Assembly: GCA_965235115.1 (NCBI GenBank)
Contig: OZ249436.1
Location: 21,888,001 to 21,952,000, forward strand
Reading direction: 5' to 3'
From: Laetmonice hystrix
Taxonomy: Eukaryota
Length of the DNA: 64,000 bases
In this document: positions 1 through 64,000 of the stretch, piece by piece
Position numbering within the stretch: the stretch's first letter is position 1
Layout: the number at the start of each line of letters is the position of its first letter
Program-made: the position numbers and the translations under genes
The notes under the pieces: generated by a model
What the model was told of the DNA's origin: nothing
What the model saw: only the letters and a program-made list of their open reading frames with translations
Databases searched by the model: none

Positions 1-413
1 TGGCATGGCAGGTTAGATATGCATGTTTCCGACAATAAAAACTCAATTTACGTATAGGTTGAATGATTAGATTTTATTTTATCGGAGCTTCTGTTACATG
101 ACCCCAGGTGGCACCACCAAATCGACCAGAATACAGGCCTGTGATACATAACATATTGGCTAAGATTTTCCAAGGAAAGTTAAGCAGATATTCTCTAATA
201 ATACACTGATATTATTGATCATAATAGTGAACTTTTTCTCTGTGGTATTTGATAAGCACATTCAGGGGGGTTATATCCATTCTTGGCCCTAGATACATTC
301 ACTCCATACCTTTTTGAGGGACAACCAGCAGCCCATTGGCTAAATAGGGGGTCATGACCAAAAGCTTCCAGACCCTCTGCTAGGGCCGCTGAGGGTCTGG
401 ATAATCGAGACTG
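1..413. mobile_element. Right part of the non-autonomous DNA-transposon-like insert (cut by window start)
   Basis: Ends ...GAGGGTCTGGATAATCGAGACTG and is followed by TSD GCCGGGGAG (414-422). Confidence 0.75.
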
Positions 414-693
414 GCCGGGGAGCGGTTTGACGCGTTGTCGCCAGACGGCCTTCAGTGCACAAGGCTATAGGTGGCGCTGTGGTCACCGTAAGTAAACCAA
501 GGTATATGCTGATAACAGAAGTACATAAACATATTAGCCTATGTTGTTTTATCATAACAAAGAAAAAGAAAAGTTCCTTCTTTTAAATCAGCATTTATTG
601 TGAAAAATAGCAAGCTTGGATACCTTATCTCAGACCTAAGGCATTTTCCAGTAAGGACCCCCCCCCCCAAATGAAACATTCGTAGATGAAAAG

Positions 694-712
694 ACACCAT
701 TCTGGATGAGTT
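694..712 (+). promoter_or_regulatory. Candidate snRNA proximal sequence element (PSE), present before every U5 copy
   Basis: ACACCATTCT(G/T)GATGAGTT lies at about -64 to -46, the usual PSE position. The block is conserved between A and B units whereas sequence just upstream diverges. No TATA box, as expected for a Pol II snRNA gene. Match to known PSE consensus is only partial. Confidence 0.4.
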
Positions 713-757
713 AGGTACTTGAACCACTCGACACTTCCCCTGTTCAGTAAATCAGAG

Positions 758-878
758 AACTCACGTTTCTCCTCATTCCACGTATAAATCTTTCGCCTTT
801 TACTAAAGATTTCCGTGGGGAGGAACATTACAATGAGTCTATAGACGAATTTTTGCATCCCTGCTCTAAGAGCGGGGT
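758..878 (+). ncRNA. U5: U5 snRNA (variant A)
   Basis: Stem AAATCTTT/AAAGATTT around invariant loop 1 GCCTTTTAC (795-803); CCGTGG internal loop; ACTCA/TGAGT closing stem; Sm site AATTTTTG (848-855); 3' hairpin CCCTGCTC-TAA-GAGCGGG. Confidence 0.97.
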
Positions 879-1803
879 AAATGAATAATGAAGAATAGTC
901 TCCTAACGCAAACTGATTCAGACGAAGAATGTTGTTTATGAATAGGCCTAATTGGGATGGAAAATAAAAATTGTAACTAGTAAATGAAGAAAAAAAGATT
1001 ACCGCAAGGAGATACATTCCAGTGCCTTTCAGAATTATTTGAGGAACATCTCCTCAAAGGGCTGGGTATTTAAAGCGAGGGAACTGAATGTTCTGCCTGA
1101 AGGCAGCATATAGGTACACGCTACAGTTAATGTTTTCTTTTTATCATAAATATCTATTCTGCCTGAAAAAAACCCATCAAACACGCAATGTGCCCCCGGA
1201 CGGGCGCGGTGACGACAGAGGTAGACCTACCTTCCCGTTGTCCTAAAGATTACCTACACACAGAAGCCTTAGAGCGTCTGTACTCTTTTCATGGTCTCGA
1301 TGTATGGATCAATTTGACAAAACCAATGCGTCTAAGACAAATAAATTTTGCAGTCGTTCTTCAAGGCAGACTGCCCTTCAAGATGCTCTATTCTTAGCAT
1401 ATTTTGTCATTTGATCTGGGCCATGGCGTAAATTGGGCACTTTTGCTGTGCAATAAGTCGGCCGGGGAGCGGTTTGACACGTTGTCGCCAGACGGCCTTC
1501 AGTGCACAAGGCTAGGTGGCGCTGTGGTCACCGTAAGTAAACCAAGGTATTGCTGATAACAGAAGTTCATAAACATATTATGTTGTTTTATCATAACGAA
1601 GAAAAAGAAAAGTTCCTTCTTCTAAATCAGCATTAATTTTATTGTGAAAATAGCAAGCTTGGATACCTTATCTCAGAACTAAGGGCATTATCCTTTCAGT
1701 ATTCCCAAATGAAAAAATGAAACCTTCGTAGATGAAAATACACCATTCTTGATGAGTTAGGTACTTGAACCACTCGACACTTCCCCTCTTCAGTAAATCA
1801 GAG

Positions 1804-1924
1804 AACTCACGTTTCTCCTCATTCCACGTATAAATCTTTCGCCTTTTACTAAAGATTTCCGTGGGGAGGAACATTACAATGAGTCTATAGACGAATTTTT
1901 GCATCCCTGCTCTCAGAGCGGGGT
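1804..1924 (+). ncRNA. U5: U5 snRNA (variant B)
   Basis: Same U5 motifs; differs from A only in the 3' hairpin loop (TCA vs TAA). Confidence 0.97.
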
Positions 1925-2445
1925 AATTAAAAAAGGAAGAATAGTCTCCTAACGCAAACTGATTCAGACGACGAATGTTGTTTGTAAATAGGCCTAAATA
2001 AGATGGAAAAACAAAAATTGTAAAATAGTAAATGAAGAAATTAAGGTTACCGCAAGGAAATATATATTCCAGTGGTTTCAGAATTATTTTAGGAACATCT
2101 CCTCAAAGAGTGGGGAATTTAATGCAAAGGAACTGCATGTTCTGCCTGAAGGCGGCATTATGTACACGTTACAGGTATAAAATGTTTTCTTTTTATTATA
2201 AATGGTTATTCTGCCTGGAAAGAAACAAATAACACAAACACGTAATGGGCCCCCGGACGGGCGCGTTGGCAACAGAGGTAGACCTACCTGCCTGTTGTCC
2301 AAAAGATTACCTATAAATAAATTTTGCAGTTCTTGTTAAAAGGAGACTGCGCTTCAAGATACTCTATTCTTAGCATATTTTGTCATTTGATCTGGGCCAT
2401 GGCACAAATTGGGCGCTTTTGCTGTGCAATAAGTCGGCCGGGGAG

Positions 2446-4455
2446 CAGTCTCGGTAACGCCAGACTCTCAGATAAGAGAGTCTGGGAGAGTTCCGATCTT
2501 TCATTGTTACCGCATGGTGGCGCGTCGAACGTTTAGGAACATAAGCGGCTCGAGGAGGCCAGAGAAAAACAACCGACCTTTTCGCTTCACGAAAATTCGC
2601 TTGATAAAATTGCTCGACAAGACTACGTTTTACTAAGAAAAAGTCGTCATCATGTGTAAAATATGACTCTAGGCCCCCTATTTTGGCTATAGGCCTATAG
2701 GCCGACTGATTGCATTGTGCGGTGTAGAGCGAACACCTAGGCTGTGTGCATGTCAATTGTCCGTTGAAATTTGAAAAATCCTTAATACTATCTTACTCAG
2801 TTCCTAAAGTTCTATGGTTCATACAATAAAGTTAATTGCTTATCAAACGACATATAGGCCCACTAGCCTATATGTAGGTGACCGATTAAACAGACGCTGT
2901 CTCAGGTTTGGAAATATGTGATCTATGATATAGGCCCCTATGCCGTGCTGGGCAGTGGGCGGGCGCTTACTGGCTCACCCGCCGGGAGCGACCGGTGGGG
3001 GCCAGGGGCAGGGGAGCGAGGCGGCAGGCAGGCAAGACGCCAGAGTCCATGCAAGCAGGGATGATGCCGTCCTTGCAAAACGTCTCTAGACTAGAATATA
3101 AAACACACATTCCGCCCAATAGCGCTCCAATATTAGTTACGGGTTTTCCTATTAAACCGAGGCTGTCTCAGGCTTGAAAATATGGCAGACTCTGACTGCG
3201 TAAGGTCAGACTTGCAGGCTCAGCCCGGCGGGAGTGACCGAGCCCGAGGTGGCGGCCGGCGCTGCAGGCGGGGTAGGCCTACCGAAGTCTGTGCATGCAT
3301 GCACTCGGAACACCGACGCTGCTTCTGATTGGCTGTTTCTAGGTCATATCCGGAGGCGAAGCAGGCCTCGGATGTATGAAGCGGCCATTTTCCCGTTTTT
3401 CGTGCAAAGTAGTGTAAAGCGGTCGCACATGAACACAAGAGTAAATAGTCGACCCCTACGCACAGGCACATAGGCCTTGTTCAAATATAATTTCTCAGCA
3501 TACCTATACCTCGAATTTTCTATCGTGGAGACAAAACAGTCTCTTCTTCACCTGGGAGGAAACCCAGATATTCTGACTTTGTATAAAGTCCGACACTAGG
3601 GAGTTCTACATTTTCGGCACGGCGGCAGCGCGCGAGTTTGTTGTTTACATCCGGGTCAGTGGTCCCGACCTAGCCACCCACCCACCCCACCCCCCAGCAT
3701 GGCGACCTTCGTCGTACAGCCGAGATATGACGGAGTCAATCGTGGGTGAGCCGAGTGTGCATGCATGATGCCGCCGTTGGAGGCTTGTATAAAACGTCGC
3801 GAGAACGCTAAAACCAGCCGTTGATCAGCATGAGCAGACTTCCGCTAAATTTGACCAATCGGCTGCAAGACGACCGGATGCAGAATTCCTGTAGCCTACT
3901 TTTTGAAAGCCGCTTATGTCTCGGAACAACGTCACAAACAGTAGATACAAAAGGTTATGATCCACTATTTATTTTCTTCTATAATTTAATGTAATGTTTT
4001 GGCCATTTTCAATGTTTAAAATAATTTCTGCGAATGTCTGCTTGGCATGGCAGGTTAGATATGCATGTTTCCGACAATAAAAACTCAATTTACGTATAGG
4101 TTGAATGATTAGATTTTATTTTATCGGAGCTTCTGTTACATGACCCCAGGTGGCACCACCAAATCGACCAGAATACAGGCCTGTGATACATAACATATTG
4201 GCTAAGATTTTCCAAGGAAAGTTAAGCAGATATTCTCTAATAATACACTGATATTATTGATCATAATAGTGAACTTTTTCTCTGTGGTATTTGATGAGCA
4301 CATTCAGGGGGGTTATATCCATTCTTGGCCCTAGATACATTCACTCCATACCTTTTTGAGGGACAACCAGCAGCCCATTGGCTAAATAGGGGGTCATGAC
4401 CAAAAGCTTCCAGACCCTCTGCTAGGGCCGCTGAGGGTCTGGATAATCGAGACTG
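2446..4455. mobile_element. 2010-bp non-autonomous DNA-transposon-like element with imperfect TIRs and 9-bp TSD
   Basis: Left end CAGTCTCGgtaacgCCAGACtCTC; reverse complement of right end CAGTCTCGattatCCAGACcCTC. Flanked by GCCGGGGAG at 2437-2445 and 4456-4464. Empty site with a single GCCGGGGAG at 1461-1469. No transposase ORF. Confidence 0.8.
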
Positions 4456-4798
4456 GCCGGGGAGCGGTTTGACACGTTGTCGCCAGACGGCCTTCAGTGC
4501 ACAAGGCTAGGTGGCGCTGTGGTCACCGTAAGTAAACCAAGGTATTGCTGATAACAGAAGTTCATAAACATATTATGTTGTTTTATCATAACGAAGAAAA
4601 AGAAAAGTTCCTTCTTCTAAATCAGCATTAATTTTATTGTGAAAATAGCAAGCTTGGATACCTTATCTCAGAACTAAGGGCATTATCCTTTCAGTATTCC
4701 CAAATGAAAAAATGAAACCTTCGTAGATGAAAATACACCATTCTTGATGAGTTAGGTACTTGAACCACTCGACACTTCCCCTCTTCAGTAAATCAGAG

Positions 4799-4919
4799 AA
4801 CTCACGTTTCTCCTCATTCCACGTATAAATCTTTCGCCTTTTACTAAAGATTTCCGTGGGGAGGAACATTACAATGAGTCTATAGACGAATTTTTGCATC
4901 CCTGCTCTCAGAGCGGGGT
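4799..4919 (+). ncRNA. U5: U5 snRNA (variant B)
   Basis: Identical to 1804-1924. Confidence 0.97.
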
Positions 4920-5440
4920 AATTAAAAAAGGAAGAATAGTCTCCTAACGCAAACTGATTCAGACGACGAATGTTGTTTGTAAATAGGCCTAAATAAGATG
5001 GAAAAACAAAAATTGTAAAATAGTAAATGAAGAAATTAAGGTTACCGCAAGGAAATATATATTCCAGTGGTTTCAGAATTATTTTAGGAACATCTCCTCA
5101 AAGAGTGGGGAATTTAATGCAAAGGAACTGCATGTTCTGCCTGAAGGCGGCATTATGTACACGTTACAGGTATAAAATGTTTTCTTTTTATTATAAATGG
5201 TTATTCTGCCTGGAAAGAAACAAATAACACAAACACGTAATGGGCCCCCGGACGGGCGCGTTGGCAACAGAGGTAGACCTACCTGCCTGTTGTCCAAAAG
5301 ATTACCTATAAATAAATTTTGCAGTTCTTGTTAAAAGGAGACTGCGCTTCAAGATACTCTATTCTTAGCATATTTTGTCATTTGATCTGGGCCATGGCAC
5401 AAATTGGGCGCTTTTGCTGTGCAATAAGTCGGCCGGGGAG

Positions 5441-7450
5441 CAGTCTCGGTAACGCCAGACTCTCAGATAAGAGAGTCTGGGAGAGTTCCGATCTTTCATT
5501 GTTACCGCATGGTGGCGCGTCGAACGTTTAGGAACATAAGCGGCTCGAGGAGGCCAGAGAAAAACAACCGACCTTTTCGCTTCACGAAAATTCGCTTGAT
5601 AAAATTGCTCGACAAGACTACGTTTTACTAAGAAAAAGTCGTCATCATGTGTAAAATATGACTCTAGGCCCCCTATTTTGGCTATAGGCCTATAGGCCGA
5701 CTGATTGCATTGTGCGGTGTAGAGCGAACACCTAGGCTGTGTGCATGTCAATTGTCCGTTGAAATTTGAAAAATCCTTAATACTATCTTACTCAGTTCCT
5801 AAAGTTCTATGGTTCATACAATAAAGTTAATTGCTTATCAAACGACATATAGGCCCACTAGCCTATATGTAGGTGACCGATTAAACAGACGCTGTCTCAG
5901 GTTTGGAAATATGTGATCTATGATATAGGCCCCTATGCCGTGCTGGGCAGTGGGCGGGCGCTTACTGGCTCACCCGCCGGGAGCGACCGGTGGGGGCCAG
6001 GGGCAGGGGAGCGAGGCGGCAGGCAGGCAAGACGCCAGAGTCCATGCAAGCAGGGATGATGCCGTCCTTGCAAAACGCCTCTAGACTAGAATATAAAACA
6101 CACATTCCGCCCAATAGCGCTCCAATATTAGTTACGGGTTTTCCTATTAAACCGAGGCTGTCTCAGGCTTGAAAATATGGCAGACTCTGACTGCGTAAGG
6201 TCAGACTTGCAGGCTCAGCCCGGCGGGAGTGACCGAGCCCGAGGTGGCGGCCGGCGCTGCAGGCGGGGTAGGCCTACCGAAGTCTGTGCATGCATGCACT
6301 CGGAACACCGACGCTGCTTCTGATTGGCTGTTTCTAGGTCATATCCGGAGGCGAAGCAGGCCTCGGATGTATGAAGCGGCCATTTTCCCGTTTTTCGTGC
6401 AAAGTAGTGTAAAGCGGTCGCACATGAACACAAGAGTAAATAGTCGACCCCTACGCACAGGCACATAGGCCTTGTTCAAATATAATTTCTCAGCATACCT
6501 ATACCTCGAATTTTCTATCGTGGAGACAAAACAGTCTCTTCTTCACCTGGGAGGAAACCCAGATATTCTGACTTTGTATAAAGTCCGACACTAGGGAGTT
6601 CTACATTTTCGGCACGGCGGCTGCGCGCGAGTTTGTTGTTTACATCCGGGTCAGTGGTCCCGACCTAGCCACCCACCCACCCCACCCCCCAGCATGGCGA
6701 CCTTCGTCGTACAGCCGAGATATGACGGAGTCAATCGTGGGTGAGCCGAGTGTGCATGCATGATGCCGCCGTTGGAGGCTTGTATAAAACGTCGCGAGAA
6801 CGCTAAAACCAGCCGTTGATCAGCATGAGCAGACTTCCGCTAAATTTGACCAATCGGCTGCAAGACGACCGGATGCAGAATTCCTGTAGCCTACTTTTTG
6901 AAAGCCGCTTATGTCTCGGAACAACGTCACAAACAGTAGATACAAAAGGTTATGATCCACTATTTATTTTCTTCTATAATTTAATGTAATGTTTTGGCCA
7001 TTTTCAATGTTTAAAATAATTTCTGCGAATGTCTGCTTGGCATGGCAGGTTAGATATGCATGTTTCCGACAATAAAAACTCAATTTACGTATAGGTTGAA
7101 TGATTAGATTTTATTTTATCGGAGCTTCTGTTACATGACCCCAGGTGGCACCACCAAATCGACCAGAATACAGGCCTGTGATACATAACATATTGGCTAA
7201 GATTTTCCAAGGAAAGTTAAGCAGATATTCTCTAATAATACACTGATATTATTGATCATAATAGTGAACTTTTTCTCTGTGGTATTTGATGAGCACATTC
7301 AGGGGGGTTATATCCATTCTTGGCCCTAGATACATTCACTCCATACCTTTTTGAGGGACAACCAGCAGCCCATTGGCTAAATAGGGGGTCATGACCAAAA
7401 GCTTCCAGACCCTCTGCTAGGGCCGCTGAGGGTCTGGATAATCGAGACTG
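5441..7450. mobile_element. Copy of 2-kb DNA-transposon-like insert
   Basis: Same TIRs and TSD as 2446-4455. Confidence 0.8.
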
Positions 7451-7796
7451 GCCGGGGAGCGGTTTGACGCGTTGTCGCCAGACGGCCTTCAGTGCACAAG
7501 GCTATAGGTGGCGCTGTGGTCACCGTAAGTAAACCAAGGTATATGCTGATAACAGAAGTACATAAACATATTAGCCTATGTTGTTTTATCATAACAAAGA
7601 AAAAGAAAAGTTCCTTCTTTTAAATCAGCATTTATTGTGAAAAATAGCAAGCTTGGATACCTTATCTCAGACCTAAGGCATTTTCCAGTAAGGACCCCCC
7701 CCCCCCCAAATGAAACATTCGTAGATGAAAAGACACCATTCTGGATGAGTTAGGTACTTGAACCACTCGACACTTCCCCTGTTCAGTAAATCAGAG

Positions 7797-7917
7797 AACT
7801 CACGTTTCTCCTCATTCCACGTATAAATCTTTCGCCTTTTACTAAAGATTTCCGTGGGGAGGAACATTACAATGAGTCTATAGACGAATTTTTGCATCCC
7901 TGCTCTCAGAGCGGGGT
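7797..7917 (+). ncRNA. U5: U5 snRNA (recombinant: A upstream flank, B 3' end)
   Basis: U5 motifs; poly-C A-type upstream region with B-type TCA loop and downstream flank. Confidence 0.97.
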
Positions 7918-8438
7918 AATTAAAAAAGGAAGAATAGTCTCCTAACGCAAACTGATTCAGACGACGAATGTTGTTTGTAAATAGGCCTAAATAAGATGGA
8001 AAAACAAAAATTGTAAAATAGTAAATGAAGAAATTAAGGTTACCGCAAGGAAATATATATTCCAGTGGTTTCAGAATTATTTTAGGAACATCTCCTCAAA
8101 GAGTGGGGAATTTAATGCAAAGGAACTGCATGTTCTGCCTGAAGGCGGCATTATGTACACGTTACAGGTATAAAATGTTTTCTTTTTATTATAAATGGTT
8201 ATTCTGCCTGGAAAGAAACAAATAACACAAACACGTAATGGGCCCCCGGACGGGCGCGTTGGCAACAGAGGTAGACCTACCTGCCTGTTGTCCAAAAGAT
8301 TACCTATAAATAAATTTTGCAGTTCTTGTTAAAAGGAGACTGCGCTTCAAGATACTCTATTCTTAGCATATTTTGTCATTTGATCTGGGCCATGGCACAA
8401 ATTGGGCGCTTTTGCTGTGCAATAAGTCGGCCGGGGAG

Positions 8439-10448
8439 CAGTCTCGGTAACGCCAGACTCTCAGATAAGAGAGTCTGGGAGAGTTCCGATCTTTCATTGT
8501 TACCGCATGGTGGCGCGTCGAACGTTTAGGAACATAAGCGGCTCGAGGAGGCCAGAGAAAAACAACCGACCTTTTCGCTTCACGAAAATTCGCTTGATAA
8601 AATTGCTCGACAAGACTACGTTTTACTAAGAAAAAGTCGTCATCATGTGTAAAATATGACTCTAGGCCCCCTATTTTGGCTATAGGCCTATAGGCCGACT
8701 GATTGCATTGTGCGGTGTAGAGCGAACACCTAGGCTGTGTGCATGTCAATTGTCCGTTGAAATTTGAAAAATCCTTAATACTATCTTACTCAGTTCCTAA
8801 AGTTCTATGGTTCATACAATAAAGTTAATTGCTTATCAAACGACATATAGGCCCACTAGCCTATATGTAGGTGACCGATTAAACAGACGCTGTCTCAGGT
8901 TTGGAAATATGTGATCTATGATATAGGCCCCTATGCCGTGCTGGGCAGTGGGCGGGCGCTTACTGGCTCACCCGCCGGGAGCGACCGGTGGGGGCCAGGG
9001 GCAGGGGAGCGAGGCGGCAGGCAGGCAAGACGCCAGAGTCCATGCAAGCAGGGATGATGCCGTCCTTGCAAAACGTCTCTAGACTAGAATATAAAACACA
9101 CATTCCGCCCAATAGCGCTCCAATATTAGTTACGGGTTTTCCTATTAAACCGAGGCTGTCTCAGGCTTGAAAATATGGCAGACTCTGACTGCGTAAGGTC
9201 AGACTTGCAGGCTCAGCCCGGCGGGAGTGACCGAGCCCGAGGTGGCGGCCGGCGCTGCAGGCGGGGTAGGCCTACCGAAGTCTGTGCATGCATGCACTCG
9301 GAACACCGACGCTGCTTCTGATTGGCTGTTTCTAGGTCATATCCGGAGGCGAAGCAGGCCTCGGATGTATGAAGCGGCCATTTTCCCGTTTTTCGTGCAA
9401 AGTAGTGTAAAGCGGTCGCACATGAACACAAGAGTAAATAGTCGACCCCTACGCACAGGCACATAGGCCTTGTTCAAATATAATTTCTCAGCATACCTAT
9501 ACCTCGAATTTTCTATCGTGGAGACAAAACAGTCTCTTCTTCACCTGGGAGGAAACCCAGATATTCTGACTTTGTATAAAGTCCGACACTAGGGAGTTCT
9601 ACATTTTCGGCACGGCGGCAGCGCGCGAGTTTGTTGTTTACATCCGGGTCAGTGGTCCCGACCTAGCCACCCACCCACCCCACCCCCCAGCATGGCGACC
9701 TTCGTCGTACAGCCGAGATATGACGGAGTCAATCGTGGGTGAGCCGAGTGTGCATGCATGATGCCGCCGTTGGAGGCTTGTATAAAACGTCGCGAGAACG
9801 CTAAAACCAGCCGTTGATCAGCATGAGCAGACTTCCGCTAAATTTGACCAATCGGCTGCAAGACGACCGGATGCAGAATTCCTGTAGCCTACTTTTTGAA
9901 AGCCGCTTATGTCTCGGAACAACGTCACAAACAGTAGATACAAAAGGTTATGATCCACTATTTATTTTCTTCTATAATTTAATGTAATGTTTTGGCCATT
10001 TTCAATGTTTAAAATAATTTCTGCGAATGTCTGCTTGGCATGGCAGGTTAGATATGCATGTTTCCGACAATAAAAACTCAATTTACGTATAGGTTGAATG
10101 ATTAGATTTTATTTTATCGGAGCTTCTGTTACATGACCCCAGGTGGCACCACCAAATCGACCAGAATACAGGCCTGTGATACATAACATATTGGCTAAGA
10201 TTTTCCAAGGAAAGTTAAGCAGATATTCTCTAATAATACACTGATATTATTGATCATAATAGTGAACTTTTTCTCTGTGGTATTTGATGAGCACATTCAG
10301 GGGGGTTATATCCATTCTTGGCCCTAGATACATTCACTCCATACCTTTTTGAGGGACAACCAGCAGCCCATTGGCTAAATAGGGGGTCATGACCAAAAGC
10401 TTCCAGACCCTCTGCTAGGGCCGCTGAGGGTCTGGATAATCGAGACTG
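8439..10448. mobile_element. Copy of 2-kb DNA-transposon-like insert
   Basis: Same TIRs and TSD. Confidence 0.8.
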
Positions 10449-10794
10449 GCCGGGGAGCGGTTTGACGCGTTGTCGCCAGACGGCCTTCAGTGCACAAGGC
10501 TATAGGTGGCGCTGTGGTCACCGTAAGTAAACCAAGGTATATGCTGATAACAGAAGTACATAAACATATTAGCCTATGTTGTTTTATCATAACAAAGAAA
10601 AAGAAAAGTTCCTTCTTTTAAATCAGCATTTATTGTGAAAAATAGCAAGCTTGGATACCTTATCTCAGACCTAAGGCATTTTCCAGTAAGGACCCCCCCC
10701 CCCCCAAATGAAACATTCGTAGATGAAAAGACACCATTCTGGATGAGTTAGGTACTTGAACCACTCGACACTTCCCCTGTTCAGTAAATCAGAG

Positions 10795-10915
10795 AACTCA
10801 CGTTTCTCCTCATTCCACGTATAAATCTTTCGCCTTTTACTAAAGATTTCCGTGGGGAGGAACATTACAATGAGTCTATAGACGAATTTTTGCATCCCTG
10901 CTCTAAGAGCGGGGT
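10795..10915 (+). ncRNA. U5: U5 snRNA (variant A)
   Basis: Identical to 758-878. Confidence 0.97.
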
Positions 10916-11840
10916 AAATGAATAATGAAGAATAGTCTCCTAACGCAAACTGATTCAGACGAAGAATGTTGTTTATGAATAGGCCTAATTGGGATGGAAA
11001 ATAAAAATTGTAACTAGTAAATGAAGAAAAAAAGATTACCGCAAGGAGATACATTCCAGTGCCTTTCAGAATTATTTGAGGAACATCTCCTCAAAGGGCT
11101 GGGTATTTAAAGCGAGGGAACTGAATGTTCTGCCTGAAGGCAGCATATAGGTACACGCTACAGTTAATGTTTTCTTTTTATCATAAATATCTATTCTGCC
11201 TGAAAAAAACCCATCAAACACGCAATGTGCCCCCGGACGGGCGCGGTGACGACAGAGGTAGACCTACCTTCCCGTTGTCCTAAAGATTACCTACACACAG
11301 AAGCCTTAGAGCGTCTGTACTCTTTTCATGGTCTCGATGTATGGATCAATTTGACAAAACCAATGCGTCTAAGACAAATAAATTTTGCAGTCGTTCTTCA
11401 AGGCAGACTGCCCTTCAAGATGCTCTATTCTTAGCATATTTTGTCATTTGATCTGGGCCATGGCGTAAATTGGGCACTTTTGCTGTGCAATAAGTCGGCC
11501 GGGGAGCGGTTTGACACGTTGTCGCCAGACGGCCTTCAGTGCACAAGGCTAGGTGGCGCTGTGGTCACCGTAAGTAAACCAAGGTATTGCTGATAACAGA
11601 AGTTCATAAACATATTATGTTGTTTTATCATAACAAAGAAAAAGAAAAGTTCCTTCTTCTAAATCAGCATTAATTTTATTGTGAAAATAGCAAGCTTGGA
11701 TACCTTATCTCAGAACTAAGGGCATTATCCTTTCAGTATTCCCAAATGAAAAAATGAAACCTTCGTAGATGAAAATACACCATTCTTGATGAGTTAGGTA
11801 CTTGAACCACTCGACACTTCCCCTCTTCAGTAAATCAGAG

Positions 11841-11961
11841 AACTCACGTTTCTCCTCATTCCACGTATAAATCTTTCGCCTTTTACTAAAGATTTCCGTG
11901 GGGAGGAACATTACAATGAGTCTATAGACGAATTTTTGCATCCCTGCTCTCAGAGCGGGGT
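11841..11961 (+). ncRNA. U5: U5 snRNA (variant B)
   Basis: Identical to 1804-1924. Confidence 0.97.
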
Positions 11962-12482
11962 AATTAAAAAAGGAAGAATAGTCTCCTAACGCAAACTGAT
12001 TCAGACGACGAATGTTGTTTGTAAATAGGCCTAAATAAGATGGAAAAACAAAAATTGTAAAATAGTAAATGAAGAAATTAAGGTTACCGCAAGGAAATAT
12101 ATATTCCAGTGGTTTCAGAATTATTTTAGGAACATCTCCTCAAAGAGTGGGGAATTTAATGCAAAGGAACTGCATGTTCTGCCTGAAGGCGGCATTATGT
12201 ACACGTTACAGGTATAAAATGTTTTCTTTTTATTATAAATGGTTATTCTGCCTGGAAAGAAACAAATAACACAAACACGTAATGGGCCCCCGGACGGGCG
12301 CGTTGGCAACAGAGGTAGACCTACCTGCCTGTTGTCCAAAAGATTACCTATAAATAAATTTTGCAGTTCTTGTTAAAAGGAGACTGCGCTTCAAGATACT
12401 CTATTCTTAGCATATTTTGTCATTTGATCTGGGCCATGGCACAAATTGGGCGCTTTTGCTGTGCAATAAGTCGGCCGGGGAG

Positions 12483-14492
12483 CAGTCTCGGTAACGCCAG
12501 ACTCTCAGATAAGAGAGTCTGGGAGAGTTCCGATCTTTCATTGTTACCGCATGGTGGCGCGTCGAACGTTTAGGAACATAAGCGGCTCGAGGAGGCCAGA
12601 GAAAAACAACCGACCTTTTCGCTTCACGAAAATTCGCTTGATAAAATTGCTCGACAAGACTACGTTTTACTAAGAAAAAGTCGTCATCATGTGTAAAATA
12701 TGACTCTAGGCCCCCTATTTTGGCTATAGGCCTATAGGCCGACTGATTGCATTGTGCGGTGTAGAGCGAACACCTAGGCTGTGTGCATGTCAATTGTCCG
12801 TTGAAATTTGAAAAATCCTTAATACTATCTTACTCAGTTCCTAAAGTTCTATGGTTCATACAATAAAGTTAATTGCTTATCAAACGACATATAGGCCCAC
12901 TAGCCTATATGTAGGTGACCGATTAAACAGACGCTGTCTCAGGTTTGGAAATATGTGATCTATGATATAGGCCCCTATGCCGTGCTGGGCAGTGGGCGGG
13001 CGCTTACTGGCTCACCCGCCGGGAGCGACCGGTGGGGGCCAGGGGCAGGGGAGCGAGGCGGCAGGCAGGCAAGACGCCAGAGTCCATGCAAGCAGGGATG
13101 ATGCCGTCCTTGCAAAACGTCTCTAGACTAGAATATAAAACACACATTCCGCCCAATAGCGCTCCAATATTAGTTACGGGTTTTCCTATTAAACCGAGGC
13201 TGTCTCAGGCTTGAAAATATGGCAGACTCTGACTGCGTAAGGTCAGACTTGCAGGCTCAGCCCGGCGGGAGTGACCGAGCCCGAGGTGGCGGCCGGCGCT
13301 GCAGGCGGGGTAGGCCTACCGAAGTCTGTGCATGCATGCACTCGGAACACCGACGCTGCTTCTGATTGGCTGTTTCTAGGTCATATCCGGAGGCGAAGCA
13401 GGCCTCGGATGTATGAAGCGGCCATTTTCCCGTTTTTCGTGCAAAGTAGTGTAAAGCGGTCGCACATGAACACAAGAGTAAATAGTCGACCCCTACGCAC
13501 AGGCACATAGGCCTTGTTCAAATATAATTTCTCAGCATACCTATACCTCGAATTTTCTATCGTGGAGACAAAACAGTCTCTTCTTCACCTGGGAGGAAAC
13601 CCAGATATTCTGACTTTGTATAAAGTCCGACACTAGGGAGTTCTACATTTTCGGCACGGCGGCAGCGCGCGAGTTTGTTGTTTACATCCGGGTCAGTGGT
13701 CCCGACCTAGCCACCCACCCACCCCACCCCCCAGCATGGCGACCTTCGTCGTACAGCCGAGATATGACGGAGTCAATCGTGGGTGAGCCGAGTGTGCATG
13801 CATGATGCCGCCGTTGGAGGCTTGTATAAAACGTCGCGAGAACGCTAAAACCAGCCGTTGATCAGCATGAGCAGACTTCCGCTAAATTTGACCAATCGGC
13901 TGCAAGACGACCGGATGCAGAATTCCTGTAGCCTACTTTTTGAAAGCCGCTTATGTCTCGGAACAACGTCACAAACAGTAGATACAAAAGGTTATGATCC
14001 ACTATTTATTTTCTTCTATAATTTAATGTAATGTTTTGGCCATTTTCAATGTTTAAAATAATTTCTGCGAATGTCTGCTTGGCATGGCAGGTTAGATATG
14101 CATGTTTCCGACAATAAAAACTCAATTTACGTATAGGTTGAATGATTAGATTTTATTTTATCGGAGCTTCTGTTACATGACCCCAGGTGGCACCACCAAA
14201 TCGACCAGAATACAGGCCTGTGATACATAACATATTGGCTAAGATTTTCCAAGGAAAGTTAAGCAGATATTCTCTAATAATACACTGATATTATTGATCA
14301 TAATAGTGAACTTTTTCTCTGTGGTATTTGATAAGCACATTCAGGGGGGTTATATCCATTCTTGGCCCTAGATACATTCACTCCATACCTTTTTGAGGGA
14401 CAACCAGCAGCCCATTGGCTAAATAGGGGGTCATGACCAAAAGCTTCCAGACCCTCTGCTAGGGCCGCTGAGGGTCTGGATAATCGAGACTG
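12483..14492. mobile_element. Copy of 2-kb DNA-transposon-like insert
   Basis: Same TIRs and TSD. Confidence 0.8.
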
Positions 14493-14836
14493 GCCGGGGA
14501 GCGGTTTGACGCGTTGTCGCCAGACGGCCTTCAGTGCACAAGGCTATAGGTGGCGCTGTGGTCACCGTAAGTAAACCAAGGTATATGCTGATAACAGAAG
14601 TACATAAACATATTAGCCTATGTTGTTTTATCATAACAAAGAAAAAGAAAAGTTCCTTCTTTTAAATCAGCATTTATTGTGAAAAATAGCAAGCTTGGAT
14701 ACCTTATCTCAGACCTAAGGCATTTTCCAGTAAGGACCCCCCCCCCCAAATGAAACATTCGTAGATGAAAAGACACCATTCTGGATGAGTTAGGTACTTG
14801 AACCACTCGACACTTCCCCTGTTCAGTAAATCAGAG

Positions 14837-14957
14837 AACTCACGTTTCTCCTCATTCCACGTATAAATCTTTCGCCTTTTACTAAAGATTTCCGTGGGGA
14901 GGAACATTACAATGAGTCTATAGACGAATTTTTGCATCCCTGCTCTAAGAGCGGGGT
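14837..14957 (+). ncRNA. U5: U5 snRNA (variant A)
   Basis: Identical to 758-878. Confidence 0.97.
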
Positions 14958-15882
14958 AAATGAATAATGAAGAATAGTCTCCTAACGCAAACTGATTCAG
15001 ACGAAGAATGTTGTTTATGAATAGGCCTAATTGGGATGGAAAATAAAAATTGTAACTAGTAAATGAAGAAAAAAAGATTACCGCAAGGAGATACATTCCA
15101 GTGCCTTTCAGAATTATTTGAGGAACATCTCCTCAAAGGGCTGGGTATTTAAAGCGAGGGAACTGAATGTTCTGCCTGAAGGCAGCATATAGGTACACGC
15201 TACAGTTAATGTTTTCTTTTTATCATAAATATCTATTCTGCCTGAAAAAAACCCATCAAACACGCAATGTGCCCCCGGACGGGCGCGGTGACGACAGAGG
15301 TAGACCTACCTTCCCGTTGTCCTAAAGATTACCTACACACAGAAGCCTTAGAGCGTCTGTACTCTTTTCATGGTCTCGATGTATGGATCAATTTGACAAA
15401 ACCAATGCGTCTAAGACAAATAAATTTTGCAGTCGTTCTTCAAGGCAGACTGCCCTTCAAGATGCTCTATTCTTAGCATATTTTGTCATTTGATCTGGGC
15501 CATGGCGTAAATTGGGCACTTTTGCTGTGCAATAAGTCGGCCGGGGAGCGGTTTGACACGTTGTCGCCAGACGGCCTTCAGTGCACAAGGCTAGGTGGCG
15601 CTGTGGTCACCGTAAGTAAACCAAGGTATTGCTGATAACAGAAGTTCATAAACATATTATGTTGTTTTATCATAACGAAGAAAAAGAAAAGTTCCTTCTT
15701 CTAAATCAGCATTAATTTTATTGTGAAAATAGCAAGCTTGGATACCTTATCTCAGAACTAAGGGCATTATCCTTTCAGTATTCCCAAATGAAAAAATGAA
15801 ACCTTCGTAGATGAAAATACACCATTCTTGATGAGTTAGGTACTTGAACCACTCGACACTTCCCCTCTTCAGTAAATCAGAG

Positions 15883-16003
15883 AACTCACGTTTCTCCTCA
15901 TTCCACGTATAAATCTTTCGCCTTTTACTAAAGATTTCCGTGGGGAGGAACATTACAATGAGTCTATAGACGAATTTTTGCATCCCTGCTCTCAGAGCGG
16001 GGT
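15883..16003 (+). ncRNA. U5: U5 snRNA (variant B)
   Basis: Identical to 1804-1924. Confidence 0.97.
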
Positions 16004-16524
16004 AATTAAAAAAGGAAGAATAGTCTCCTAACGCAAACTGATTCAGACGACGAATGTTGTTTGTAAATAGGCCTAAATAAGATGGAAAAACAAAAATTGT
16101 AAAATAGTAAATGAAGAAATTAAGGTTACCGCAAGGAAATATATATTCCAGTGGTTTCAGAATTATTTTAGGAACATCTCCTCAAAGAGTGGGGAATTTA
16201 ATGCAAAGGAACTGCATGTTCTGCCTGAAGGCGGCATTATGTACACGTTACAGGTATAAAATGTTTTCTTTTTATTATAAATGGTTATTCTGCCTGGAAA
16301 GAAACAAATAACACAAACACGTAATGGGCCCCCGGACGGGCGCGTTGGCAACAGAGGTAGACCTACCTGCCTGTTGTCCAAAAGATTACCTATAAATAAA
16401 TTTTGCAGTTCTTGTTAAAAGGAGACTGCGCTTCAAGATACTCTATTCTTAGCATATTTTGTCATTTGATCTGGGCCATGGCACAAATTGGGCGCTTTTG
16501 CTGTGCAATAAGTCGGCCGGGGAG

Positions 16525-18534
16525 CAGTCTCGGTAACGCCAGACTCTCAGATAAGAGAGTCTGGGAGAGTTCCGATCTTTCATTGTTACCGCATGGTGGC
16601 GCGTCGAACGTTTAGGAACATAAGCGGCTCGAGGAGGCCAGAGAAAAACAACCGACCTTTTCGCTTCACGAAAATTCGCTTGATAAAATTGCTCGACAAG
16701 ACTACGTTTTACTAAGAAAAAGTCGTCATCATGTGTAAAATATGACTCTAGGCCCCCTATTTTGGCTATAGGCCTATAGGCCGACTGATTGCATTGTGCG
16801 GTGTAGAGCGAACACCTAGGCTGTGTGCATGTCAATTGTCCGTTGAAATTTGAAAAATCCTTAATACTATCTTACTCAGTTCCTAAAGTTCTATGGTTCA
16901 TACAATAAAGTTAATTGCTTATCAAACGACATATAGGCCCACTAGCCTATATGTAGGTGACCGATTAAACAGACGCTGTCTCAGGTTTGGAAATATGTGA
17001 TCTATGATATAGGCCCCTATGCCGTGCTGGGCAGTGGGCGGGCGCTTACTGGCTCACCCGCCGGGAGCGACCGGTGGGGGCCAGGGGCAGGGGAGCGAGG
17101 CGGCAGGCAGGCAAGACGCCAGAGTCCATGCAAGCAGGGATGATGCCGTCCTTGCAAAACGTCTCTAGACTAGAATATAAAACACACATTCCGCCCAATA
17201 GCGCTCCAATATTAGTTACGGGTTTTCCTATTAAACCGAGGCTGTCTCAGGCTTGAAAATATGGCAGACTCTGACTGCGTAAGGTCAGACTTGCAGGCTC
17301 AGCCCGGCGGGAGTGACCGAGCCCGAGGTGGCGGCCGGCGCTGCAGGCGGGGTAGGCCTACCGAAGTCTGTGCATGCATGCACTCGGAACACCGACGCTG
17401 CTTCTGATTGGCTGTTTCTAGGTCATATCCGGAGGCGAAGCAGGCCTCGGATGTATGAAGCGGCCATTTTCCCGTTTTTCGTGCAAAGTAGTGTAAAGCG
17501 GTCGCACATGAACACAAGAGTAAATAGTCGACCCCTACGCACAGGCACATAGGCCTTGTTCAAATATAATTTCTCAGCATACCTATACCTCGAATTTTCT
17601 ATCGTGGAGACAAAACAGTCTCTTCTTCACCTGGGAGGAAACCCAGATATTCTGACTTTGTATAAAGTCCGACACTAGGGAGTTCTACATTTTCGGCACG
17701 GCGGCAGCGCGCGAGTTTGTTGTTTACATCCGGGTCAGTGGTCCCGACCTAGCCACCCACCCACCCCACCCCCCAGCATGGCGACCTTCGTCGTACAGCC
17801 GAGATATGACGGAGTCAATCGTGGGTGAGCCGAGTGTGCATGCATGATGCCGCCGTTGGAGGCTTGTATAAAACGTCGCGAGAACGCTAAAACCAGCCGT
17901 TGATCAGCATGAGCAGACTTCCGCTAAATTTGACCAATCGGCTGCAAGACGACCGGATGCAGAATTCCTGTAGCCTACTTTTTGAAAGCCGCTTATGTCT
18001 CGGAACAACGTCACAAACAGTAGATACAAAAGGTTATGATCCACTATTTATTTTCTTCTATAATTTAATGTAATGTTTTGGCCATTTTCAATGTTTAAAA
18101 TAATTTCTGCGAATGTCTGCTTGGCATGGCAGGTTAGATATGCATGTTTCCGACAATAAAAACTCAATTTACGTATAGGTTGAATGATTAGATTTTATTT
18201 TATCGGAGCTTCTGTTACATGACCCCAGGTGGCACCACCAAATCGACCAGAATACAGGCCTGTGATACATAACATATTGGCTAAGATTTTCCAAGGAAAG
18301 TTAAGCAGATATTCTCTAATAATACACTGATATTATTGATCATAATAGTGAACTTTTTCTCTGTGGTATTTGATGAGCACATTCAGGGGGGTTATATCCA
18401 TTCTTGGCCCTAGATACATTCACTCCATACCTTTTTGAGGGACAACCAGCAGCCCATTGGCTAAATAGGGGGTCATGACCAAAAGCTTCCAGACCCTCTG
18501 CTAGGGCCGCTGAGGGTCTGGATAATCGAGACTG
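16525..18534. mobile_element. Copy of 2-kb DNA-transposon-like insert
   Basis: Same TIRs and TSD. Confidence 0.8.
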
Positions 18535-18877
18535 GCCGGGGAGCGGTTTGACACGTTGTCGCCAGACGGCCTTCAGTGCACAAGGCTAGGTGGCGCTGTG
18601 GTCACCGTAAGTAAACCAAGGTATTGCTGATAACAGAAGTTCATAAACATATTATGTTGTTTTATCATAACGAAGAAAAAGAAAAGTTCCTTCTTCTAAA
18701 TCAGCATTAATTTTATTGTGAAAATAGCAAGCTTGGATACCTTATCTCAGAACTAAGGGCATTATCCTTTCAGTATTCCCAAATGAAAAAATGAAACCTT
18801 CGTAGATGAAAATACACCATTCTTGATGAGTTAGGTACTTGAACCACTCGACACTTCCCCTCTTCAGTAAATCAGAG

Positions 18878-18998
18878 AACTCACGTTTCTCCTCATTCCA
18901 CGTATAAATCTTTCGCCTTTTACTAAAGATTTCCGTGGGGAGGAACATTACAATGAGTCTATAGACGAATTTTTGCATCCCTGCTCTCAGAGCGGGGT
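18878..18998 (+). ncRNA. U5: U5 snRNA (variant B)
   Basis: Identical to 1804-1924. Confidence 0.97.
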
Positions 18999-19519
18999 AA
19001 TTAAAAAAGGAAGAATAGTCTCCTAACGCAAACTGATTCAGACGACGAATGTTGTTTGTAAATAGGCCTAAATAAGATGGAAAAACAAAAATTGTAAAAT
19101 AGTAAATGAAGAAATTAAGGTTACCGCAAGGAAATATATATTCCAGTGGTTTCAGAATTATTTTAGGAACATCTCCTCAAAGAGTGGGGAATTTAATGCA
19201 AAGGAACTGCATGTTCTGCCTGAAGGCGGCATTATGTACACGTTACAGGTATAAAATGTTTTCTTTTTATTATAAATGGTTATTCTGCCTGGAAAGAAAC
19301 AAATAACACAAACACGTAATGGGCCCCCGGACGGGCGCGTTGGCAACAGAGGTAGACCTACCTGCCTGTTGTCCAAAAGATTACCTATAAATAAATTTTG
19401 CAGTTCTTGTTAAAAGGAGACTGCGCTTCAAGATACTCTATTCTTAGCATATTTTGTCATTTGATCTGGGCCATGGCACAAATTGGGCGCTTTTGCTGTG
19501 CAATAAGTCGGCCGGGGAG

Positions 19520-21529
19520 CAGTCTCGGTAACGCCAGACTCTCAGATAAGAGAGTCTGGGAGAGTTCCGATCTTTCATTGTTACCGCATGGTGGCGCGTC
19601 GAACGTTTAGGAACATAAGCGGCTCGAGGAGGCCAGAGAAAAACAACCGACCTTTTCGCTTCACGAAAATTCGCTTGATAAAATTGCTCGACAAGACTAC
19701 GTTTTACTAAGAAAAAGTCGTCATCATGTGTAAAATATGACTCTAGGCCCCCTATTTTGGCTATAGGCCTATAGGCCGACTGATTGCATTGTGCGGTGTA
19801 GAGCGAACACCTAGGCTGTGTGCATGTCAATTGTCCGTTGAAATTTGAAAAATCCTTAATACTATCTTACTCAGTTCCTAAAGTTCTATGGTTCATACAA
19901 TAAAGTTAATTGCTTATCAAACGACATATAGGCCCACTAGCCTATATGTAGGTGACCGATTAAACAGACGCTGTCTCAGGTTTGGAAATATGTGATCTAT
20001 GATATAGGCCCCTATGCCGTGCTGGGCAGTGGGCGGGCGCTTACTGGCTCACCCGCCGGGAGCGACCGGTGGGGGCCAGGGGCAGGGGAGCGAGGCGGCA
20101 GGCAGGCAAGACGCCAGAGTCCATGCAAGCAGGGATGATGCCGTCCTTGCAAAACGCCTCTAGACTAGAATATAAAACACACATTCCGCCCAATAGCGCT
20201 CCAATATTAGTTACGGGTTTTCCTATTAAACCGAGGCTGTCTCAGGCTTGAAAATATGGCAGACTCTGACTGCGTAAGGTCAGACTTGCAGGCTCAGCCC
20301 GGCGGGAGTGACCGAGCCCGAGGTGGCGGCCGGCGCTGCAGGCGGGGTAGGCCTACCGAAGTCTGTGCATGCATGCACTCGGAACACCGACGCTGCTTCT
20401 GATTGGCTGTTTCTAGGTCATATCCGGAGGCGAAGCAGGCCTCGGATGTATGAAGCGGCCATTTTCCCGTTTTTCGTGCAAAGTAGTGTAAAGCGGTCGC
20501 ACATGAACACAAGAGTAAATAGTCGACCCCTACGCACAGGCACATAGGCCTTGTTCAAATATAATTTCTCAGCATACCTATACCTCGAATTTTCTATCGT
20601 GGAGACAAAACAGTCTCTTCTTCACCTGGGAGGAAACCCAGATATTCTGACTTTGTATAAAGTCCGACACTAGGGAGTTCTACATTTTCGGCACGGCGGC
20701 TGCGCGCGAGTTTGTTGTTTACATCCGGGTCAGTGGTCCCGACCTAGCCACCCACCCACCCCACCCCCCAGCATGGCGACCTTCGTCGTACAGCCGAGAT
20801 ATGACGGAGTCAATCGTGGGTGAGCCGAGTGTGCATGCATGATGCCGCCGTTGGAGGCTTGTATAAAACGTCGCGAGAACGCTAAAACCAGCCGTTGATC
20901 AGCATGAGCAGACTTCCGCTAAATTTGACCAATCGGCTGCAAGACGACCGGATGCAGAATTCCTGTAGCCTACTTTTTGAAAGCCGCTTATGTCTCGGAA
21001 CAACGTCACAAACAGTAGATACAAAAGGTTATGATCCACTATTTATTTTCTTCTATAATTTAATGTAATGTTTTGGCCATTTTCAATGTTTAAAATAATT
21101 TCTGCGAATGTCTGCTTGGCATGGCAGGTTAGATATGCATGTTTCCGACAATAAAAACTCAATTTACGTATAGGTTGAATGATTAGATTTTATTTTATCG
21201 GAGCTTCTGTTACATGACCCCAGGTGGCACCACCAAATCGACCAGAATACAGGCCTGTGATACATAACATATTGGCTAAGATTTTCCAAGGAAAGTTAAG
21301 CAGATATTCTCTAATAATACACTGATATTATTGATCATAATAGTGAACTTTTTCTCTGTGGTATTTGATGAGCACATTCAGGGGGGTTATATCCATTCTT
21401 GGCCCTAGATACATTCACTCCATACCTTTTTGAGGGACAACCAGCAGCCCATTGGCTAAATAGGGGGTCATGACCAAAAGCTTCCAGACCCTCTGCTAGG
21501 GCCGCTGAGGGTCTGGATAATCGAGACTG
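19520..21529. mobile_element. Copy of 2-kb DNA-transposon-like insert
   Basis: Same TIRs and TSD. Confidence 0.8.
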
Positions 21530-21875
21530 GCCGGGGAGCGGTTTGACGCGTTGTCGCCAGACGGCCTTCAGTGCACAAGGCTATAGGTGGCGCTGTGGTC
21601 ACCGTAAGTAAACCAAGGTATATGCTGATAACAGAAGTACATAAACATATTAGCCTATGTTGTTTTATCATAACAAAGAAAAAGAAAAGTTCCTTCTTTT
21701 AAATCAGCATTTATTGTGAAAAATAGCAAGCTTGGATACCTTATCTCAGACCTAAGGCATTTTCCAGTAAGGACCCCCCCCCCCCCAAATGAAACATTCG
21801 TAGATGAAAAGACACCATTCTGGATGAGTTAGGTACTTGAACCACTCGACACTTCCCCTGTTCAGTAAATCAGAG

Positions 21876-21996
21876 AACTCACGTTTCTCCTCATTCCACG
21901 TATAAATCTTTCGCCTTTTACTAAAGATTTCCGTGGGGAGGAACATTACAATGAGTCTATAGACGAATTTTTGCATCCCTGCTCTCAGAGCGGGGT
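21876..21996 (+). ncRNA. U5: U5 snRNA (recombinant: A upstream flank, B 3' end)
   Basis: Same as 7797-7917. Confidence 0.97.
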
Positions 21997-22517
21997 AATT
22001 AAAAAAGGAAGAATAGTCTCCTAACGCAAACTGATTCAGACGACGAATGTTGTTTGTAAATAGGCCTAAATAAGATGGAAAAACAAAAATTGTAAAATAG
22101 TAAATGAAGAAATTAAGGTTACCGCAAGGAAATATATATTCCAGTGGTTTCAGAATTATTTTAGGAACATCTCCTCAAAGAGTGGGGAATTTAATGCAAA
22201 GGAACTGCATGTTCTGCCTGAAGGCGGCATTATGTACACGTTACAGGTATAAAATGTTTTCTTTTTATTATAAATGGTTATTCTGCCTGGAAAGAAACAA
22301 ATAACACAAACACGTAATGGGCCCCCGGACGGGCGCGTTGGCAACAGAGGTAGACCTACCTGCCTGTTGTCCAAAAGATTACCTATAAATAAATTTTGCA
22401 GTTCTTGTTAAAAGGAGACTGCGCTTCAAGATACTCTATTCTTAGCATATTTTGTCATTTGATCTGGGCCATGGCACAAATTGGGCGCTTTTGCTGTGCA
22501 ATAAGTCGGCCGGGGAG

Positions 22518-24527
22518 CAGTCTCGGTAACGCCAGACTCTCAGATAAGAGAGTCTGGGAGAGTTCCGATCTTTCATTGTTACCGCATGGTGGCGCGTCGA
22601 ACGTTTAGGAACATAAGCGGCTCGAGGAGGCCAGAGAAAAACAACCGACCTTTTCGCTTCACGAAAATTCGCTTGATAAAATTGCTCGACAAGACTACGT
22701 TTTACTAAGAAAAAGTCGTCATCATGTGTAAAATATGACTCTAGGCCCCCTATTTTGGCTATAGGCCTATAGGCCGACTGATTGCATTGTGCGGTGTAGA
22801 GCGAACACCTAGGCTGTGTGCATGTCAATTGTCCGTTGAAATTTGAAAAATCCTTAATACTATCTTACTCAGTTCCTAAAGTTCTATGGTTCATACAATA
22901 AAGTTAATTGCTTATCAAACGACATATAGGCCCACTAGCCTATATGTAGGTGACCGATTAAACAGACGCTGTCTCAGGTTTGGAAATATGTGATCTATGA
23001 TATAGGCCCCTATGCCGTGCTGGGCAGTGGGCGGGCGCTTACTGGCTCACCCGCCGGGAGCGACCGGTGGGGGCCAGGGGCAGGGGAGCGAGGCGGCAGG
23101 CAGGCAAGACGCCAGAGTCCATGCAAGCAGGGATGATGCCGTCCTTGCAAAACGTCTCTAGACTAGAATATAAAACACACATTCCGCCCAATAGCGCTCC
23201 AATATTAGTTACGGGTTTTCCTATTAAACCGAGGCTGTCTCAGGCTTGAAAATATGGCAGACTCTGACTGCGTAAGGTCAGACTTGCAGGCTCAGCCCGG
23301 CGGGAGTGACCGAGCCCGAGGTGGCGGCCGGCGCTGCAGGCGGGGTAGGCCTACCGAAGTCTGTGCATGCATGCACTCGGAACACCGACGCTGCTTCTGA
23401 TTGGCTGTTTCTAGGTCATATCCGGAGGCGAAGCAGGCCTCGGATGTATGAAGCGGCCATTTTCCCGTTTTTCGTGCAAAGTAGTGTAAAGCGGTCGCAC
23501 ATGAACACAAGAGTAAATAGTCGACCCCTACGCACAGGCACATAGGCCTTGTTCAAATATAATTTCTCAGCATACCTATACCTCGAATTTTCTATCGTGG
23601 AGACAAAACAGTCTCTTCTTCACCTGGGAGGAAACCCAGATATTCTGACTTTGTATAAAGTCCGACACTAGGGAGTTCTACATTTTCGGCACGGCGGCAG
23701 CGCGCGAGTTTGTTGTTTACATCCGGGTCAGTGGTCCCGACCTAGCCACCCACCCACCCCACCCCCCAGCATGGCGACCTTCGTCGTACAGCCGAGATAT
23801 GACGGAGTCAATCGTGGGTGAGCCGAGTGTGCATGCATGATGCCGCCGTTGGAGGCTTGTATAAAACGTCGCGAGAACGCTAAAACCAGCCGTTGATCAG
23901 CATGAGCAGACTTCCGCTAAATTTGACCAATCGGCTGCAAGACGACCGGATGCAGAATTCCTGTAGCCTACTTTTTGAAAGCCGCTTATGTCTCGGAACA
24001 ACGTCACAAACAGTAGATACAAAAGGTTATGATCCACTATTTATTTTCTTCTATAATTTAATGTAATGTTTTGGCCATTTTCAATGTTTAAAATAATTTC
24101 TGCGAATGTCTGCTTGGCATGGCAGGTTAGATATGCATGTTTCCGACAATAAAAACTCAATTTACGTATAGGTTGAATGATTAGATTTTATTTTATCGGA
24201 GCTTCTGTTACATGACCCCAGGTGGCACCACCAAATCGACCAGAATACAGGCCTGTGATACATAACATATTGGCTAAGATTTTCCAAGGAAAGTTAAGCA
24301 GATATTCTCTAATAATACACTGATATTATTGATCATAATAGTGAACTTTTTCTCTGTGGTATTTGATGAGCACATTCAGGGGGGTTATATCCATTCTTGG
24401 CCCTAGATACATTCACTCCATACCTTTTTGAGGGACAACCAGCAGCCCATTGGCTAAATAGGGGGTCATGACCAAAAGCTTCCAGACCCTCTGCTAGGGC
24501 CGCTGAGGGTCTGGATAATCGAGACTG
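22518..24527. mobile_element. Copy of 2-kb DNA-transposon-like insert
   Basis: Same TIRs and TSD. Confidence 0.8.
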
Positions 24528-24873
24528 GCCGGGGAGCGGTTTGACGCGTTGTCGCCAGACGGCCTTCAGTGCACAAGGCTATAGGTGGCGCTGTGGTCAC
24601 CGTAAGTAAACCAAGGTATATGCTGATAACAGAAGTACATAAACATATTAGCCTATGTTGTTTTATCATAACAAAGAAAAAGAAAAGTTCCTTCTTTTAA
24701 ATCAGCATTTATTGTGAAAAATAGCAAGCTTGGATACCTTATCTCAGACCTAAGGCATTTTCCAGTAAGGACCCCCCCCCCCCCAAATGAAACATTCGTA
24801 GATGAAAAGACACCATTCTGGATGAGTTAGGTACTTGAACCACTCGACACTTCCCCTGTTCAGTAAATCAGAG

Positions 24874-24994
24874 AACTCACGTTTCTCCTCATTCCACGTA
24901 TAAATCTTTCGCCTTTTACTAAAGATTTCCGTGGGGAGGAACATTACAATGAGTCTATAGACGAATTTTTGCATCCCTGCTCTAAGAGCGGGGT
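24874..24994 (+). ncRNA. U5: U5 snRNA (variant A)
   Basis: Identical to 758-878. Confidence 0.97.
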
Positions 24995-25919
24995 AAATGA
25001 ATAATGAAGAATAGTCTCCTAACGCAAACTGATTCAGACGAAGAATGTTGTTTATGAATAGGCCTAATTGGGATGGAAAATAAAAATTGTAACTAGTAAA
25101 TGAAGAAAAAAAGATTACCGCAAGGAGATACATTCCAGTGCCTTTCAGAATTATTTGAGGAACATCTCCTCAAAGGGCTGGGTATTTAAAGCGAGGGAAC
25201 TGAATGTTCTGCCTGAAGGCAGCATATAGGTACACGCTACAGTTAATGTTTTCTTTTTATCATAAATATCTATTCTGCCTGAAAAAAACCCATCAAACAC
25301 GCAATGTGCCCCCGGACGGGCGCGGTGACGACAGAGGTAGACCTACCTTCCCGTTGTCCTAAAGATTACCTACACACAGAAGCCTTAGAGCGTCTGTACT
25401 CTTTTCATGGTCTCGATGTATGGATCAATTTGACAAAACCAATGCGTCTAAGACAAATAAATTTTGCAGTCGTTCTTCAAGGCAGACTGCCCTTCAAGAT
25501 GCTCTATTCTTAGCATATTTTGTCATTTGATCTGGGCCATGGCGTAAATTGGGCACTTTTGCTGTGCAATAAGTCGGCCGGGGAGCGGTTTGACACGTTG
25601 TCGCCAGACGGCCTTCAGTGCACAAGGCTAGGTGGCGCTGTGGTCACCGTAAGTAAACCAAGGTATTGCTGATAACAGAAGTTCATAAACATATTATGTT
25701 GTTTTATCATAACAAAGAAAAAGAAAAGTTCCTTCTTCTAAATCAGCATTAATTTTATTGTGAAAATAGCAAGCTTGGATACCTTATCTCAGAACTAAGG
25801 GCATTATCCTTTCAGTATTCCCAAATGAAAAAATGAAACCTTCGTAGATGAAAATACACCATTCTTGATGAGTTAGGTACTTGAACCACTCGACACTTCC
25901 CCTCTTCAGTAAATCAGAG

Positions 25920-26040
25920 AACTCACGTTTCTCCTCATTCCACGTATAAATCTTTCGCCTTTTACTAAAGATTTCCGTGGGGAGGAACATTACAATGAGT
26001 CTATAGACGAATTTTTGCATCCCTGCTCTCAGAGCGGGGT
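25920..26040 (+). ncRNA. U5: U5 snRNA (variant B)
   Basis: Identical to 1804-1924. Confidence 0.97.
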
Positions 26041-26561
26041 AATTAAAAAAGGAAGAATAGTCTCCTAACGCAAACTGATTCAGACGACGAATGTTGTTTG
26101 TAAATAGGCCTAAATAAGATGGAAAAACAAAAATTGTAAAATAGTAAATGAAGAAATTAAGGTTACCGCAAGGAAATATATATTCCAGTGGTTTCAGAAT
26201 TATTTTAGGAACATCTCCTCAAAGAGTGGGGAATTTAATGCAAAGGAACTGCATGTTCTGCCTGAAGGCGGCATTATGTACACGTTACAGGTATAAAATG
26301 TTTTCTTTTTATTATAAATGGTTATTCTGCCTGGAAAGAAACAAATAACACAAACACGTAATGGGCCCCCGGACGGGCGCGTTGGCAACAGAGGTAGACC
26401 TACCTGCCTGTTGTCCAAAAGATTACCTATAAATAAATTTTGCAGTTCTTGTTAAAAGGAGACTGCGCTTCAAGATACTCTATTCTTAGCATATTTTGTC
26501 ATTTGATCTGGGCCATGGCACAAATTGGGCGCTTTTGCTGTGCAATAAGTCGGCCGGGGAG

Positions 26562-28571
26562 CAGTCTCGGTAACGCCAGACTCTCAGATAAGAGAGTCTG
26601 GGAGAGTTCCGATCTTTCATTGTTACCGCATGGTGGCGCGTCGAACGTTTAGGAACATAAGCGGCTCGAGGAGGCCAGAGAAAAACAACCGACCTTTTCG
26701 CTTCACGAAAATTCGCTTGATAAAATTGCTCGACAAGACTACGTTTTACTAAGAAAAAGTCGTCATCATGTGTAAAATATGACTCTAGGCCCCCTATTTT
26801 GGCTATAGGCCTATAGGCCGACTGATTGCATTGTGCGGTGTAGAGCGAACACCTAGGCTGTGTGCATGTCAATTGTCCGTTGAAATTTGAAAAATCCTTA
26901 ATACTATCTTACTCAGTTCCTAAAGTTCTATGGTTCATACAATAAAGTTAATTGCTTATCAAACGACATATAGGCCCACTAGCCTATATGTAGGTGACCG
27001 ATTAAACAGACGCTGTCTCAGGTTTGGAAATATGTGATCTATGATATAGGCCCCTATGCCGTGCTGGGCAGTGGGCGGGCGCTTACTGGCTCACCCGCCG
27101 GGAGCGACCGGTGGGGGCCAGGGGCAGGGGAGCGAGGCGGCAGGCAGGCAAGACGCCAGAGTCCATGCAAGCAGGGATGATGCCGTCCTTGCAAAACGTC
27201 TCTAGACTAGAATATAAAACACACATTCCGCCCAATAGCGCTCCAATATTAGTTACGGGTTTTCCTATTAAACCGAGGCTGTCTCAGGCTTGAAAATATG
27301 GCAGACTCTGACTGCGTAAGGTCAGACTTGCAGGCTCAGCCCGGCGGGAGTGACCGAGCCCGAGGTGGCGGCCGGCGCTGCAGGCGGGGTAGGCCTACCG
27401 AAGTCTGTGCATGCATGCACTCGGAACACCGACGCTGCTTCTGATTGGCTGTTTCTAGGTCATATCCGGAGGCGAAGCAGGCCTCGGATGTATGAAGCGG
27501 CCATTTTCCCGTTTTTCGTGCAAAGTAGTGTAAAGCGGTCGCACATGAACACAAGAGTAAATAGTCGACCCCTACGCACAGGCACATAGGCCTTGTTCAA
27601 ATATAATTTCTCAGCATACCTATACCTCGAATTTTCTATCGTGGAGACAAAACAGTCTCTTCTTCACCTGGGAGGAAACCCAGATATTCTGACTTTGTAT
27701 AAAGTCCGACACTAGGGAGTTCTACATTTTCGGCACGGCGGCAGCGCGCGAGTTTGTTGTTTACATCCGGGTCAGTGGTCCCGACCTAGCCACCCACCCA
27801 CCCCACCCCCCAGCATGGCGACCTTCGTCGTACAGCCGAGATATGACGGAGTCAATCGTGGGTGAGCCGAGTGTGCATGCATGATGCCGCCGTTGGAGGC
27901 TTGTATAAAACGTCGCGAGAACGCTAAAACCAGCCGTTGATCAGCATGAGCAGACTTCCGCTAAATTTGACCAATCGGCTGCAAGACGACCGGATGCAGA
28001 ATTCCTGTAGCCTACTTTTTGAAAGCCGCTTATGTCTCGGAACAACGTCACAAACAGTAGATACAAAAGGTTATGATCCACTATTTATTTTCTTCTATAA
28101 TTTAATGTAATGTTTTGGCCATTTTCAATGTTTAAAATAATTTCTGCGAATGTCTGCTTGGCATGGCAGGTTAGATATGCATGTTTCCGACAATAAAAAC
28201 TCAATTTACGTATAGGTTGAATGATTAGATTTTATTTTATCGGAGCTTCTGTTACATGACCCCAGGTGGCACCACCAAATCGACCAGAATACAGGCCTGT
28301 GATACATAACATATTGGCTAAGATTTTCCAAGGAAAGTTAAGCAGATATTCTCTAATAATACACTGATATTATTGATCATAATAGTGAACTTTTTCTCTG
28401 TGGTATTTGATGAGCACATTCAGGGGGGTTATATCCATTCTTGGCCCTAGATACATTCACTCCATACCTTTTTGAGGGACAACCAGCAGCCCATTGGCTA
28501 AATAGGGGGTCATGACCAAAAGCTTCCAGACCCTCTGCTAGGGCCGCTGAGGGTCTGGATAATCGAGACTG
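26562..28571. mobile_element. Copy of 2-kb DNA-transposon-like insert
   Basis: Same TIRs and TSD. Confidence 0.8.
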
Positions 28572-28914
28572 GCCGGGGAGCGGTTTGACGCGTTGTCGCC
28601 AGACGGCCTTCAGTGCACAAGGCTATAGGTGGCGCTGTGGTCACCGTAAGTAAACCAAGGTATATGCTGATAACAGAAGTACATAAACATATTAGCCTAT
28701 GTTGTTTTATCATAACAAAGAAAAAGAAAAGTTCCTTCTTTTAAATCAGCATTTATTGTGAAAAATAGCAAGCTTGGATACCTTATCTCAGACCTAAGGC
28801 ATTTTCCAGTAAGGACCCCCCCCCCAAATGAAACATTCGTAGATGAAAAGACACCATTCTGGATGAGTTAGGTACTTGAACCACTCGACACTTCCCCTGT
28901 TCAGTAAATCAGAG

Positions 28915-29035
28915 AACTCACGTTTCTCCTCATTCCACGTATAAATCTTTCGCCTTTTACTAAAGATTTCCGTGGGGAGGAACATTACAATGAGTCTATA
29001 GACGAATTTTTGCATCCCTGCTCTAAGAGCGGGGT
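28915..29035 (+). ncRNA. U5: U5 snRNA (variant A)
   Basis: Identical to 758-878. Confidence 0.97.
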
Positions 29036-29960
29036 AAATGAATAATGAAGAATAGTCTCCTAACGCAAACTGATTCAGACGAAGAATGTTGTTTATGAAT
29101 AGGCCTAATTGGGATGGAAAATAAAAATTGTAACTAGTAAATGAAGAAAAAAAGATTACCGCAAGGAGATACATTCCAGTGCCTTTCAGAATTATTTGAG
29201 GAACATCTCCTCAAAGGGCTGGGTATTTAAAGCGAGGGAACTGAATGTTCTGCCTGAAGGCAGCATATAGGTACACGCTACAGTTAATGTTTTCTTTTTA
29301 TCATAAATATCTATTCTGCCTGAAAAAAACCCATCAAACACGCAATGTGCCCCCGGACGGGCGCGGTGACGACAGAGGTAGACCTACCTTCCCGTTGTCC
29401 TAAAGATTACCTACACACAGAAGCCTTAGAGCGTCTGTACTCTTTTCATGGTCTCGATGTATGGATCAATTTGACAAAACCAATGCGTCTAAGACAAATA
29501 AATTTTGCAGTCGTTCTTCAAGGCAGACTGCCCTTCAAGATGCTCTATTCTTAGCATATTTTGTCATTTGATCTGGGCCATGGCGTAAATTGGGCACTTT
29601 TGCTGTGCAATAAGTCGGCCGGGGAGCGGTTTGACACGTTGTCGCCAGACGGCCTTCAGTGCACAAGGCTAGGTGGCGCTGTGGTCACCGTAAGTAAACC
29701 AAGGTATTGCTGATAACAGAAGTTCATAAACATATTATGTTGTTTTATCATAACAAAGAAAAAGAAAAGTTCCTTCTTCTAAATCAGCATTAATTTTATT
29801 GTGAAAATAGCAAGCTTGGATACCTTATCTCAGAACTAAGGGCATTATCCTTTCAGTATTCCCAAATGAAAAAATGAAACCTTCGTAGATGAAAATACAC
29901 CATTCTTGATGAGTTAGGTACTTGAACCACTCGACACTTCCCCTCTTCAGTAAATCAGAG

Positions 29961-30081
29961 AACTCACGTTTCTCCTCATTCCACGTATAAATCTTTCGCC
30001 TTTTACTAAAGATTTCCGTGGGGAGGAACATTACAATGAGTCTATAGACGAATTTTTGCATCCCTGCTCTCAGAGCGGGGT
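29961..30081 (+). ncRNA. U5: U5 snRNA (variant B)
   Basis: Identical to 1804-1924. Confidence 0.97.
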
Positions 30082-30602
30082 AATTAAAAAAGGAAGAATA
30101 GTCTCCTAACGCAAACTGATTCAGACGACGAATGTTGTTTGTAAATAGGCCTAAATAAGATGGAAAAACAAAAATTGTAAAATAGTAAATGAAGAAATTA
30201 AGGTTACCGCAAGGAAATATATATTCCAGTGGTTTCAGAATTATTTTAGGAACATCTCCTCAAAGAGTGGGGAATTTAATGCAAAGGAACTGCATGTTCT
30301 GCCTGAAGGCGGCATTATGTACACGTTACAGGTATAAAATGTTTTCTTTTTATTATAAATGGTTATTCTGCCTGGAAAGAAACAAATAACACAAACACGT
30401 AATGGGCCCCCGGACGGGCGCGTTGGCAACAGAGGTAGACCTACCTGCCTGTTGTCCAAAAGATTACCTATAAATAAATTTTGCAGTTCTTGTTAAAAGG
30501 AGACTGCGCTTCAAGATACTCTATTCTTAGCATATTTTGTCATTTGATCTGGGCCATGGCACAAATTGGGCGCTTTTGCTGTGCAATAAGTCGGCCGGGG
30601 AG

Positions 30603-32591
30603 CAGTCTCGGTAACGCCAGACTCTCAGATAAGAGAGTCTGGGAGAGTTCCGATCTTTCATTGTTACCGCATGGTGGCGCGTCGAACGTTTAGGAACATA
30701 AGCGGCTCGAGGAGGCCAGAGAAAAACAACCGACCTTTTCGCTTCACGAAAATTCGCTTGATAAAATTGCTCGACAAGACTACGTTTTACTAAGAAAAAG
30801 TCGTCATCATGTGTAAAATATGACTCTAGGCCCCCTATTTTGGCTATAGGCCTATAGGCCGACTGATTGCATTGTGCGGTGTAGAGCGAACACCTAGGCT
30901 GTGTGCATGTCAATTGTCCGTTGAAATTTGAAAAATCCTTAATACTATCTTACTCAGTTCCTAAAGTTCTATGGTTCATACAATAAAGTTAATTGCTTAT
31001 CAAACGACATATAGGCCCACTAGCCTATATGTAGGTGACCGATTAAACAGACGCTGTCTCAGGTTTGGAAATATGTGATCTATGATATAGGCCCCTATGC
31101 CGTGCTGGGCAGTGGGCGGGCGCTTACTGGCTCACCCGCCGGGAGCGACCGGTGGGGGCCAGGGGCAGGGGAGCGAGGCGGCAGGCAGGCAAGACGCCAG
31201 AGTCCATGCAAGCAGGGATGATGCCGTCCTTGCAAAACGTCTCTAGACTAGAATATAAAACACACATTCCGCCCAATAGCGCTCCAATATTAGTTACGGG
31301 TTTTCCTATTAAACCGAGGCTGTCTCAGGCTTGAAAATATGGCAGACTCTGACTGCGTAAGGTCAGACTTGCAGGCTCAGCCCGGCGGGAGTGACCGAGC
31401 CCGAGGTGGCGGCCGGCGCTGCAGGCGGGGTAGGCCTACCGAAGTCTGTGCATGCATGCACTCGGAACAGGTTTCTAGGTCATATCCGGAGGCGAAGCAG
31501 GCCTCGGATGTATGAAGCGGCCATTTTCCCGTTTTTCGTGCAAAGTAGTGTAAAGCGGTCGCACATGAACACAAGAGTAAATAGTCGACCCCTACGCACA
31601 GGCACATAGGCCTTGTTCAAATATAATTTCTCAGCATACCTATACCTCGAATTTTCTATCGTGGAGACAAAACAGTCTCTTCTTCACCTGGGAGGAAACC
31701 CAGATATTCTGACTTTGTATAAAGTCCGACACTAGGGAGTTCTACATTTTCGGCACGGCGGCAGCGCGCGAGTTTGTTGTTTACATCCGGGTCAGTGGTC
31801 CCGACCTAGCCACCCACCCACCCCACCCCCCAGCATGGCGACCTTCGTCGTACAGCCGAGATATGACGGAGTCAATCGTGGGTGAGCCGAGTGTGCATGC
31901 ATGATGCCGCCGTTGGAGGCTTGTATAAAACGTCGCGAGAACGCTAAAACCAGCCGTTGATCAGCATGAGCAGACTTCCGCTAAATTTGACCAATCGGCT
32001 GCAAGACGACCGGATGCAGAATTCCTGTAGCCTACTTTTTGAAAGCCGCTTATGTCTCGGAACAACGTCACAAACAGTAGATACAAAAGGTTATGATCCA
32101 CTATTTATTTTCTTCTATAATTTAATGTAATGTTTTGGCCATTTTCAATGTTTAAAATAATTTCTGCGAATGTCTGCTTGGCATGGCAGGTTAGATATGC
32201 ATGTTTCCGACAATAAAAACTCAATTTACGTATAGGTTGAATGATTAGATTTTATTTTATCGGAGCTTCTGTTACATGACCCCAGGTGGCACCACCAAAT
32301 CGACCAGAATACAGGCCTGTGATACATAACATATTGGCTAAGATTTTCCAAGGAAAGTTAAGCAGATATTCTCTAATAATACACTGATATTATTGATCAT
32401 AATAGTGAACTTTTTCTCTGTGGTATTTGATGAGCACATTCAGGGGGGTTATATCCATTCTTGGCCCTAGATACATTCACTCCATACCTTTTTGAGGGAC
32501 AACCAGCAGCCCATTGGCTAAATAGGGGGTCATGACCAAAAGCTTCCAGACCCTCTGCTAGGGCCGCTGAGGGTCTGGATAATCGAGACTG
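30603..32591. mobile_element. Copy of DNA-transposon-like insert, 21-bp deletion allele
   Basis: Same TIRs and TSD; junction CGGAACAGGTTTCTAGG at ~31470. Confidence 0.8.
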
Positions 32592-32936
32592 GCCGGGGAG
32601 CGGTTTGACGCGTTGTCGCCAGACGGCCTTCAGTGCACAAGGCTATAGGTGGCGCTGTGGTCACCGTAAGTAAACCAAGGTATATGCTGATAACAGAAGT
32701 ACATAAACATATTAGCCTATGTTGTTTTATCATAACAAAGAAAAAGAAAAGTTCCTTCTTTTAAATCAGCATTTATTGTGAAAAATAGCAAGCTTGGATA
32801 CCTTATCTCAGACCTAAGGCATTTTCCAGTAAGGACCCCCCCCCCCCAAATGAAACATTCGTAGATGAAAAGACACCATTCTGGATGAGTTAGGTACTTG
32901 AACCACTCGACACTTCCCCTGTTCAGTAAATCAGAG

Positions 32937-33000
32937 AACTCACGTTTCTCCTCATTCCACGTATAAATCTTTCGCCTTTTACTAAAGATTTCCGTGGGGA
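32937..33000 (+). pseudogene. U5: 5' part of a U5 gene interrupted by the retrotransposon
   Basis: U5 sequence through loop 1 to ...TTCCGTGGGGA, then an abrupt switch to non-array sequence. Confidence 0.95.
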
Positions 33001-33103
33001 TTTGGAGAATACGGAGAATTTGGGTTGATTTGGATCGATCAGTTGTTAGATTTTGGTGGTTTTCTCCTTTTGGAGTCGTAGGTTGGTCAGTTGCCTTGAA
33101 ACT

Positions 33104-33324
33104 ACCCTTGGGACCGGGTCATAATAGGTCCTTGGTTTCGTTTCTAGGCTGACCTTTCATACTGTCCGCGGGACCCGGAATATAATAGGTCCTTTTCTAT
33201 TTGCATCCGTGGGGACCCGGATTAAAATAGGTCTCTCGTTCGCTTGGGTATCTGGTGGTAGCTTCCAGCCCAACGTGATAATTCTTTATGTTAATCCGTA
33301 GAGGTCCGGAATAAAATAGGCCTC
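33104..33324 (+). other. Four tandem predicted H-type RNA pseudoknots in the retrotransposon 5' UTR
   Basis: Motifs at 33104-33131, 33165-33192, 33205-33236 and 33295-33324 have two interleaved stems with compensatory changes and an A-rich loop. Confidence 0.7.
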
Positions 33325-33440
33325 CTTTTCCTTTCCTTCTCTCTTCTTTCACCGTGTAAATGGTCTTAGTTGCCGTCACGGTGTAAGCCAACCTCTCCCC
33401 TTTTCAGTTAATTTTGTTTTCCGCCTGCCACCCCGGTGGC

Positions 33441-35027
33441 ATGGCGACAGGCATGGAATTTGATTCGGACGACACGGATTTGGCCCTGGTTATAGACGAT
33501 AATATGGCTTCAACAACTTCTCCTCTACCTGTTGCGAGGAGCAGTCAGGTGGCAGAAACGTCGGGCGTACAATCTGGAGGCATCTCCAAAGAGTTAGCCC
33601 ATCATAGTTTTCAGAGGGATTTGATCTTGTCCTCTGATGAGGACGGATGGTCGGTCCAGAAAAAGAAAACAAAAGGTGGTCGGAAGGTGGGAGGGAAAGT
33701 TTTCCCTACGTCGAAGCCAGATGGCGCGGCACCCCCATCCAAGACCGTTAAATTGAATTCAGGGCGCTCAAAGCCAGTAAAAGTATCGAGAGTAGGGCAA
33801 GACCCTGTCTTCCTGAAAAAACCCTTCTCAATTGAGGAGCAAAAGGTAAGGGCTGAAAGCCTCATTGAGAGAAGTGCGGTTTTTAAGTTTGTTGACCGGG
33901 GTAGCCCCATCTTGCGGGATGATTTTGCGGAGCCCTTGTCGGCACTGATCGATCTGAAGGAAGTTTTGTTTTTGGCCAGTATAGGTCGGGGTGACGAGTG
34001 GCACGTTACCCTGACAAATACTGCAGCGAAGGCAGCCCTCTTAACGAGTGATGGGTTTTGTGTGGGGGGACGTAGGTGCTACGTCAAAGAGGATGACACG
34101 CTTAAGGGTCGAGGAGGGACTTTCTGCTACCCGGTAGTGCGTGTACATTGGAATAGTCCTTCTTTACCTTTGAATGTCGTGCCAGATATCCTGGGGGTCC
34201 ATGGTGACATAATATCTGATGTCTTTGAAGAGTCGTCATCATCGCGATTCCCAGGGGTGTTAACTGGGGTCCGCAAACTAGTGTTTAAAATCCCTACTAA
34301 AGATAAGAGAGCCTTTTTGGAGGATCTCCCACATTTGCTTCACCCGGAGTTTGATGGGGTGAAGTTTCGCTTGTTGGTGGTGGTCAACGGCCGGAAACCT
34401 TTGTGTTTGAGGTGCCAGAAGATGGGCCATCAATCCAAAAAATGCCTCGAGACTGAGTACTGTTCGTTTTGTCGTCTCTATGGCCATAGTACGGGGGTGT
34501 GTCCTAGGAAGGGTTCCTATGCGGCAAAGCTCTTAAGTGTCCCTCAGCAAGAGGCAGATCCTGTCCCGCCGGAAGTACCGGTGGTGGAGGACGAGACGCC
34601 GCAAGGTGCAGCGGAGGGTGGTCAACAGGCTGAGCCTGTTGAGGTCCCACAGGGAGGTGATGGTGGAGAGGAGTCCACTCCTATCGATTTGTCTAGCGAA
34701 TCCATGGGACGGAAGTCTGAGCATCCCGTGCAAAAACATCAGGCCCCTATTAAAGTTTCCGAGGGCGACGTGGAACCCCCCCAACCCATTGTAGAGGGCG
34801 ACGTACCTCAGAAACTCGAGCCGGCCCCTCAGCGGGCAAGTAGGAGATCGGATAGAGGGAAACGCTCTCATGTTCCCCAGGGAGCCGTAGCGGGAGCCTT
34901 GGCAGGGCTTGCTCCTAGAGAGACCTCAGCTCCGCCAACTCTGAGGGCGAAGCTAGAACCCCATCTTGGGCCCAAGAGTCTTTTGGGGGCAGAAGGGCTT
35001 AAAGAGGGCTCTTTCCAGCCTCCCTGA
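33441..35027 (+). CDS. Retrotransposon ORF1, nucleic-acid-binding (gag-like) protein
   Basis: Open frame from 33414 (TTG); first ATG at 33441. Two CX2CX4HX4C knuckles (CLRCQKMGHQSKKC, CSFCRLYGHSTGVC), basic N-terminal patch, low-complexity C-terminus; typical of Tx1 ORF1. Confidence 0.9.
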   Translation: MATGMEFDSDDTDLALVIDDNMASTTSPLPVARSSQVAETSGVQSGGISKELAHHSFQRDLILSSDEDGWSVQKKKTKGGRKVGGKVFPTSKPDGAAPPSKTVKLNSGRSKPVKVSRVGQDPVFLKKPFSIEEQKVRAESLIERSAVFKFVDRGSPILRDDFAEPLSALIDLKEVLFLASIGRGDEWHVTLTNTAAKAALLTSDGFCVGGRRCYVKEDDTLKGRGGTFCYPVVRVHWNSPSLPLNVVPDILGVHGDIISDVFEESSSSRFPGVLTGVRKLVFKIPTKDKRAFLEDLPHLLHPEFDGVKFRLLVVVNGRKPLCLRCQKMGHQSKKCLETEYCSFCRLYGHSTGVCPRKGSYAAKLLSVPQQEADPVPPEVPVVEDETPQGAAEGGQQAEPVEVPQGGDGGEESTPIDLSSESMGRKSEHPVQKHQAPIKVSEGDVEPPQPIVEGDVPQKLEPAPQRASRRSDRGKRSHVPQGAVAGALAGLAPRETSAPPTLRAKLEPHLGPKSLLGAEGLKEGSFQPP

Positions 35028-35125
35028 GTTTATCCATTTCTTAGGTCTTATCGCACATTTTAGTTAAAATACCTTTTGAATCAATTATTTGCATTTCCAA
35101 CGCCTGACAAATTACAAATTACCTG

Positions 35126-38100
35126 ATGGCGAAGTCGTTCAAAATCACTTCACTGAACTGTAAAGGGTTACAGAATCCTATAAAGTGTGATCTTTTGGGC
35201 AGTTATCTGGCCACTAGATCTTTTGATGTCCTGTTCCTACAAGAGACACATGTGGGTGGGGCAGAGGATCAGGATCGTGTGGAGTCTGCCTGCGGTGGAT
35301 CCGGTGTTTTTAGCTTTGGCCAGTCAGATAGTTCCGGAGTGGCGGTGATTTTTAGACGAGGCCTTGAGTATGACATTAAATCGTCTAGATGCGATGACAG
35401 TGGCAGGGTCACTTCAGTAGTGGCGGAAATAAATGGCCAGGTTTTTAATTTTATCAATATATACGCTCCAAATATTGCTGTCCAGAGGAAAGCTTTTATT
35501 TCAGGCTTGGCAGACTTTGTCATGTTTGAAACAGCTGTAATTTTGGCTGGAGATTTTAACTTTATAGAGGATGTCTTCATGGATAAGAAAGGTGGGAACC
35601 CAAAGAGAGGTCTGGGGGGCAAAGTGGAAATGGAGGCCCTGGCCGGCAGATTTAATTTATTGGATGTCTTCAGACATAAAAACCCGTCGAGAAAGGAATT
35701 CTCCTTTTCTGGGGCAGGAGTAGCCACCAGGCTTGACCGGTTTTATGTTACCAAGGATTTAGTCGAGAATGTTGAGAATGTTGGGTATGTTCCCTGTTCG
35801 TATTCTGATCATAAGATAGTTGACATGCAGCTATCTTGGAAGAGTATATCTGAGGACTTTCGTCATTCAGGTCTTTGGAAATGTAATGTAACGGTTTTAA
35901 AGGATATTGATTTTGTGCGAGACATGGAAATGGAGTGGCAGGTTTTAAGCCAGTCCAAAGTCAAAGATATGGTTTGGTGGGAAGACTGTAAAGTCCGTTT
36001 TAAATCTTTAATAATTAAACATTCCAAGCGGTTGGCTCGACAACGTAGACAACATGTTTTGCAGCTTGAGAAGTCGATTCTTTTCTTTCAAGCATTGGCT
36101 GATGGGGGCTTGGAGGATTTGGAATGTGTAGTAGATGGTCTTAAACTGGACTTGGAGCATTTGTTAGAAGAAAAACTGAAAGGGGCTAGGATAAGATCTC
36201 GTGTTCAACACGTGGAGAATGACGAAAAGCCTTCCCGTTTTTTCCTGAAGCAGGAGAAAATGAATGGAAGCGCGAAGGTTATTTCCGAACTAGAGGTTGA
36301 AGGTCGAGTCATAACTGATAAAATGGACATAGTGGCAGCTTGTCGTAACTTTTATAAATGTCTGTATACGAAGGAAGACATTGATCGAGAGGTAGCACAG
36401 AAATACCTGGATCGTCTTCCTCGGTTGGCCTCTGAAGGTAGAGCAGAGTGCGAGGGGTTTTTAAGTAAGGAGGAAGTATTTTCTTCCCTAAAGTCCATGA
36501 AGGATGGGAAAAGTCCGGGTGAGGACGGCCTCCCCCAGGAATTTTATGTTGGATTTTTTCATCTGTTTGGTGGTGATTTAGTCAATGTTTTTAATCAAGC
36601 CTTTCACGCAGGCGTCTTAGGCGAGTCCCTTAGGACAGGAGTCATTAGATTGATCTGTAAAGATGTAACAAAAAAAGAGAATTTAGGTTACTGGAGGCCT
36701 ATTTCTCTTCTTAACACCGATTATAAACTTATTTCAAAGTCCATTTGTAATAGAATGGTCAAGGTGTTGGATGAAATAGTACATGAAGATCAGACGTGTG
36801 CCATTAAGGGAAGGACTATACATGATAGTTTACACTTAATTCGATCTGTCATTGACTATGCCAATGACCATGATATACCGTGTGGGATTTTGAGTCTAGA
36901 TCAGGAAAAGGCCTTTGATAGGGTTTCTCACGAGTTCCTTTTCATGGCTCTACGAAGTTATGGTTTTGGCCCCGATTTGATTAGATGGGTCCGCCTTTTG
37001 TATACGGACATTAGTTCAAGGGTGTTTGTCAATGGTATACTGTCAAATGAGTTTGAAGTCCAACGTTCGGTGAGACAAGGTTGTGGTCTGTCTCCCCTTT
37101 TATATGTTTTAGTTATCGAACCACTTGCAGTTATGATGAGAGCTGACTTCCGTATGGAAGGGCTCAAAATCCCTGGCTCACCAAGGACGGTTCAACTTGT
37201 GCACTATGCCGACGACATGAACCCAGTTGTTACATCGGAGAGAGCAGTGAGAGTCGCTCTGGAAATTGTTAATGAGTTTGGGCGGGCATCTGGGGCCAAG
37301 CTTAACAGACGCAAGTCAAAAGGCATGTGGGTTGGGAAGTGGAGGCACCGAAAGGGTGTTTTGCATGGTATTGATTTTAGTTGCGAAAGTTTAAAGTGTC
37401 TGGGAGTAGTTTTTGGTAGACACCAAAGTGAGTGGCAAAAATTGAATTGGGAACCGCTGGTCGAGAAATTGGCTAAAGTATTGGAAGGCTGGAAAGTTCG
37501 TAAAATGACGCTAGCAGGCAGAGCAGTTATTCTGAACACGGTGGCCTTATCCAAATTGTGGCACCGTGGACAAGTCATTCATATGAATGATAAGTACATT
37601 AAGAAGTTCGAGCGTATTATCTACAAGTTTCTTTGGCCTGGTGGGGCGGAGAGGGTCCAACGAAGAGTCATGGTTCTGGATAGAGTCAGGGGAGGTGTTG
37701 GCCTCGTCGACCTTGGCTCGAAGTTGGAATCATTTCGAATTAGCCATATTGGCAAGTTATTGAGAAGCCAGCTAGCCCAGAAATGGTCCGAGTTTGCTGT
37801 TTTTTATTGTGGTTTTCAGTTGAGGGCAGAAAGGCCCGAGTTTGGGAGTAATTCTAGACCTCATGCTTGGAACATTTCTCTCTTTTACGAAAGGTGTCTT
37901 CGGGAATGGAAGAAGTTTAATGAAAGTCAGAATGTCTCTTTGCAGAGCCTTACAAGTGGCGACATTTACAAAGTGTTGACCAAGAAATGGGTCATTGTGC
38001 CACTGGTTGCAACCAAGTCTGTGAACATTTTTGTTGATTTTAGTGTTTGTTGGAATAACTGTTGCCACTGGTTCCTCCCGTCGGAAATCAAAGAATTTGC

Positions 38101-38593
38101 CTGGCGGGTAGGGCAACATATACTCCCTGTTAATGACAAACTTCACAGGCACAACAAACGTTTACCTGTAAAGTGTGAACTATGTGGGGCGGGCAGGGAA
38201 ACTTTAGATCACATTTTATTGTTGTGTCCAGTTGTACGTCCGGTTGCAAGGGAAGTGGAGGTCTTGATCTCAGAGATCTTGGATGCTCCATTTTTCCTGG
38301 ACAGAGAAGTAATTTTATTCAATATTTTACCTCGGATGAGGGATCAGACACGGGGTCTGGTGTTGCTTCTCTTGAATTGTTTTAAGAGGGAGGTCTGGCA
38401 TCATCGTAATAGGGTTAAGTTGGGCTTGGCCAGACCTAACCCTGAAAGAGTGTGGTCGGCCCTGATGGCAGGGCTCAAGTGGAGGTTTTCTATTGATGTG
38501 TGTCGCCCTCAAAATACTAAATGGGTAGAAGCATGGGCAGTTGGAAAGGTTTGTGCGGGAAAAGTGGGTCAGGAATTTGTCTTCCTCTTGTAG
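35126..38593 (+). CDS. Retrotransposon ORF2: APE-type endonuclease, reverse transcriptase, C-terminal zinc finger (1155 aa)
   Basis: APE motifs SLNCKGL, FLQETH, NIYAPN, GDFN, RLDRFY, SDH. RT motifs KSPGEDG, WRPISLLNTDYK, LDQEKAFDRV, RQGCGLSPLLY, YADD. C-terminal CELC...HILLLC. Confidence 0.97.
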   Translation: MAKSFKITSLNCKGLQNPIKCDLLGSYLATRSFDVLFLQETHVGGAEDQDRVESACGGSGVFSFGQSDSSGVAVIFRRGLEYDIKSSRCDDSGRVTSVVAEINGQVFNFINIYAPNIAVQRKAFISGLADFVMFETAVILAGDFNFIEDVFMDKKGGNPKRGLGGKVEMEALAGRFNLLDVFRHKNPSRKEFSFSGAGVATRLDRFYVTKDLVENVENVGYVPCSYSDHKIVDMQLSWKSISEDFRHSGLWKCNVTVLKDIDFVRDMEMEWQVLSQSKVKDMVWWEDCKVRFKSLIIKHSKRLARQRRQHVLQLEKSILFFQALADGGLEDLECVVDGLKLDLEHLLEEKLKGARIRSRVQHVENDEKPSRFFLKQEKMNGSAKVISELEVEGRVITDKMDIVAACRNFYKCLYTKEDIDREVAQKYLDRLPRLASEGRAECEGFLSKEEVFSSLKSMKDGKSPGEDGLPQEFYVGFFHLFGGDLVNVFNQAFHAGVLGESLRTGVIRLICKDVTKKENLGYWRPISLLNTDYKLISKSICNRMVKVLDEIVHEDQTCAIKGRTIHDSLHLIRSVIDYANDHDIPCGILSLDQEKAFDRVSHEFLFMALRSYGFGPDLIRWVRLLYTDISSRVFVNGILSNEFEVQRSVRQGCGLSPLLYVLVIEPLAVMMRADFRMEGLKIPGSPRTVQLVHYADDMNPVVTSERAVRVALEIVNEFGRASGAKLNRRKSKGMWVGKWRHRKGVLHGIDFSCESLKCLGVVFGRHQSEWQKLNWEPLVEKLAKVLEGWKVRKMTLAGRAVILNTVALSKLWHRGQVIHMNDKYIKKFERIIYKFLWPGGAERVQRRVMVLDRVRGGVGLVDLGSKLESFRISHIGKLLRSQLAQKWSEFAVFYCGFQLRAERPEFGSNSRPHAWNISLFYERCLREWKKFNESQNVSLQSLTSGDIYKVLTKKWVIVPLVATKSVNIFVDFSVCWNNCCHWFLPSEIKEFAWRVGQHILPVNDKLHRHNKRLPVKCELCGAGRETLDHILLLCPVVRPVAREVEVLISEILDAPFFLDREVILFNILPRMRDQTRGLVLLLLNCFKREVWHHRNRVKLGLARPNPERVWSALMAGLKWRFSIDVCRPQNTKWVEAWAVGKVCAGKVGQEFVFLL

Positions 38594-38871
38594 AATAGTT
38601 CACCCCCCTTTTTTTAAAGGATATGGTCGGTGCATATTGAAGGATTGTTGAAATGGTGGAGTATTCCTTGAGTGTGCAGGTTTTAATGTTTGAGTGTTGC
38701 CACTTGGGAGTTTTTAACTAGTCAACTCTAGCCTTTTTCAATTTTCCTTTTGTACTTAGTTTGCTCTTTACTATATTGTCTGGCATGTAGGCTTTAGGGT
38801 CTGGTGCCAGGGTTATCGTTAAGAGTAGTTATTGGTTTTTAGAGTCTTTTATAAAAAAAAAAAAAAAAAAA

Positions 38872-38945
38872 AAAGATTTCCGTGGGGAGGAACATTACAA
38901 TGAGTCTATAGACGAATTTTTGCATCCCTGCTCTAAGAGCGGGGT
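38872..38945 (+). pseudogene. U5: 3' part of the interrupted U5 gene (variant A)
   Basis: AAAGATTTCCGTGGGGAGGAAC, Sm site and 3' hairpin resume right after the poly(A). Confidence 0.95.
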
Positions 38946-39870
38946 AAATGAATAATGAAGAATAGTCTCCTAACGCAAACTGATTCAGACGAAGAATGTT
39001 GTTTATGAATAGGCCTAATTGGGATGGAAAATAAAAATTGTAACTAGTAAATGAAGAAAAAAAGATTACCGCAAGGAGATACATTCCAGTGCCTTTCAGA
39101 ATTATTTGAGGAACATCTCCTCAAAGGGCTGGGTATTTAAAGCGAGGGAACTGAATGTTCTGCCTGAAGGCAGCATATAGGTACACGCTACAGTTAATGT
39201 TTTCTTTTTATCATAAATATCTATTCTGCCTGAAAAAAAACCATCAAACACGCAATGTGCCCCCGGACGGGCGCGGTGACGACAGAGGTAGACCTACCTT
39301 CCCGTTGTCCTAAAGATTACCTACACACAGAAGCCTTAGAGCGTCTGTACTCTTTTCATGGTCTCGATGTATGGATCAATTTGACAAAACCAATGCGTCT
39401 AAGACAAATAAATTTTGCAGTCGTTCTTCAAGGCAGACTGCCCTTCAAGATGCTCTATTCTTAGCATATTTTGTCATTTGATCTGGGCCATGGCGTAAAT
39501 TGGGCACTTTTGCTGTGCAATAAGTCGGCCGGGGAGCGGTTTGACACGTTGTCGCCAGACGGCCTTCAGTGCACAAGGCTAGGTGGCGCTGTGGTCACCG
39601 TAAGTAAACCAAGGTATTGCTGATAACAGAAGTTCATAAACATATTATGTTGTTTTATCATAACAAAGAAAAAGAAAAGTTCCTTCTTCTAAATCAGCAT
39701 TAATTTTATTGTGAAAATAGCAAGCTTGGATACCTTATCTCAGAACTAAGGGCATTATCCTTTCAGTATTCCCAAATGAAAAAATGAAACCTTCGTAGAT
39801 GAAAATACACCATTCTTGATGAGTTAGGTACTTGAACCACTCGACACTTCCCCTCTTCAGTAAATCAGAG

Positions 39871-39991
39871 AACTCACGTTTCTCCTCATTCCACGTATAA
39901 ATCTTTCGCCTTTTACTAAAGATTTCCGTGGGGAGGAACATTACAATGAGTCTATAGACGAATTTTTGCATCCCTGCTCTCAGAGCGGGGT
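39871..39991 (+). ncRNA. U5: U5 snRNA (variant B)
   Basis: Identical to 1804-1924. Confidence 0.97.
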
Positions 39992-40512
39992 AATTAAAAA
40001 AGGAAGAATAGTCTCCTAACGCAAACTGATTCAGACGACGAATGTTGTTTGTAAATAGGCCTAAATAAGATGGAAAAACAAAAATTGTAAAATAGTAAAT
40101 GAAGAAATTAAGGTTACCGCAAGGAAATATATATTCCAGTGGTTTCAGAATTATTTTAGGAACATCTCCTCAAAGAGTGGGGAATTTAATGCAAAGGAAC
40201 TGCATGTTCTGCCTGAAGGCGGCATTATGTACACGTTACAGGTATAAAATGTTTTCTTTTTATTATAAATGGTTATTCTGCCTGGAAAGAAACAAATAAC
40301 ACAAACACGTAATGGGCCCCCGGACGGGCGCGTTGGCAACAGAGGTAGACTTACCTGCCTGTTGTCCAAAAGATTACCTATAAATAAATTTTGCAGTTCT
40401 TGTTAAAAGGAGACTGCGCTTCAAGATACTCTATTCTTAGCATATTTTGTCATTTGATCTGGGCCATGGCACAAATTGGGCGCTTTTGCTGTGCAATAAG
40501 TCGGCCGGGGAG

Positions 40513-42500
40513 CAGTCTCGGTAACGCCAGACTCTCAGATAAGAGAGTCTGGGAGAGTTCCGATCTTTCATTGTTACCGCATGGTGGCGCGTCGAACGTT
40601 TAGGAACATAAGCGGCTCGAGGAGGCCAGAGAAAAACAACCGACCTTTTCGCTTCACGAAAATTCGCTTGATAAAATTGCTCGACAAGACTACGTTTTAC
40701 TAAGAAAAAGTCGTCATCATGTGTAAAATATGACTCTAGGCCCCCTATTTTGGCTATAGGCCTATAGGCCGACTGATTGCATTGTGCGGTGTAGAGCGAA
40801 CACCTAGGCTGTGTGCATGTCAATTGTCCGTTGAAATTTGAAAAATCCTTAATACTATCTTACTCAGTTCCTAAAGTTCTATGGTTCATACAATAAAGTT
40901 AATTGCTTATCAAACGACATATAGGCCCACTAGCCTATATGTAGGTGACCGATTAAACAGACGCTGTCTCAGGTTTGGAAATATGTGATCTATGATATAG
41001 GCCCCTATGCCGTGCTGGGCAGTGGGCGGGCGCTTACTGGCTCACCCGCCGGGAGCGACCGGTGGGGGCCAGGGGCAGGGGAGCGAGGCGGCAGGCAGGC
41101 AAGACGCCAGAGTCCATGCAAGCAGGGATGATGCCGTCCTTGCAAAACGTCTCTAGACTAGAATATAAAACACACATTCCGCCCAATAGCGCTCCAATAT
41201 TAGTTACGGGTTTTCCTATTAAACCGAGGCTGTCTCAGGCTTGAAAATATGGCAGACTCTGACTGCGTAAGGTCAGACTTGCAGGCTCAGCCCGGCGGGA
41301 GTGACCGAGCCCGAGGTGGCGGCCGGCGCTGCAGGCGGGGTAGGCCTACCGAAGTCTGTGCATGCATGCACTCGGAACAGGTTTCTAGGTCATATCCGGA
41401 GGCGAAGCAGGCCTCGGATGTATGAAGCGGCCATTTTCCCGTTTTTCGTGCAAAGTAGTGTAAAGCGGTCGCACATGAACACAAGAGTAAATAGTCGACC
41501 CCTACGCACAGGCACATAGGCCTTGTTCAAATATAATTTCTCAGCATACCTATACCTCGAATTTTCTATCGTGGAGACAAAACAGTCTCTTCTTCACCTG
41601 GGAGGAAACCCAGATATTCTGACTTTGTATAAAGTCCGACACTAGGGAGTTCTACATTTTCGGCACGGCGGCAGCGCGCGAGTTTGTTGTTTACATCCGG
41701 GTCAGTGGTCCCGACCTAGCCACCCACCCACCCCACCCCCCAGCATGGCGACCTTCGTCGTACAGCCGAGATATGACGGAGTCAATCGTGGGTGAGCCGA
41801 GTGTGCATGCATGATGCCGCCGTTGGAGGCTTGTATAAAACGTCGCGAGAACGCTAAAACCAGCCGTTGATCAGCATGAGCAGACTTCCGCTAAATTTGA
41901 CCAATCGGCTGCAAGACGACCGGATGCAGAATTCCTGTAGCCTACTTTTTGAAAGCCGCTTATGTCTCGGAACAACGTCACAAACAGTAGATACAAAAGG
42001 TTATGATCCACTATTTATTTTCTTCTATAATTTAATGTAATGTTTTGGCCATTTTCAATGTTTAAAATAATTTCTGCGAATGTCTGCTTGGCATGGCAGG
42101 TTAGATATGCATGTTTCCGACAATAAAAACTCAATTTACGTATAGGTTGAATGATTAGATTTTATTTTATCGGAGCTTCTGTTACATGACCCCAGGTGGC
42201 ACCACCAAATCGACCAGAATACAGGCCTGTGATACATAACATATTGGCTAAGATTTTCCAAGGAAAGTTAAGCAGATATTCTCTAATAATACACTGATAT
42301 TATTGATCATATAGTGAACTTTTTCTCTGTGGTATTTGATGAGCACATTCAGGGGGGTTATATCCATTCTTGGCCCTAGATACATTCACTCCATACCTTT
42401 TTGAGGGACAACCAGCAGCCCATTGGCTAAATAGGGGGTCATGACCAAAAGCTTCCAGACCCTCTGCTAGGGCCGCTGAGGGTCTGGATAATCGAGACTG
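40513..42500. mobile_element. Copy of DNA-transposon-like insert, deletion allele
   Basis: Same TIRs and TSD. Confidence 0.8.
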
Positions 42501-42844
42501 GCCGGGGAGCGGTTTGACGCGTTGTCGCCAGACGGCCTTCAGTGCACAAGGCTATAGGTGGCGCTGTGGTCACCGTAAGTAAACCAAGGTATATGCTGAT
42601 AACAGAAGTACATAAACATATTAGCCTATGTTGTTTTATCATAACAAAGAAAAAGAAAAGTTCCTTCTTTTAAATCAGCATTTATTGTGAAAAATAGCAA
42701 GCTTGGATACCTTATCTCAGACCTAAGGCATTTTCCAGTAAGGACCCCCCCCCCCAAATGAAACATTCGTAGATGAAAAGACACCATTCTGGATGAGTTA
42801 GGTACTTGAACCACTCGACACTTCCCCTGTTCAGTAAATCAGAG

Positions 42845-42965
42845 AACTCACGTTTCTCCTCATTCCACGTATAAATCTTTCGCCTTTTACTAAAGATTTC
42901 CGTGGGGAGGAACATTACAATGAGTCTATAGACGAATTTTTGCATCCCTGCTCTAAGAGCGGGGT
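42845..42965 (+). ncRNA. U5: U5 snRNA (variant A)
   Basis: Identical to 758-878. Confidence 0.97.
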
Positions 42966-43890
42966 AAATGAATAATGAAGAATAGTCTCCTAACGCAAAC
43001 TGATTCAGACGAAGAATGTTGTTTATGAATAGGCCTAATTGGGATGGAAAATAAAAATTGTAACTAGTAAATGAAGAAAAAAAGATTACCGCAAGGAGAT
43101 ACATTCCAGTGCCTTTCAGAATTATTTGAGGAACATCTCCTCAAAGGGCTGGGTATTTAAAGCGAGGGAACTGAATGTTCTGCCTGAAGGCAGCATATAG
43201 GTACACGCTACAGTTAATGTTTTCTTTTTATCATAAATATCTATTCTGCCTGAAAAAAACCCATCAAACACGCAATGTGCCCCCGGACGGGCGCGGTGAC
43301 GACAGAGGTAGACCTACCTTCCCGTTGTCCTAAAGATTACCTACACACAGAAGCCTTAGAGCGTCTGTACTCTTTTCATGGTCTCGATGTATGGATCAAT
43401 TTGACAAAACCAATGCGTCTAAGACAAATAAATTTTGCAGTCGTTCTTCAAGGCAGACTGCCCTTCAAGATGCTCTATTCTTAGCATATTTTGTCGTTTG
43501 ATCTGGGCCATGGCGTAAATTGGGCACTTTTGCTGTGCAATAAGTCGGCCGGGGAGCGGTTTGACACGTTGTCGCCAGACGGCCTTCAGTGCACAAGGCT
43601 AGGTGGCGCTGTGGTCACCGTAAGTAAACCAAGGTATTGCTGATAACAGAAGTTCATAAACATATTATGTTGTTTTATCATAACGAAGAAAAAGAAAAGT
43701 TCCTTCTTCTAAATCAGCATTAATTTTATTGTGAAAATAGTAAGCTTGGATACCTTATCTCAGAACTAAGGGCATTATCCTTTCAGTATTCCCAAATGAA
43801 AAAATGAAACCTTCGTAGATGAAAATACACCATTCTTGATGAGTTAGGTACTTGAACCACTCGACACTTCCCCTCTTCAGTAAATCAGAG

Positions 43891-44011
43891 AACTCACGTT
43901 TCTCCTCATTCCACGTATAAATCTTTCGCCTTTTACTAAAGATTTCCGTGGGGAGGAACATTACAATGAGTCTATAGACGAATTTTTGCATCCCTGCTCT
44001 CAGAGCGGGGT
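43891..44011 (+). ncRNA. U5: U5 snRNA (variant B)
   Basis: Identical to 1804-1924. Confidence 0.97.
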
Positions 44012-44532
44012 AATTAAAAAAGGAAGAATAGTCTCCTAACGCAAACTGATTCAGACGACGAATGTTGTTTGTAAATAGGCCTAAATAAGATGGAAAAACA
44101 AAAATTGTAAAATAGTAAATGAAGAAATTAAGGTTACCGCAAGGAAATATATATTCCAGTGGTTTCAGAATTATTTTAGGAACATCTCCTCAAAGAGTAG
44201 GGAATTTAATGCAAAGGAACTGCATGTTCTGCCTGAAGGCGGCATTATGTACACGTTACAGGTATAAAATGTTTTCTTTTTATTATAAATGGTTATTCTG
44301 CCTGGAAAGAAACAAATAACACAAACACGTAATGGGCCCCCGGACGGGCGCGTTGGCAACAGAGGTAGACCTACCTGCCTGTTGTCCAAAAGATTACCTA
44401 TAAATAAATTTTGCAGTTCTTGTTAAAAGGAGACTGCGCTTCAAGATACTCTATTCTTAGCATATTTTGTCATTTGATCTGGGCCATGGCACAAATTGGG
44501 CGCTTTTGCTGTGCAATAAGTCGGCCGGGGAG

Positions 44533-46521
44533 CAGTCTCGGTAACGCCAGACTCTCAGATAAGAGAGTCTGGGAGAGTTCCGATCTTTCATTGTTACCGC
44601 ATGGTGGCGCGTCGAACGTTTAGGAACATAAGCGGCTCGAGGAGGCCAGAGAAAAACAACCGACCTTTTCGCTTCACGAAAATTCGCTTGATAAAATTGC
44701 TCGACAAGACTACGTTTTACTAAGAAAAAGTCGTCATCATGTGTAAAATATGACTCTAGGCCCCCTATTTTGGCTATAGGCCTATAGGCCGACTGATTGC
44801 ATTGTGCGGTGTAGAGCGAACACCTAGGCTGTGTGCATGTCAATTGTCCGTTGAAATTTGAAAAATCCTTAATACTATCTTACTCAGTTCCTAAAGTTCT
44901 ATGGTTCATACAATAAAGTTAATTGCTTATCAAACGACATATAGGCCCACTAGCCTATATGTAGGTGACCGATTAAACAGACGCTGTCTCAGGTTTGGAA
45001 ATATGTGATCTATGATATAGGCCCCTATGCCGTGCTGGGCAGTGGGCGGGCGCTTACTGGCTCACCCGCCGGGAGCGACCGGTGGGGGCCAGGGGCAGGG
45101 GAGCGAGGCGGCAGGCAGGCAAGACGCCAGAGTCCATGCAAGCAGGGATGATGCCGTCCTTGCAAAACGTCTCTAGACTAGAATATAAAACACACATTCC
45201 GCCCAATAGCGCTCCAATATTAGTTACGGGTTTTCCTATTAAACCGAGGCTGTCTCAGGCTTGAAAATATGGCAGACTCTGACTGCGTAAGGTCAGACTT
45301 GCAGGCTCAGCCCGGCGGGAGTGACCGAGCCCGAGGTGGCGGCCGGCGCTGCAGGCGGGGTAGGCCTACCGAAGTCTGTGCATGCATGCACTCGGAACAG
45401 GTTTCTAGGTCATATCCGGAGGCGAAGCAGGCCTCGGATGTATGAAGCGGCCATTTTCCCGTTTTTCGTGCAAAGTAGTGTAAAGCGGTCGCACATGAAC
45501 ACAAGAGTAAATAGTCGACCCCTACGCACAGGCACATAGGCCTTGTTCAAATATAATTTCTCAGCATACCTATACCTCGAATTTTCTATCGTGGAGACAA
45601 AACAGTCTCTTCTTCACCTGGGAGGAAACCCAGATATTCTGACTTTGTATAAAGTCCGACACTAGGGAGTTCTACATTTTCGGCACGGCGGCAGCGCGCG
45701 AGTTTGTTGTTTACATCCGGGTCAGTGGTCCCGACCTAGCCACCCACCCACCCCACCCCCCAGCATGGCGACCTTCGTCGTACAGCCGAGATATGACGGA
45801 GTCAATCGTGGGTGAGCCGAGTGTGCATGCATGATGCCGCCGTTGGAGGCTTGTATAAAACGTCGCGAGAACGCTAAAACCAGCCGTTGATCAGCATGAG
45901 CAGACTTCCGCTAAATTTGACCAATCGGCTGCAAGACGACCGGATGCAGAATTCCTGTAGCCTACTTTTTGAAAGCCGCTTATGTCTCGGAACAACGTCA
46001 CAAACAGTAGATACAAAAGGTTATGATCCACTATTTATTTTCTTCTATAATTTAATGTAATGTTTTGGCCATTTTCAATGTTTAAAATAATTTCTGCGAA
46101 TGTCTGCTTGGCATGGCAGGTTAGATATGCATGTTTCCGACAATAAAAACTCAATTTACGTATAGGTTGAATGATTAGATTTTATTTTATCGGAGCTTCT
46201 GTTACATGACCCCAGGTGGCACCACCAAATCGACCAGAATACAGGCCTGTGATACATAACATATTGGCTAAGATTTTCCAAGGAAAGTTAAGCAGATATT
46301 CTCTAATAATACACTGATATTATTGATCATAATAGTGAACTTTTTCTCTGTGGTATTTGATGAGCACATTCAGGGGGGTTATATCCATTCTTGGCCCTAG
46401 ATACATTCACTCCATACCTTTTTGAGGGACAACCAGCAGCCCATTGGCTAAATAGGGGGTCATGACCAAAAGCTTCCAGACCCTCTGCTAGGGCCGCTGA
46501 GGGTCTGGATAATCGAGACTG
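44533..46521. mobile_element. Copy of DNA-transposon-like insert, deletion allele
   Basis: Same TIRs and TSD. Confidence 0.8.
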
Positions 46522-46865
46522 GCCGGGGAGCGGTTTGACGCGTTGTCGCCAGACGGCCTTCAGTGCACAAGGCTATAGGTGGCGCTGTGGTCACCGTAAG
46601 TAAACCAAGGTATATGCTGATAACAGAAGTACATAAACATATTAGCCTATGTTGTTTTATCATAACAAAGAAAAAGAAAAGTTCCTTCTTTTAAATCAGC
46701 ATTTATTGTGAAAAATAGCAAGCTTGGATACCTTATCTCAGACCTAAGGCATTTTCCAGTAAGGACCCCCCCCCCCAAATGAAACATTCGTAGATGAAAA
46801 GACACCATTCTGGATGAGTTAGGTACTTGAACCACTCGACACTTCCCCTGTTCAGTAAATCAGAG

Positions 46866-46986
46866 AACTCACGTTTCTCCTCATTCCACGTATAAATCTT
46901 TCGCCTTTTACTAAAGATTTCCGTGGGGAGGAACATTACAATGAGTCTATAGACGAATTTTTGCATCCCTGCTCTAAGAGCGGGGT
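46866..46986 (+). ncRNA. U5: U5 snRNA (variant A)
   Basis: Identical to 758-878. Confidence 0.97.
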
Positions 46987-47911
46987 AAATGAATAATGAA
47001 GAATAGTCTCCTAACGCAAACTGATTCAGACGAAGAATGTTGTTTATGAATAGGCCTAATTGGGATGGAAAATAAAAATTGTAACTAGTAAATGAAGAAA
47101 AAAAGATTACCGCAAGGAGATACATTCCAGTGCCTTTCAGAATTATTTGAGGAACATCTCCTCAAAGGGCTGGGTATTTAAAGCGAGGGAACTGAATGTT
47201 CTGCCTGAAGGCAGCATATAGGTACACGCTACAGTTAATGTTTTCTTTTTATCATAAATATCTATTCTGCCTGAAAAAAACCCATCAAACACGCAATGTG
47301 CCCCCGGACGGGCGCGGTGACGACAGAGGTAGACCTACCTTCCCGTTGTCCTAAAGATTACCTACACACAGAAGCCTTAGAGCGTCTGTACTCTTTTCAT
47401 GGTCTCGATGTATGGATCAATTTGACAAAACCAATGCGTCTAAGACAAATAAATTTTGCAGTCGTTCTTCAAGGCAGACTGCCCTTCAAGATGCTCTATT
47501 CTTAGCATATTTTGTCATTTGATCTGGGCCATGGCGTAAATTGGGCACTTTTGCTGTGCAATAAGTCGGCCGGGGAGCGGTTTGACACGTTGTCGCCAGA
47601 CGGCCTTCAGTGCACAAGGCTAGGTGGCGCTGTGGTCACCGTAAGTAAACCAAGGTATTGCTGATAACAGAAGTTCATAAACATATTATGTTGTTTTATC
47701 ATAACAAAGAAAAAGAAAAGTTCCTTCTTCTAAATCAGCATTAATTTTATTGTGAAAATAGCAAGCTTGGATACCTTATCTCAGAACTAAGGGCATTATC
47801 CTTTCAGTATTCCCAAATGAAAAAATGAAACCTTCGTAGATGAAAATACACCATTCTTGATGAGTTAGGTACTTGAACCACTCGACACTTCCCCTCTTCA
47901 GTAAATCAGAG

Positions 47912-48032
47912 AACTCACGTTTCTCCTCATTCCACGTATAAATCTTTCGCCTTTTACTAAAGATTTCCGTGGGGAGGAACATTACAATGAGTCTATAGAC
48001 GAATTTTTGCATCCCTGCTCTCAGAGCGGGGT
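47912..48032 (+). ncRNA. U5: U5 snRNA (variant B)
   Basis: Identical to 1804-1924. Confidence 0.97.
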
Positions 48033-48553
48033 AATTAAAAAAGGAAGAATAGTCTCCTAACGCAAACTGATTCAGACGACGAATGTTGTTTGTAAATAGG
48101 CCTAAATAAGATGGAAAAACAAAAATTGTAAAATAGTAAATGAAGAAATTAAGGTTACCGCAAGGAAATATATATTCCAGTGGTTTCAGAATTATTTTAG
48201 GAACATCTCCTCAAAGAGTGGGGAATTTAATGCAAAGGAACTGCATGTTCTGCCTGAAGGCGGCATTATGTACACGTTACAGGTATAAAATGTTTTCTTT
48301 TTATTATAAATGGTTATTCTGCCTGGAAAGAAACAAATAACACAAACACGTAATGGGCCCCCGGACGGGCGCGTTGGCAACAGAGGTAGACCTACCTGCC
48401 TGTTGTCCAAAAGATTACCTATAAATAAATTTTGCAGTTCTTGTTAAAAGGAGACTGCGCTTCAAGATACTCTATTCTTAGCATATTTTGTCATTTGATC
48501 TGGGCCATGGCACAAATTGGGCGCTTTTGCTGTGCAATAAGTCGGCCGGGGAG

Positions 48554-50542
48554 CAGTCTCGGTAACGCCAGACTCTCAGATAAGAGAGTCTGGGAGAGTT
48601 CCGATCTTTCATTGTTACCGCATGGTGGCGCGTCGAACGTTTAGGAACATAAGCGGCTCGAGGAGGCCAGAGAAAAACAACCGACCTTTTCGCTTCACGA
48701 AAATTCGCTTGATAAAATTGCTCGACAAGACTACGTTTTACTAAGAAAAAGTCGTCATCATGTGTAAAATATGACTCTAGGCCCCCTATTTTGGCTATAG
48801 GCCTATAGGCCGACTGATTGCATTGTGCGGTGTAGAGCGAACACCTAGGCTGTGTGCATGTCAATTGTCCGTTGAAATTTGAAAAATCCTTAATACTATC
48901 TTACTCAGTTCCTAAAGTTCTATGGTTCATACAATAAAGTTAATTGCTTATCAAACGACATATAGGCCCACTAGCCTATATGTAGGTGACCGATTAAACA
49001 GACGCTGTCTCAGGTTTGGAAATATGTGATCTATGATATAGGCCCCTATGCCGTGCTGGGCAGTGGGCGGGCGCTTACTGGCTCACCCGCCGGGAGCGAC
49101 CGGTGGGGGCCAGGGGCAGGGGAGCGAGGCGGCAGGCAGGCAAGACGCCAGAGTCCATGCAAGCAGGGATGATGCCGTCCTTGCAAAACGTCTCTAGACT
49201 AGAATATAAAACACACATTCCGCCCAATAGCGCTCCAATATTAGTTACGGGTTTTCCTATTAAACCGAGGCTGTCTCAGGCTTGAAAATATGGCAGACTC
49301 TGACTGCGTAAGGTCAGACTTGCAGGCTCAGCCCGGCGGGAGTGACCGAGCCCGAGGTGGCGGCCGGCGCTGCAGGCGGGGTAGGCCTACCGAAGTCTGT
49401 GCATGCATGCACTCGGAACAGGTTTCTAGGTCATATCCGGAGGCGAAGCAGGCCTCGGATGTATGAAGCGGCCATTTTCCCGTTTTTCGTGCAAAGTAGT
49501 GTAAAGCGGTCGCACATGAACACAAGAGTAAATAGTCGACCCCTACGCACAGGCACATAGGCCTTGTTCAAATATAATTTCTCAGCATACCTATACCTCG
49601 AATTTTCTATCGTGGAGACAAAACAGTCTCTTCTTCACCTGGGAGGAAACCCAGATATTCTGACTTTGTATAAAGTCCGACACTAGGGAGTTCTACATTT
49701 TCGGCACGGCGGCAGCGCGCGAGTTTGTTGTTTACATCCGGGTCAGTGGTCCCGACCTAGCCACCCACCCACCCCACCCCCCAGCATGGCGACCTTCGTC
49801 GTACAGCCGAGATATGACGGAGTCAATCGTGGGTGAGCCGAGTGTGCATGCATGATGCCGCCGTTGGAGGCTTGTATAAAACGTCGCGAGAACGCTAAAA
49901 CCAGCCGTTGATCAGCATGAGCAGACTTCCGCTAAATTTGACCAATCGGCTGCAAGACGACCGGATGCAGAATTCCTGTAGCCTACTTTTTGAAAGCCGC
50001 TTATGTCTCGGAACAACGTCACAAACAGTAGATACAAAAGGTTATGATCCACTATTTATTTTCTTCTATAATTTAATGTAATGTTTTGGCCATTTTCAAT
50101 GTTTAAAATAATTTCTGCGAATGTCTGCTTGGCATGGCAGGTTAGATATGCATGTTTCCGACAATAAAAACTCAATTTACGTATAGGTTGAATGATTAGA
50201 TTTTATTTTATCGGAGCTTCTGTTACATGACCCCAGGTGGCACCACCAAATCGACCAGAATACAGGCCTGTGATACATAACATATTGGCTAAGATTTTCC
50301 AAGGAAAGTTAAGCAGATATTCTCTAATAATACACTGATATTATTGATCATAATAGTGAACTTTTTCTCTGTGGTATTTGATGAGCACATTCAGGGGGGT
50401 TATATCCATTCTTGGCCCTAGATACATTCACTCCATACCTTTTTGAGGGACAACCAGCAGCCCATTGGCTAAATAGGGGGTCATGACCAAAAGCTTCCAG
50501 ACCCTCTGCTAGGGCCGCTGAGGGTCTGGATAATCGAGACTG
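48554..50542. mobile_element. Copy of DNA-transposon-like insert, deletion allele
   Basis: Same TIRs and TSD. Confidence 0.8.
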
Positions 50543-50887
50543 GCCGGGGAGCGGTTTGACGCGTTGTCGCCAGACGGCCTTCAGTGCACAAGGCTATAGG
50601 TGGCGCTGTGGTCACCGTAAGTAAACCAAGGTATATGCTGATAACAGAAGTACATAAACATATTAGCCTATGTTGTTTTATCATAACAAAGAAAAAGAAA
50701 AGTTCCTTCTTTTAAATCAGCATTTATTGTGAAAAATAGCAAGCTTGGATACCTTATCTCAGACCTAAGGCATTTTCCAGTAAGGACCCCCCCCCCCCAA
50801 ATGAAACATTCGTAGATGAAAAGACACCATTCTGGATGAGTTAGGTACTTGAACCACTCGACACTTCCCCTGTTCAGTAAATCAGAG

Positions 50888-51008
50888 AACTCACGTTTCT
50901 CCTCATTCCACGTATAAATCTTTCGCCTTTTACTAAAGATTTCCGTGGGGAGGAACATTACAATGAGTCTATAGACGAATTTTTGCATCCCTGCTCTAAG
51001 AGCGGGGT
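50888..51008 (+). ncRNA. U5: U5 snRNA (variant A)
   Basis: Identical to 758-878. Confidence 0.97.
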
Positions 51009-51933
51009 AAATGAATAATGAAGAATAGTCTCCTAACGCAAACTGATTCAGACGAAGAATGTTGTTTATGAATAGGCCTAATTGGGATGGAAAATAAAAA
51101 TTGTAACTAGTAAATGAAGAAAAAAAGATTACCGCAAGGAGATACATTCCAGTGCCTTTCAGAATTATTTGAGGAACATCTCCTCAAAGGGCTGGGTATT
51201 TAAAGCGAGGGAACTGAATGTTCTGCCTGAAGGCAGCATATAGGTACACGCTACAGTTAATGTTTTCTTTTTATCATAAATATCTATTCTGCCTGAAAAA
51301 AACCCATCAAACACGCAATGTGCCCCCGGACGGGCGCGGTGACGACAGAGGTAGACCTACCTTCCCGTTGTCCTAAAGATTACCTACACACAGAAGCCTT
51401 AGAGCGTCTGTACTCTTTTCATGGTCTCGATGTATGGATCAATTTGACAAAACCAATGCGTCTAAGACAAATAAATTTTGCAGTCGTTCTTCAAGGCAGA
51501 CTGCCCTTCAAGATGCTCTATTCTTAGCATATTTTGTCATTTGATCTGGGCCATGGCGTAAATTGGGCACTTTTGCTGTGCAATAAGTCGGCCGGGGAGC
51601 GGTTTGACACGTTGTCGCCAGACGGCCTTCAGTGCACAAGGCTAGGTGGCGCTGTGGTCACCGTAAGTAAACCAAGGTATTGCTGATAACAGAAGTTCAT
51701 AAACATATTATGTTGTTTTATCATAACGAAGAAAAAGAAAAGTTCCTTCTTCTAAATCAGCATTAATTTTATTGTGAAAATAGCAAGCTTGGATACCTTA
51801 TCTCAGAACTAAGGGCATTATCCTTTCAGTATTCCCAAATGAAAAAATGAAACCTTCGTAGATGAAAATACACCATTCTTGATGAGTTAGGTACTTGAAC
51901 CACTCGACACTTCCCCTCTTCAGTAAATCAGAG

Positions 51934-52054
51934 AACTCACGTTTCTCCTCATTCCACGTATAAATCTTTCGCCTTTTACTAAAGATTTCCGTGGGGAGGA
52001 ACATTACAATGAGTCTATAGACGAATTTTTGCATCCCTGCTCTCAGAGCGGGGT
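51934..52054 (+). ncRNA. U5: U5 snRNA (variant B)
   Basis: Identical to 1804-1924. Confidence 0.97.
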
Positions 52055-52575
52055 AATTAAAAAAGGAAGAATAGTCTCCTAACGCAAACTGATTCAGACG
52101 ACGAATGTTGTTTGTAAATAGGCCTAAATAAGATGGAAAAACAAAAATTGTAAAATAGTAAATGAAGAAATTAAGGTTACCGCAAGGAAATATATATTCC
52201 AGTGGTTTCAGAATTATTTTAGGAACATCTCCTCAAAGAGTGGGGAATTTAATGCAAAGGAACTGCATGTTCTGCCTGAAGGCGGCATTATGTACACGTT
52301 ACAGGTATAAAATGTTTTCTTTTTATTATAAATGGTTATTCTGCCTGGAAAGAAACAAATAACACAAACACGTAATGGGCCCCCGGACGGGCGCGTTGGC
52401 AACAGAGGTAGACCTACCTGCCTGTTGTCCAAAAGATTACCTATAAATAAATTTTGCAGTTCTTGTTAAAAGGAGACTGCGCTTCAAGATACTCTATTCT
52501 TAGCATATTTTGTCATTTGATCTGGGCCATGGCACAAATTGGGCGCTTTTGCTGTGCAATAAGTCGGCCGGGGAG

Positions 52576-54563
52576 CAGTCTCGGTAACGCCAGACTCTCA
52601 GATAAGAGAGTCTGGGAGAGTTCCGATCTTTCATTGTTACCGCATGGTGGCGCGTCGAACGTTTAGGAACATAAGCGGCTCGAGGAGGCCAGAGAAAAAC
52701 AACCGACCTTTTCGCTTCACGAAAATTCGCTTGATAAAATTGCTCGACAAGACTACGTTTTACTAAGAAAAAGTCGTCATCATGTGTAAAATATGACTCT
52801 AGGCCCCCTATTTTGGCTATAGGCCTATAGGCCGACTGATTGCATTGTGCGGTGTAGAGCGAACACCTAGGCTGTGTGCATGTCAATTGTCCGTTGAAAT
52901 TTGAAAAATCCTTAATACTATCTTACTCAGTTCCTAAAGTTCTATGGTTCATACAATAAAGTTAATTGCTTATCAAACGACATATAGGCCCACTAGCCTA
53001 TATGTAGGTGACCGATTAAACAGACGCTGTCTCAGGTTTGGAAATATGTGATCTATGATATAGGCCCCTATGCCGTGCTGGGCAGTGGGCGGGCGCTTAC
53101 TGGCTCACCCGCCGGGAGCGACCGGTGGGGGCCAGGGGCAGGGGAGCGAGGCGGCAGGCAGGCAAGACGCCAGAGTCCATGCAAGCAGGGATGATGCCGT
53201 CCTTGCAAAACGTCTCTAGACTAGAATATAAAACACACATTCCGCCCAATAGCGCTCCAATATTAGTTACGGGTTTTCCTATTAAACCGAGGCTGTCTCA
53301 GGCTTGAAAATATGGCAGACTCTGACTGCGTAAGGTCAGACTTGCAGGCTCAGCCCGGCGGGAGTGACCGAGCCCGAGGTGGCGGCCGGCGCTGCAGGCG
53401 GGGTAGGCCTACCGAAGTCTGTGCATGCATGCACTCGGAACAGGTTTCTAGGTCATATCCGGAGGCGAAGCAGGCCTCGGATGTATGAAGCGGCCATTTT
53501 CCCGTTTTTCGTGCAAAGTAGTGTAAAGCGGTCGCACATGAACACAAGAGTAAATAGTCGACCCCTACGCACAGGCACATAGGCCTTGTTCAAATATAAT
53601 TTCTCAGCATACCTATACCTCGAATTTTCTATCGTGGAGACAAAACAGTCTCTTCTTCACCTGGGAGGAAACCCAGATATTCTGACTTTGTATAAAGTCC
53701 GACACTAGGGAGTTCTACATTTTCGGCACGGCGGCAGCGCGCGAGTTTGTTGTTTACATCCGGGTCAGTGGTCCCGACCTAGCCACCCACCCACCCCACC
53801 CCCCAGCATGGCGACCTTCGTCGTACAGCCGAGATATGACGGAGTCAATCGTGGGTGAGCCGAGTGTGCATGCATGATGCCGCCGTTGGAGGCTTGTATA
53901 AAACGTCGCGAGAACGCTAAAACCAGCCGTTGATCAGCATGAGCAGACTTCCGCTAAATTTGACCAATCGGCTGCAAGACGACCGGATGCAGAATTCCTG
54001 TAGCCTACTTTTTGAAAGCCGCTTATGTCTCGGAACAACGTCACAAACAGTAGATACAAAAGGTTATGATCCACTATTTATTTTCTTCTATAATTTAATG
54101 TAATGTTTTGGCCATTTTCAATGTTTAAAATAATTTCTGCGAATGTCTGCTTGGCATGGCAGGTTAGATATGCATGTTTCCGACAATAAAAACTCAATTT
54201 ACGTATAGGTTGAATGATTAGATTTTATTTTATCGGAGCTTCTGTTACATGACCCCAGGTGGCACCACCAAATCGACCAGAATACAGGCCTGTGATACAT
54301 AACATATTGGCTAAGATTTTCCAAGGAAAGTTAAGCAGATATTCTCTAATAATACACTGATATTATTGATCATATAGTGAACTTTTTCTCTGTGGTATTT
54401 GATGAGCACATTCAGGGGGGTTATATCCATTCTTGGCCCTAGATACATTCACTCCATACCTTTTTGAGGGACAACCAGCAGCCCATTGGCTAAATAGGGG
54501 GTCATGACCAAAAGCTTCCAGACCCTCTGCTAGGGCCGCTGAGGGTCTGGATAATCGAGACTG
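52576..54563. mobile_element. Copy of DNA-transposon-like insert, deletion allele
   Basis: Same TIRs and TSD. Confidence 0.8.
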
Positions 54564-54908
54564 GCCGGGGAGCGGTTTGACGCGTTGTCGCCAGACGGCC
54601 TTCAGTGCACAAGGCTATAGGTGGCGCTGTGGTCACCGTAAGTAAACCAAGGTATATGCTGATAACAGAAGTACATAAACATATTAGCCTATGTTGTTTT
54701 ATCATAACAAAGAAAAAGAAAAGTTCCTTCTTTTAAATCAGCATTTATTGTGAAAAATAGCAAGCTTGGATACCTTATCTCAGACCTAAGGCATTTTCCA
54801 GTAAGGACCCCCCCCCCCCAAATGAAACATTCGTAGATGAAAAGACACCATTCTGGATGAGTTAGGTACTTGAACCACTCGACACTTCCCCTGTTCAGTA
54901 AATCAGAG

Positions 54909-55029
54909 AACTCACGTTTCTCCTCATTCCACGTATAAATCTTTCGCCTTTTACTAAAGATTTCCGTGGGGAGGAACATTACAATGAGTCTATAGACGAA
55001 TTTTTGCATCCCTGCTCTAAGAGCGGGGT
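54909..55029 (+). ncRNA. U5: U5 snRNA (variant A)
   Basis: Identical to 758-878. Confidence 0.97.
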
Positions 55030-55954
55030 AAATGAATAATGAAGAATAGTCTCCTAACGCAAACTGATTCAGACGAAGAATGTTGTTTATGAATAGGCCT
55101 AATTGGGATGGAAAATAAAAATTGTAACTAGTAAATGAAGAAAAAAAGATTACCGCAAGGAGATACATTCCAGTGCCTTTCAGAATTATTTGAGGAACAT
55201 CTCCTCAAAGGGCTGGGTATTTAAAGCGAGGGAACTGAATGTTCTGCCTGAAGGCAGCATATAGGTACACGCTACAGTTAATGTTTTCTTTTTATCATAA
55301 ATATCTATTCTGCCTGAAAAAAACCCATCAAACACGCAATGTGCCCCCGGACGGGCGCGGTGACGACAGAGGTAGACCTACCTTCCCGTTGTCCTAAAGA
55401 TTACCTACACACAGAAGCCTTAGAGCGTCTGTACTCTTTTCATGGTCTCGATGTATGGATCAATTTGACAAAACCAATGCGTCTAAGACAAATAAATTTT
55501 GCAGTCGTTCTTCAAGGCAGACTGCCCTTCAAGATGCTCTATTCTTAGCATATTTTGTCGTTTGATCTGGGCCATGGCGTAAATTGGGCACTTTTGCTGT
55601 GCAATAAGTCGGCCGGGGAGCGGTTTGACACGTTGTCGCCAGACGGCCTTCAGTGCACAAGGCTAGGTGGCGCTGTGGTCACCGTAAGTAAACCAAGGTA
55701 TTGCTGATAACAGAAGTTCATAAACATATTATGTTGTTTTATCATAACGAAGAAAAAGAAAAGTTCCTTCTTCTAAATCAGCATTAATTTTATTGTGAAA
55801 ATAGTAAGCTTGGATACCTTATCTCAGAACTAAGGGCATTATCCTTTCAGTATTCCCAAATGAAAAAATGAAACCTTCGTAGATGAAAATACACCATTCT
55901 TGATGAGTTAGGTACTTGAACCACTCGACACTTCCCCTCTTCAGTAAATCAGAG

Positions 55955-56075
55955 AACTCACGTTTCTCCTCATTCCACGTATAAATCTTTCGCCTTTTAC
56001 TAAAGATTTCCGTGGGGAGGAACATTACAATGAGTCTATAGACGAATTTTTGCATCCCTGCTCTCAGAGCGGGGT
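55955..56075 (+). ncRNA. U5: U5 snRNA (variant B)
   Basis: Identical to 1804-1924. Confidence 0.97.
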
Positions 56076-56596
56076 AATTAAAAAAGGAAGAATAGTCTCC
56101 TAACGCAAACTGATTCAGACGACGAATGTTGTTTGTAAATAGGCCTAAATAAGATGGAAAAACAAAAATTGTAAAATAGTAAATGAAGAAATTAAGGTTA
56201 CCGCAAGGAAATATATATTCCAGTGGTTTCAGAATTATTTTAGGAACATCTCCTCAAAGAGTAGGGAATTTAATGCAAAGGAACTGCATGTTCTGCCTGA
56301 AGGCGGCATTATGTACACGTTACAGGTATAAAATGTTTTCTTTTTATTATAAATGGTTATTCTGCCTGGAAAGAAACAAATAACACAAACACGTAATGGG
56401 CCCCCGGACGGGCGCGTTGGCAACAGAGGTAGACCTACCTGCCTGTTGTCCAAAAGATTACCTATAAATAAATTTTGCAGTTCTTGTTAAAAGGAGACTG
56501 CGCTTCAAGATACTCTATTCTTAGCATATTTTGTCATTTGATCTGGGCCATGGCACAAATTGGGCGCTTTTGCTGTGCAATAAGTCGGCCGGGGAG

Positions 56597-58584
56597 CAGT
56601 CTCGGTAACGCCAGACTCTCAGATAAGAGAGTCTGGGAGAGTTCCGATCTTTCATTGTTACCGCATGGTGGCGCGTCGAACGTTTAGGAACATAAGCGGC
56701 TCGAGGAGGCCAGAGAAAAACAACCGACCTTTTCGCTTCACGAAAATTCGCTTGATAAAATTGCTCGACAAGACTACGTTTTACTAAGAAAAAGTCGTCA
56801 TCATGTGTAAAATATGACTCTAGGCCCCCTATTTTGGCTATAGGCCTATAGGCCGACTGATTGCATTGTGCGGTGTAGAGCGAACACCTAGGCTGTGTGC
56901 ATGTCAATTGTCCGTTGAAATTTGAAAAATCCTTAATACTATCTTACTCAGTTCCTAAAGTTCTATGGTTCATACAATAAAGTTAATTGCTTATCAAACG
57001 ACATATAGGCCCACTAGCCTATATGTAGGTGACCGATTAAACAGACGCTGTCTCAGGTTTGGAAATATGTGATCTATGATATAGGCCCCTATGCCGTGCT
57101 GGGCAGTGGGCGGGCGCTTACTGGCTCACCCGCCGGGAGCGACCGGTGGGGGCCAGGGGCAGGGGAGCGAGGCGGCAGGCAGGCAAGACGCCAGAGTCCA
57201 TGCAAGCAGGGATGATGCCGTCCTTGCAAAACGTCTCTAGACTAGAATATAAAACACACATTCCGCCCAATAGCGCTCCAATATTAGTTACGGGTTTTCC
57301 TATTAAACCGAGGCTGTCTCAGGCTTGAAAATATGGCAGACTCTGACTGCGTAAGGTCAGACTTGCAGGCTCAGCCCGGCGGGAGTGACCGAGCCCGAGG
57401 TGGCGGCCGGCGCTGCAGGCGGGGTAGGCCTACCGAAGTCTGTGCATGCATGCACTCGGAACAGGTTTCTAGGTCATATCCGGAGGCGAAGCAGGCCTCG
57501 GATGTATGAAGCGGCCATTTTCCCGTTTTTCGTGCAAAGTAGTGTAAAGCGGTCGCACATGAACACAAGAGTAAATAGTCGACCCCTACGCACAGGCACA
57601 TAGGCCTTGTTCAAATATAATTTCTCAGCATACCTATACCTCGAATTTTCTATCGTGGAGACAAAACAGTCTCTTCTTCACCTGGGAGGAAACCCAGATA
57701 TTCTGACTTTGTATAAAGTCCGACACTAGGGAGTTCTACATTTTCGGCACGGCGGCAGCGCGCGAGTTTGTTGTTTACATCCGGGTCAGTGGTCCCGACC
57801 TAGCCACCCACCCACCCCACCCCCCAGCATGGCGACCTTCGTCGTACAGCCGAGATATGACGGAGTCAATCGTGGGTGAGCCGAGTGTGCATGCATGATG
57901 CCGCCGTTGGAGGCTTGTATAAAACGTCGCGAGAACGCTAAAACCAGCCGTTGATCAGCATGAGCAGACTTCCGCTAAATTTGACCAATCGGCTGCAAGA
58001 CGACCGGATGCAGAATTCCTGTAGCCTACTTTTTGAAAGCCGCTTATGTCTCGGAACAACGTCACAAACAGTAGATACAAAAGGTTATGATCCACTATTT
58101 ATTTTCTTCTATAATTTAATGTAATGTTTTGGCCATTTTCAATGTTTAAAATAATTTCTGCGAATGTCTGCTTGGCATGGCAGGTTAGATATGCATGTTT
58201 CCGACAATAAAAACTCAATTTACGTATAGGTTGAATGATTAGATTTTATTTTATCGGAGCTTCTGTTACATGACCCCAGGTGGCACCACCAAATCGACCA
58301 GAATACAGGCCTGTGATACATAACATATTGGCTAAGATTTTCCAAGGAAAGTTAAGCAGATATTCTCTAATAATACACTGATATTATTGATCATAAAGTG
58401 AACTTTTTCTCTGTGGTATTTGATGAGCACATTCAGGGGGGTTATATCCATTCTTGGCCCTAGATACATTCACTCCATACCTTTTTGAGGGACAACCAGC
58501 AGCCCATTGGCTAAATAGGGGGTCATGACCAAAAGCTTCCAGACCCTCTGCTAGGGCCGCTGAGGGTCTGGATAATCGAGACTG
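56597..58584. mobile_element. Copy of DNA-transposon-like insert, deletion allele
   Basis: Same TIRs and TSD. Confidence 0.8.
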
Positions 58585-58932
58585 GCCGGGGAGCGGTTTG
58601 ACGCGTTGTCGCCAGACGGCCTTCAGTGCACAAGGCTATAGGTGGCGCTGTGGTCACCGTAAGTAAACCAAGGTATATGCTGATAACAGAAGTACATAAA
58701 AATATTAGCCTATGTTGTTTTATCATAACAAAGAAAAAGAAAAGTTCCTTCTTCTAAATCAGCATTTATTGTGAAAAATAGCAAGCTTGGATACCTTATC
58801 TCAGACCTAAGGCATTTTCCAGTAAGGACCCCCCCCCCCCCCCAAATGAAACATTCGTAGATGAAAAGACACCATTCTGGATGAGTTAGGTACTTGAACC
58901 ACTCGACACTTCCCCTGTTCAGTAAATCAGAG

Positions 58933-59053
58933 AACTCACGTTTCTCCTCATTCCACGTATAAATCTTTCGCCTTTTACTAAAGATTTCCGTGGGGAGGAA
59001 CATTACAATGAGTCTATAGACGAATTTTTGCATCCCTGCTCTAAGAGCGGGGT
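58933..59053 (+). ncRNA. U5: U5 snRNA (variant A); downstream flank cut ~85 bp after the gene
   Basis: Identical to 758-878. Confidence 0.96.
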
Positions 59054-59137
59054 AAATGAATAATGAAGAATAGTCTCCTAACGCAAACTGATTCAGACGA
59101 AGAATGTTGTTTATGAATAGGCCTAATTGGGATGGAA

Positions 59138-59697
59138 AATTTTATTCAATATTTTACCTCGGATGAGGGATCAGACACAAGGTCTAGTGTTACTTCTCTT
59201 AAATTGTTTTAAGAGGGAGGTCTGGCATCATCGTAATAGGGTTAAGTTGGGCTTGGCCAGACCTAACCCTGAGAGAGTGTGGTCGGCCCTGATGGCAGGG
59301 CTCAAGTGGAGGTTTTCTATTGATGTGTGTCGCCCTCAAAATACAAAATGGGTAGAAGCATGGGCAGTTGGAAAGGTTTGTGCGGGAAAAGTGGGTGAGG
59401 AATTTGTCTTCCTCTTGTAGAATAGTTCACCCCCCTTTTTTTAAAGGATATGGTCGGTGCATATTGAAGGATTGTTGAAATGGTGGAGTATTCCTTGAGT
59501 GTGCAGGTTTTAATGTTTGAGTGTTGCCACTTGGGAGTTTTTAACTAGTCAACTCTAGCCTTTTTCAATTTTCCTTTTGTACTTAGTTTGCTCTTTACTA
59601 TATTGTCCGGCATGTAGGCTTTAGGGTCTGGTGCCAGGGTTATCGTTAAGAGTAGTTATTGGTTTTTAGAGTCTTTTATAAATAAAATAAAAAAAAA
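59138..59697 (+). mobile_element. 5'-truncated copy (~560 bp) of the retrotransposon: ORF2 C-terminus, 3' UTR, A-rich tail
   Basis: Colinear with 38311-38871; tail ATAAATAAAATAAAAAAAAAAAA is followed by the U5 target GATTTCCGTGGG. Confidence 0.95.
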
Positions 59698-60153
59698 AAA
59701 GATTTCCGTGGGATTTGGAGAATACGGAGAATTTGGGTTGATTTGGATCGATCAGTTGTTAGCTTTTGGTGGTTTTCTCCTTTTGGAGTCGTAGGTTGGT
59801 CAGTTGACTTGAAACTACCCTTGGGACCGGGTCATAATAGGTCCTTGGTTTCGTTTCTAGGCTGACCTTTCATACTGTCCGCGGGACCCGGAATATAATA
59901 GGTCCTTTTCTATTTGCATCCGTGGGGACCCGGATTAAAATAGGTCTCTCGTTCGCTTGGGTATCTGGTGGTAGCTTCCAGCCCAACGTGATAATTCTTT
60001 ATGTTAATCCGTAGAGGTCCGGAATAAAATAGGCCTCCTTTTCCTTTCCTTCTCTCTTCTTTCACCGTGTAAATGGTCTTAGTTGCCGTCACGGTGTAAG
60101 CCAACCTCTCCCCTTTTCAGTTAATTTTGTTTTCCGCCTGCCACTCCGGTGGC

Positions 60154-61740
60154 ATGGCGACAGGCATGGAATATGATTCTGACGACACGGATTTGGCCCT
60201 GGTTATAGACGATAATATGGCTTCAACAACTTCTCCTCTACCTGTTGCGAGGAGCAGTCAGGTGGCAGAAACGTCGGGCGTACAATCTGGAGGCATCTCC
60301 AAAGAGTTAGCCCATCATAGTTTTCAGAGGGATTTGATCTTGTCCTCTGATGAGGACGGATGGTCGGTCCAGAAAAAGAAAACAAAAGGTGGTCGGAAGG
60401 TGGGAGGGAAAGTTTTCCCTACGTCGAAGCCAGATGGTGCGGCACCCCCATCCAAGACCGTTAAATTGAATTCAGGGCGCTCAAAGCCAGTAAAAGTATC
60501 GAGAGTAGGGCAAGACCCTGTCTTCCTGAAAAAAAACCTTCTCAATTGAGGAGCAAAGGGTAAGGGCTGAAAGCCTCATTGAGAGAAGTGCGGTTTTTAA
60601 GTTTGTTGACCGGGGTAGCCCCATCTTGCGGGATGATTTTGCGGAGCCCTTGTCGGCACTGATCGATCTGAAGGAAGTTTTGTTTTTGGCCAGTATAGGT
60701 CGGGGTGACGAGTGGCACGTTACCCTGACAAATACTGCAGCGAAGGCAGCCCTCTTAACGAGTGATGGGTTTTGTGTGGGGGGACGTAGGTGCTACGTCA
60801 AAGAGGATGACACGCTTAAGGGTCGAGGAGGGACTTTCTGCTACCCGGTAGTGCGTGTACATTGGAATAGTCCTTCTTTACCTTTGAATGTCGTGCCAGA
60901 TATCCTGGGGGTCCATGGTGACATAATATCTGATGTCTTTGAAGAGTCGTCATCATCGCGATTCCCAGGGGTGTTAACTGGGGTCCGCAAACTAGTGTTT
61001 AAAATCCCTACTAAAGATAAGAGAGCCTTTTTGGAGGATCTCCCACATTTGCTTCACCCTGAGTTTGATGGGGTGAAGTTTCGCTTGTTGGTGGTGGTCA
61101 ACGGCCGGAAACCTTTGTGTTTGAGGTGCCAGAAGATGGGCCATCAATCCAAAAAATGCCTCGAGACTGAGTACTGTTCGTTTTGTCGTCTCTATGGCCA
61201 TAGTACGGGGGTGTGTCCTAGGAAGGGTTCCTATGCGGCAAAGCTCTTAAGTGTCCCTCAGCAAGAGGCAGATCCTGTCCCGCCGGAAGTACCGGTGGTG
61301 GAGGACGAGACGCCGCAAGGTGCAGCGGAGGGTGGTCAACAGGCTGAGCCTGTTGAGGTCCCACAGGGAGGTGATGGTGGAGAGGAGTCCACTCCTATCG
61401 ATTTGTCTAGCGAATCCATGGGACGGAAGTCTGAGCATCCCGTGCAAAAACATCAGGCCCCTATTAAAGTTTCCGAGGGCGACGTGGAACCCCCCAACCC
61501 ATTTTAGAGGGCGACGTACCTCAGAAACTCGAGCCGGCCCCTCAGCGGGCAAGTAGGAGATCGGATAGAGGGAAACGCTCTCATGTTCCCCAGGGAGCCG
61601 TAGCGGGAGCCTTGGCAGGGCTTGCTCCTAGAGAGACCTCAGCTCCGCCAACTCTGAGGGCGAAGCTAGAACCCCATCTTGGGCCCAAGAGTCTTTTGGG
61701 GGCAGAAGGGCTTAAAGAGGGCTCTTTCCAGCCTCCCTGA
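60154..61740 (+). pseudogene. ORF1 of second copy, frameshifted as assembled
   Basis: +1 at the A-run 60529-60536 and -1 at the C-run 61490-61495 relative to the first copy; the ORF track splits it into 60127-60549 and 60626-61507. Confidence 0.75.
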
Positions 61741-61838
61741 GTTTATCCATTTCTTAGGTCTTATCGCACATTTTAGTTAAAATACCTTTTGAATCAATTA
61801 TTTGCATTTCCAACGCCTGACAAATTACAAATTACCTG

Positions 61839-64000
61839 ATGGCGAAGTCGTTCAAAATCACTTCACTGAACTGTAAAGGGTTACAGAATCCTATAAAGTG
61901 TGATCTTTTGGGCAGTTATCTGGCCACTAGATCTTTTGATGTCCTGTTCCTACAAGAGACACATGTGGGTGGGGCAGAGGATCAGGATCGTGTGGAGTCT
62001 GCCTGCGGTGGATCCGGTGTTTTTAGCTTTGGCCAGTCAGATAGTTCCGGAGTGGCGGTGATTTTTAGACGAGGCCTTGAGTATGACATTAAATCGTCTA
62101 GATGCGATGACAGTGGCAGGGTCACTTCAGTAGTGGCGGAAATAAATGGCCAGGTTTTTAATTTTATCAATATATACGCTCCAAATATTGCTGTCCAGAG
62201 GAAAGCTTTTATTTCAGGCTTGGCTGACTTTGTCATGTTTGAAAGAGCTGTAATTTTGGCTGGAGATTTTAACTTTATAGAGGATGTCTTCATGGATAAG
62301 AAAGGTGGGCACCCAAAGAGAGGTCTGGGGGGCAAAGTGGAAATGGAGGCCCTGGCCGGCAGATTTAATTTATTGGATGTCTTCAGACATAAAAACCCGT
62401 CGAGAAAGGAATTCTCCTTTTCTGGGGCAGGAGTAGCCACCAGGCTTGACCGGTTTTATGTTACCAAGGATTTAGTCGAGAATGTTGAGAATGTTGGGTA
62501 TGTTCCCTGTTCGTATTCTGATCATAAGATAGTTGACATGCAGCTATCTTGGAAGAGTATATCTGAGGACTTTCGTCATTCAGGTCTTTGGAAATGTAAT
62601 GTAACGGTTTTAAAGGATATTGATTTTGTGCGAGACATGGAAATGGAGTGGCAGGTTTTAAGCCAGTCCAAAGTCAAAGATATGGTTTGGTGGGAAGACT
62701 GTAAAGTCCGTTTTAAATCTTTAATAATTAAACATTCCAAGCGGTTGGCTCGACAACGTAGACAACATGTTTTGCAGCTTGAGAAGTCGATTCTTTTCTT
62801 TCAAGCATTGGCTGATGGGGGCTTGGAGGATTTGGAAGGTGTAGTAGATGGTCTTAAACTGGACTTGGAGCATTTGTTAGAAGAAAAACTGAAAGGGGCT
62901 AGGATAAGATCTCGTGTTCAACACGTGGAGAATGACGAAAAGCCTTCCCGTTTTTTCCTGAAGCAGGAGAAAATGAATGGAAGCGCGAAGGTTATTTCCG
63001 AACTAGAGGTTGAAGGTCGAGTCATAACTGATAAAATGGACATAGTGGCAGCTTGTCGTAACTTTTATAAATGTCTGTATACGAAGGAAGACATTGATCG
63101 AGAGGTAGCACAGAAATACCTGGATTGTCTTCCTCGGTTGGCCTCTGAAGGTAGAGCAGGGTGCGAGGGGTTTTTAAGTAAGGAGGAAGTATTTTCTTCC
63201 CTAAAGTCCATGAAGGATGGGAAAAGTCCGGGTGAGGACGGCCTCCCCCAGGAATTTTATGTTGGATTTTTTCATCTGTTTGGTGGTGATTTAGTCAATG
63301 TTTTTAATCAAGCCTTTCACGCAGGCGTCTTAGGCGAGTCCCTTAGGACAGGAGTCATTAGATTGATCTGTAAAGATGTAACAAAAAAAGAGAATTTAGG
63401 TTACTGGAGGCCTATTTCTCTTCTTAACACCGATTATAAACTTATTTCAAAGTCCATTTGTAATAGAATGGTCAAGGTTTTGGATGAAATAGTACATGAA
63501 GATCAGACGTGTGCCATTAAGGGAAGGACTATACATGATAGTTTACACTTAATTCGATCTGTCATTGACTATGCCAATGACCATGATATACCGTGTGGGA
63601 TTTTGAGTCTAGATCAGGAAAAGGCCTTTGATAGGGTTTCTCACGAGTTCCTTTTCATGGCTCTACGAAGTTATGGTTTTGGCCCCGATTTGATTAGATG
63701 GGTCCGCCTTTTGTATACGGACATTAGTTCAAGGGTGTTTGTCAATGGTATACTGTCAAATGAGTTTGAAGTCCAACGTTCGGTGAGACAAGGTTGTGGT
63801 CTGTCTCCCCTTTTATATGTTTTAGTTATCGAACCACTTGCAGTCATGATGAGAGCTAACTTCCGTATGGAAGGGCTCAAAATCCCTGGCTCACCAAGGA
63901 CGGTTCAACTTGTGCACTATGCCGACGACATGAACCCAGTTGTTACATCGGAGAGAGCAGTGAGAGTCGCTCTGGAAATTGTTAATGAGTTTGGGCGGGC
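61839..64000 (+). CDS. ORF2 of second copy (APE + RT through YADD), partial at window end
   Basis: ATG GCG AAG TCG at 61839; constant offset to the first copy at 61982 and 63671 (no net indel). Its absence from the ORF track fits a frame with no stop before the window edge. Confidence 0.88.
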   Translation, partial: MAKSFKITSLNCKGLQNPIKCDLLGSYLATRSFDVLFLQETHVGGAEDQDRVESACGGSGVFSFGQSDSSGVAVIFRRGLEYDIKSSRCDDSGRVTSVVAEINGQVFNFINIYAPNIAVQRKAFISGLADFVMFERAVILAGDFNFIEDVFMDKKGGHPKRGLGGKVEMEALAGRFNLLDVFRHKNPSRKEFSFSGAGVATRLDRFYVTKDLVENVENVGYVPCSYSDHKIVDMQLSWKSISEDFRHSGLWKCNVTVLKDIDFVRDMEMEWQVLSQSKVKDMVWWEDCKVRFKSLIIKHSKRLARQRRQHVLQLEKSILFFQALADGGLEDLEGVVDGLKLDLEHLLEEKLKGARIRSRVQHVENDEKPSRFFLKQEKMNGSAKVISELEVEGRVITDKMDIVAACRNFYKCLYTKEDIDREVAQKYLDCLPRLASEGRAGCEGFLSKEEVFSSLKSMKDGKSPGEDGLPQEFYVGFFHLFGGDLVNVFNQAFHAGVLGESLRTGVIRLICKDVTKKENLGYWRPISLLNTDYKLISKSICNRMVKVLDEIVHEDQTCAIKGRTIHDSLHLIRSVIDYANDHDIPCGILSLDQEKAFDRVSHEFLFMALRSYGFGPDLIRWVRLLYTDISSRVFVNGILSNEFEVQRSVRQGCGLSPLLYVLVIEPLAVMMRANFRMEGLKIPGSPRTVQLVHYADDMNPVVTSERAVRVALEIVNEFGR

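Follow-up and report, generated by a model that had tools for sequence, protein, structure and literature searches.

A probable Tx1-clade LINE with a strong but not strict preference for one site in the U5 snRNA genes of Laetmonice hystrix

A U5 snRNA gene in the 64,000-nt stretch of DNA analyzed here (the window) is interrupted by a 5,874-bp non-LTR retrotransposon (LINE) of the APE type, located at positions 33001-38874, and the family to which this element belongs shows a strong, but not strict, preference for U5 genes. The reading we favor, with a probability of roughly 0.87, is that of a young low-copy element of the L1/Tx1 group, most likely of the Tx1 clade, that inserts by target-primed reverse transcription and prefers a single U5 site. 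The junctions support repeated and independent insertion at one U5 nucleotide, just 3' of loop 1 and in the orientation of the gene.

The window contains 24 intact U5 genes (91.7 bits each with the Rfam model), whereas the split gene gave only a weak Rfam match (32938-33051, 51.3 bits). All features described below lie on the forward strand. The 5' part of the split gene (32938-33000) matches nucleotides 1-63 of the intact copies, and at its end lies AAAGATTTCCGTGGGGA (32984-33000), the upstream member of the target duplication. As read from the sequence, the 5' junction at 33000|33001 is ...GCCTTTTACTAAAGATTTCCGTGGGGA|TTTGGAGAATACGG..., the latter being the start of the element 5' UTR (33001-33440), in which Tandem Repeats Finder gave no tandem repeats. 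Two uninterrupted reading frames follow, ORF1 (33441-35027, 528 aa) and ORF2 (35126-38593, 1155 aa), then a 3' UTR (38594-38852) having at least 40 genomic matches and a homogeneous poly(A) tail of 22 residues (38853-38874), the final three of which may belong to the target. The 3' junction at 38874|38875 is ...TCTTTTAT-A22|GATTTCCGTGGGGAGGAACATTAC..., and the 3' part of the gene (38875-38945), delimited by comparison with intact U5 sequence, opens with the 3' copy of the duplication, GATTTCCGTGGGGA (38875-38888). Owing to the three or fewer ambiguous A residues, the duplication is GATTTCCGTGGGGA plus these residues, or 14-17 bp. The boundaries, reading frames and junctions were thus re-found as in the preliminary description, which had reported a 5.87-kb element with two open frames and a poly(A) tail in U5 flanked by a duplication of up to 17 bp. 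The element 5' end follows target sequence in all six genomic occurrences of the 5'-end motif. The target core, TTTTACTAAAGATTTCCG, agrees with the Rfam U5 consensus at its conserved positions and is presumably identical to human U5. The poly(A) 3' end, the target-site duplication and frequent 5' truncation are hallmarks of APE-type LINEs.

The ORF2 protein has an APE-type endonuclease (residues 10-229; Exo_endo_phos, 1.6e-11), a reverse transcriptase (516-761; RVT_1, 8.5e-36) with YADD at residues 694-697 and a zf-RVT domain (981-1038; 6e-9). The catalytic-type residues D143, N145, D204, D228, H229 and Y694-A695-D696-D697 are invariant in 20 homologues, and the nearest solved structure is human L1 ORF2p (8sxt, E 2.8e-73). 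The N- and C-terminal parts of the ORF1 protein are disordered and flank a core, at about residues 130-315, predicted to fold as tandem RRMs (pLDDT 81-95 over residues 130-355; top Foldseek match HuR RRM1-2, E 8.6e-7). Two CCHC zinc knuckles of the form C-x2-C-x4-H-x4-C follow at residues 322-335 and 341-354, and C322, C325, H330 and C335 are invariant across 14 ORF1 sequences. Pfam gave no match to Transposase_22 in this protein.

A genome-wide census classified 54 3' junctions, of which 31 lie in U5 genes (A-tail followed by GATTTCCGTGG) and 23 elsewhere. The U5 junctions are spread over U5 loci of six contigs (C1 at 21.92-22.06 and 30.97 Mb, C3 at 13.63 and 13.72 Mb, C18 at 24.17 Mb, C20 at 7.21-7.24 Mb, C29 at 18.33 Mb and C30 at 4.97 Mb). 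Twenty-two of the 31 came from anchors (39 matches in all, from which one spurious match and one lacking an A-tail were removed and to which one junction was added by eye); the other nine are L025, seven others and L149. Excluded were C3:27949591(-) and L154, where the anchor has no element upstream, and L029, which has no A-tail. In the 3'-UTR search of the genome 40 of 63 candidates were scored, a gap partly filled by pattern counts with the 3'-terminal 22-mer of the UTR, which occurs 49 times at two or fewer mismatches versus once for the control. Across the 627-Mb genome the exact A7+GATTTCCGTGGG junction was counted 25 times and its reversed-pattern control not once, which rules out chance, and 137 intact U5 target sites are left (exact pattern; reversed control 0). 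The on-target share of 3' junctions is therefore roughly 55-60%, with about 43% off target. Strict site specificity, with essentially all copies in the target gene, was not found among these 54 junctions, and the proposal of a U5-specific family stands only as to repeated independent insertion at one U5 nucleotide.

Copy 2 of the window (59141-59700), 98% identical to element positions 5311-5873, is 5'-truncated and carries an A-rich tail. On its 5' side it meets spacer 88 bp past an intact U5 gene, so that some 0.9 kb of target DNA is absent on that side. A 13-nt U5 target remnant, GATTTCCGTGGGA (59701-59713), separates it from copy 3, which begins with element position 1 at 59714 and runs past the window end at 64000; beyond the window its 3' end adjoins the 3' half of U5 (L011). 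The second 3' junction at about 59698-59712 with a third copy right behind it was correctly described earlier: GATTTCCGTGGG (59701-59712) directly follows the A-rich tail of copy 2. Two points of that account are corrected here. The ORF1 of copy 3 is frameshifted, although its ORF2 is open, and the composite of copies 2 and 3 is repeated 17.6 kb downstream, outside the window, with identical junctions (L048, L049).

Duplicates of this kind raise the question of whether one or a few U5 insertions merely spread among U5 loci through duplication of tandem arrays, unequal crossing-over or gene conversion, in which case the common junction would say nothing of preference. Besides the composite, near-identical tails pair the copies at C1 21953559/21971178 and at C20 7213745/7234098, the copies at C1 21947677 and 21980772 have the truncation point 5311 in common, and the two C3 copies may be a single event. 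However, about 28 junctions on six contigs are left when the obvious duplicates are merged. Truncation points vary (element positions 1, 38, 1800, 4229, 5201, 5311, 5626 and others), as do tails (TATAAAA, TATAAATAAA, TATAATTGAAA, TATAATGAGAAA and TATAATGGGGAAA), indicating that most U5 junctions are separate insertions. Moreover, very short copies (84-95 bp), two junctions consisting only of an A-tail and a subfamily of about 85% identity with a different 3' end (L040, L041) all lie at the same U5 nucleotide or site. Multiplication by duplication is thus largely refuted and we consider it very improbable as the general explanation, although it does account for some of the local copy number. 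The two junctions consisting only of an A-tail (L042 and C30:4970855) are read as insertions with upstream deletion. A SINE-like partner considered for L042 was rejected, the sequence upstream of its A-tail being ordinary U5-array spacer, as in L029 and L044. The 5'-truncated on-target copies usually lack the 5' half of U5 (copy 2 of the window, L016 and L028), so that deletions or recombination must form part of how they arose. Four of the six full 5' ends lie behind the tail of another copy plus GATTTCCGTGGG(G)A, which speaks for tandem re-use of the site.

The 23 junctions outside U5 have target duplications of 5 to about 100 bp, indicating that the element also acts like an ordinary L1-type LINE. 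Four of these junctions (L021, L026, L150 and L156) start with GATT after the A-run and one off-target site, AAAGAATATCTGGGGAG, resembles the U5 site, in line with recognition of the endonuclease type. A 43% off-target share with variable duplications is also what would be expected of a generalist, and integration might be essentially random, with only copies in redundant U5 arrays surviving selection. Such survivorship fails to explain why 31 junctions share one nucleotide and one orientation of a 122-nt gene while the kilobases of array spacer are nearly empty (only the L151/L152 pair was found there). Off-target copies also persist in unique DNA, some of them young (L005 and L020, 98.9% and 98.1% identical). 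We therefore give random integration little credence and retain preferential insertion at the U5 site.

The element looks recently active, as proposed earlier, in that eight of nine full-length ORF2 copies are free of stops and identity among copies in the U5 array on C1 is 98-100%. It may also be active at present.

Placement in the Tx1 clade rests on indirect evidence. The ORF1 protein is type I-like, and RRM plus CCHC in an animal ORF1 protein is consistent with Tx1 according to Ivancevic 2016 (PMC5203782). In a FastTree analysis of 63 rows the element falls in a starred clade of 21 rows together with the U2-flanked elements L060, L061, L065, L068 and L069, and in an 11-row clade (100*) with the U2 family of the same genome. 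The ORF2 proteins of the U2-flanked relatives are 33-38% identical to that of the element and their A-tails adjoin U2 at GTATCTGTTC / TCTGTTCTTATCAG, the KenoDr1 3' target sequence as given in a passage of PMC6136364 citing Kojima and Fujiwara 2004; the element thus groups with insertions at the U2 position that Keno occupies. These data favor the earlier assignment as Tx1-type. Alternatively, a site-preferring member of the L1 clade proper could have acquired snRNA targeting convergently. The sole labeled reference compared was the human L1 ORF2 protein, and no protein named Tx1 was found among the 120 matches listed of 134 (E ≤ 0.001) or the 120 listed of 141. Given the RRM-CCHC ORF1 protein without Transposase_22 and the position among Keno-site elements, we consider membership of the L1 clade proper unlikely. 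A second protein search, from the Xenopus tropicalis match, likewise gave no record named Tx1 among the matches listed. The best protein homologue among the matches listed from 5.8 billion sequences (a set to which Repbase does not belong) is 41% identical, and the named matches among those listed, from Patella, Bradybaena, salmonids, Coilia and Xenopus, are distant.

Relatives at 30-40% identity, from the same genome and from metagenome contigs, adjoin U1, U2 (the Keno site), U5, 5S and histone H2B, a range in keeping with the Tx1 clade. Those of the same genome include sister families with 37-38% ORF2 identity that adjoin U1, U2 and histone H2B coding sequence. U5 flanks, which the preliminary description had suggested looking for in relatives, were found in two metagenome elements with A-rich 3' ends: L098 splits a U5 gene inside loop 1 and L111 is joined to U5 near the U5 5' end. 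A third metagenome element, L102, lies behind a U5 gene that breaks off after GAATGAG, a suggestive link. It was rejected as a U5-specific element, as only its 5' side adjoins U5 and none lies within 900 bp past the end of ORF2. In the tree L098 and L102 lie apart from the family of the 33001-38874 element, as would be expected if a common endonuclease scaffold had changed targets more than once. Tentatively, and at somewhat less than even odds, the family would differ from the U5 family in Repbase and be one arm of a local Tx1-type radiation that divides the multicopy genes of the genome, with one endonuclease scaffold repeatedly retargeted.

The element is real but not unprecedented as a site-specific retrotransposon. 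U5 as a target, for which novelty had been considered, already appears among the known targets of Tx1 families in the legend to Fig. 3 of Kojima 2015 (Genome Biol Evol 7:1702, PMC4494074), and hence a U5 element is not new as a kind. Compared by that legend, the catalogued family has the same target gene and apparently belongs to the same clade. No description of a U5-targeting LINE beyond the legend was found in the literature searched, and the Utopia paper (PMC4640811) gives only Keno and Utopia (U2), Dada-U1 (U1) and Dada-U6 (U6) as reported until then for snRNA genes. Like Keno (Kojima and Fujiwara 2004, as cited in PMC4494074 and PMC6136364), the element is an APE-type LINE that occupies a single conserved position in a multicopy gene for a spliceosomal snRNA, and its relatives in the tree include Keno-site elements, among them a sister family, L142, from the same genome. 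Keno differs in its target, inserting into U2 about 37 nt from the U2 5' end, whereas the target here is U5. Human LINE-1 likewise combines APE and reverse transcriptase, has a poly(A) tail and shows 5' truncation and variable duplications (the latter seen here at off-target sites), but has a Transposase_22-type ORF1 protein and no gene-specific target, in contrast to the RRM-CCHC protein and the majority of insertions at one site found here. R1, TRAS and SART are APE-type site-specific LINEs of insects and belong to the R1 clade. They resemble the U5 element in their precise junctions and in a target choice ascribed to the APE endonuclease, as described for R1Bm and SART1Bm in the titles and abstracts of PMC1919474 and PMC7265360. 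They differ in clade and in a specificity reported to be much stricter than that of a family with about 43% of junctions off target. R2 and Utopia of Phytophthora are likewise reported to be strictly site-specific, as compared with 31 of 54 on target here.

The anatomy, junctions, census and relatives are direct observations from which a putative insertion pathway can be drawn. The ORF2 endonuclease, which we infer determines U5 specificity, would nick the bottom strand opposite ...CTAAA|GATTTCC..., i.e. 5'-GGAAATC(TTT)^AGT-3', the nick positions given here being predictions. The freed T-rich 3' end would pair with the poly(A) tail and prime cDNA synthesis. Cleavage of the top strand about 14 nt downstream, after GTGGGGA, would yield the fixed 14-17 bp duplication of full-length copies. 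As the 5' duplicate still bears the upstream half of the site, it could be hit again, and such events would produce head-to-tail tandems with exactly one 13-14 nt target remnant between the copies.

Site-specific LINEs are being explored as programmable insertion systems, and use of this element as a gene-insertion tool is speculation. Its appeal is below that hoped for in the preliminary description, because about four in ten fixed insertions are off target and because each on-target insertion destroys a U5 gene. Site-specific LINEs also illustrate how selfish elements persist by way of redundant genes, and this family is a clean and apparently young U5 example, with open reading frames and a precise 14-17 bp duplication. 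Its off-target spectrum is measurable, the AAAGATT core being still visible. Comparison of its endonuclease with those of the U1, U2 and H2B sister families could reveal the residues that read the target and, if the local radiation is true, these families would provide a natural panel for mapping the determinants of APE target choice.

In the window U5 snRNA genes are repeated in tandem, and Rfam found 24 intact copies. As all 24 share a single score (91.7 bits each), the array seems to be strongly homogenized. Two spacer classes, of 1,046 bp and of about 2,975-2,998 bp, alternate in a higher-order pattern between positions 757 and 59053. In the Laetmonice hystrix genome U5 genes form several arrays spread over different contigs. 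A weak Rfam match to U5 at 32938-33051 is a gene interrupted by a 5,874-bp insertion at 33001-38874. The 5' junction reads ...TTTTACTAAAGATTTCCGTGGGGA|TTTGGAGAATACGG and at the 3' junction ...TCTTTTAT plus 22 A residues is joined to GATTTCCGTGGGGAGGAACATTAC..., after which U5 sequence continues to its usual 3' terminus (38945). The target duplication is GATTTCCGTGGGGA plus at most three ambiguous A residues, giving 14-17 bp. The 5.87-kb element of the preliminary description, with its two ORFs, split U5 gene and duplication of up to 17 bp, is real and well formed.

The two ORFs are uninterrupted and encode proteins of 528 and 1155 aa. In ORF2p an APE-type endonuclease (residues 10-229) is followed by a reverse transcriptase (516-761) and a zf-RVT domain (981-1038), and the catalytic-type residues D143, N145, D204, D228, H229 and YADD (694-697) are invariant in 20 homologues. 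Among solved structures, human L1 ORF2p (8sxt, E 2.8e-73) is closest in sequence. ORF1p gave no significant match to Pfam. It contains two C-x2-C-x4-H-x4-C knuckles, the first having cysteines and histidine that are invariant among 14 ORF1 homologues. An AlphaFold model built from the ORF1 homologue alignment is confident at residues 130-355 (pLDDT 81-95) and Foldseek matched it best to proteins with tandem RRMs (HuR RRM1-2, E 8.6e-7). ORF1p is of type I; text from Ivancevic et al. (PMC5203782) gives an RRM plus CCHC ORF1p in animals as consistent with Tx1. Spaced along the 5' UTR (33105-33330) are four motifs of the type GGGACC(C)GG...ATAATAGGTCC, all containing a short inverted repeat; they could be promoter or protein-binding elements. 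Tandem Repeats Finder reported nothing in this UTR.

To read insertion sites genome-wide (627 Mb in 35 contigs, designated C1, C3 and so on; individual loci have L-numbers), the flank of each reachable 3' end of the family was examined. The intact site TTTTACTAAAGATTTCCGTGGG has 137 exact occurrences and the junction A7+GATTTCCGTGGG has 25, the reversed-pattern controls giving 0 in both cases. The 3' UTR has at least 40 matches (40 of 63 candidates scored), and the terminal 22-mer has 49 matches at ≤2 mismatches versus 1 for the control. Anchor matches without an element upstream (C3:27949591- and L154) and a locus without an A-tail (L029) were left out. Among the 54 classified 3' junctions, 31 join an A-tail to (GA)TTTCCGTGG of U5, just 3' of loop 1, and 23 lie outside U5. 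The possibility that most copies lie elsewhere thus fails. As 23 of 54 junctions fall outside U5, however, targeting is a preference and not strict specificity.

The U5 junctions lie at C1 21.92-22.06 Mb and 30.97 Mb, C3 13.63 and 13.72 Mb, C18 24.17 Mb, C20 7.21-7.24 Mb, C29 18.33 Mb and C30 4.97 Mb. Array duplication, a caveat of the preliminary description, accounts for some of the copies found locally. When obvious duplicates among all junctions (L048=L049, C1 21953559/21971178, C20 7213745/7234098 and L151/L152) are merged, about 28 on-target versus 22 off-target junctions are left. Duplication does not explain the pattern, because the on-target copies begin, by 5' truncation, at different element positions (1, 38, 1800, 4229, 5201, 5311 and 5626, plus 84-95-bp stubs), vary in the short sequence preceding the A-run and are located on several contigs. 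Moreover, a subfamily of ~85% identity whose 3' end differs (L040, L041) and two A-tail-only junctions use the same U5 nucleotide. At the latter, G000:C30:4970855 (L046; G000 denotes this genome) and C1:30973695 (L042), nothing but an A-rich tract stands between array spacer and the U5 3' half; each looks like the insertion of an A-tail alone, with loss of DNA upstream, or like what is left of a deleted element.

The off-target copies are real insertions whose target duplications range from 5 bp to about 100 bp, and some are young (L005 and L020, 98.9% and 98.1% identical to the query element). Four of the 23 off-target junctions start with GATT after the A-run (L021, L026, L150, L156). The L150 site is AAAAGATTTCTG, and the sequence hit by L033, AAAGAATATCTGGGGAG, closely resembles the U5 site. 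Such a pattern would be expected of an endonuclease that prefers a core around AAA|GATT. All off-target copies with a readable 5' end are 5'-truncated; the 5'-end motif of the element occurs six times in the genome, all within the C1 array. Duplications are unusually long, about 85-100 bp, at L008/L055 (C5:25.95 Mb) and L015 (C6:36.47 Mb), and 5-13 bp at other off-target copies.

The junctions in U5 would fit target-primed reverse transcription with a bottom-strand nick inside 5'-GGAAATC(TTT)^AGT-3', pairing of the T-run with the poly(A) tail, and a top-strand cut about 14 nt downstream that gives a fixed duplication. This duplication is seen in both full-length copies that retain the U5 5' half (L047, L050). 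In front of each of the remaining four full 5' ends stands the tail of another copy and then exactly GATTTCCGTGGG(G)A, as would result from a second hit on the 5' duplicate left by a previous insertion. If so, the first nick would not require sequence beyond the 3' side of the duplication. The window holds one such arrangement, confirming the second junction and third copy noted earlier: after a 560-bp 5'-truncated copy (copy 2, 59141-59700) come GATTTCCGTGGG (59701-59712) and, from 59714, copy 3. Copy 3 has a frameshifted ORF1 and an open ORF2, and beyond the window its 3' end adjoins the U5 3' half (L011). It also carries the four-motif 5'-UTR sequence (59820-60040). From 59054-59141 to the next U5 expected near 59978, ~0.9 kb of array (spacer plus U5 5' half) is replaced by copy 2. 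As 5'-truncated on-target copies mostly lack the U5 5' half (copy 2, with ~0.9 kb missing, L016 and L028), either upstream target deletion accompanied abortive insertion or recombination followed later. The family looks recently active: eight of the nine copies aligning over the whole of ORF2 have no stop, two of the nine (the window copy and C1:21976321) hardly differ, and the tails are long and pure.

Target preference in many Tx1 families was described by Kojima 2015 (PMC4494074), where the Fig. 3 legend, naming the targets of those Tx1 families for which they are known, includes "U5, U5 snRNA". By 2015, then, a Tx1 family targeting U5 had been catalogued, and U5 targeting as such is not new. 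The passage of Kojima and Jurka 2015 (PMC4640811) on reported snRNA-gene targeters names only Keno, Utopia, Dada-U1 and Dada-U6, so that the U5 family would seem to have been described in the database alone. Our literature search found no further mention of a U5-targeting LINE. What stands of the original interpretation is a Tx1-like LINE, its clade membership supported by proxies, that prefers U5 and looks recently active; specificity and novelty had been overstated.

The best database homologue of the element is only 41% identical. Eighty metagenome loci encoding relatives from other organisms were scanned with Rfam, and on the relative's strand U2 genes were found at nine, U1 at five and 5S at one. 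The U2 junctions are A-tail|GTATCTGTTC or A-tail|TCTGTTCTTATCAGC, and the KenoDr1 3' target quoted in PMC6136364 is the sequence seen there. The U1 junctions (L082, L084, L099, L126, L127) occupy two positions, A-tail|CTTACCTG and A-tail|TACCGTGATC, and that at 5S rRNA (L085) is A-tail|CCGGTTCTCGTCCGATC. One locus (L097) has two U4 genes on the opposite strand. U5 was found on the relative's strand at L102 and L111 by Rfam and at L098 by motif, at positions other than that of our element: L098 has U5 on both sides (...TTCGCC|element|A-tail|TTTACTAAAGATTTCCG), L111 adjoins U5 near its 5' end and L102 has U5 on the 5' side only.

Sister families in the Laetmonice hystrix genome, 37-38% identical in ORF2, have 3' ends at other multicopy genes. 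One has four poly(A)|GTGATCG junctions inside U1 genes (L140, C1:71067900-71077500; L146, C5:25964100-25973800; C1:71091130; C1:71099228), and these genes sit in clusters also holding tRNA genes. Another lies at the Keno site of U2 (L141, L142). In a third (ORF2 37-38% and ORF1 39% identical), the poly(A) tail adjoins histone H2B coding sequence near the N-terminus, the flank translating as KGAKKAA...KKRKKRR...YSIYIYKVLKQVHPDTG. Its three loci (L138, G000:C3:22545600-22555400, minus strand; L139, C5:13646500-13656300; L145, C13:7651100-7660500) are on three contigs, but their flanks are homologous over kilobases and they are thus not necessarily independent insertions. We know of no described histone-gene-targeting LINE; a literature search of limited scope on this point gave no mention of U1- or histone-targeting LINEs. 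In a FastTree phylogeny of 63 ORF2 proteins, with SH-like supports only and flags on several long branches, the U5 element and the H2B family are sisters (95), and both fall within a clade of 11 rows (100) with the U1 and U2 families of the same genome, nested among U2-flanked elements. As L098 and L102 are placed elsewhere in the tree, U5 targeting seems to have had more than one origin.

Follow-up and report, generated by a model that had tools for sequence, protein, structure and literature searches.

The window, the whole 64,000-nucleotide stretch of DNA that was analysed, comes from a eukaryotic assembly of 627 Mb and consists of U5 snRNA genes arrayed in tandem. Across the whole window, 24 intact U5 copies scored 91.7 bits with Rfam and a further copy is interrupted; no family besides U5 was found at gathering score. 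The interrupted copy is split by a full-length, U5-specific, Tx1/L1-like non-LTR retrotransposon of 5.9 kb, whose terminal poly(A) runs from about position 38853 (Table 1). In Pfam, ORF2 of this element matched Exo_endo_phos (1.6e-11), RVT_1 (8.5e-36) and zf-RVT (6e-9), and the element thus combines in ORF2 the AP-type endonuclease and the reverse transcriptase (RT) by which Tx1-type site-specific LINEs are recognised. ORF1 had no Pfam family at an E-value of 0.001, zf-CCHC appearing below threshold only (E 0.13), and no relatives of ORF1 were found in the metagenome contigs searched. The element inserts at one site of a multicopy gene, the same U5 position being occupied in the window and in the arrays of other contigs, with a 14-nt duplication. 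As U5 snRNA is already listed as a target of Tx1-clade elements in the available part of a published survey (Kojima 2015, PMC4494074), the carrier is a regular representative of an established type, its Tx1 label being given by domain order and target type and not by RT phylogeny. The U5 families of that survey are of the same carrier type, LINEs with an APE and an RT at one U5 site; the part of the text available lists the target only and does not mention UTR structure. A second full-length copy of the element starts near 59700 of the window and sits in spacer DNA outside the U5 genes, where the poly(A) of a 5'-truncated copy, together with 13 nt of the U5 target, precedes it.

The Rfam U5 model aligned end to end across the interrupted gene and the start of the element with 51.3 bits (gathering score 40). 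In the MFE fold, the first part of the element re-pairs stem I of U5 and adds an Sm-site-like AAUUUGGG/GAUUUGG and a small hairpin, and this U5-completing 5' end is conserved in the alignment of related leaders. That the first ~50 nt of the element would complete a U5-like fold gives some indirect support to an RNA start at the U5 promoter. At the other end of the leader, the stem of the hairpin that abuts the ORF1 AUG is kept, with different loops, in copy 2 and at loci L022 and L026.

Table 1. Features of the interrupted U5 gene, of the retrotransposon within it and of the knot array in its second copy (window coordinates).
Feature	Position	Strand	Basis or remark
Interrupted U5 snRNA gene, 5' part	32938-32999	+	Rfam U5 match 32938-33051
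Target-site duplication, 14 nt, AGATTTCCGTGGGG	32986-32999; repeated after poly(A) at 38874-38887	+	junctions read
U5-specific Tx1/L1-like non-LTR retrotransposon, full-length, copy 1	33000-38873	+	ORF2 domains, junctions
Element 5' end completing U5-like fold	33000-33051	+	Rfam U5 model, MFE fold, relatives
PK1 domain	33085-33154	+	outer helix 33085-33092/33147-33154, inner helix 33098-33103/33134-33139; MFE fold
PK1 ACCC-UU(G)-GGACC-GGGU-CAUAAUA-GGUCC	33104-33131	+	sequence, energy; nearly invariant in ~80%-identical leaders
PK2 UCCG-C(G)-GGACC-CGGA-AUAUAAUA-GGUCC	33165-33192	+	sequence, energy, leader alignment
PK3 AUCCG-U-GGGGACC-CGGAU-UAAAAUA-GGUCUCU	33205-33236	+	sequence, energy
PK4 UCCG-UA-GAGGUC-CGGA-AUAAAAUA-GGCCUC	33295-33324	+	sequence, energy; alignable modules in L026/L022
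Hairpin GCCAC-CCCG-GUGGC	33427-33443	+	abuts ORF1 AUG (33441-33443)
ORF1	33441-35027	+	open frame; two C-X2-C-X4-H-X4-C knuckles by eye
ORF2	35126-38593	+	endonuclease, reverse transcriptase, zf-RVT
PK1 of copy 2	59817-59844	+	same sequence as copy 1
PK2 of copy 2	59878-59905	+	same sequence as copy 1
PK3 of copy 2	59918-59949	+	same sequence as copy 1
PK4 of copy 2	60008-60037	+	same sequence as copy 1

A sequence-only reading of the window had described four tandem H-type pseudoknots (PK1 to PK4) in the leader of this retrotransposon, and each of the four strings was read exactly as claimed at its coordinates. The array was also said to be unchanged in the second copy, and positions 33104-33324 and 59817-60037 indeed differ at 0/221 positions. 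In a repeat search of the window, the four motifs formed one direct-repeat family; the first knot begins 104 nt inside the element, and between the modules, each of 28-32 nt, lie unrelated spacers 10 to 58 nt long. Checked by hand, the claimed pairings were correct. Stem 1 (S1) pairs as ACCC/GGGU, UCCG/CGGA, AUCCG/CGGAU and UCCG/CGGA in PK1 to PK4, and stem 2 (S2) pairs as GGACC/GGUCC in PK1 and PK2, GGGGACC/GGUCUCU with two G.U pairs in PK3, and GAGGUC/GGCCUC with one U.G pair in PK4. One correction applies to S2 of PK1 and PK2, which can be extended to 6 bp (GGGACC/GGUCCU, with a terminal G.U), loop 1 then being 2 and 1 nt long. In sequence, all four motifs have the interleaved helices of an H-type pseudoknot, in the order S1a-S2a-S1b-S2b, together with loop lengths appropriate to this type (loop 1 of 1-3 nt over 5-7 bp, loop 2 of 0 nt, and loop 3 of 7-8 nt over 4-5 bp). 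Whether the loops of such a knot are sterically adequate is judged by general rules for groove-spanning loops.

The best H-type knot of each motif was scored by a script from stem stacking energy alone, and net knot stability is accordingly an estimate only. The stems-only energies of PK1 to PK4 were -21.1, -20.4, -21.8 and -19.4 kcal/mol, and 1, 1, 1 and 0 shuffles, respectively, were as good among 500 dinucleotide shuffles of each motif. Nested folding of the single motifs returned S2 hairpins only (-7.4 to -10.4 kcal/mol), which were not significant (z -0.6 to +0.05), and nested folding of the leader gave a z of about -3 on both strands and did not discriminate between them. By these model energies, each motif can form a compact 28-32-nt H-type pseudoknot in the sense RNA. 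PK1 had further been proposed to be enclosed by two helices, both of which are present in the MFE fold. The outer helix reads GGUCAG/CUGACC here and GGCCAG/CUGGCC in relatives that are ~80% identical, which is one compensatory change; L026, L027 and L030 lack it around their duplicated PK1 module.

The pattern CCGGNNNAWAATAGGYC, in which only loop 3 and the beginnings of S1b and S2b are fixed, had 391 matches in the 627-Mb genome (189+202) as against 20 (11+9) for its reversed control. By type, 103 of these matches carry a base other than G after CCGG, 57 carry G followed by a base other than A, and 231 read CCGGGA. The carriers were surveyed in 20 representative matching regions and a few more, and are referred to below as F1 to F6. 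F1 is the U5 element of the window, with four knots in the sense direction in the 5' UTR, upstream of ORF1. A DNA search with its leader returned seven near-identical full leaders, of which six lay nearby and the seventh on another contig; leaders of ~80% identity were found at the same U5 position in other U5-variant arrays (contigs 1, 3 and 13) and in single copies (contigs 2 and 10), and further related leaders lay on contigs 2, 3 and 12, outside any intact U5 gene. F2 and F3 are diverged U5-type leaders with one to four sense knots in the 5' UTR, some of them duplicated with their flanks. F4 is a dispersed SINE-like repeat of ~360 nt with one sense knot ~85-120 nt before its 3' end (UCCCG-UU-GGGACC-CGGGA-UAAAAUA-GGUCCC at L059), and its tail consists of ACTC-type repeats, not poly(A). 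The F4 search gave 794 first-look candidates, 40 of which were scored; among the 40 strongest non-self matches, 25 stop at query positions 480-497 and 15 begin at 125-130, the other 25 starting at 137 to 513 (24 of them within 137-282). F5 comprises satellite-like, unclassified regions (L061-L074) with knots 94-118 nt or further apart, such as UUCCG-UU-UGGGGCC-CGGAG-AAAAAUA-GGCCCCA. F6 is a histone-H2B-specific, Tx1-like family, inserted in H2B coding sequence, with six to about ten sense knots in the 3' UTR. The sense orientation of the knot in F1 to F4 and F6 was read from ORFs, from poly(A), or from constant 3' ends combined with variable 5' ends.

In F6, exemplified by the knot ACCCG-U-GAAAGCC-CGGGU-UAUAAUA-GGCUUUC, a frame that is 31% identical to residues 798-1139 of the window's ORF2 (E 4e-55) ends ~180 nt before the first knot, and the array is followed by ~130 nt, poly(A) and H2B codons, with two different H2B positions in different copies. 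At three loci an open ORF1 of 572-581 codons, 45% identical to the ORF1 of the window, was found 5402-5403 nt upstream of the pattern match; the reading of this element covered ORF1 and the 3' part of the ORF2 frame. The 5' leader of this family, as seen in one copy (~117 nt from the H2B junction to the ORF1 AUG), holds no knot, and a short upstream frame stops 2 codons past the junction. The six-knot arrays of L075-L077 were considered as a short non-autonomous element, and this was rejected, because the DNA upstream shows them to be the 3' UTR of an H2B-specific element of full size, some copies of which are truncated at the 5' end.

Pfam searches of 122 open frames from six knot-bearing loci found no reverse transcriptase; they returned two histone fragments and weak sub-threshold matches that were judged to be chance. 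Four loci of other knot-bearing families, compared with Rfam at E up to 1, gave one unrelated weak match only. Outside this genome, the pattern GGNCCCGGNNNAWAATAGGNCC had 0 matches in viral contigs and 41 in metagenomes, and the latter were rejected as relatives of the knot because they are chance-like in both counts: the middle pair is complementary in 16/41 (about 15 expected), and 2/41 fold.

These data demonstrate that the knot is a portable module, present in one to about ten copies and in either UTR in the retroposons of this genome. The proposal that the array is an RNA module of the retrotransposon leader therefore stands in part: the module is selected, structured and on the sense strand, but it is not confined to the 5' leader, as it also occurs in the 3' UTR of the H2B family and in the SINE-like repeat. 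Two of the functions suggested for it, a block to 5'-exonuclease and translation initiation on a transcript begun at an snRNA promoter, are bound to the leader, and are disfavoured as the common function because the F6 array lies in the 3' UTR of a family whose own leader is knot-free, and because F4 carries the knot as well. Among the ideas put forward in the sequence-only reading, a loading site for a protein appears to fit best.

Covariation was measured on 80 unique 37-mers matching CCGG...AWAATAGG, taken from the collected loci and aligned by MAFFT without gaps, a selection that leaves S1a, most of S2a, and S2b past its first two bases unconditioned. In S2, 82.1% of cells were paired, compared to 73.3+-1.1 after shuffling; 74 cells were changed on both sides, compared to 36.4+-4.0; and the covariation score was 0.360, compared to 0.227 (0/500 shuffles reached the observed value in each case). 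Pairing fell to 49.3% when the partner was slid by -1 and to 60.5% when it was slid by +1. Two of the five measures did not rise above the shuffles for S2: the number of pairs with changes in both partners was 5 vs 5.0, and that of further pair types was 15 vs 15.2. Typical spectra of S2 pairs were G-C 43, A-U 16, G.U 12 and other 9, and G-C 36, A-U 15, G.U 9 and other 20. For S1, register classes were needed because loop 1 varies in length, and these were set without regard to pairing, from where the invariant CCG falls. In 34 variants of one register, S1 and S2 together were 84.6% paired, compared to 77.1+-1.1 in shuffles (0/500) and 57.6% at either slide; further pair types in this set were not above shuffles (500/500). 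Pair 4 of S1 was C-G in 13 of these variants, U-A in 8 and other in 13, and pair 5 was U-A in 11, A-U in 8 and other in 15. A set of 27 further variants was 91.7% paired over S1 and S2, compared to 88.3+-0.6 (0/500). The S1 statistics cover these two sets; of the other 19 rows, ten are PK1-type, four have the CCG one column later, and five are odd or chance-like.

An uninterrupted S1 of at least 4 bp together with an S2 of at least 5 bp was present in 28/80 unique variants, compared to 2/41 of the chance matches from metagenomes, and with S1 relaxed to at least 3 bp these counts were 48/80 and 11/41. Pair 4 of S1 is a C.A mismatch in 17/67 standard-register variants, mostly satellite copies, and one F5 subtype has a constant A.A inside S2. 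G.U and A.C numbered 31 and 15 in S2 and 24 and 20 in S1, a wobble excess that is moderate for S2 and absent for S1, and the asymmetry therefore supports the sense strand only moderately. All variants are paralogs from one genome, and among paralogs relatedness alone can beat shuffles; however, the slid controls keep this relatedness and yet fall well below the true register. The claim that both stems covary, originally made on four paralogs, was thus extended to genome-wide variants, though many of these carry mismatches. In the sense RNA, the knot would consist of an S1 of 3-5 bp on a CCG/CGG core, a loop 1 of 1-3 nt, a loop 2 of 0 nt, an S2 of 5-7 bp starting with CC/GG, and an A-rich loop 3 ending in AAUA. 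This geometry is backed by sequence, energy and covariation.

The modules were also compared between leaders. PK1 and PK2 are nearly invariant between the leader of the window and the ~80%-identical leaders, whereas the spacers align poorly or not at all, and PK4 aligns with modules in which S2 is GAGGCC/GGCCUC or GGGGCC/GGCCUC (L026, L022). On these alignments, PK1, PK2 and PK4 are islands of conservation between diverged leaders.

The sequence-only reading knew of no such array, and neither Rfam nor the literature searches brought one to light. Positions 32900-33460, compared with Rfam at E up to 10, matched no ribozyme, xrRNA, riboswitch or cis-regulatory family; this includes the xrRNA covariance models as well as preQ1-I and other small pseudoknot riboswitches, and the HDV-like ribozyme models matched neither there nor, at gathering score, anywhere in the window. 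In the available texts on LINE/SINE pseudoknots and Tx1 elements, supplements aside, no description of the module was found, nor was a structured UTR recognition element for Tx1-type elements; the literal motif strings occur in papers as unrelated primer matches only, judged by title. The known concepts nearest to the portable pseudoknot module are the UTR recognition elements of LINEs and the LINE-derived bodies of SINEs.

Several known systems resemble the module in part, and the comparisons below follow the available portions of the cited sources. In R2Tg, target-primed reverse transcription begins with recognition by the R2 protein of a small pseudoknot in the 3' UTR (PMC12222951). Like the knots described here, this pseudoknot is compact, belongs to the UTR of a site-specific non-LTR retrotransposon and has an A-rich single strand next to it, and in R2 it is a protein-recognition element. 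The R2 pseudoknot is, however, a single copy at the extreme 3' end by the priming site of an element with a restriction-like endonuclease, whereas the carriers of the present knots are Tx1-like elements of the APE type, with 1 to about 10 knots placed either in the 5' UTR or no closer than 130 nt to the poly(A), and docking on these knots is putative. Among LINE-derived modules in SINE bodies, 5' parts of LINEs have been described for the RTE and Vingi clades only (Kojima 2018, PMC5786205); common to both cases is a piece of a LINE UTR in short non-autonomous repeats, but here the carrier is Tx1-like and the shared piece is a structured knot of ~30 nt, not a long homology. HDV-like ribozymes stand at the 5' ends of the co-transcribed LINEs R2 and L1Tc (PMC3774820, PMC3185411) and are likewise pseudoknotted RNAs in the 5' region of site-specific elements that are co-transcribed with a host RNA gene. 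They differ in being catalytic double pseudoknots of 60 nt and more at the exact 5' junction, while the present knots lie 104 nt inside the element and match no ribozyme model. The 5' domain of Alu RNA, which is bound by SRP9/14 (PMC12265939), is similarly a small pseudoknotted fold in the RNA of a non-autonomous retroposon; it docks a known host protein, is derived from 7SL, and differs in fold and sequence.

Structured UTR elements determine which RNAs are copied by the LINE machinery, and to our knowledge, apart from R2 and some stringent LINEs, few elements of this sort have been characterised. The knot may be a site at which a retrotransposition protein docks, with the zinc-knuckle ORF1 protein or the reverse transcriptase as the likeliest candidate partner. 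Arrays of knots would then act as a multivalent platform that marks the RNA for the retrotransposition particle wherever the array sits, and knot-bearing non-coding repeats would borrow the same machinery. We put forward this position-independent, sense-strand docking module, which would commit an RNA to the retrotransposition particle, as a tentative reading whose likelihood falls somewhat short of even. It is supported by the two CCHC knuckles of the ORF1 protein, by the position independence and sense orientation of the knots, and by the recognition of a small 3' UTR pseudoknot by the R2 protein, as given in the available text (PMC12222951). It is weakened by the place of the U5-family array, 5.5 kb from the priming site, which is unlike known RT-recognition elements. 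The location typical of R2-type RT recognition was not found in either family: the distance to the poly(A) is 5.5 kb in the U5 family and, for the last knot of the H2B family, ~130 nt.

A broader form of the docking reading would make the ~30-nt pseudoknot a portable RNA tag of retroposons, swapped among unrelated LINE and SINE-like families and acting from either UTR by recruiting a common factor that selects RNAs for reverse transcription; we consider this possible, though rather doubtful. Candidates for such a factor are the ribosome, an elongation factor, or a shared ORF1-type chaperone. If true, the tag would parallel in structure the domain of Alu that binds SRP9/14, and it would explain in concrete terms why SINE bodies are conserved. 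A knot that is shared by autonomous elements, in either UTR, and by short non-coding repeats bears on the question of why unrelated SINEs keep conserved internal domains. Furthermore, a tiny, well-delimited knot with natural stem variants offers a clean handle on RNA recognition and on the parasitism of LINEs by SINEs, and it may serve as a compact RNA tag in engineered site-specific insertion systems.

The knots could instead recruit a host protein or the ribosome from either UTR, so that atypical Pol II transcripts, namely those co-transcribed with U5 snRNA or histone genes, would be more stable, better exported or more readily translated independently of a cap. This is the main rival of the docking reading, though on balance an unlikely one. 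It would account for the position independence of the knots, and it suits the host genes, since U5 snRNA and histone genes both yield non-polyadenylated RNAs. The non-poly(A) tail of F4 points the same way: this repeat was probably mobilised by a different LINE, so that the knot is carried by elements of different machineries, and a host factor fits this better than a Tx1 protein does. In addition, four stable knots before ORF1 would be expected to impede scanning, and an alternative mode of initiation would help. In working from either UTR, the knots would resemble viral enhancers of translation and the tandem pseudoknots in the 3' UTRs of tobamoviruses. In the tobamoviruses, an upstream pseudoknot domain of tandem small H-type pseudoknots precedes the tRNA-like end of the 3' UTR; a small H-type array in a UTR is common to both, but the tobamovirus array is viral, stands before a tRNA-like end and belongs to another host kingdom, and the likeness noted is one of architecture. 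Against a host factor of this kind, translation is not needed by non-coding repeats, the H2B family appears to initiate knot-free by way of its short upstream frame, and no likeness to an Rfam cis-regulatory family was seen at E up to 10.

Compared with the docking module, the remaining explanations fare poorly. Each knot could stall a 5'-3' exonuclease such as XRN1 and shield the RNA downstream of it, much as the tandem xrRNAs of flaviviruses and the small xrRNAs of plant viruses protect downstream RNA. The knots are compact and tandem, and in the U5-family leader they would shield the whole coding RNA; yet in the H2B family and the SINE-like repeat they lie downstream of nearly everything worth shielding, no xrRNA family of Rfam matched at E up to 10, and a ring-forming extra helix is not evident, which together make this explanation improbable. 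It is similarly hard to credit that the module has no function of its own and is a short GC-rich repeat, spread by recombination, with pairing inherited from a palindromic ancestor. In its favour, mismatches are common (in 52/80 variants S1 and S2 do not both reach 4 and 5 bp, respectively, without interruption), and the data come entirely from paralogs within one genome. However, compensatory change is more frequent in both stems than in the shuffled or slid controls, the modules stay conserved between leaders that have otherwise diverged, and of the chance matches to a similar pattern in metagenomes only 2/41 fold.

Least likely is a DNA-level element. The 5' UTRs of mouse L1 contain tandem promoter monomers, which are long units arranged head to tail, and the repeated units of the U5-family leader, the A/T-rich, TATA-box-like core ATAAAATA between inverted repeats, and the arrays with periods of 94-118 nt elsewhere in the genome could be taken for promoter or transcription-factor modules of this sort. 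Promoter monomers of the mouse L1 type are unlikely, as the modules are short, the spacers unrelated, and the array of another family lies in the 3' UTR. More generally, a protein-binding DNA site would keep its sequence, whereas here the interleaved complementary segments compensate each other, G.U pairs included, and the module is found in 3' UTR arrays and deep within a ~360-nt repeat.

The interrupted U5 snRNA gene is completed by the first ~50 nt of the Tx1/L1-like element to give a U5-like fold, and the Rfam U5 model aligns end to end over this region with a score of 51.3 bits. Within the element, GGAGAAUACGGAG pairs again with the U5 5' strand and is followed on its 3' side by the Sm-site-like AAUUUGGG/GAUUUGG/GAUUUUGG and then by a small hairpin. 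The first ~40 nt of the element are also kept in the ~80%-identical families. Together, the fold, the Rfam alignment and this conservation suggest a U5-mimicking co-transcript, made from the U5 promoter.

Further into the 5' UTR, a repeat search showed that the U-rich stretch immediately 5' of S1a in the pseudoknots PK3 and PK4 is able to pair with S1b and loop 3; the resulting extended hairpin would be in competition with S2, a possible two-state fold for these two knots. No such upstream U-rich alternative pairing was seen for PK1 or PK2. By eye, a pyrimidine-rich tract (e.g., CUUUUCUAUUU, CUUUUCCUUUCCUUCUCUCUUCUUUC) lies directly 3' of most knots. The stem of the hairpin at the ORF1 start is unchanged among the copies compared, and its loop is CCCG in the first copy of the window, of the CTCCG type in copy 2, and TTCG in the related U5-type leaders L022 and L026.

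Coordinates of features in the window and at other loci of the same genome (L-numbers; C-numbers are contigs of genome G000)
Feature	Location	Remark
Interrupted U5 gene and element start, U5-like fold	window 32938-33051	Rfam U5 alignment
Alternative pairing at PK3, PK4 (U-rich stretch with S1b and loop 3)	window 33197-33230, 33287-33319	inverted repeats I1, I2
Pyrimidine-rich tracts beside knots	window 33193-33204, 33325-33350; L076:480-600	
5-bp hairpin GCCAC-loop-GUGGC	window 33427-33443	3' end one base ahead of ORF1 AUG
Composite copy 2	window 59138-59712	
Deletion derivatives	L013, L020 (G000 C1:22.66 Mb); L008-L019 (C3:6.26-6.30 Mb, C13:27.92 Mb)	
H2B-inserted Tx1-like family	L094:1096-1250; L095+L076; G000 C5:13.65 Mb, C13:7.65 Mb	
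Tandem ~60-nt units	L066:560-1100, 1450-1830	

Copy 2 is a composite in which a 5'-truncated, poly(A)-bearing copy comes first, then 13 nt of the U5 target and lastly a full-length copy; its insertion site is an A-rich one in the spacer, not U5. This is as expected from a retrotransposed read-through transcript of two tandem elements. The elements inserted in other U5-variant arrays are deletion derivatives with many stops, in which a PK1 and PK2 leader is joined to an internal part of ORF1; because they recur at the array period, they were probably copied along with the array and not via retrotransposition.

A second Tx1-like family is inserted in histone H2B genes, within the sequence that encodes the N-terminal part of the protein, and the parts of the literature reached by our search held no published account of histone-targeting Tx1 elements. 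The H2B frame meets a TAG stop two codons past the insertion junction, and the ORF1 AUG lies ~110 nt downstream of this stop, a hint that translation may reinitiate once a short upstream frame has ended. Lastly, satellite-like regions that carry knots also include, in tandem, ~60-nt units whose start (GGCUGAGUGGUUAGAGG...) resembles a tRNA D-arm.

Follow-up and report, generated by a model that had tools for sequence, protein, structure and literature searches.

Stacks of mobile elements around one target-site duplication have been published for R1, Utopia, SINEU-3/Tx1-Mar and P. Tandem R1 copies in Drosophila 28S rDNA are separated by the normal 14-bp duplication, and Stage and Eickbush inferred that a new R1 copy goes into the duplication flanking the resident one on its 5' side (PMC2718515). 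McGurk and Barbash put it generally, that by inserting, an element leaves its target usable and adds another, and gave a double-insertion model (10.1101/158386). Tandem SINEU-3 copies were described as 'sandwiching a TSD' and read as sequential insertions, and the legend of Figure 3 in the same paper (Kojima 2015) places U5 snRNA among the known Tx1 targets (PMC4494074). For human L1, 5'-truncated insertions with microhomology, deletions of 1-10 kb and small tandem or very long duplications are on record, and breakpoints next to endonuclease sites have also been described (PMC2912911, PMC11702581, PMC2881922). Stacking is a known and expected behaviour of site-specific retrotransposons.

We describe here a stack in a tandem array of U5 snRNA genes of Laetmonice hystrix. 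As read from the assembly sequence alone, it appears to be a real, young head-to-tail tandem of a U5-targeting Tx1-type LINE, and a look-alike cut site at its left breakpoint may be a new detail worth pursuing.

The U5 array and its intact element

The analysed DNA, referred to as the window, comprises 64,000 nt of contig OZ249436.1 (21,888,001-21,952,000), with the stack at its right end. Over the whole window Rfam gave 25 U5 matches, which form the tandem array, and no match to any other family. The U5 genes have two types of flank, A and B, and in all 10 A-type units upstream of the stack the A-type unit is followed by a B-type unit, at a distance of 1,046 nt where no element intervenes. 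Downstream of the nick, A- and B-type sequence first differ at 63 nt. The last A-type U5 in the window (58932-59053) is identical to the copy at 757-878, as it is to the other A-type copies. Its 3' part plus flank (59000-59140) is 100% identical in 10 other units.

The array also varies along its length. In the region 757-28914 it shows a higher-order repeat of ∼14.08 kb, in which the units of 757-11840 recur at 14836-25919 with common variants, among them a hybrid upstream region (4798 and 18877). Six of the 14 long spacers, namely all six from the 32938 unit onward, are shortened by a 21-nt deletion, and the length of a C-run varies among units from 10 to 15 nt.

One A-type U5 carries an intact copy of the element, which we used as the reference:

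33000-38875, + strand: intact reference copy within an A-type U5, with ORFs, A-tail and U5 duplication
33414-35027, + strand: ORF1 of the intact copy, 537 aa
35126-38593, + strand: ORF2 of the intact copy, 1,155 aa, with APE-type endonuclease, reverse transcriptase (RT) and zf-RVT

ORF2 matched PF03372, PF00078 and PF13966, and ORF1 had no Pfam match at E 0.001. The copy ends in a 22-nt A-tail and is flanked by a 16-nt duplication of U5 (32984-32999 and 38872-38887). It thus combines an ORF1, an N-terminal APE-type endonuclease, RT and a C-terminal Cys/His region with an A-tail and a target-site duplication, and carries no LTR, as L1/Tx1-type non-LTR elements do. Its 3' UTR contains neither AATAAA nor ATTAAA. 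In the window the element sequence is found at just three places: 33000-38875, 59138-59680 and 59713-64000. From the 0.5% difference between its long copies, the family looks young.

Anatomy and left breakpoint of the stack

The order of parts at the stack is A-type flank, AAT, 3' piece of the element, A-tail, 15 nt of U5 and a long second copy:

58932-59053, + strand: intact A-type U5 snRNA gene (Rfam RF00020, 91.7 bits)
58980-59140, + strand: U5 nick position to left breakpoint, 161 nt; left arm of a hypothetical duplication if the same U5 was targeted
59054-59140, + strand: retained A-type downstream flank, 87 nt, identical to 879-965
59138-59140, + strand: left-junction microhomology AAT, 3 nt, common to the flank and to the element at 38311-38313
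59141-59680, + strand: 5'-truncated short copy, body of 540 nt, corresponding to 38314-38853 of the intact copy with 9 substitutions
59681-59700, + strand: A-tail of the short copy, broken by two T's and sharing its last three A's with the U5 piece
59698-59712, + strand: U5 piece of 15 nt, the target-site duplication between the copies
59713-64000, + strand: long second copy with full 5' end, 99.5% identical to 33000-37287, running past the window edge
60154-61738, + strand: long-copy ORF1 region; two homopolymer indels relative to the intact copy, and a frame that stops after 131 aa
61839-63998, + strand: long-copy ORF2, with no stop over the 720 aa up to the window edge

The initial annotation had described a flank joined to ORF2 sequence through AAT at 59138-59140, a 560-bp 3' fragment with an A-tail, and only a piece of U5 before the next element at 59714. 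We recovered all three: array and element have exactly 3 nt in common, the fragment consists of the 540-nt body (59141-59680) and a tail to about 59700, and the U5 letters occupy 59698-59712 with the long copy starting at 59713 +/-1 (the start of the intact copy is ambiguous against U5). The short copy holds the last 92 codons of ORF2, open and with the stop kept, and a 260-nt 3' UTR; with its tail and the U5 piece (59138-59712) it aligns to 38311-38886 of the intact copy at 97.9% identity. The U5 spacer is the same segment as the duplication of the intact copy minus one G (15 versus 16 nt), and the 5' junctions of the long and the intact copy differ by one G. The junction between the two copies therefore holds the normal target-site duplication alone (15 nt, 59698-59712), which is what a double insertion leaves. 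Long and intact copies are 99.5% identical across 4.3 kb, and the body of the long copy is expected to end near 65,566, beyond 64000. The indels that break its ORF1 lie at 60529-60536 and 61490 and may reflect slippage or consensus error.

We then compared the left breakpoint with the U5 nick site. Random joins of array and element would overlap by at least 3 nt with P = 0.055, and we therefore rejected the 3-nt overlap as evidence by itself. The position of the break is more specific: array position 965/966 is the sole T|AAAA step in 879-1850 (972 nt), a stretch in which the weaker motif T|AAA occurs 12 times, and the full 4-kb array period has 13 T|AAAA steps. Read on the top strand, the L1 nick motif is T|AAAA (PMC11702581). 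From -3 to +7 the breakpoint and the U5 nick site agree in 8 of 10 letters, and 3 of the 957 positions score this well; this comparison range was picked after the site had been seen, and over the 9 ranges tried the share of positions ran from 0.3% to 6.7%. This is moderate evidence that the left breakpoint may have been made by the endonuclease at a near-cognate of the U5 nick site. An endonuclease-made left end would favour a two-cut deletion, or an insertion at 965/966, over a later random deletion.

The two copies differ from the intact copy to unequal degrees. In the short copy 6 of 61 synonymous and 2 of 215 replacement sites differ, and in ORF2 of the long copy 3 of 471 and 6 of 1689, so that dS is 0.098 versus 0.006, each measured on a different region. 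From these dS values, with the 3' end of the long copy lying beyond the window, the short copy probably came from another source copy and diverged under selection in an active lineage. Divergence was rejected as a clock for the two copies, since the changes of the short copy are mostly synonymous and would thus have arisen in that active lineage. The 3' UTR of the short copy differs from that of the intact copy at 1 of 260 sites, similar to the long copy, and 5 of the 9 changes in the short copy fall within 23 nt (P about 0.001-0.006 under uniform placement). Because of this close 3' UTR and this clustering, a single mosaic lineage that includes the 3' end of the long copy, beyond the window, is also possible. 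Each of the five differences in the cluster (59179-59201) is an A in the short piece where the intact copy has G, and most of them fall on third codon positions; the cluster could be a patch from a divergent subfamily or the result of RNA/cDNA editing.

Competing readings of the stack

The likelihoods given below are our judgement and were not computed. As the probable explanation, held with some reserve, we favour two insertions at one U5 site, the second in the duplication made by the first, with the 5' end of the short copy joined by microhomology at a look-alike site. In such a history a U5-specific Tx1/L1-type LINE would have inserted by target-primed reverse transcription on two separate occasions. 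The first insertion would duplicate about 15-16 nt of U5, so that the target survives on both sides, and the second copy would enter one of the two duplicates, which would give the order element, A-tail, 15-nt U5 piece, element. Reverse transcription of the upstream copy would stop early, at 540 nt, and the end of the short cDNA would be joined via the 3 nt of microhomology to a DNA end that the endonuclease cut at a near-cognate site, 161 nt past the preceding U5 nick. Two events are supported by the intact copy, whose 16-nt U5 duplication is the same site and segment as the spacer, by the unequal divergence of the two copies, by the one-G difference between the 5' junctions and by the U1 stacks of relatives. 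The anatomy, the duplication lengths, the divergence pattern and the site similarity are shown by the sequence; the two events, the endonuclease origin of the left break, and a loss or a duplication of array DNA, are what we infer from it. That a regenerated site can be targeted again, as had been proposed earlier, accounts for the 15-nt spacer, agrees with the mechanism published for R1 and SINEU-3 tandems and has a parallel in the same type of junction in U1-targeting relatives.

The favoured reading has two variants. If the next B-type U5 was primed, the second cut would have removed 885 bp, and the order of the insertions is open; this variant has a substantial chance, although one below even. 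If instead the same A-type U5 was used, 161 nt would be duplicated and nothing lost, and the short copy would have come first, since with a long copy already in place the flank to be duplicated would have been moved away; we regard this variant as doubtful. The right arm of such a duplication would fall outside the window. The earlier proposal that recognition needs only sequence downstream of the nick applies just if the long copy was second; for R1, Stage and Eickbush inferred the opposite order. If the short copy did come first, this would mean that upstream of the nick an A-tail suffices in place of the U5 loop sequence.

How much of the array is missing depends on the same choice. The arithmetic behind the earlier figure of about 885 bp is correct: with the next B-type U5 as the target, as expected from the 10/10 succession of A- and B-type units, the equivalent of 966-1850 is computed to be absent. 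A loss of this size is possible, with the right flank lying beyond 64000, but it is not established, and since the left breakpoint may be an endonuclease cut of its own, it is one option. Two alternatives without loss fit the window, namely the 161-nt duplication at the same A-type U5 and an insertion at the near-cognate site 59140/41. We hold it tentatively possible, with the chances clearly against it, that no array DNA was lost and that the short copy sits 161 nt past the U5 target, at a near-cognate site, from an RNA that carried U5 sequence; the U5 may have been carried as 3' read-through or as part of a ready-made dimer. If this were true, the element would provide itself with new target sites next to a U5 gene left intact, and stacks would grow with no U5 copy lost to the host. 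At stake is a second cut at a look-alike site that deletes a U5 promoter and half of the gene, versus a gene that is spared because its target is duplicated or brought along.

A U1-targeting relative (L082) has a similar layout: an intact U1 with 73 nt of flank, the element, an A-tail and the 3' part of U1. Its U1 arms have 163 nt in common, its right arm lacks ∼1.3 kb found behind another intact U1, and two further 3' ends of its family are not in U1. We rejected this locus as proof of a long duplication, as it is ambiguous. Its 5' end (L082, 3036-3400 and 9961-10170) joins 73 nt downstream of the intact U1, where a hairpin with a short inversion has its apex. Within the 100 nt that follow, some stretches resemble histone H4 and H3 start codons, although no tool gave a match there.

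Could the stack have arisen in one event? In that case a tandem read-through RNA, comprising the 3' end of one copy, its A-tail, the U5 piece and the whole next copy, would have been reverse-transcribed at the near-cognate 59140/41 and truncated 540 nt into its upstream copy. The 3-nt overlap would then be an ordinary target loss of 0-3 nt, no array would be missing and no U5 disrupted. Such an origin accounts for a left breakpoint exactly on a near-cognate nick site, short target losses with microhomology are typical of 5'-truncated L1 (PMC11702581), and R1 uses off-target sites with 4-9 bp of identity around the nick (PMC2718515). Read-through is plausible, since the 3' UTR of the intact copy has no AATAAA or ATTAAA, and potential source tandems are common in relatives. 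However, it requires an off-target insertion as well as a dimer RNA of >6.4 kb, both visible A-tails of the U5-targeting family abut the exact U5 site, and no source tandem was found in the window; we consider it improbable. Somewhat less probable still are two insertions of which the upstream copy was once longer or complete and later lost its 5' part, together with array DNA, in a microhomology-mediated deletion (up to 6.2 kb, or 6,215 bp, if a full-length copy stood in the next B-type U5). The 3-nt overlap is consistent with end-joining repair and the array has undergone other non-homologous changes, such as the 21-nt spacer deletion, but a later deletion does not predict a break on the sole T|AAAA step and near-cognate site, and the family looks young.

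An artefact of assembly or consensus, in which the tandem is a false join within the repeat array, is very unlikely in our judgement. Although the locus lies in a tandem array and the first 1.8 kb of the long copy show three homopolymer length differences, the joins overlap by merely 3 and 15 nt, which is too short for overlap-based false joins. Moreover, the short copy has 9 private substitutions, mostly synonymous, and a tail of its own, and the same type of junction occurs three times in another assembly. Of the words sampled from 58900-60600, shares of 0.68-0.70 were found in three runs of one sample (maybe the assembly's own) and 0.05 in two more; 71.6% of the 31-mers of this region recur elsewhere in the window, close to the shares in the three runs, so that these shares are what the recurring words alone would yield and lend the junctions no support. 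Nor are the run shares evidence against them, because contigs drop rare variants. No RNA runs were listed among the runs sharing words of this region. The least credible reading, to which we give almost no weight, is a circular DNA copy that was closed via the target-site duplication, opened in ORF2 and joined at 59140, so that the stack would be one permuted element. Closure at the duplication yields the order 3' end, A-tail, U5 piece, 5' end, and the 3' UTR of the short copy is as near to the intact copy as the long copy is (1/260). The synonymous divergence of the two parts nevertheless differs about 15-fold, our literature search found no such permuted circular forms, and the same junction in relatives is explained by double insertion, the neighbours there being of different families. 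The competing readings predict different sequence after about 65,000-65,600.

Relatives and known systems

A protein search with the element returned 121 relatives (best 39% identity). We aligned the query with the top 15 relatives and fetched 136 loci, 80 metagenome and 56 genome. A quick tree was built from the 53 RT rows left after removal of near-duplicates from 90 RT stretches (query included); it placed the element in an 11-row group with an SH-aLRT of 99, and the whole tree contained no named Tx1 or Keno sequence. Within this group three members end in an A-tail followed by U2 (L001, L083 and L085), one starts in U2 (L005) and two end in U1 (L082 and L084). The flank of L087 is U1-like by eye, with no Rfam match, and L003, L007 and L081 had no Rfam match. 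In the 30 of the 136 loci scanned with Rfam there was no U5 match.

Stacks are also present at U1. In one assembly (G002) the U1 core motif occurs 22 times in 11 loci, and 8 of these occurrences follow the A-tail of an element. In five of the 8 the rest of U1 follows, and in three only 13-16 nt of U1 are present before another element begins. The two elements that meet at L086:8818 each possess ORF1 and ORF2, and their DNA is 65-69% alike. Of a short and a long neighbour, the short one comes first at L088:9534 and the long one at L093:7271. With about 31% in ORF2, these U1-targeting elements are further removed and do not fall in the 11-row group. According to these loci, elements of this kind routinely stack at a single snRNA site, and both short/long arrangements occur. 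G002 is titled a bacterial MAG and carries U1/U2/5S arrays, so this is presumably DNA of the host animal.

Several other features of these loci were seen. Short elements lie at the U1 5' end in L088 (8508-9533) and L093 (7287-8550), where they are 1.0-1.3 kb long, and in L098 from 11176; those of L088 and L093 resemble the long U1-targeting LINEs in their 3' end alone, and the short U1-inserted elements look like non-autonomous partners. Loci L099, L100, L103, L105 and L128 (CAXXMW01...) contain Tx1-like head-to-tail arrays with a period of about 6.4-6.6 kb and 97-99.8% identity; Rfam found no gene in the five Tx1-like array loci scanned, and a LINE-derived satellite is possible. Among L081-L136, many contigs titled as bacterial MAGs carry animal-type LINEs, several of them with U1/U2/5S arrays, which points to binned host DNA.

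In the literature searched, a set without most subscription papers and Repbase reports, a U5-specific LINE appeared just in the Kojima 2015 legend. Keno, Tx1-Mar and SINEU-3 (PMC4494074) resemble the stack in that a Tx1-type two-ORF LINE targets a spliceosomal snRNA gene, and the nearest relatives fetched for the U5-targeting element likewise end in an A-tail followed by U2 or U1. Keno differs in targeting U2. Identity with Keno was rejected, as both visible 3' ends abut U5 and Rfam found only U5 in the window. Utopia-1_NVit (PMC4640811) likewise stacks, as tandem insertions in U2, but has a restriction-like endonuclease, and Dada-U1 (PMC3706591) also forms tandems in one snRNA gene, but is a DNA transposon. 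The L1 cases differ in being human, mostly from cultured cells, and at dispersed targets rather than in an snRNA array.

R1 is also an APE-type site-specific LINE in a multicopy RNA gene, its tandem copies are separated by the usual target-site duplication, its truncated copies show 1-5 nt of microhomology and its off-target sites resemble the target around the nick. It differs in belonging to the R1 clade and targeting 28S, and ancestral-type R1 variation is confined to the end of the 14-bp duplication. In L. hystrix, by contrast, 161 nt separate the left junction from the nick site upstream of it, and 885 nt from the next one downstream. The stack exemplifies the known rule that site-specific elements which duplicate their target keep it usable and stack, and at the same time it is a natural experiment on how a U5-specific LINE, of a kind little described so far, recognises its target and has its ends joined.
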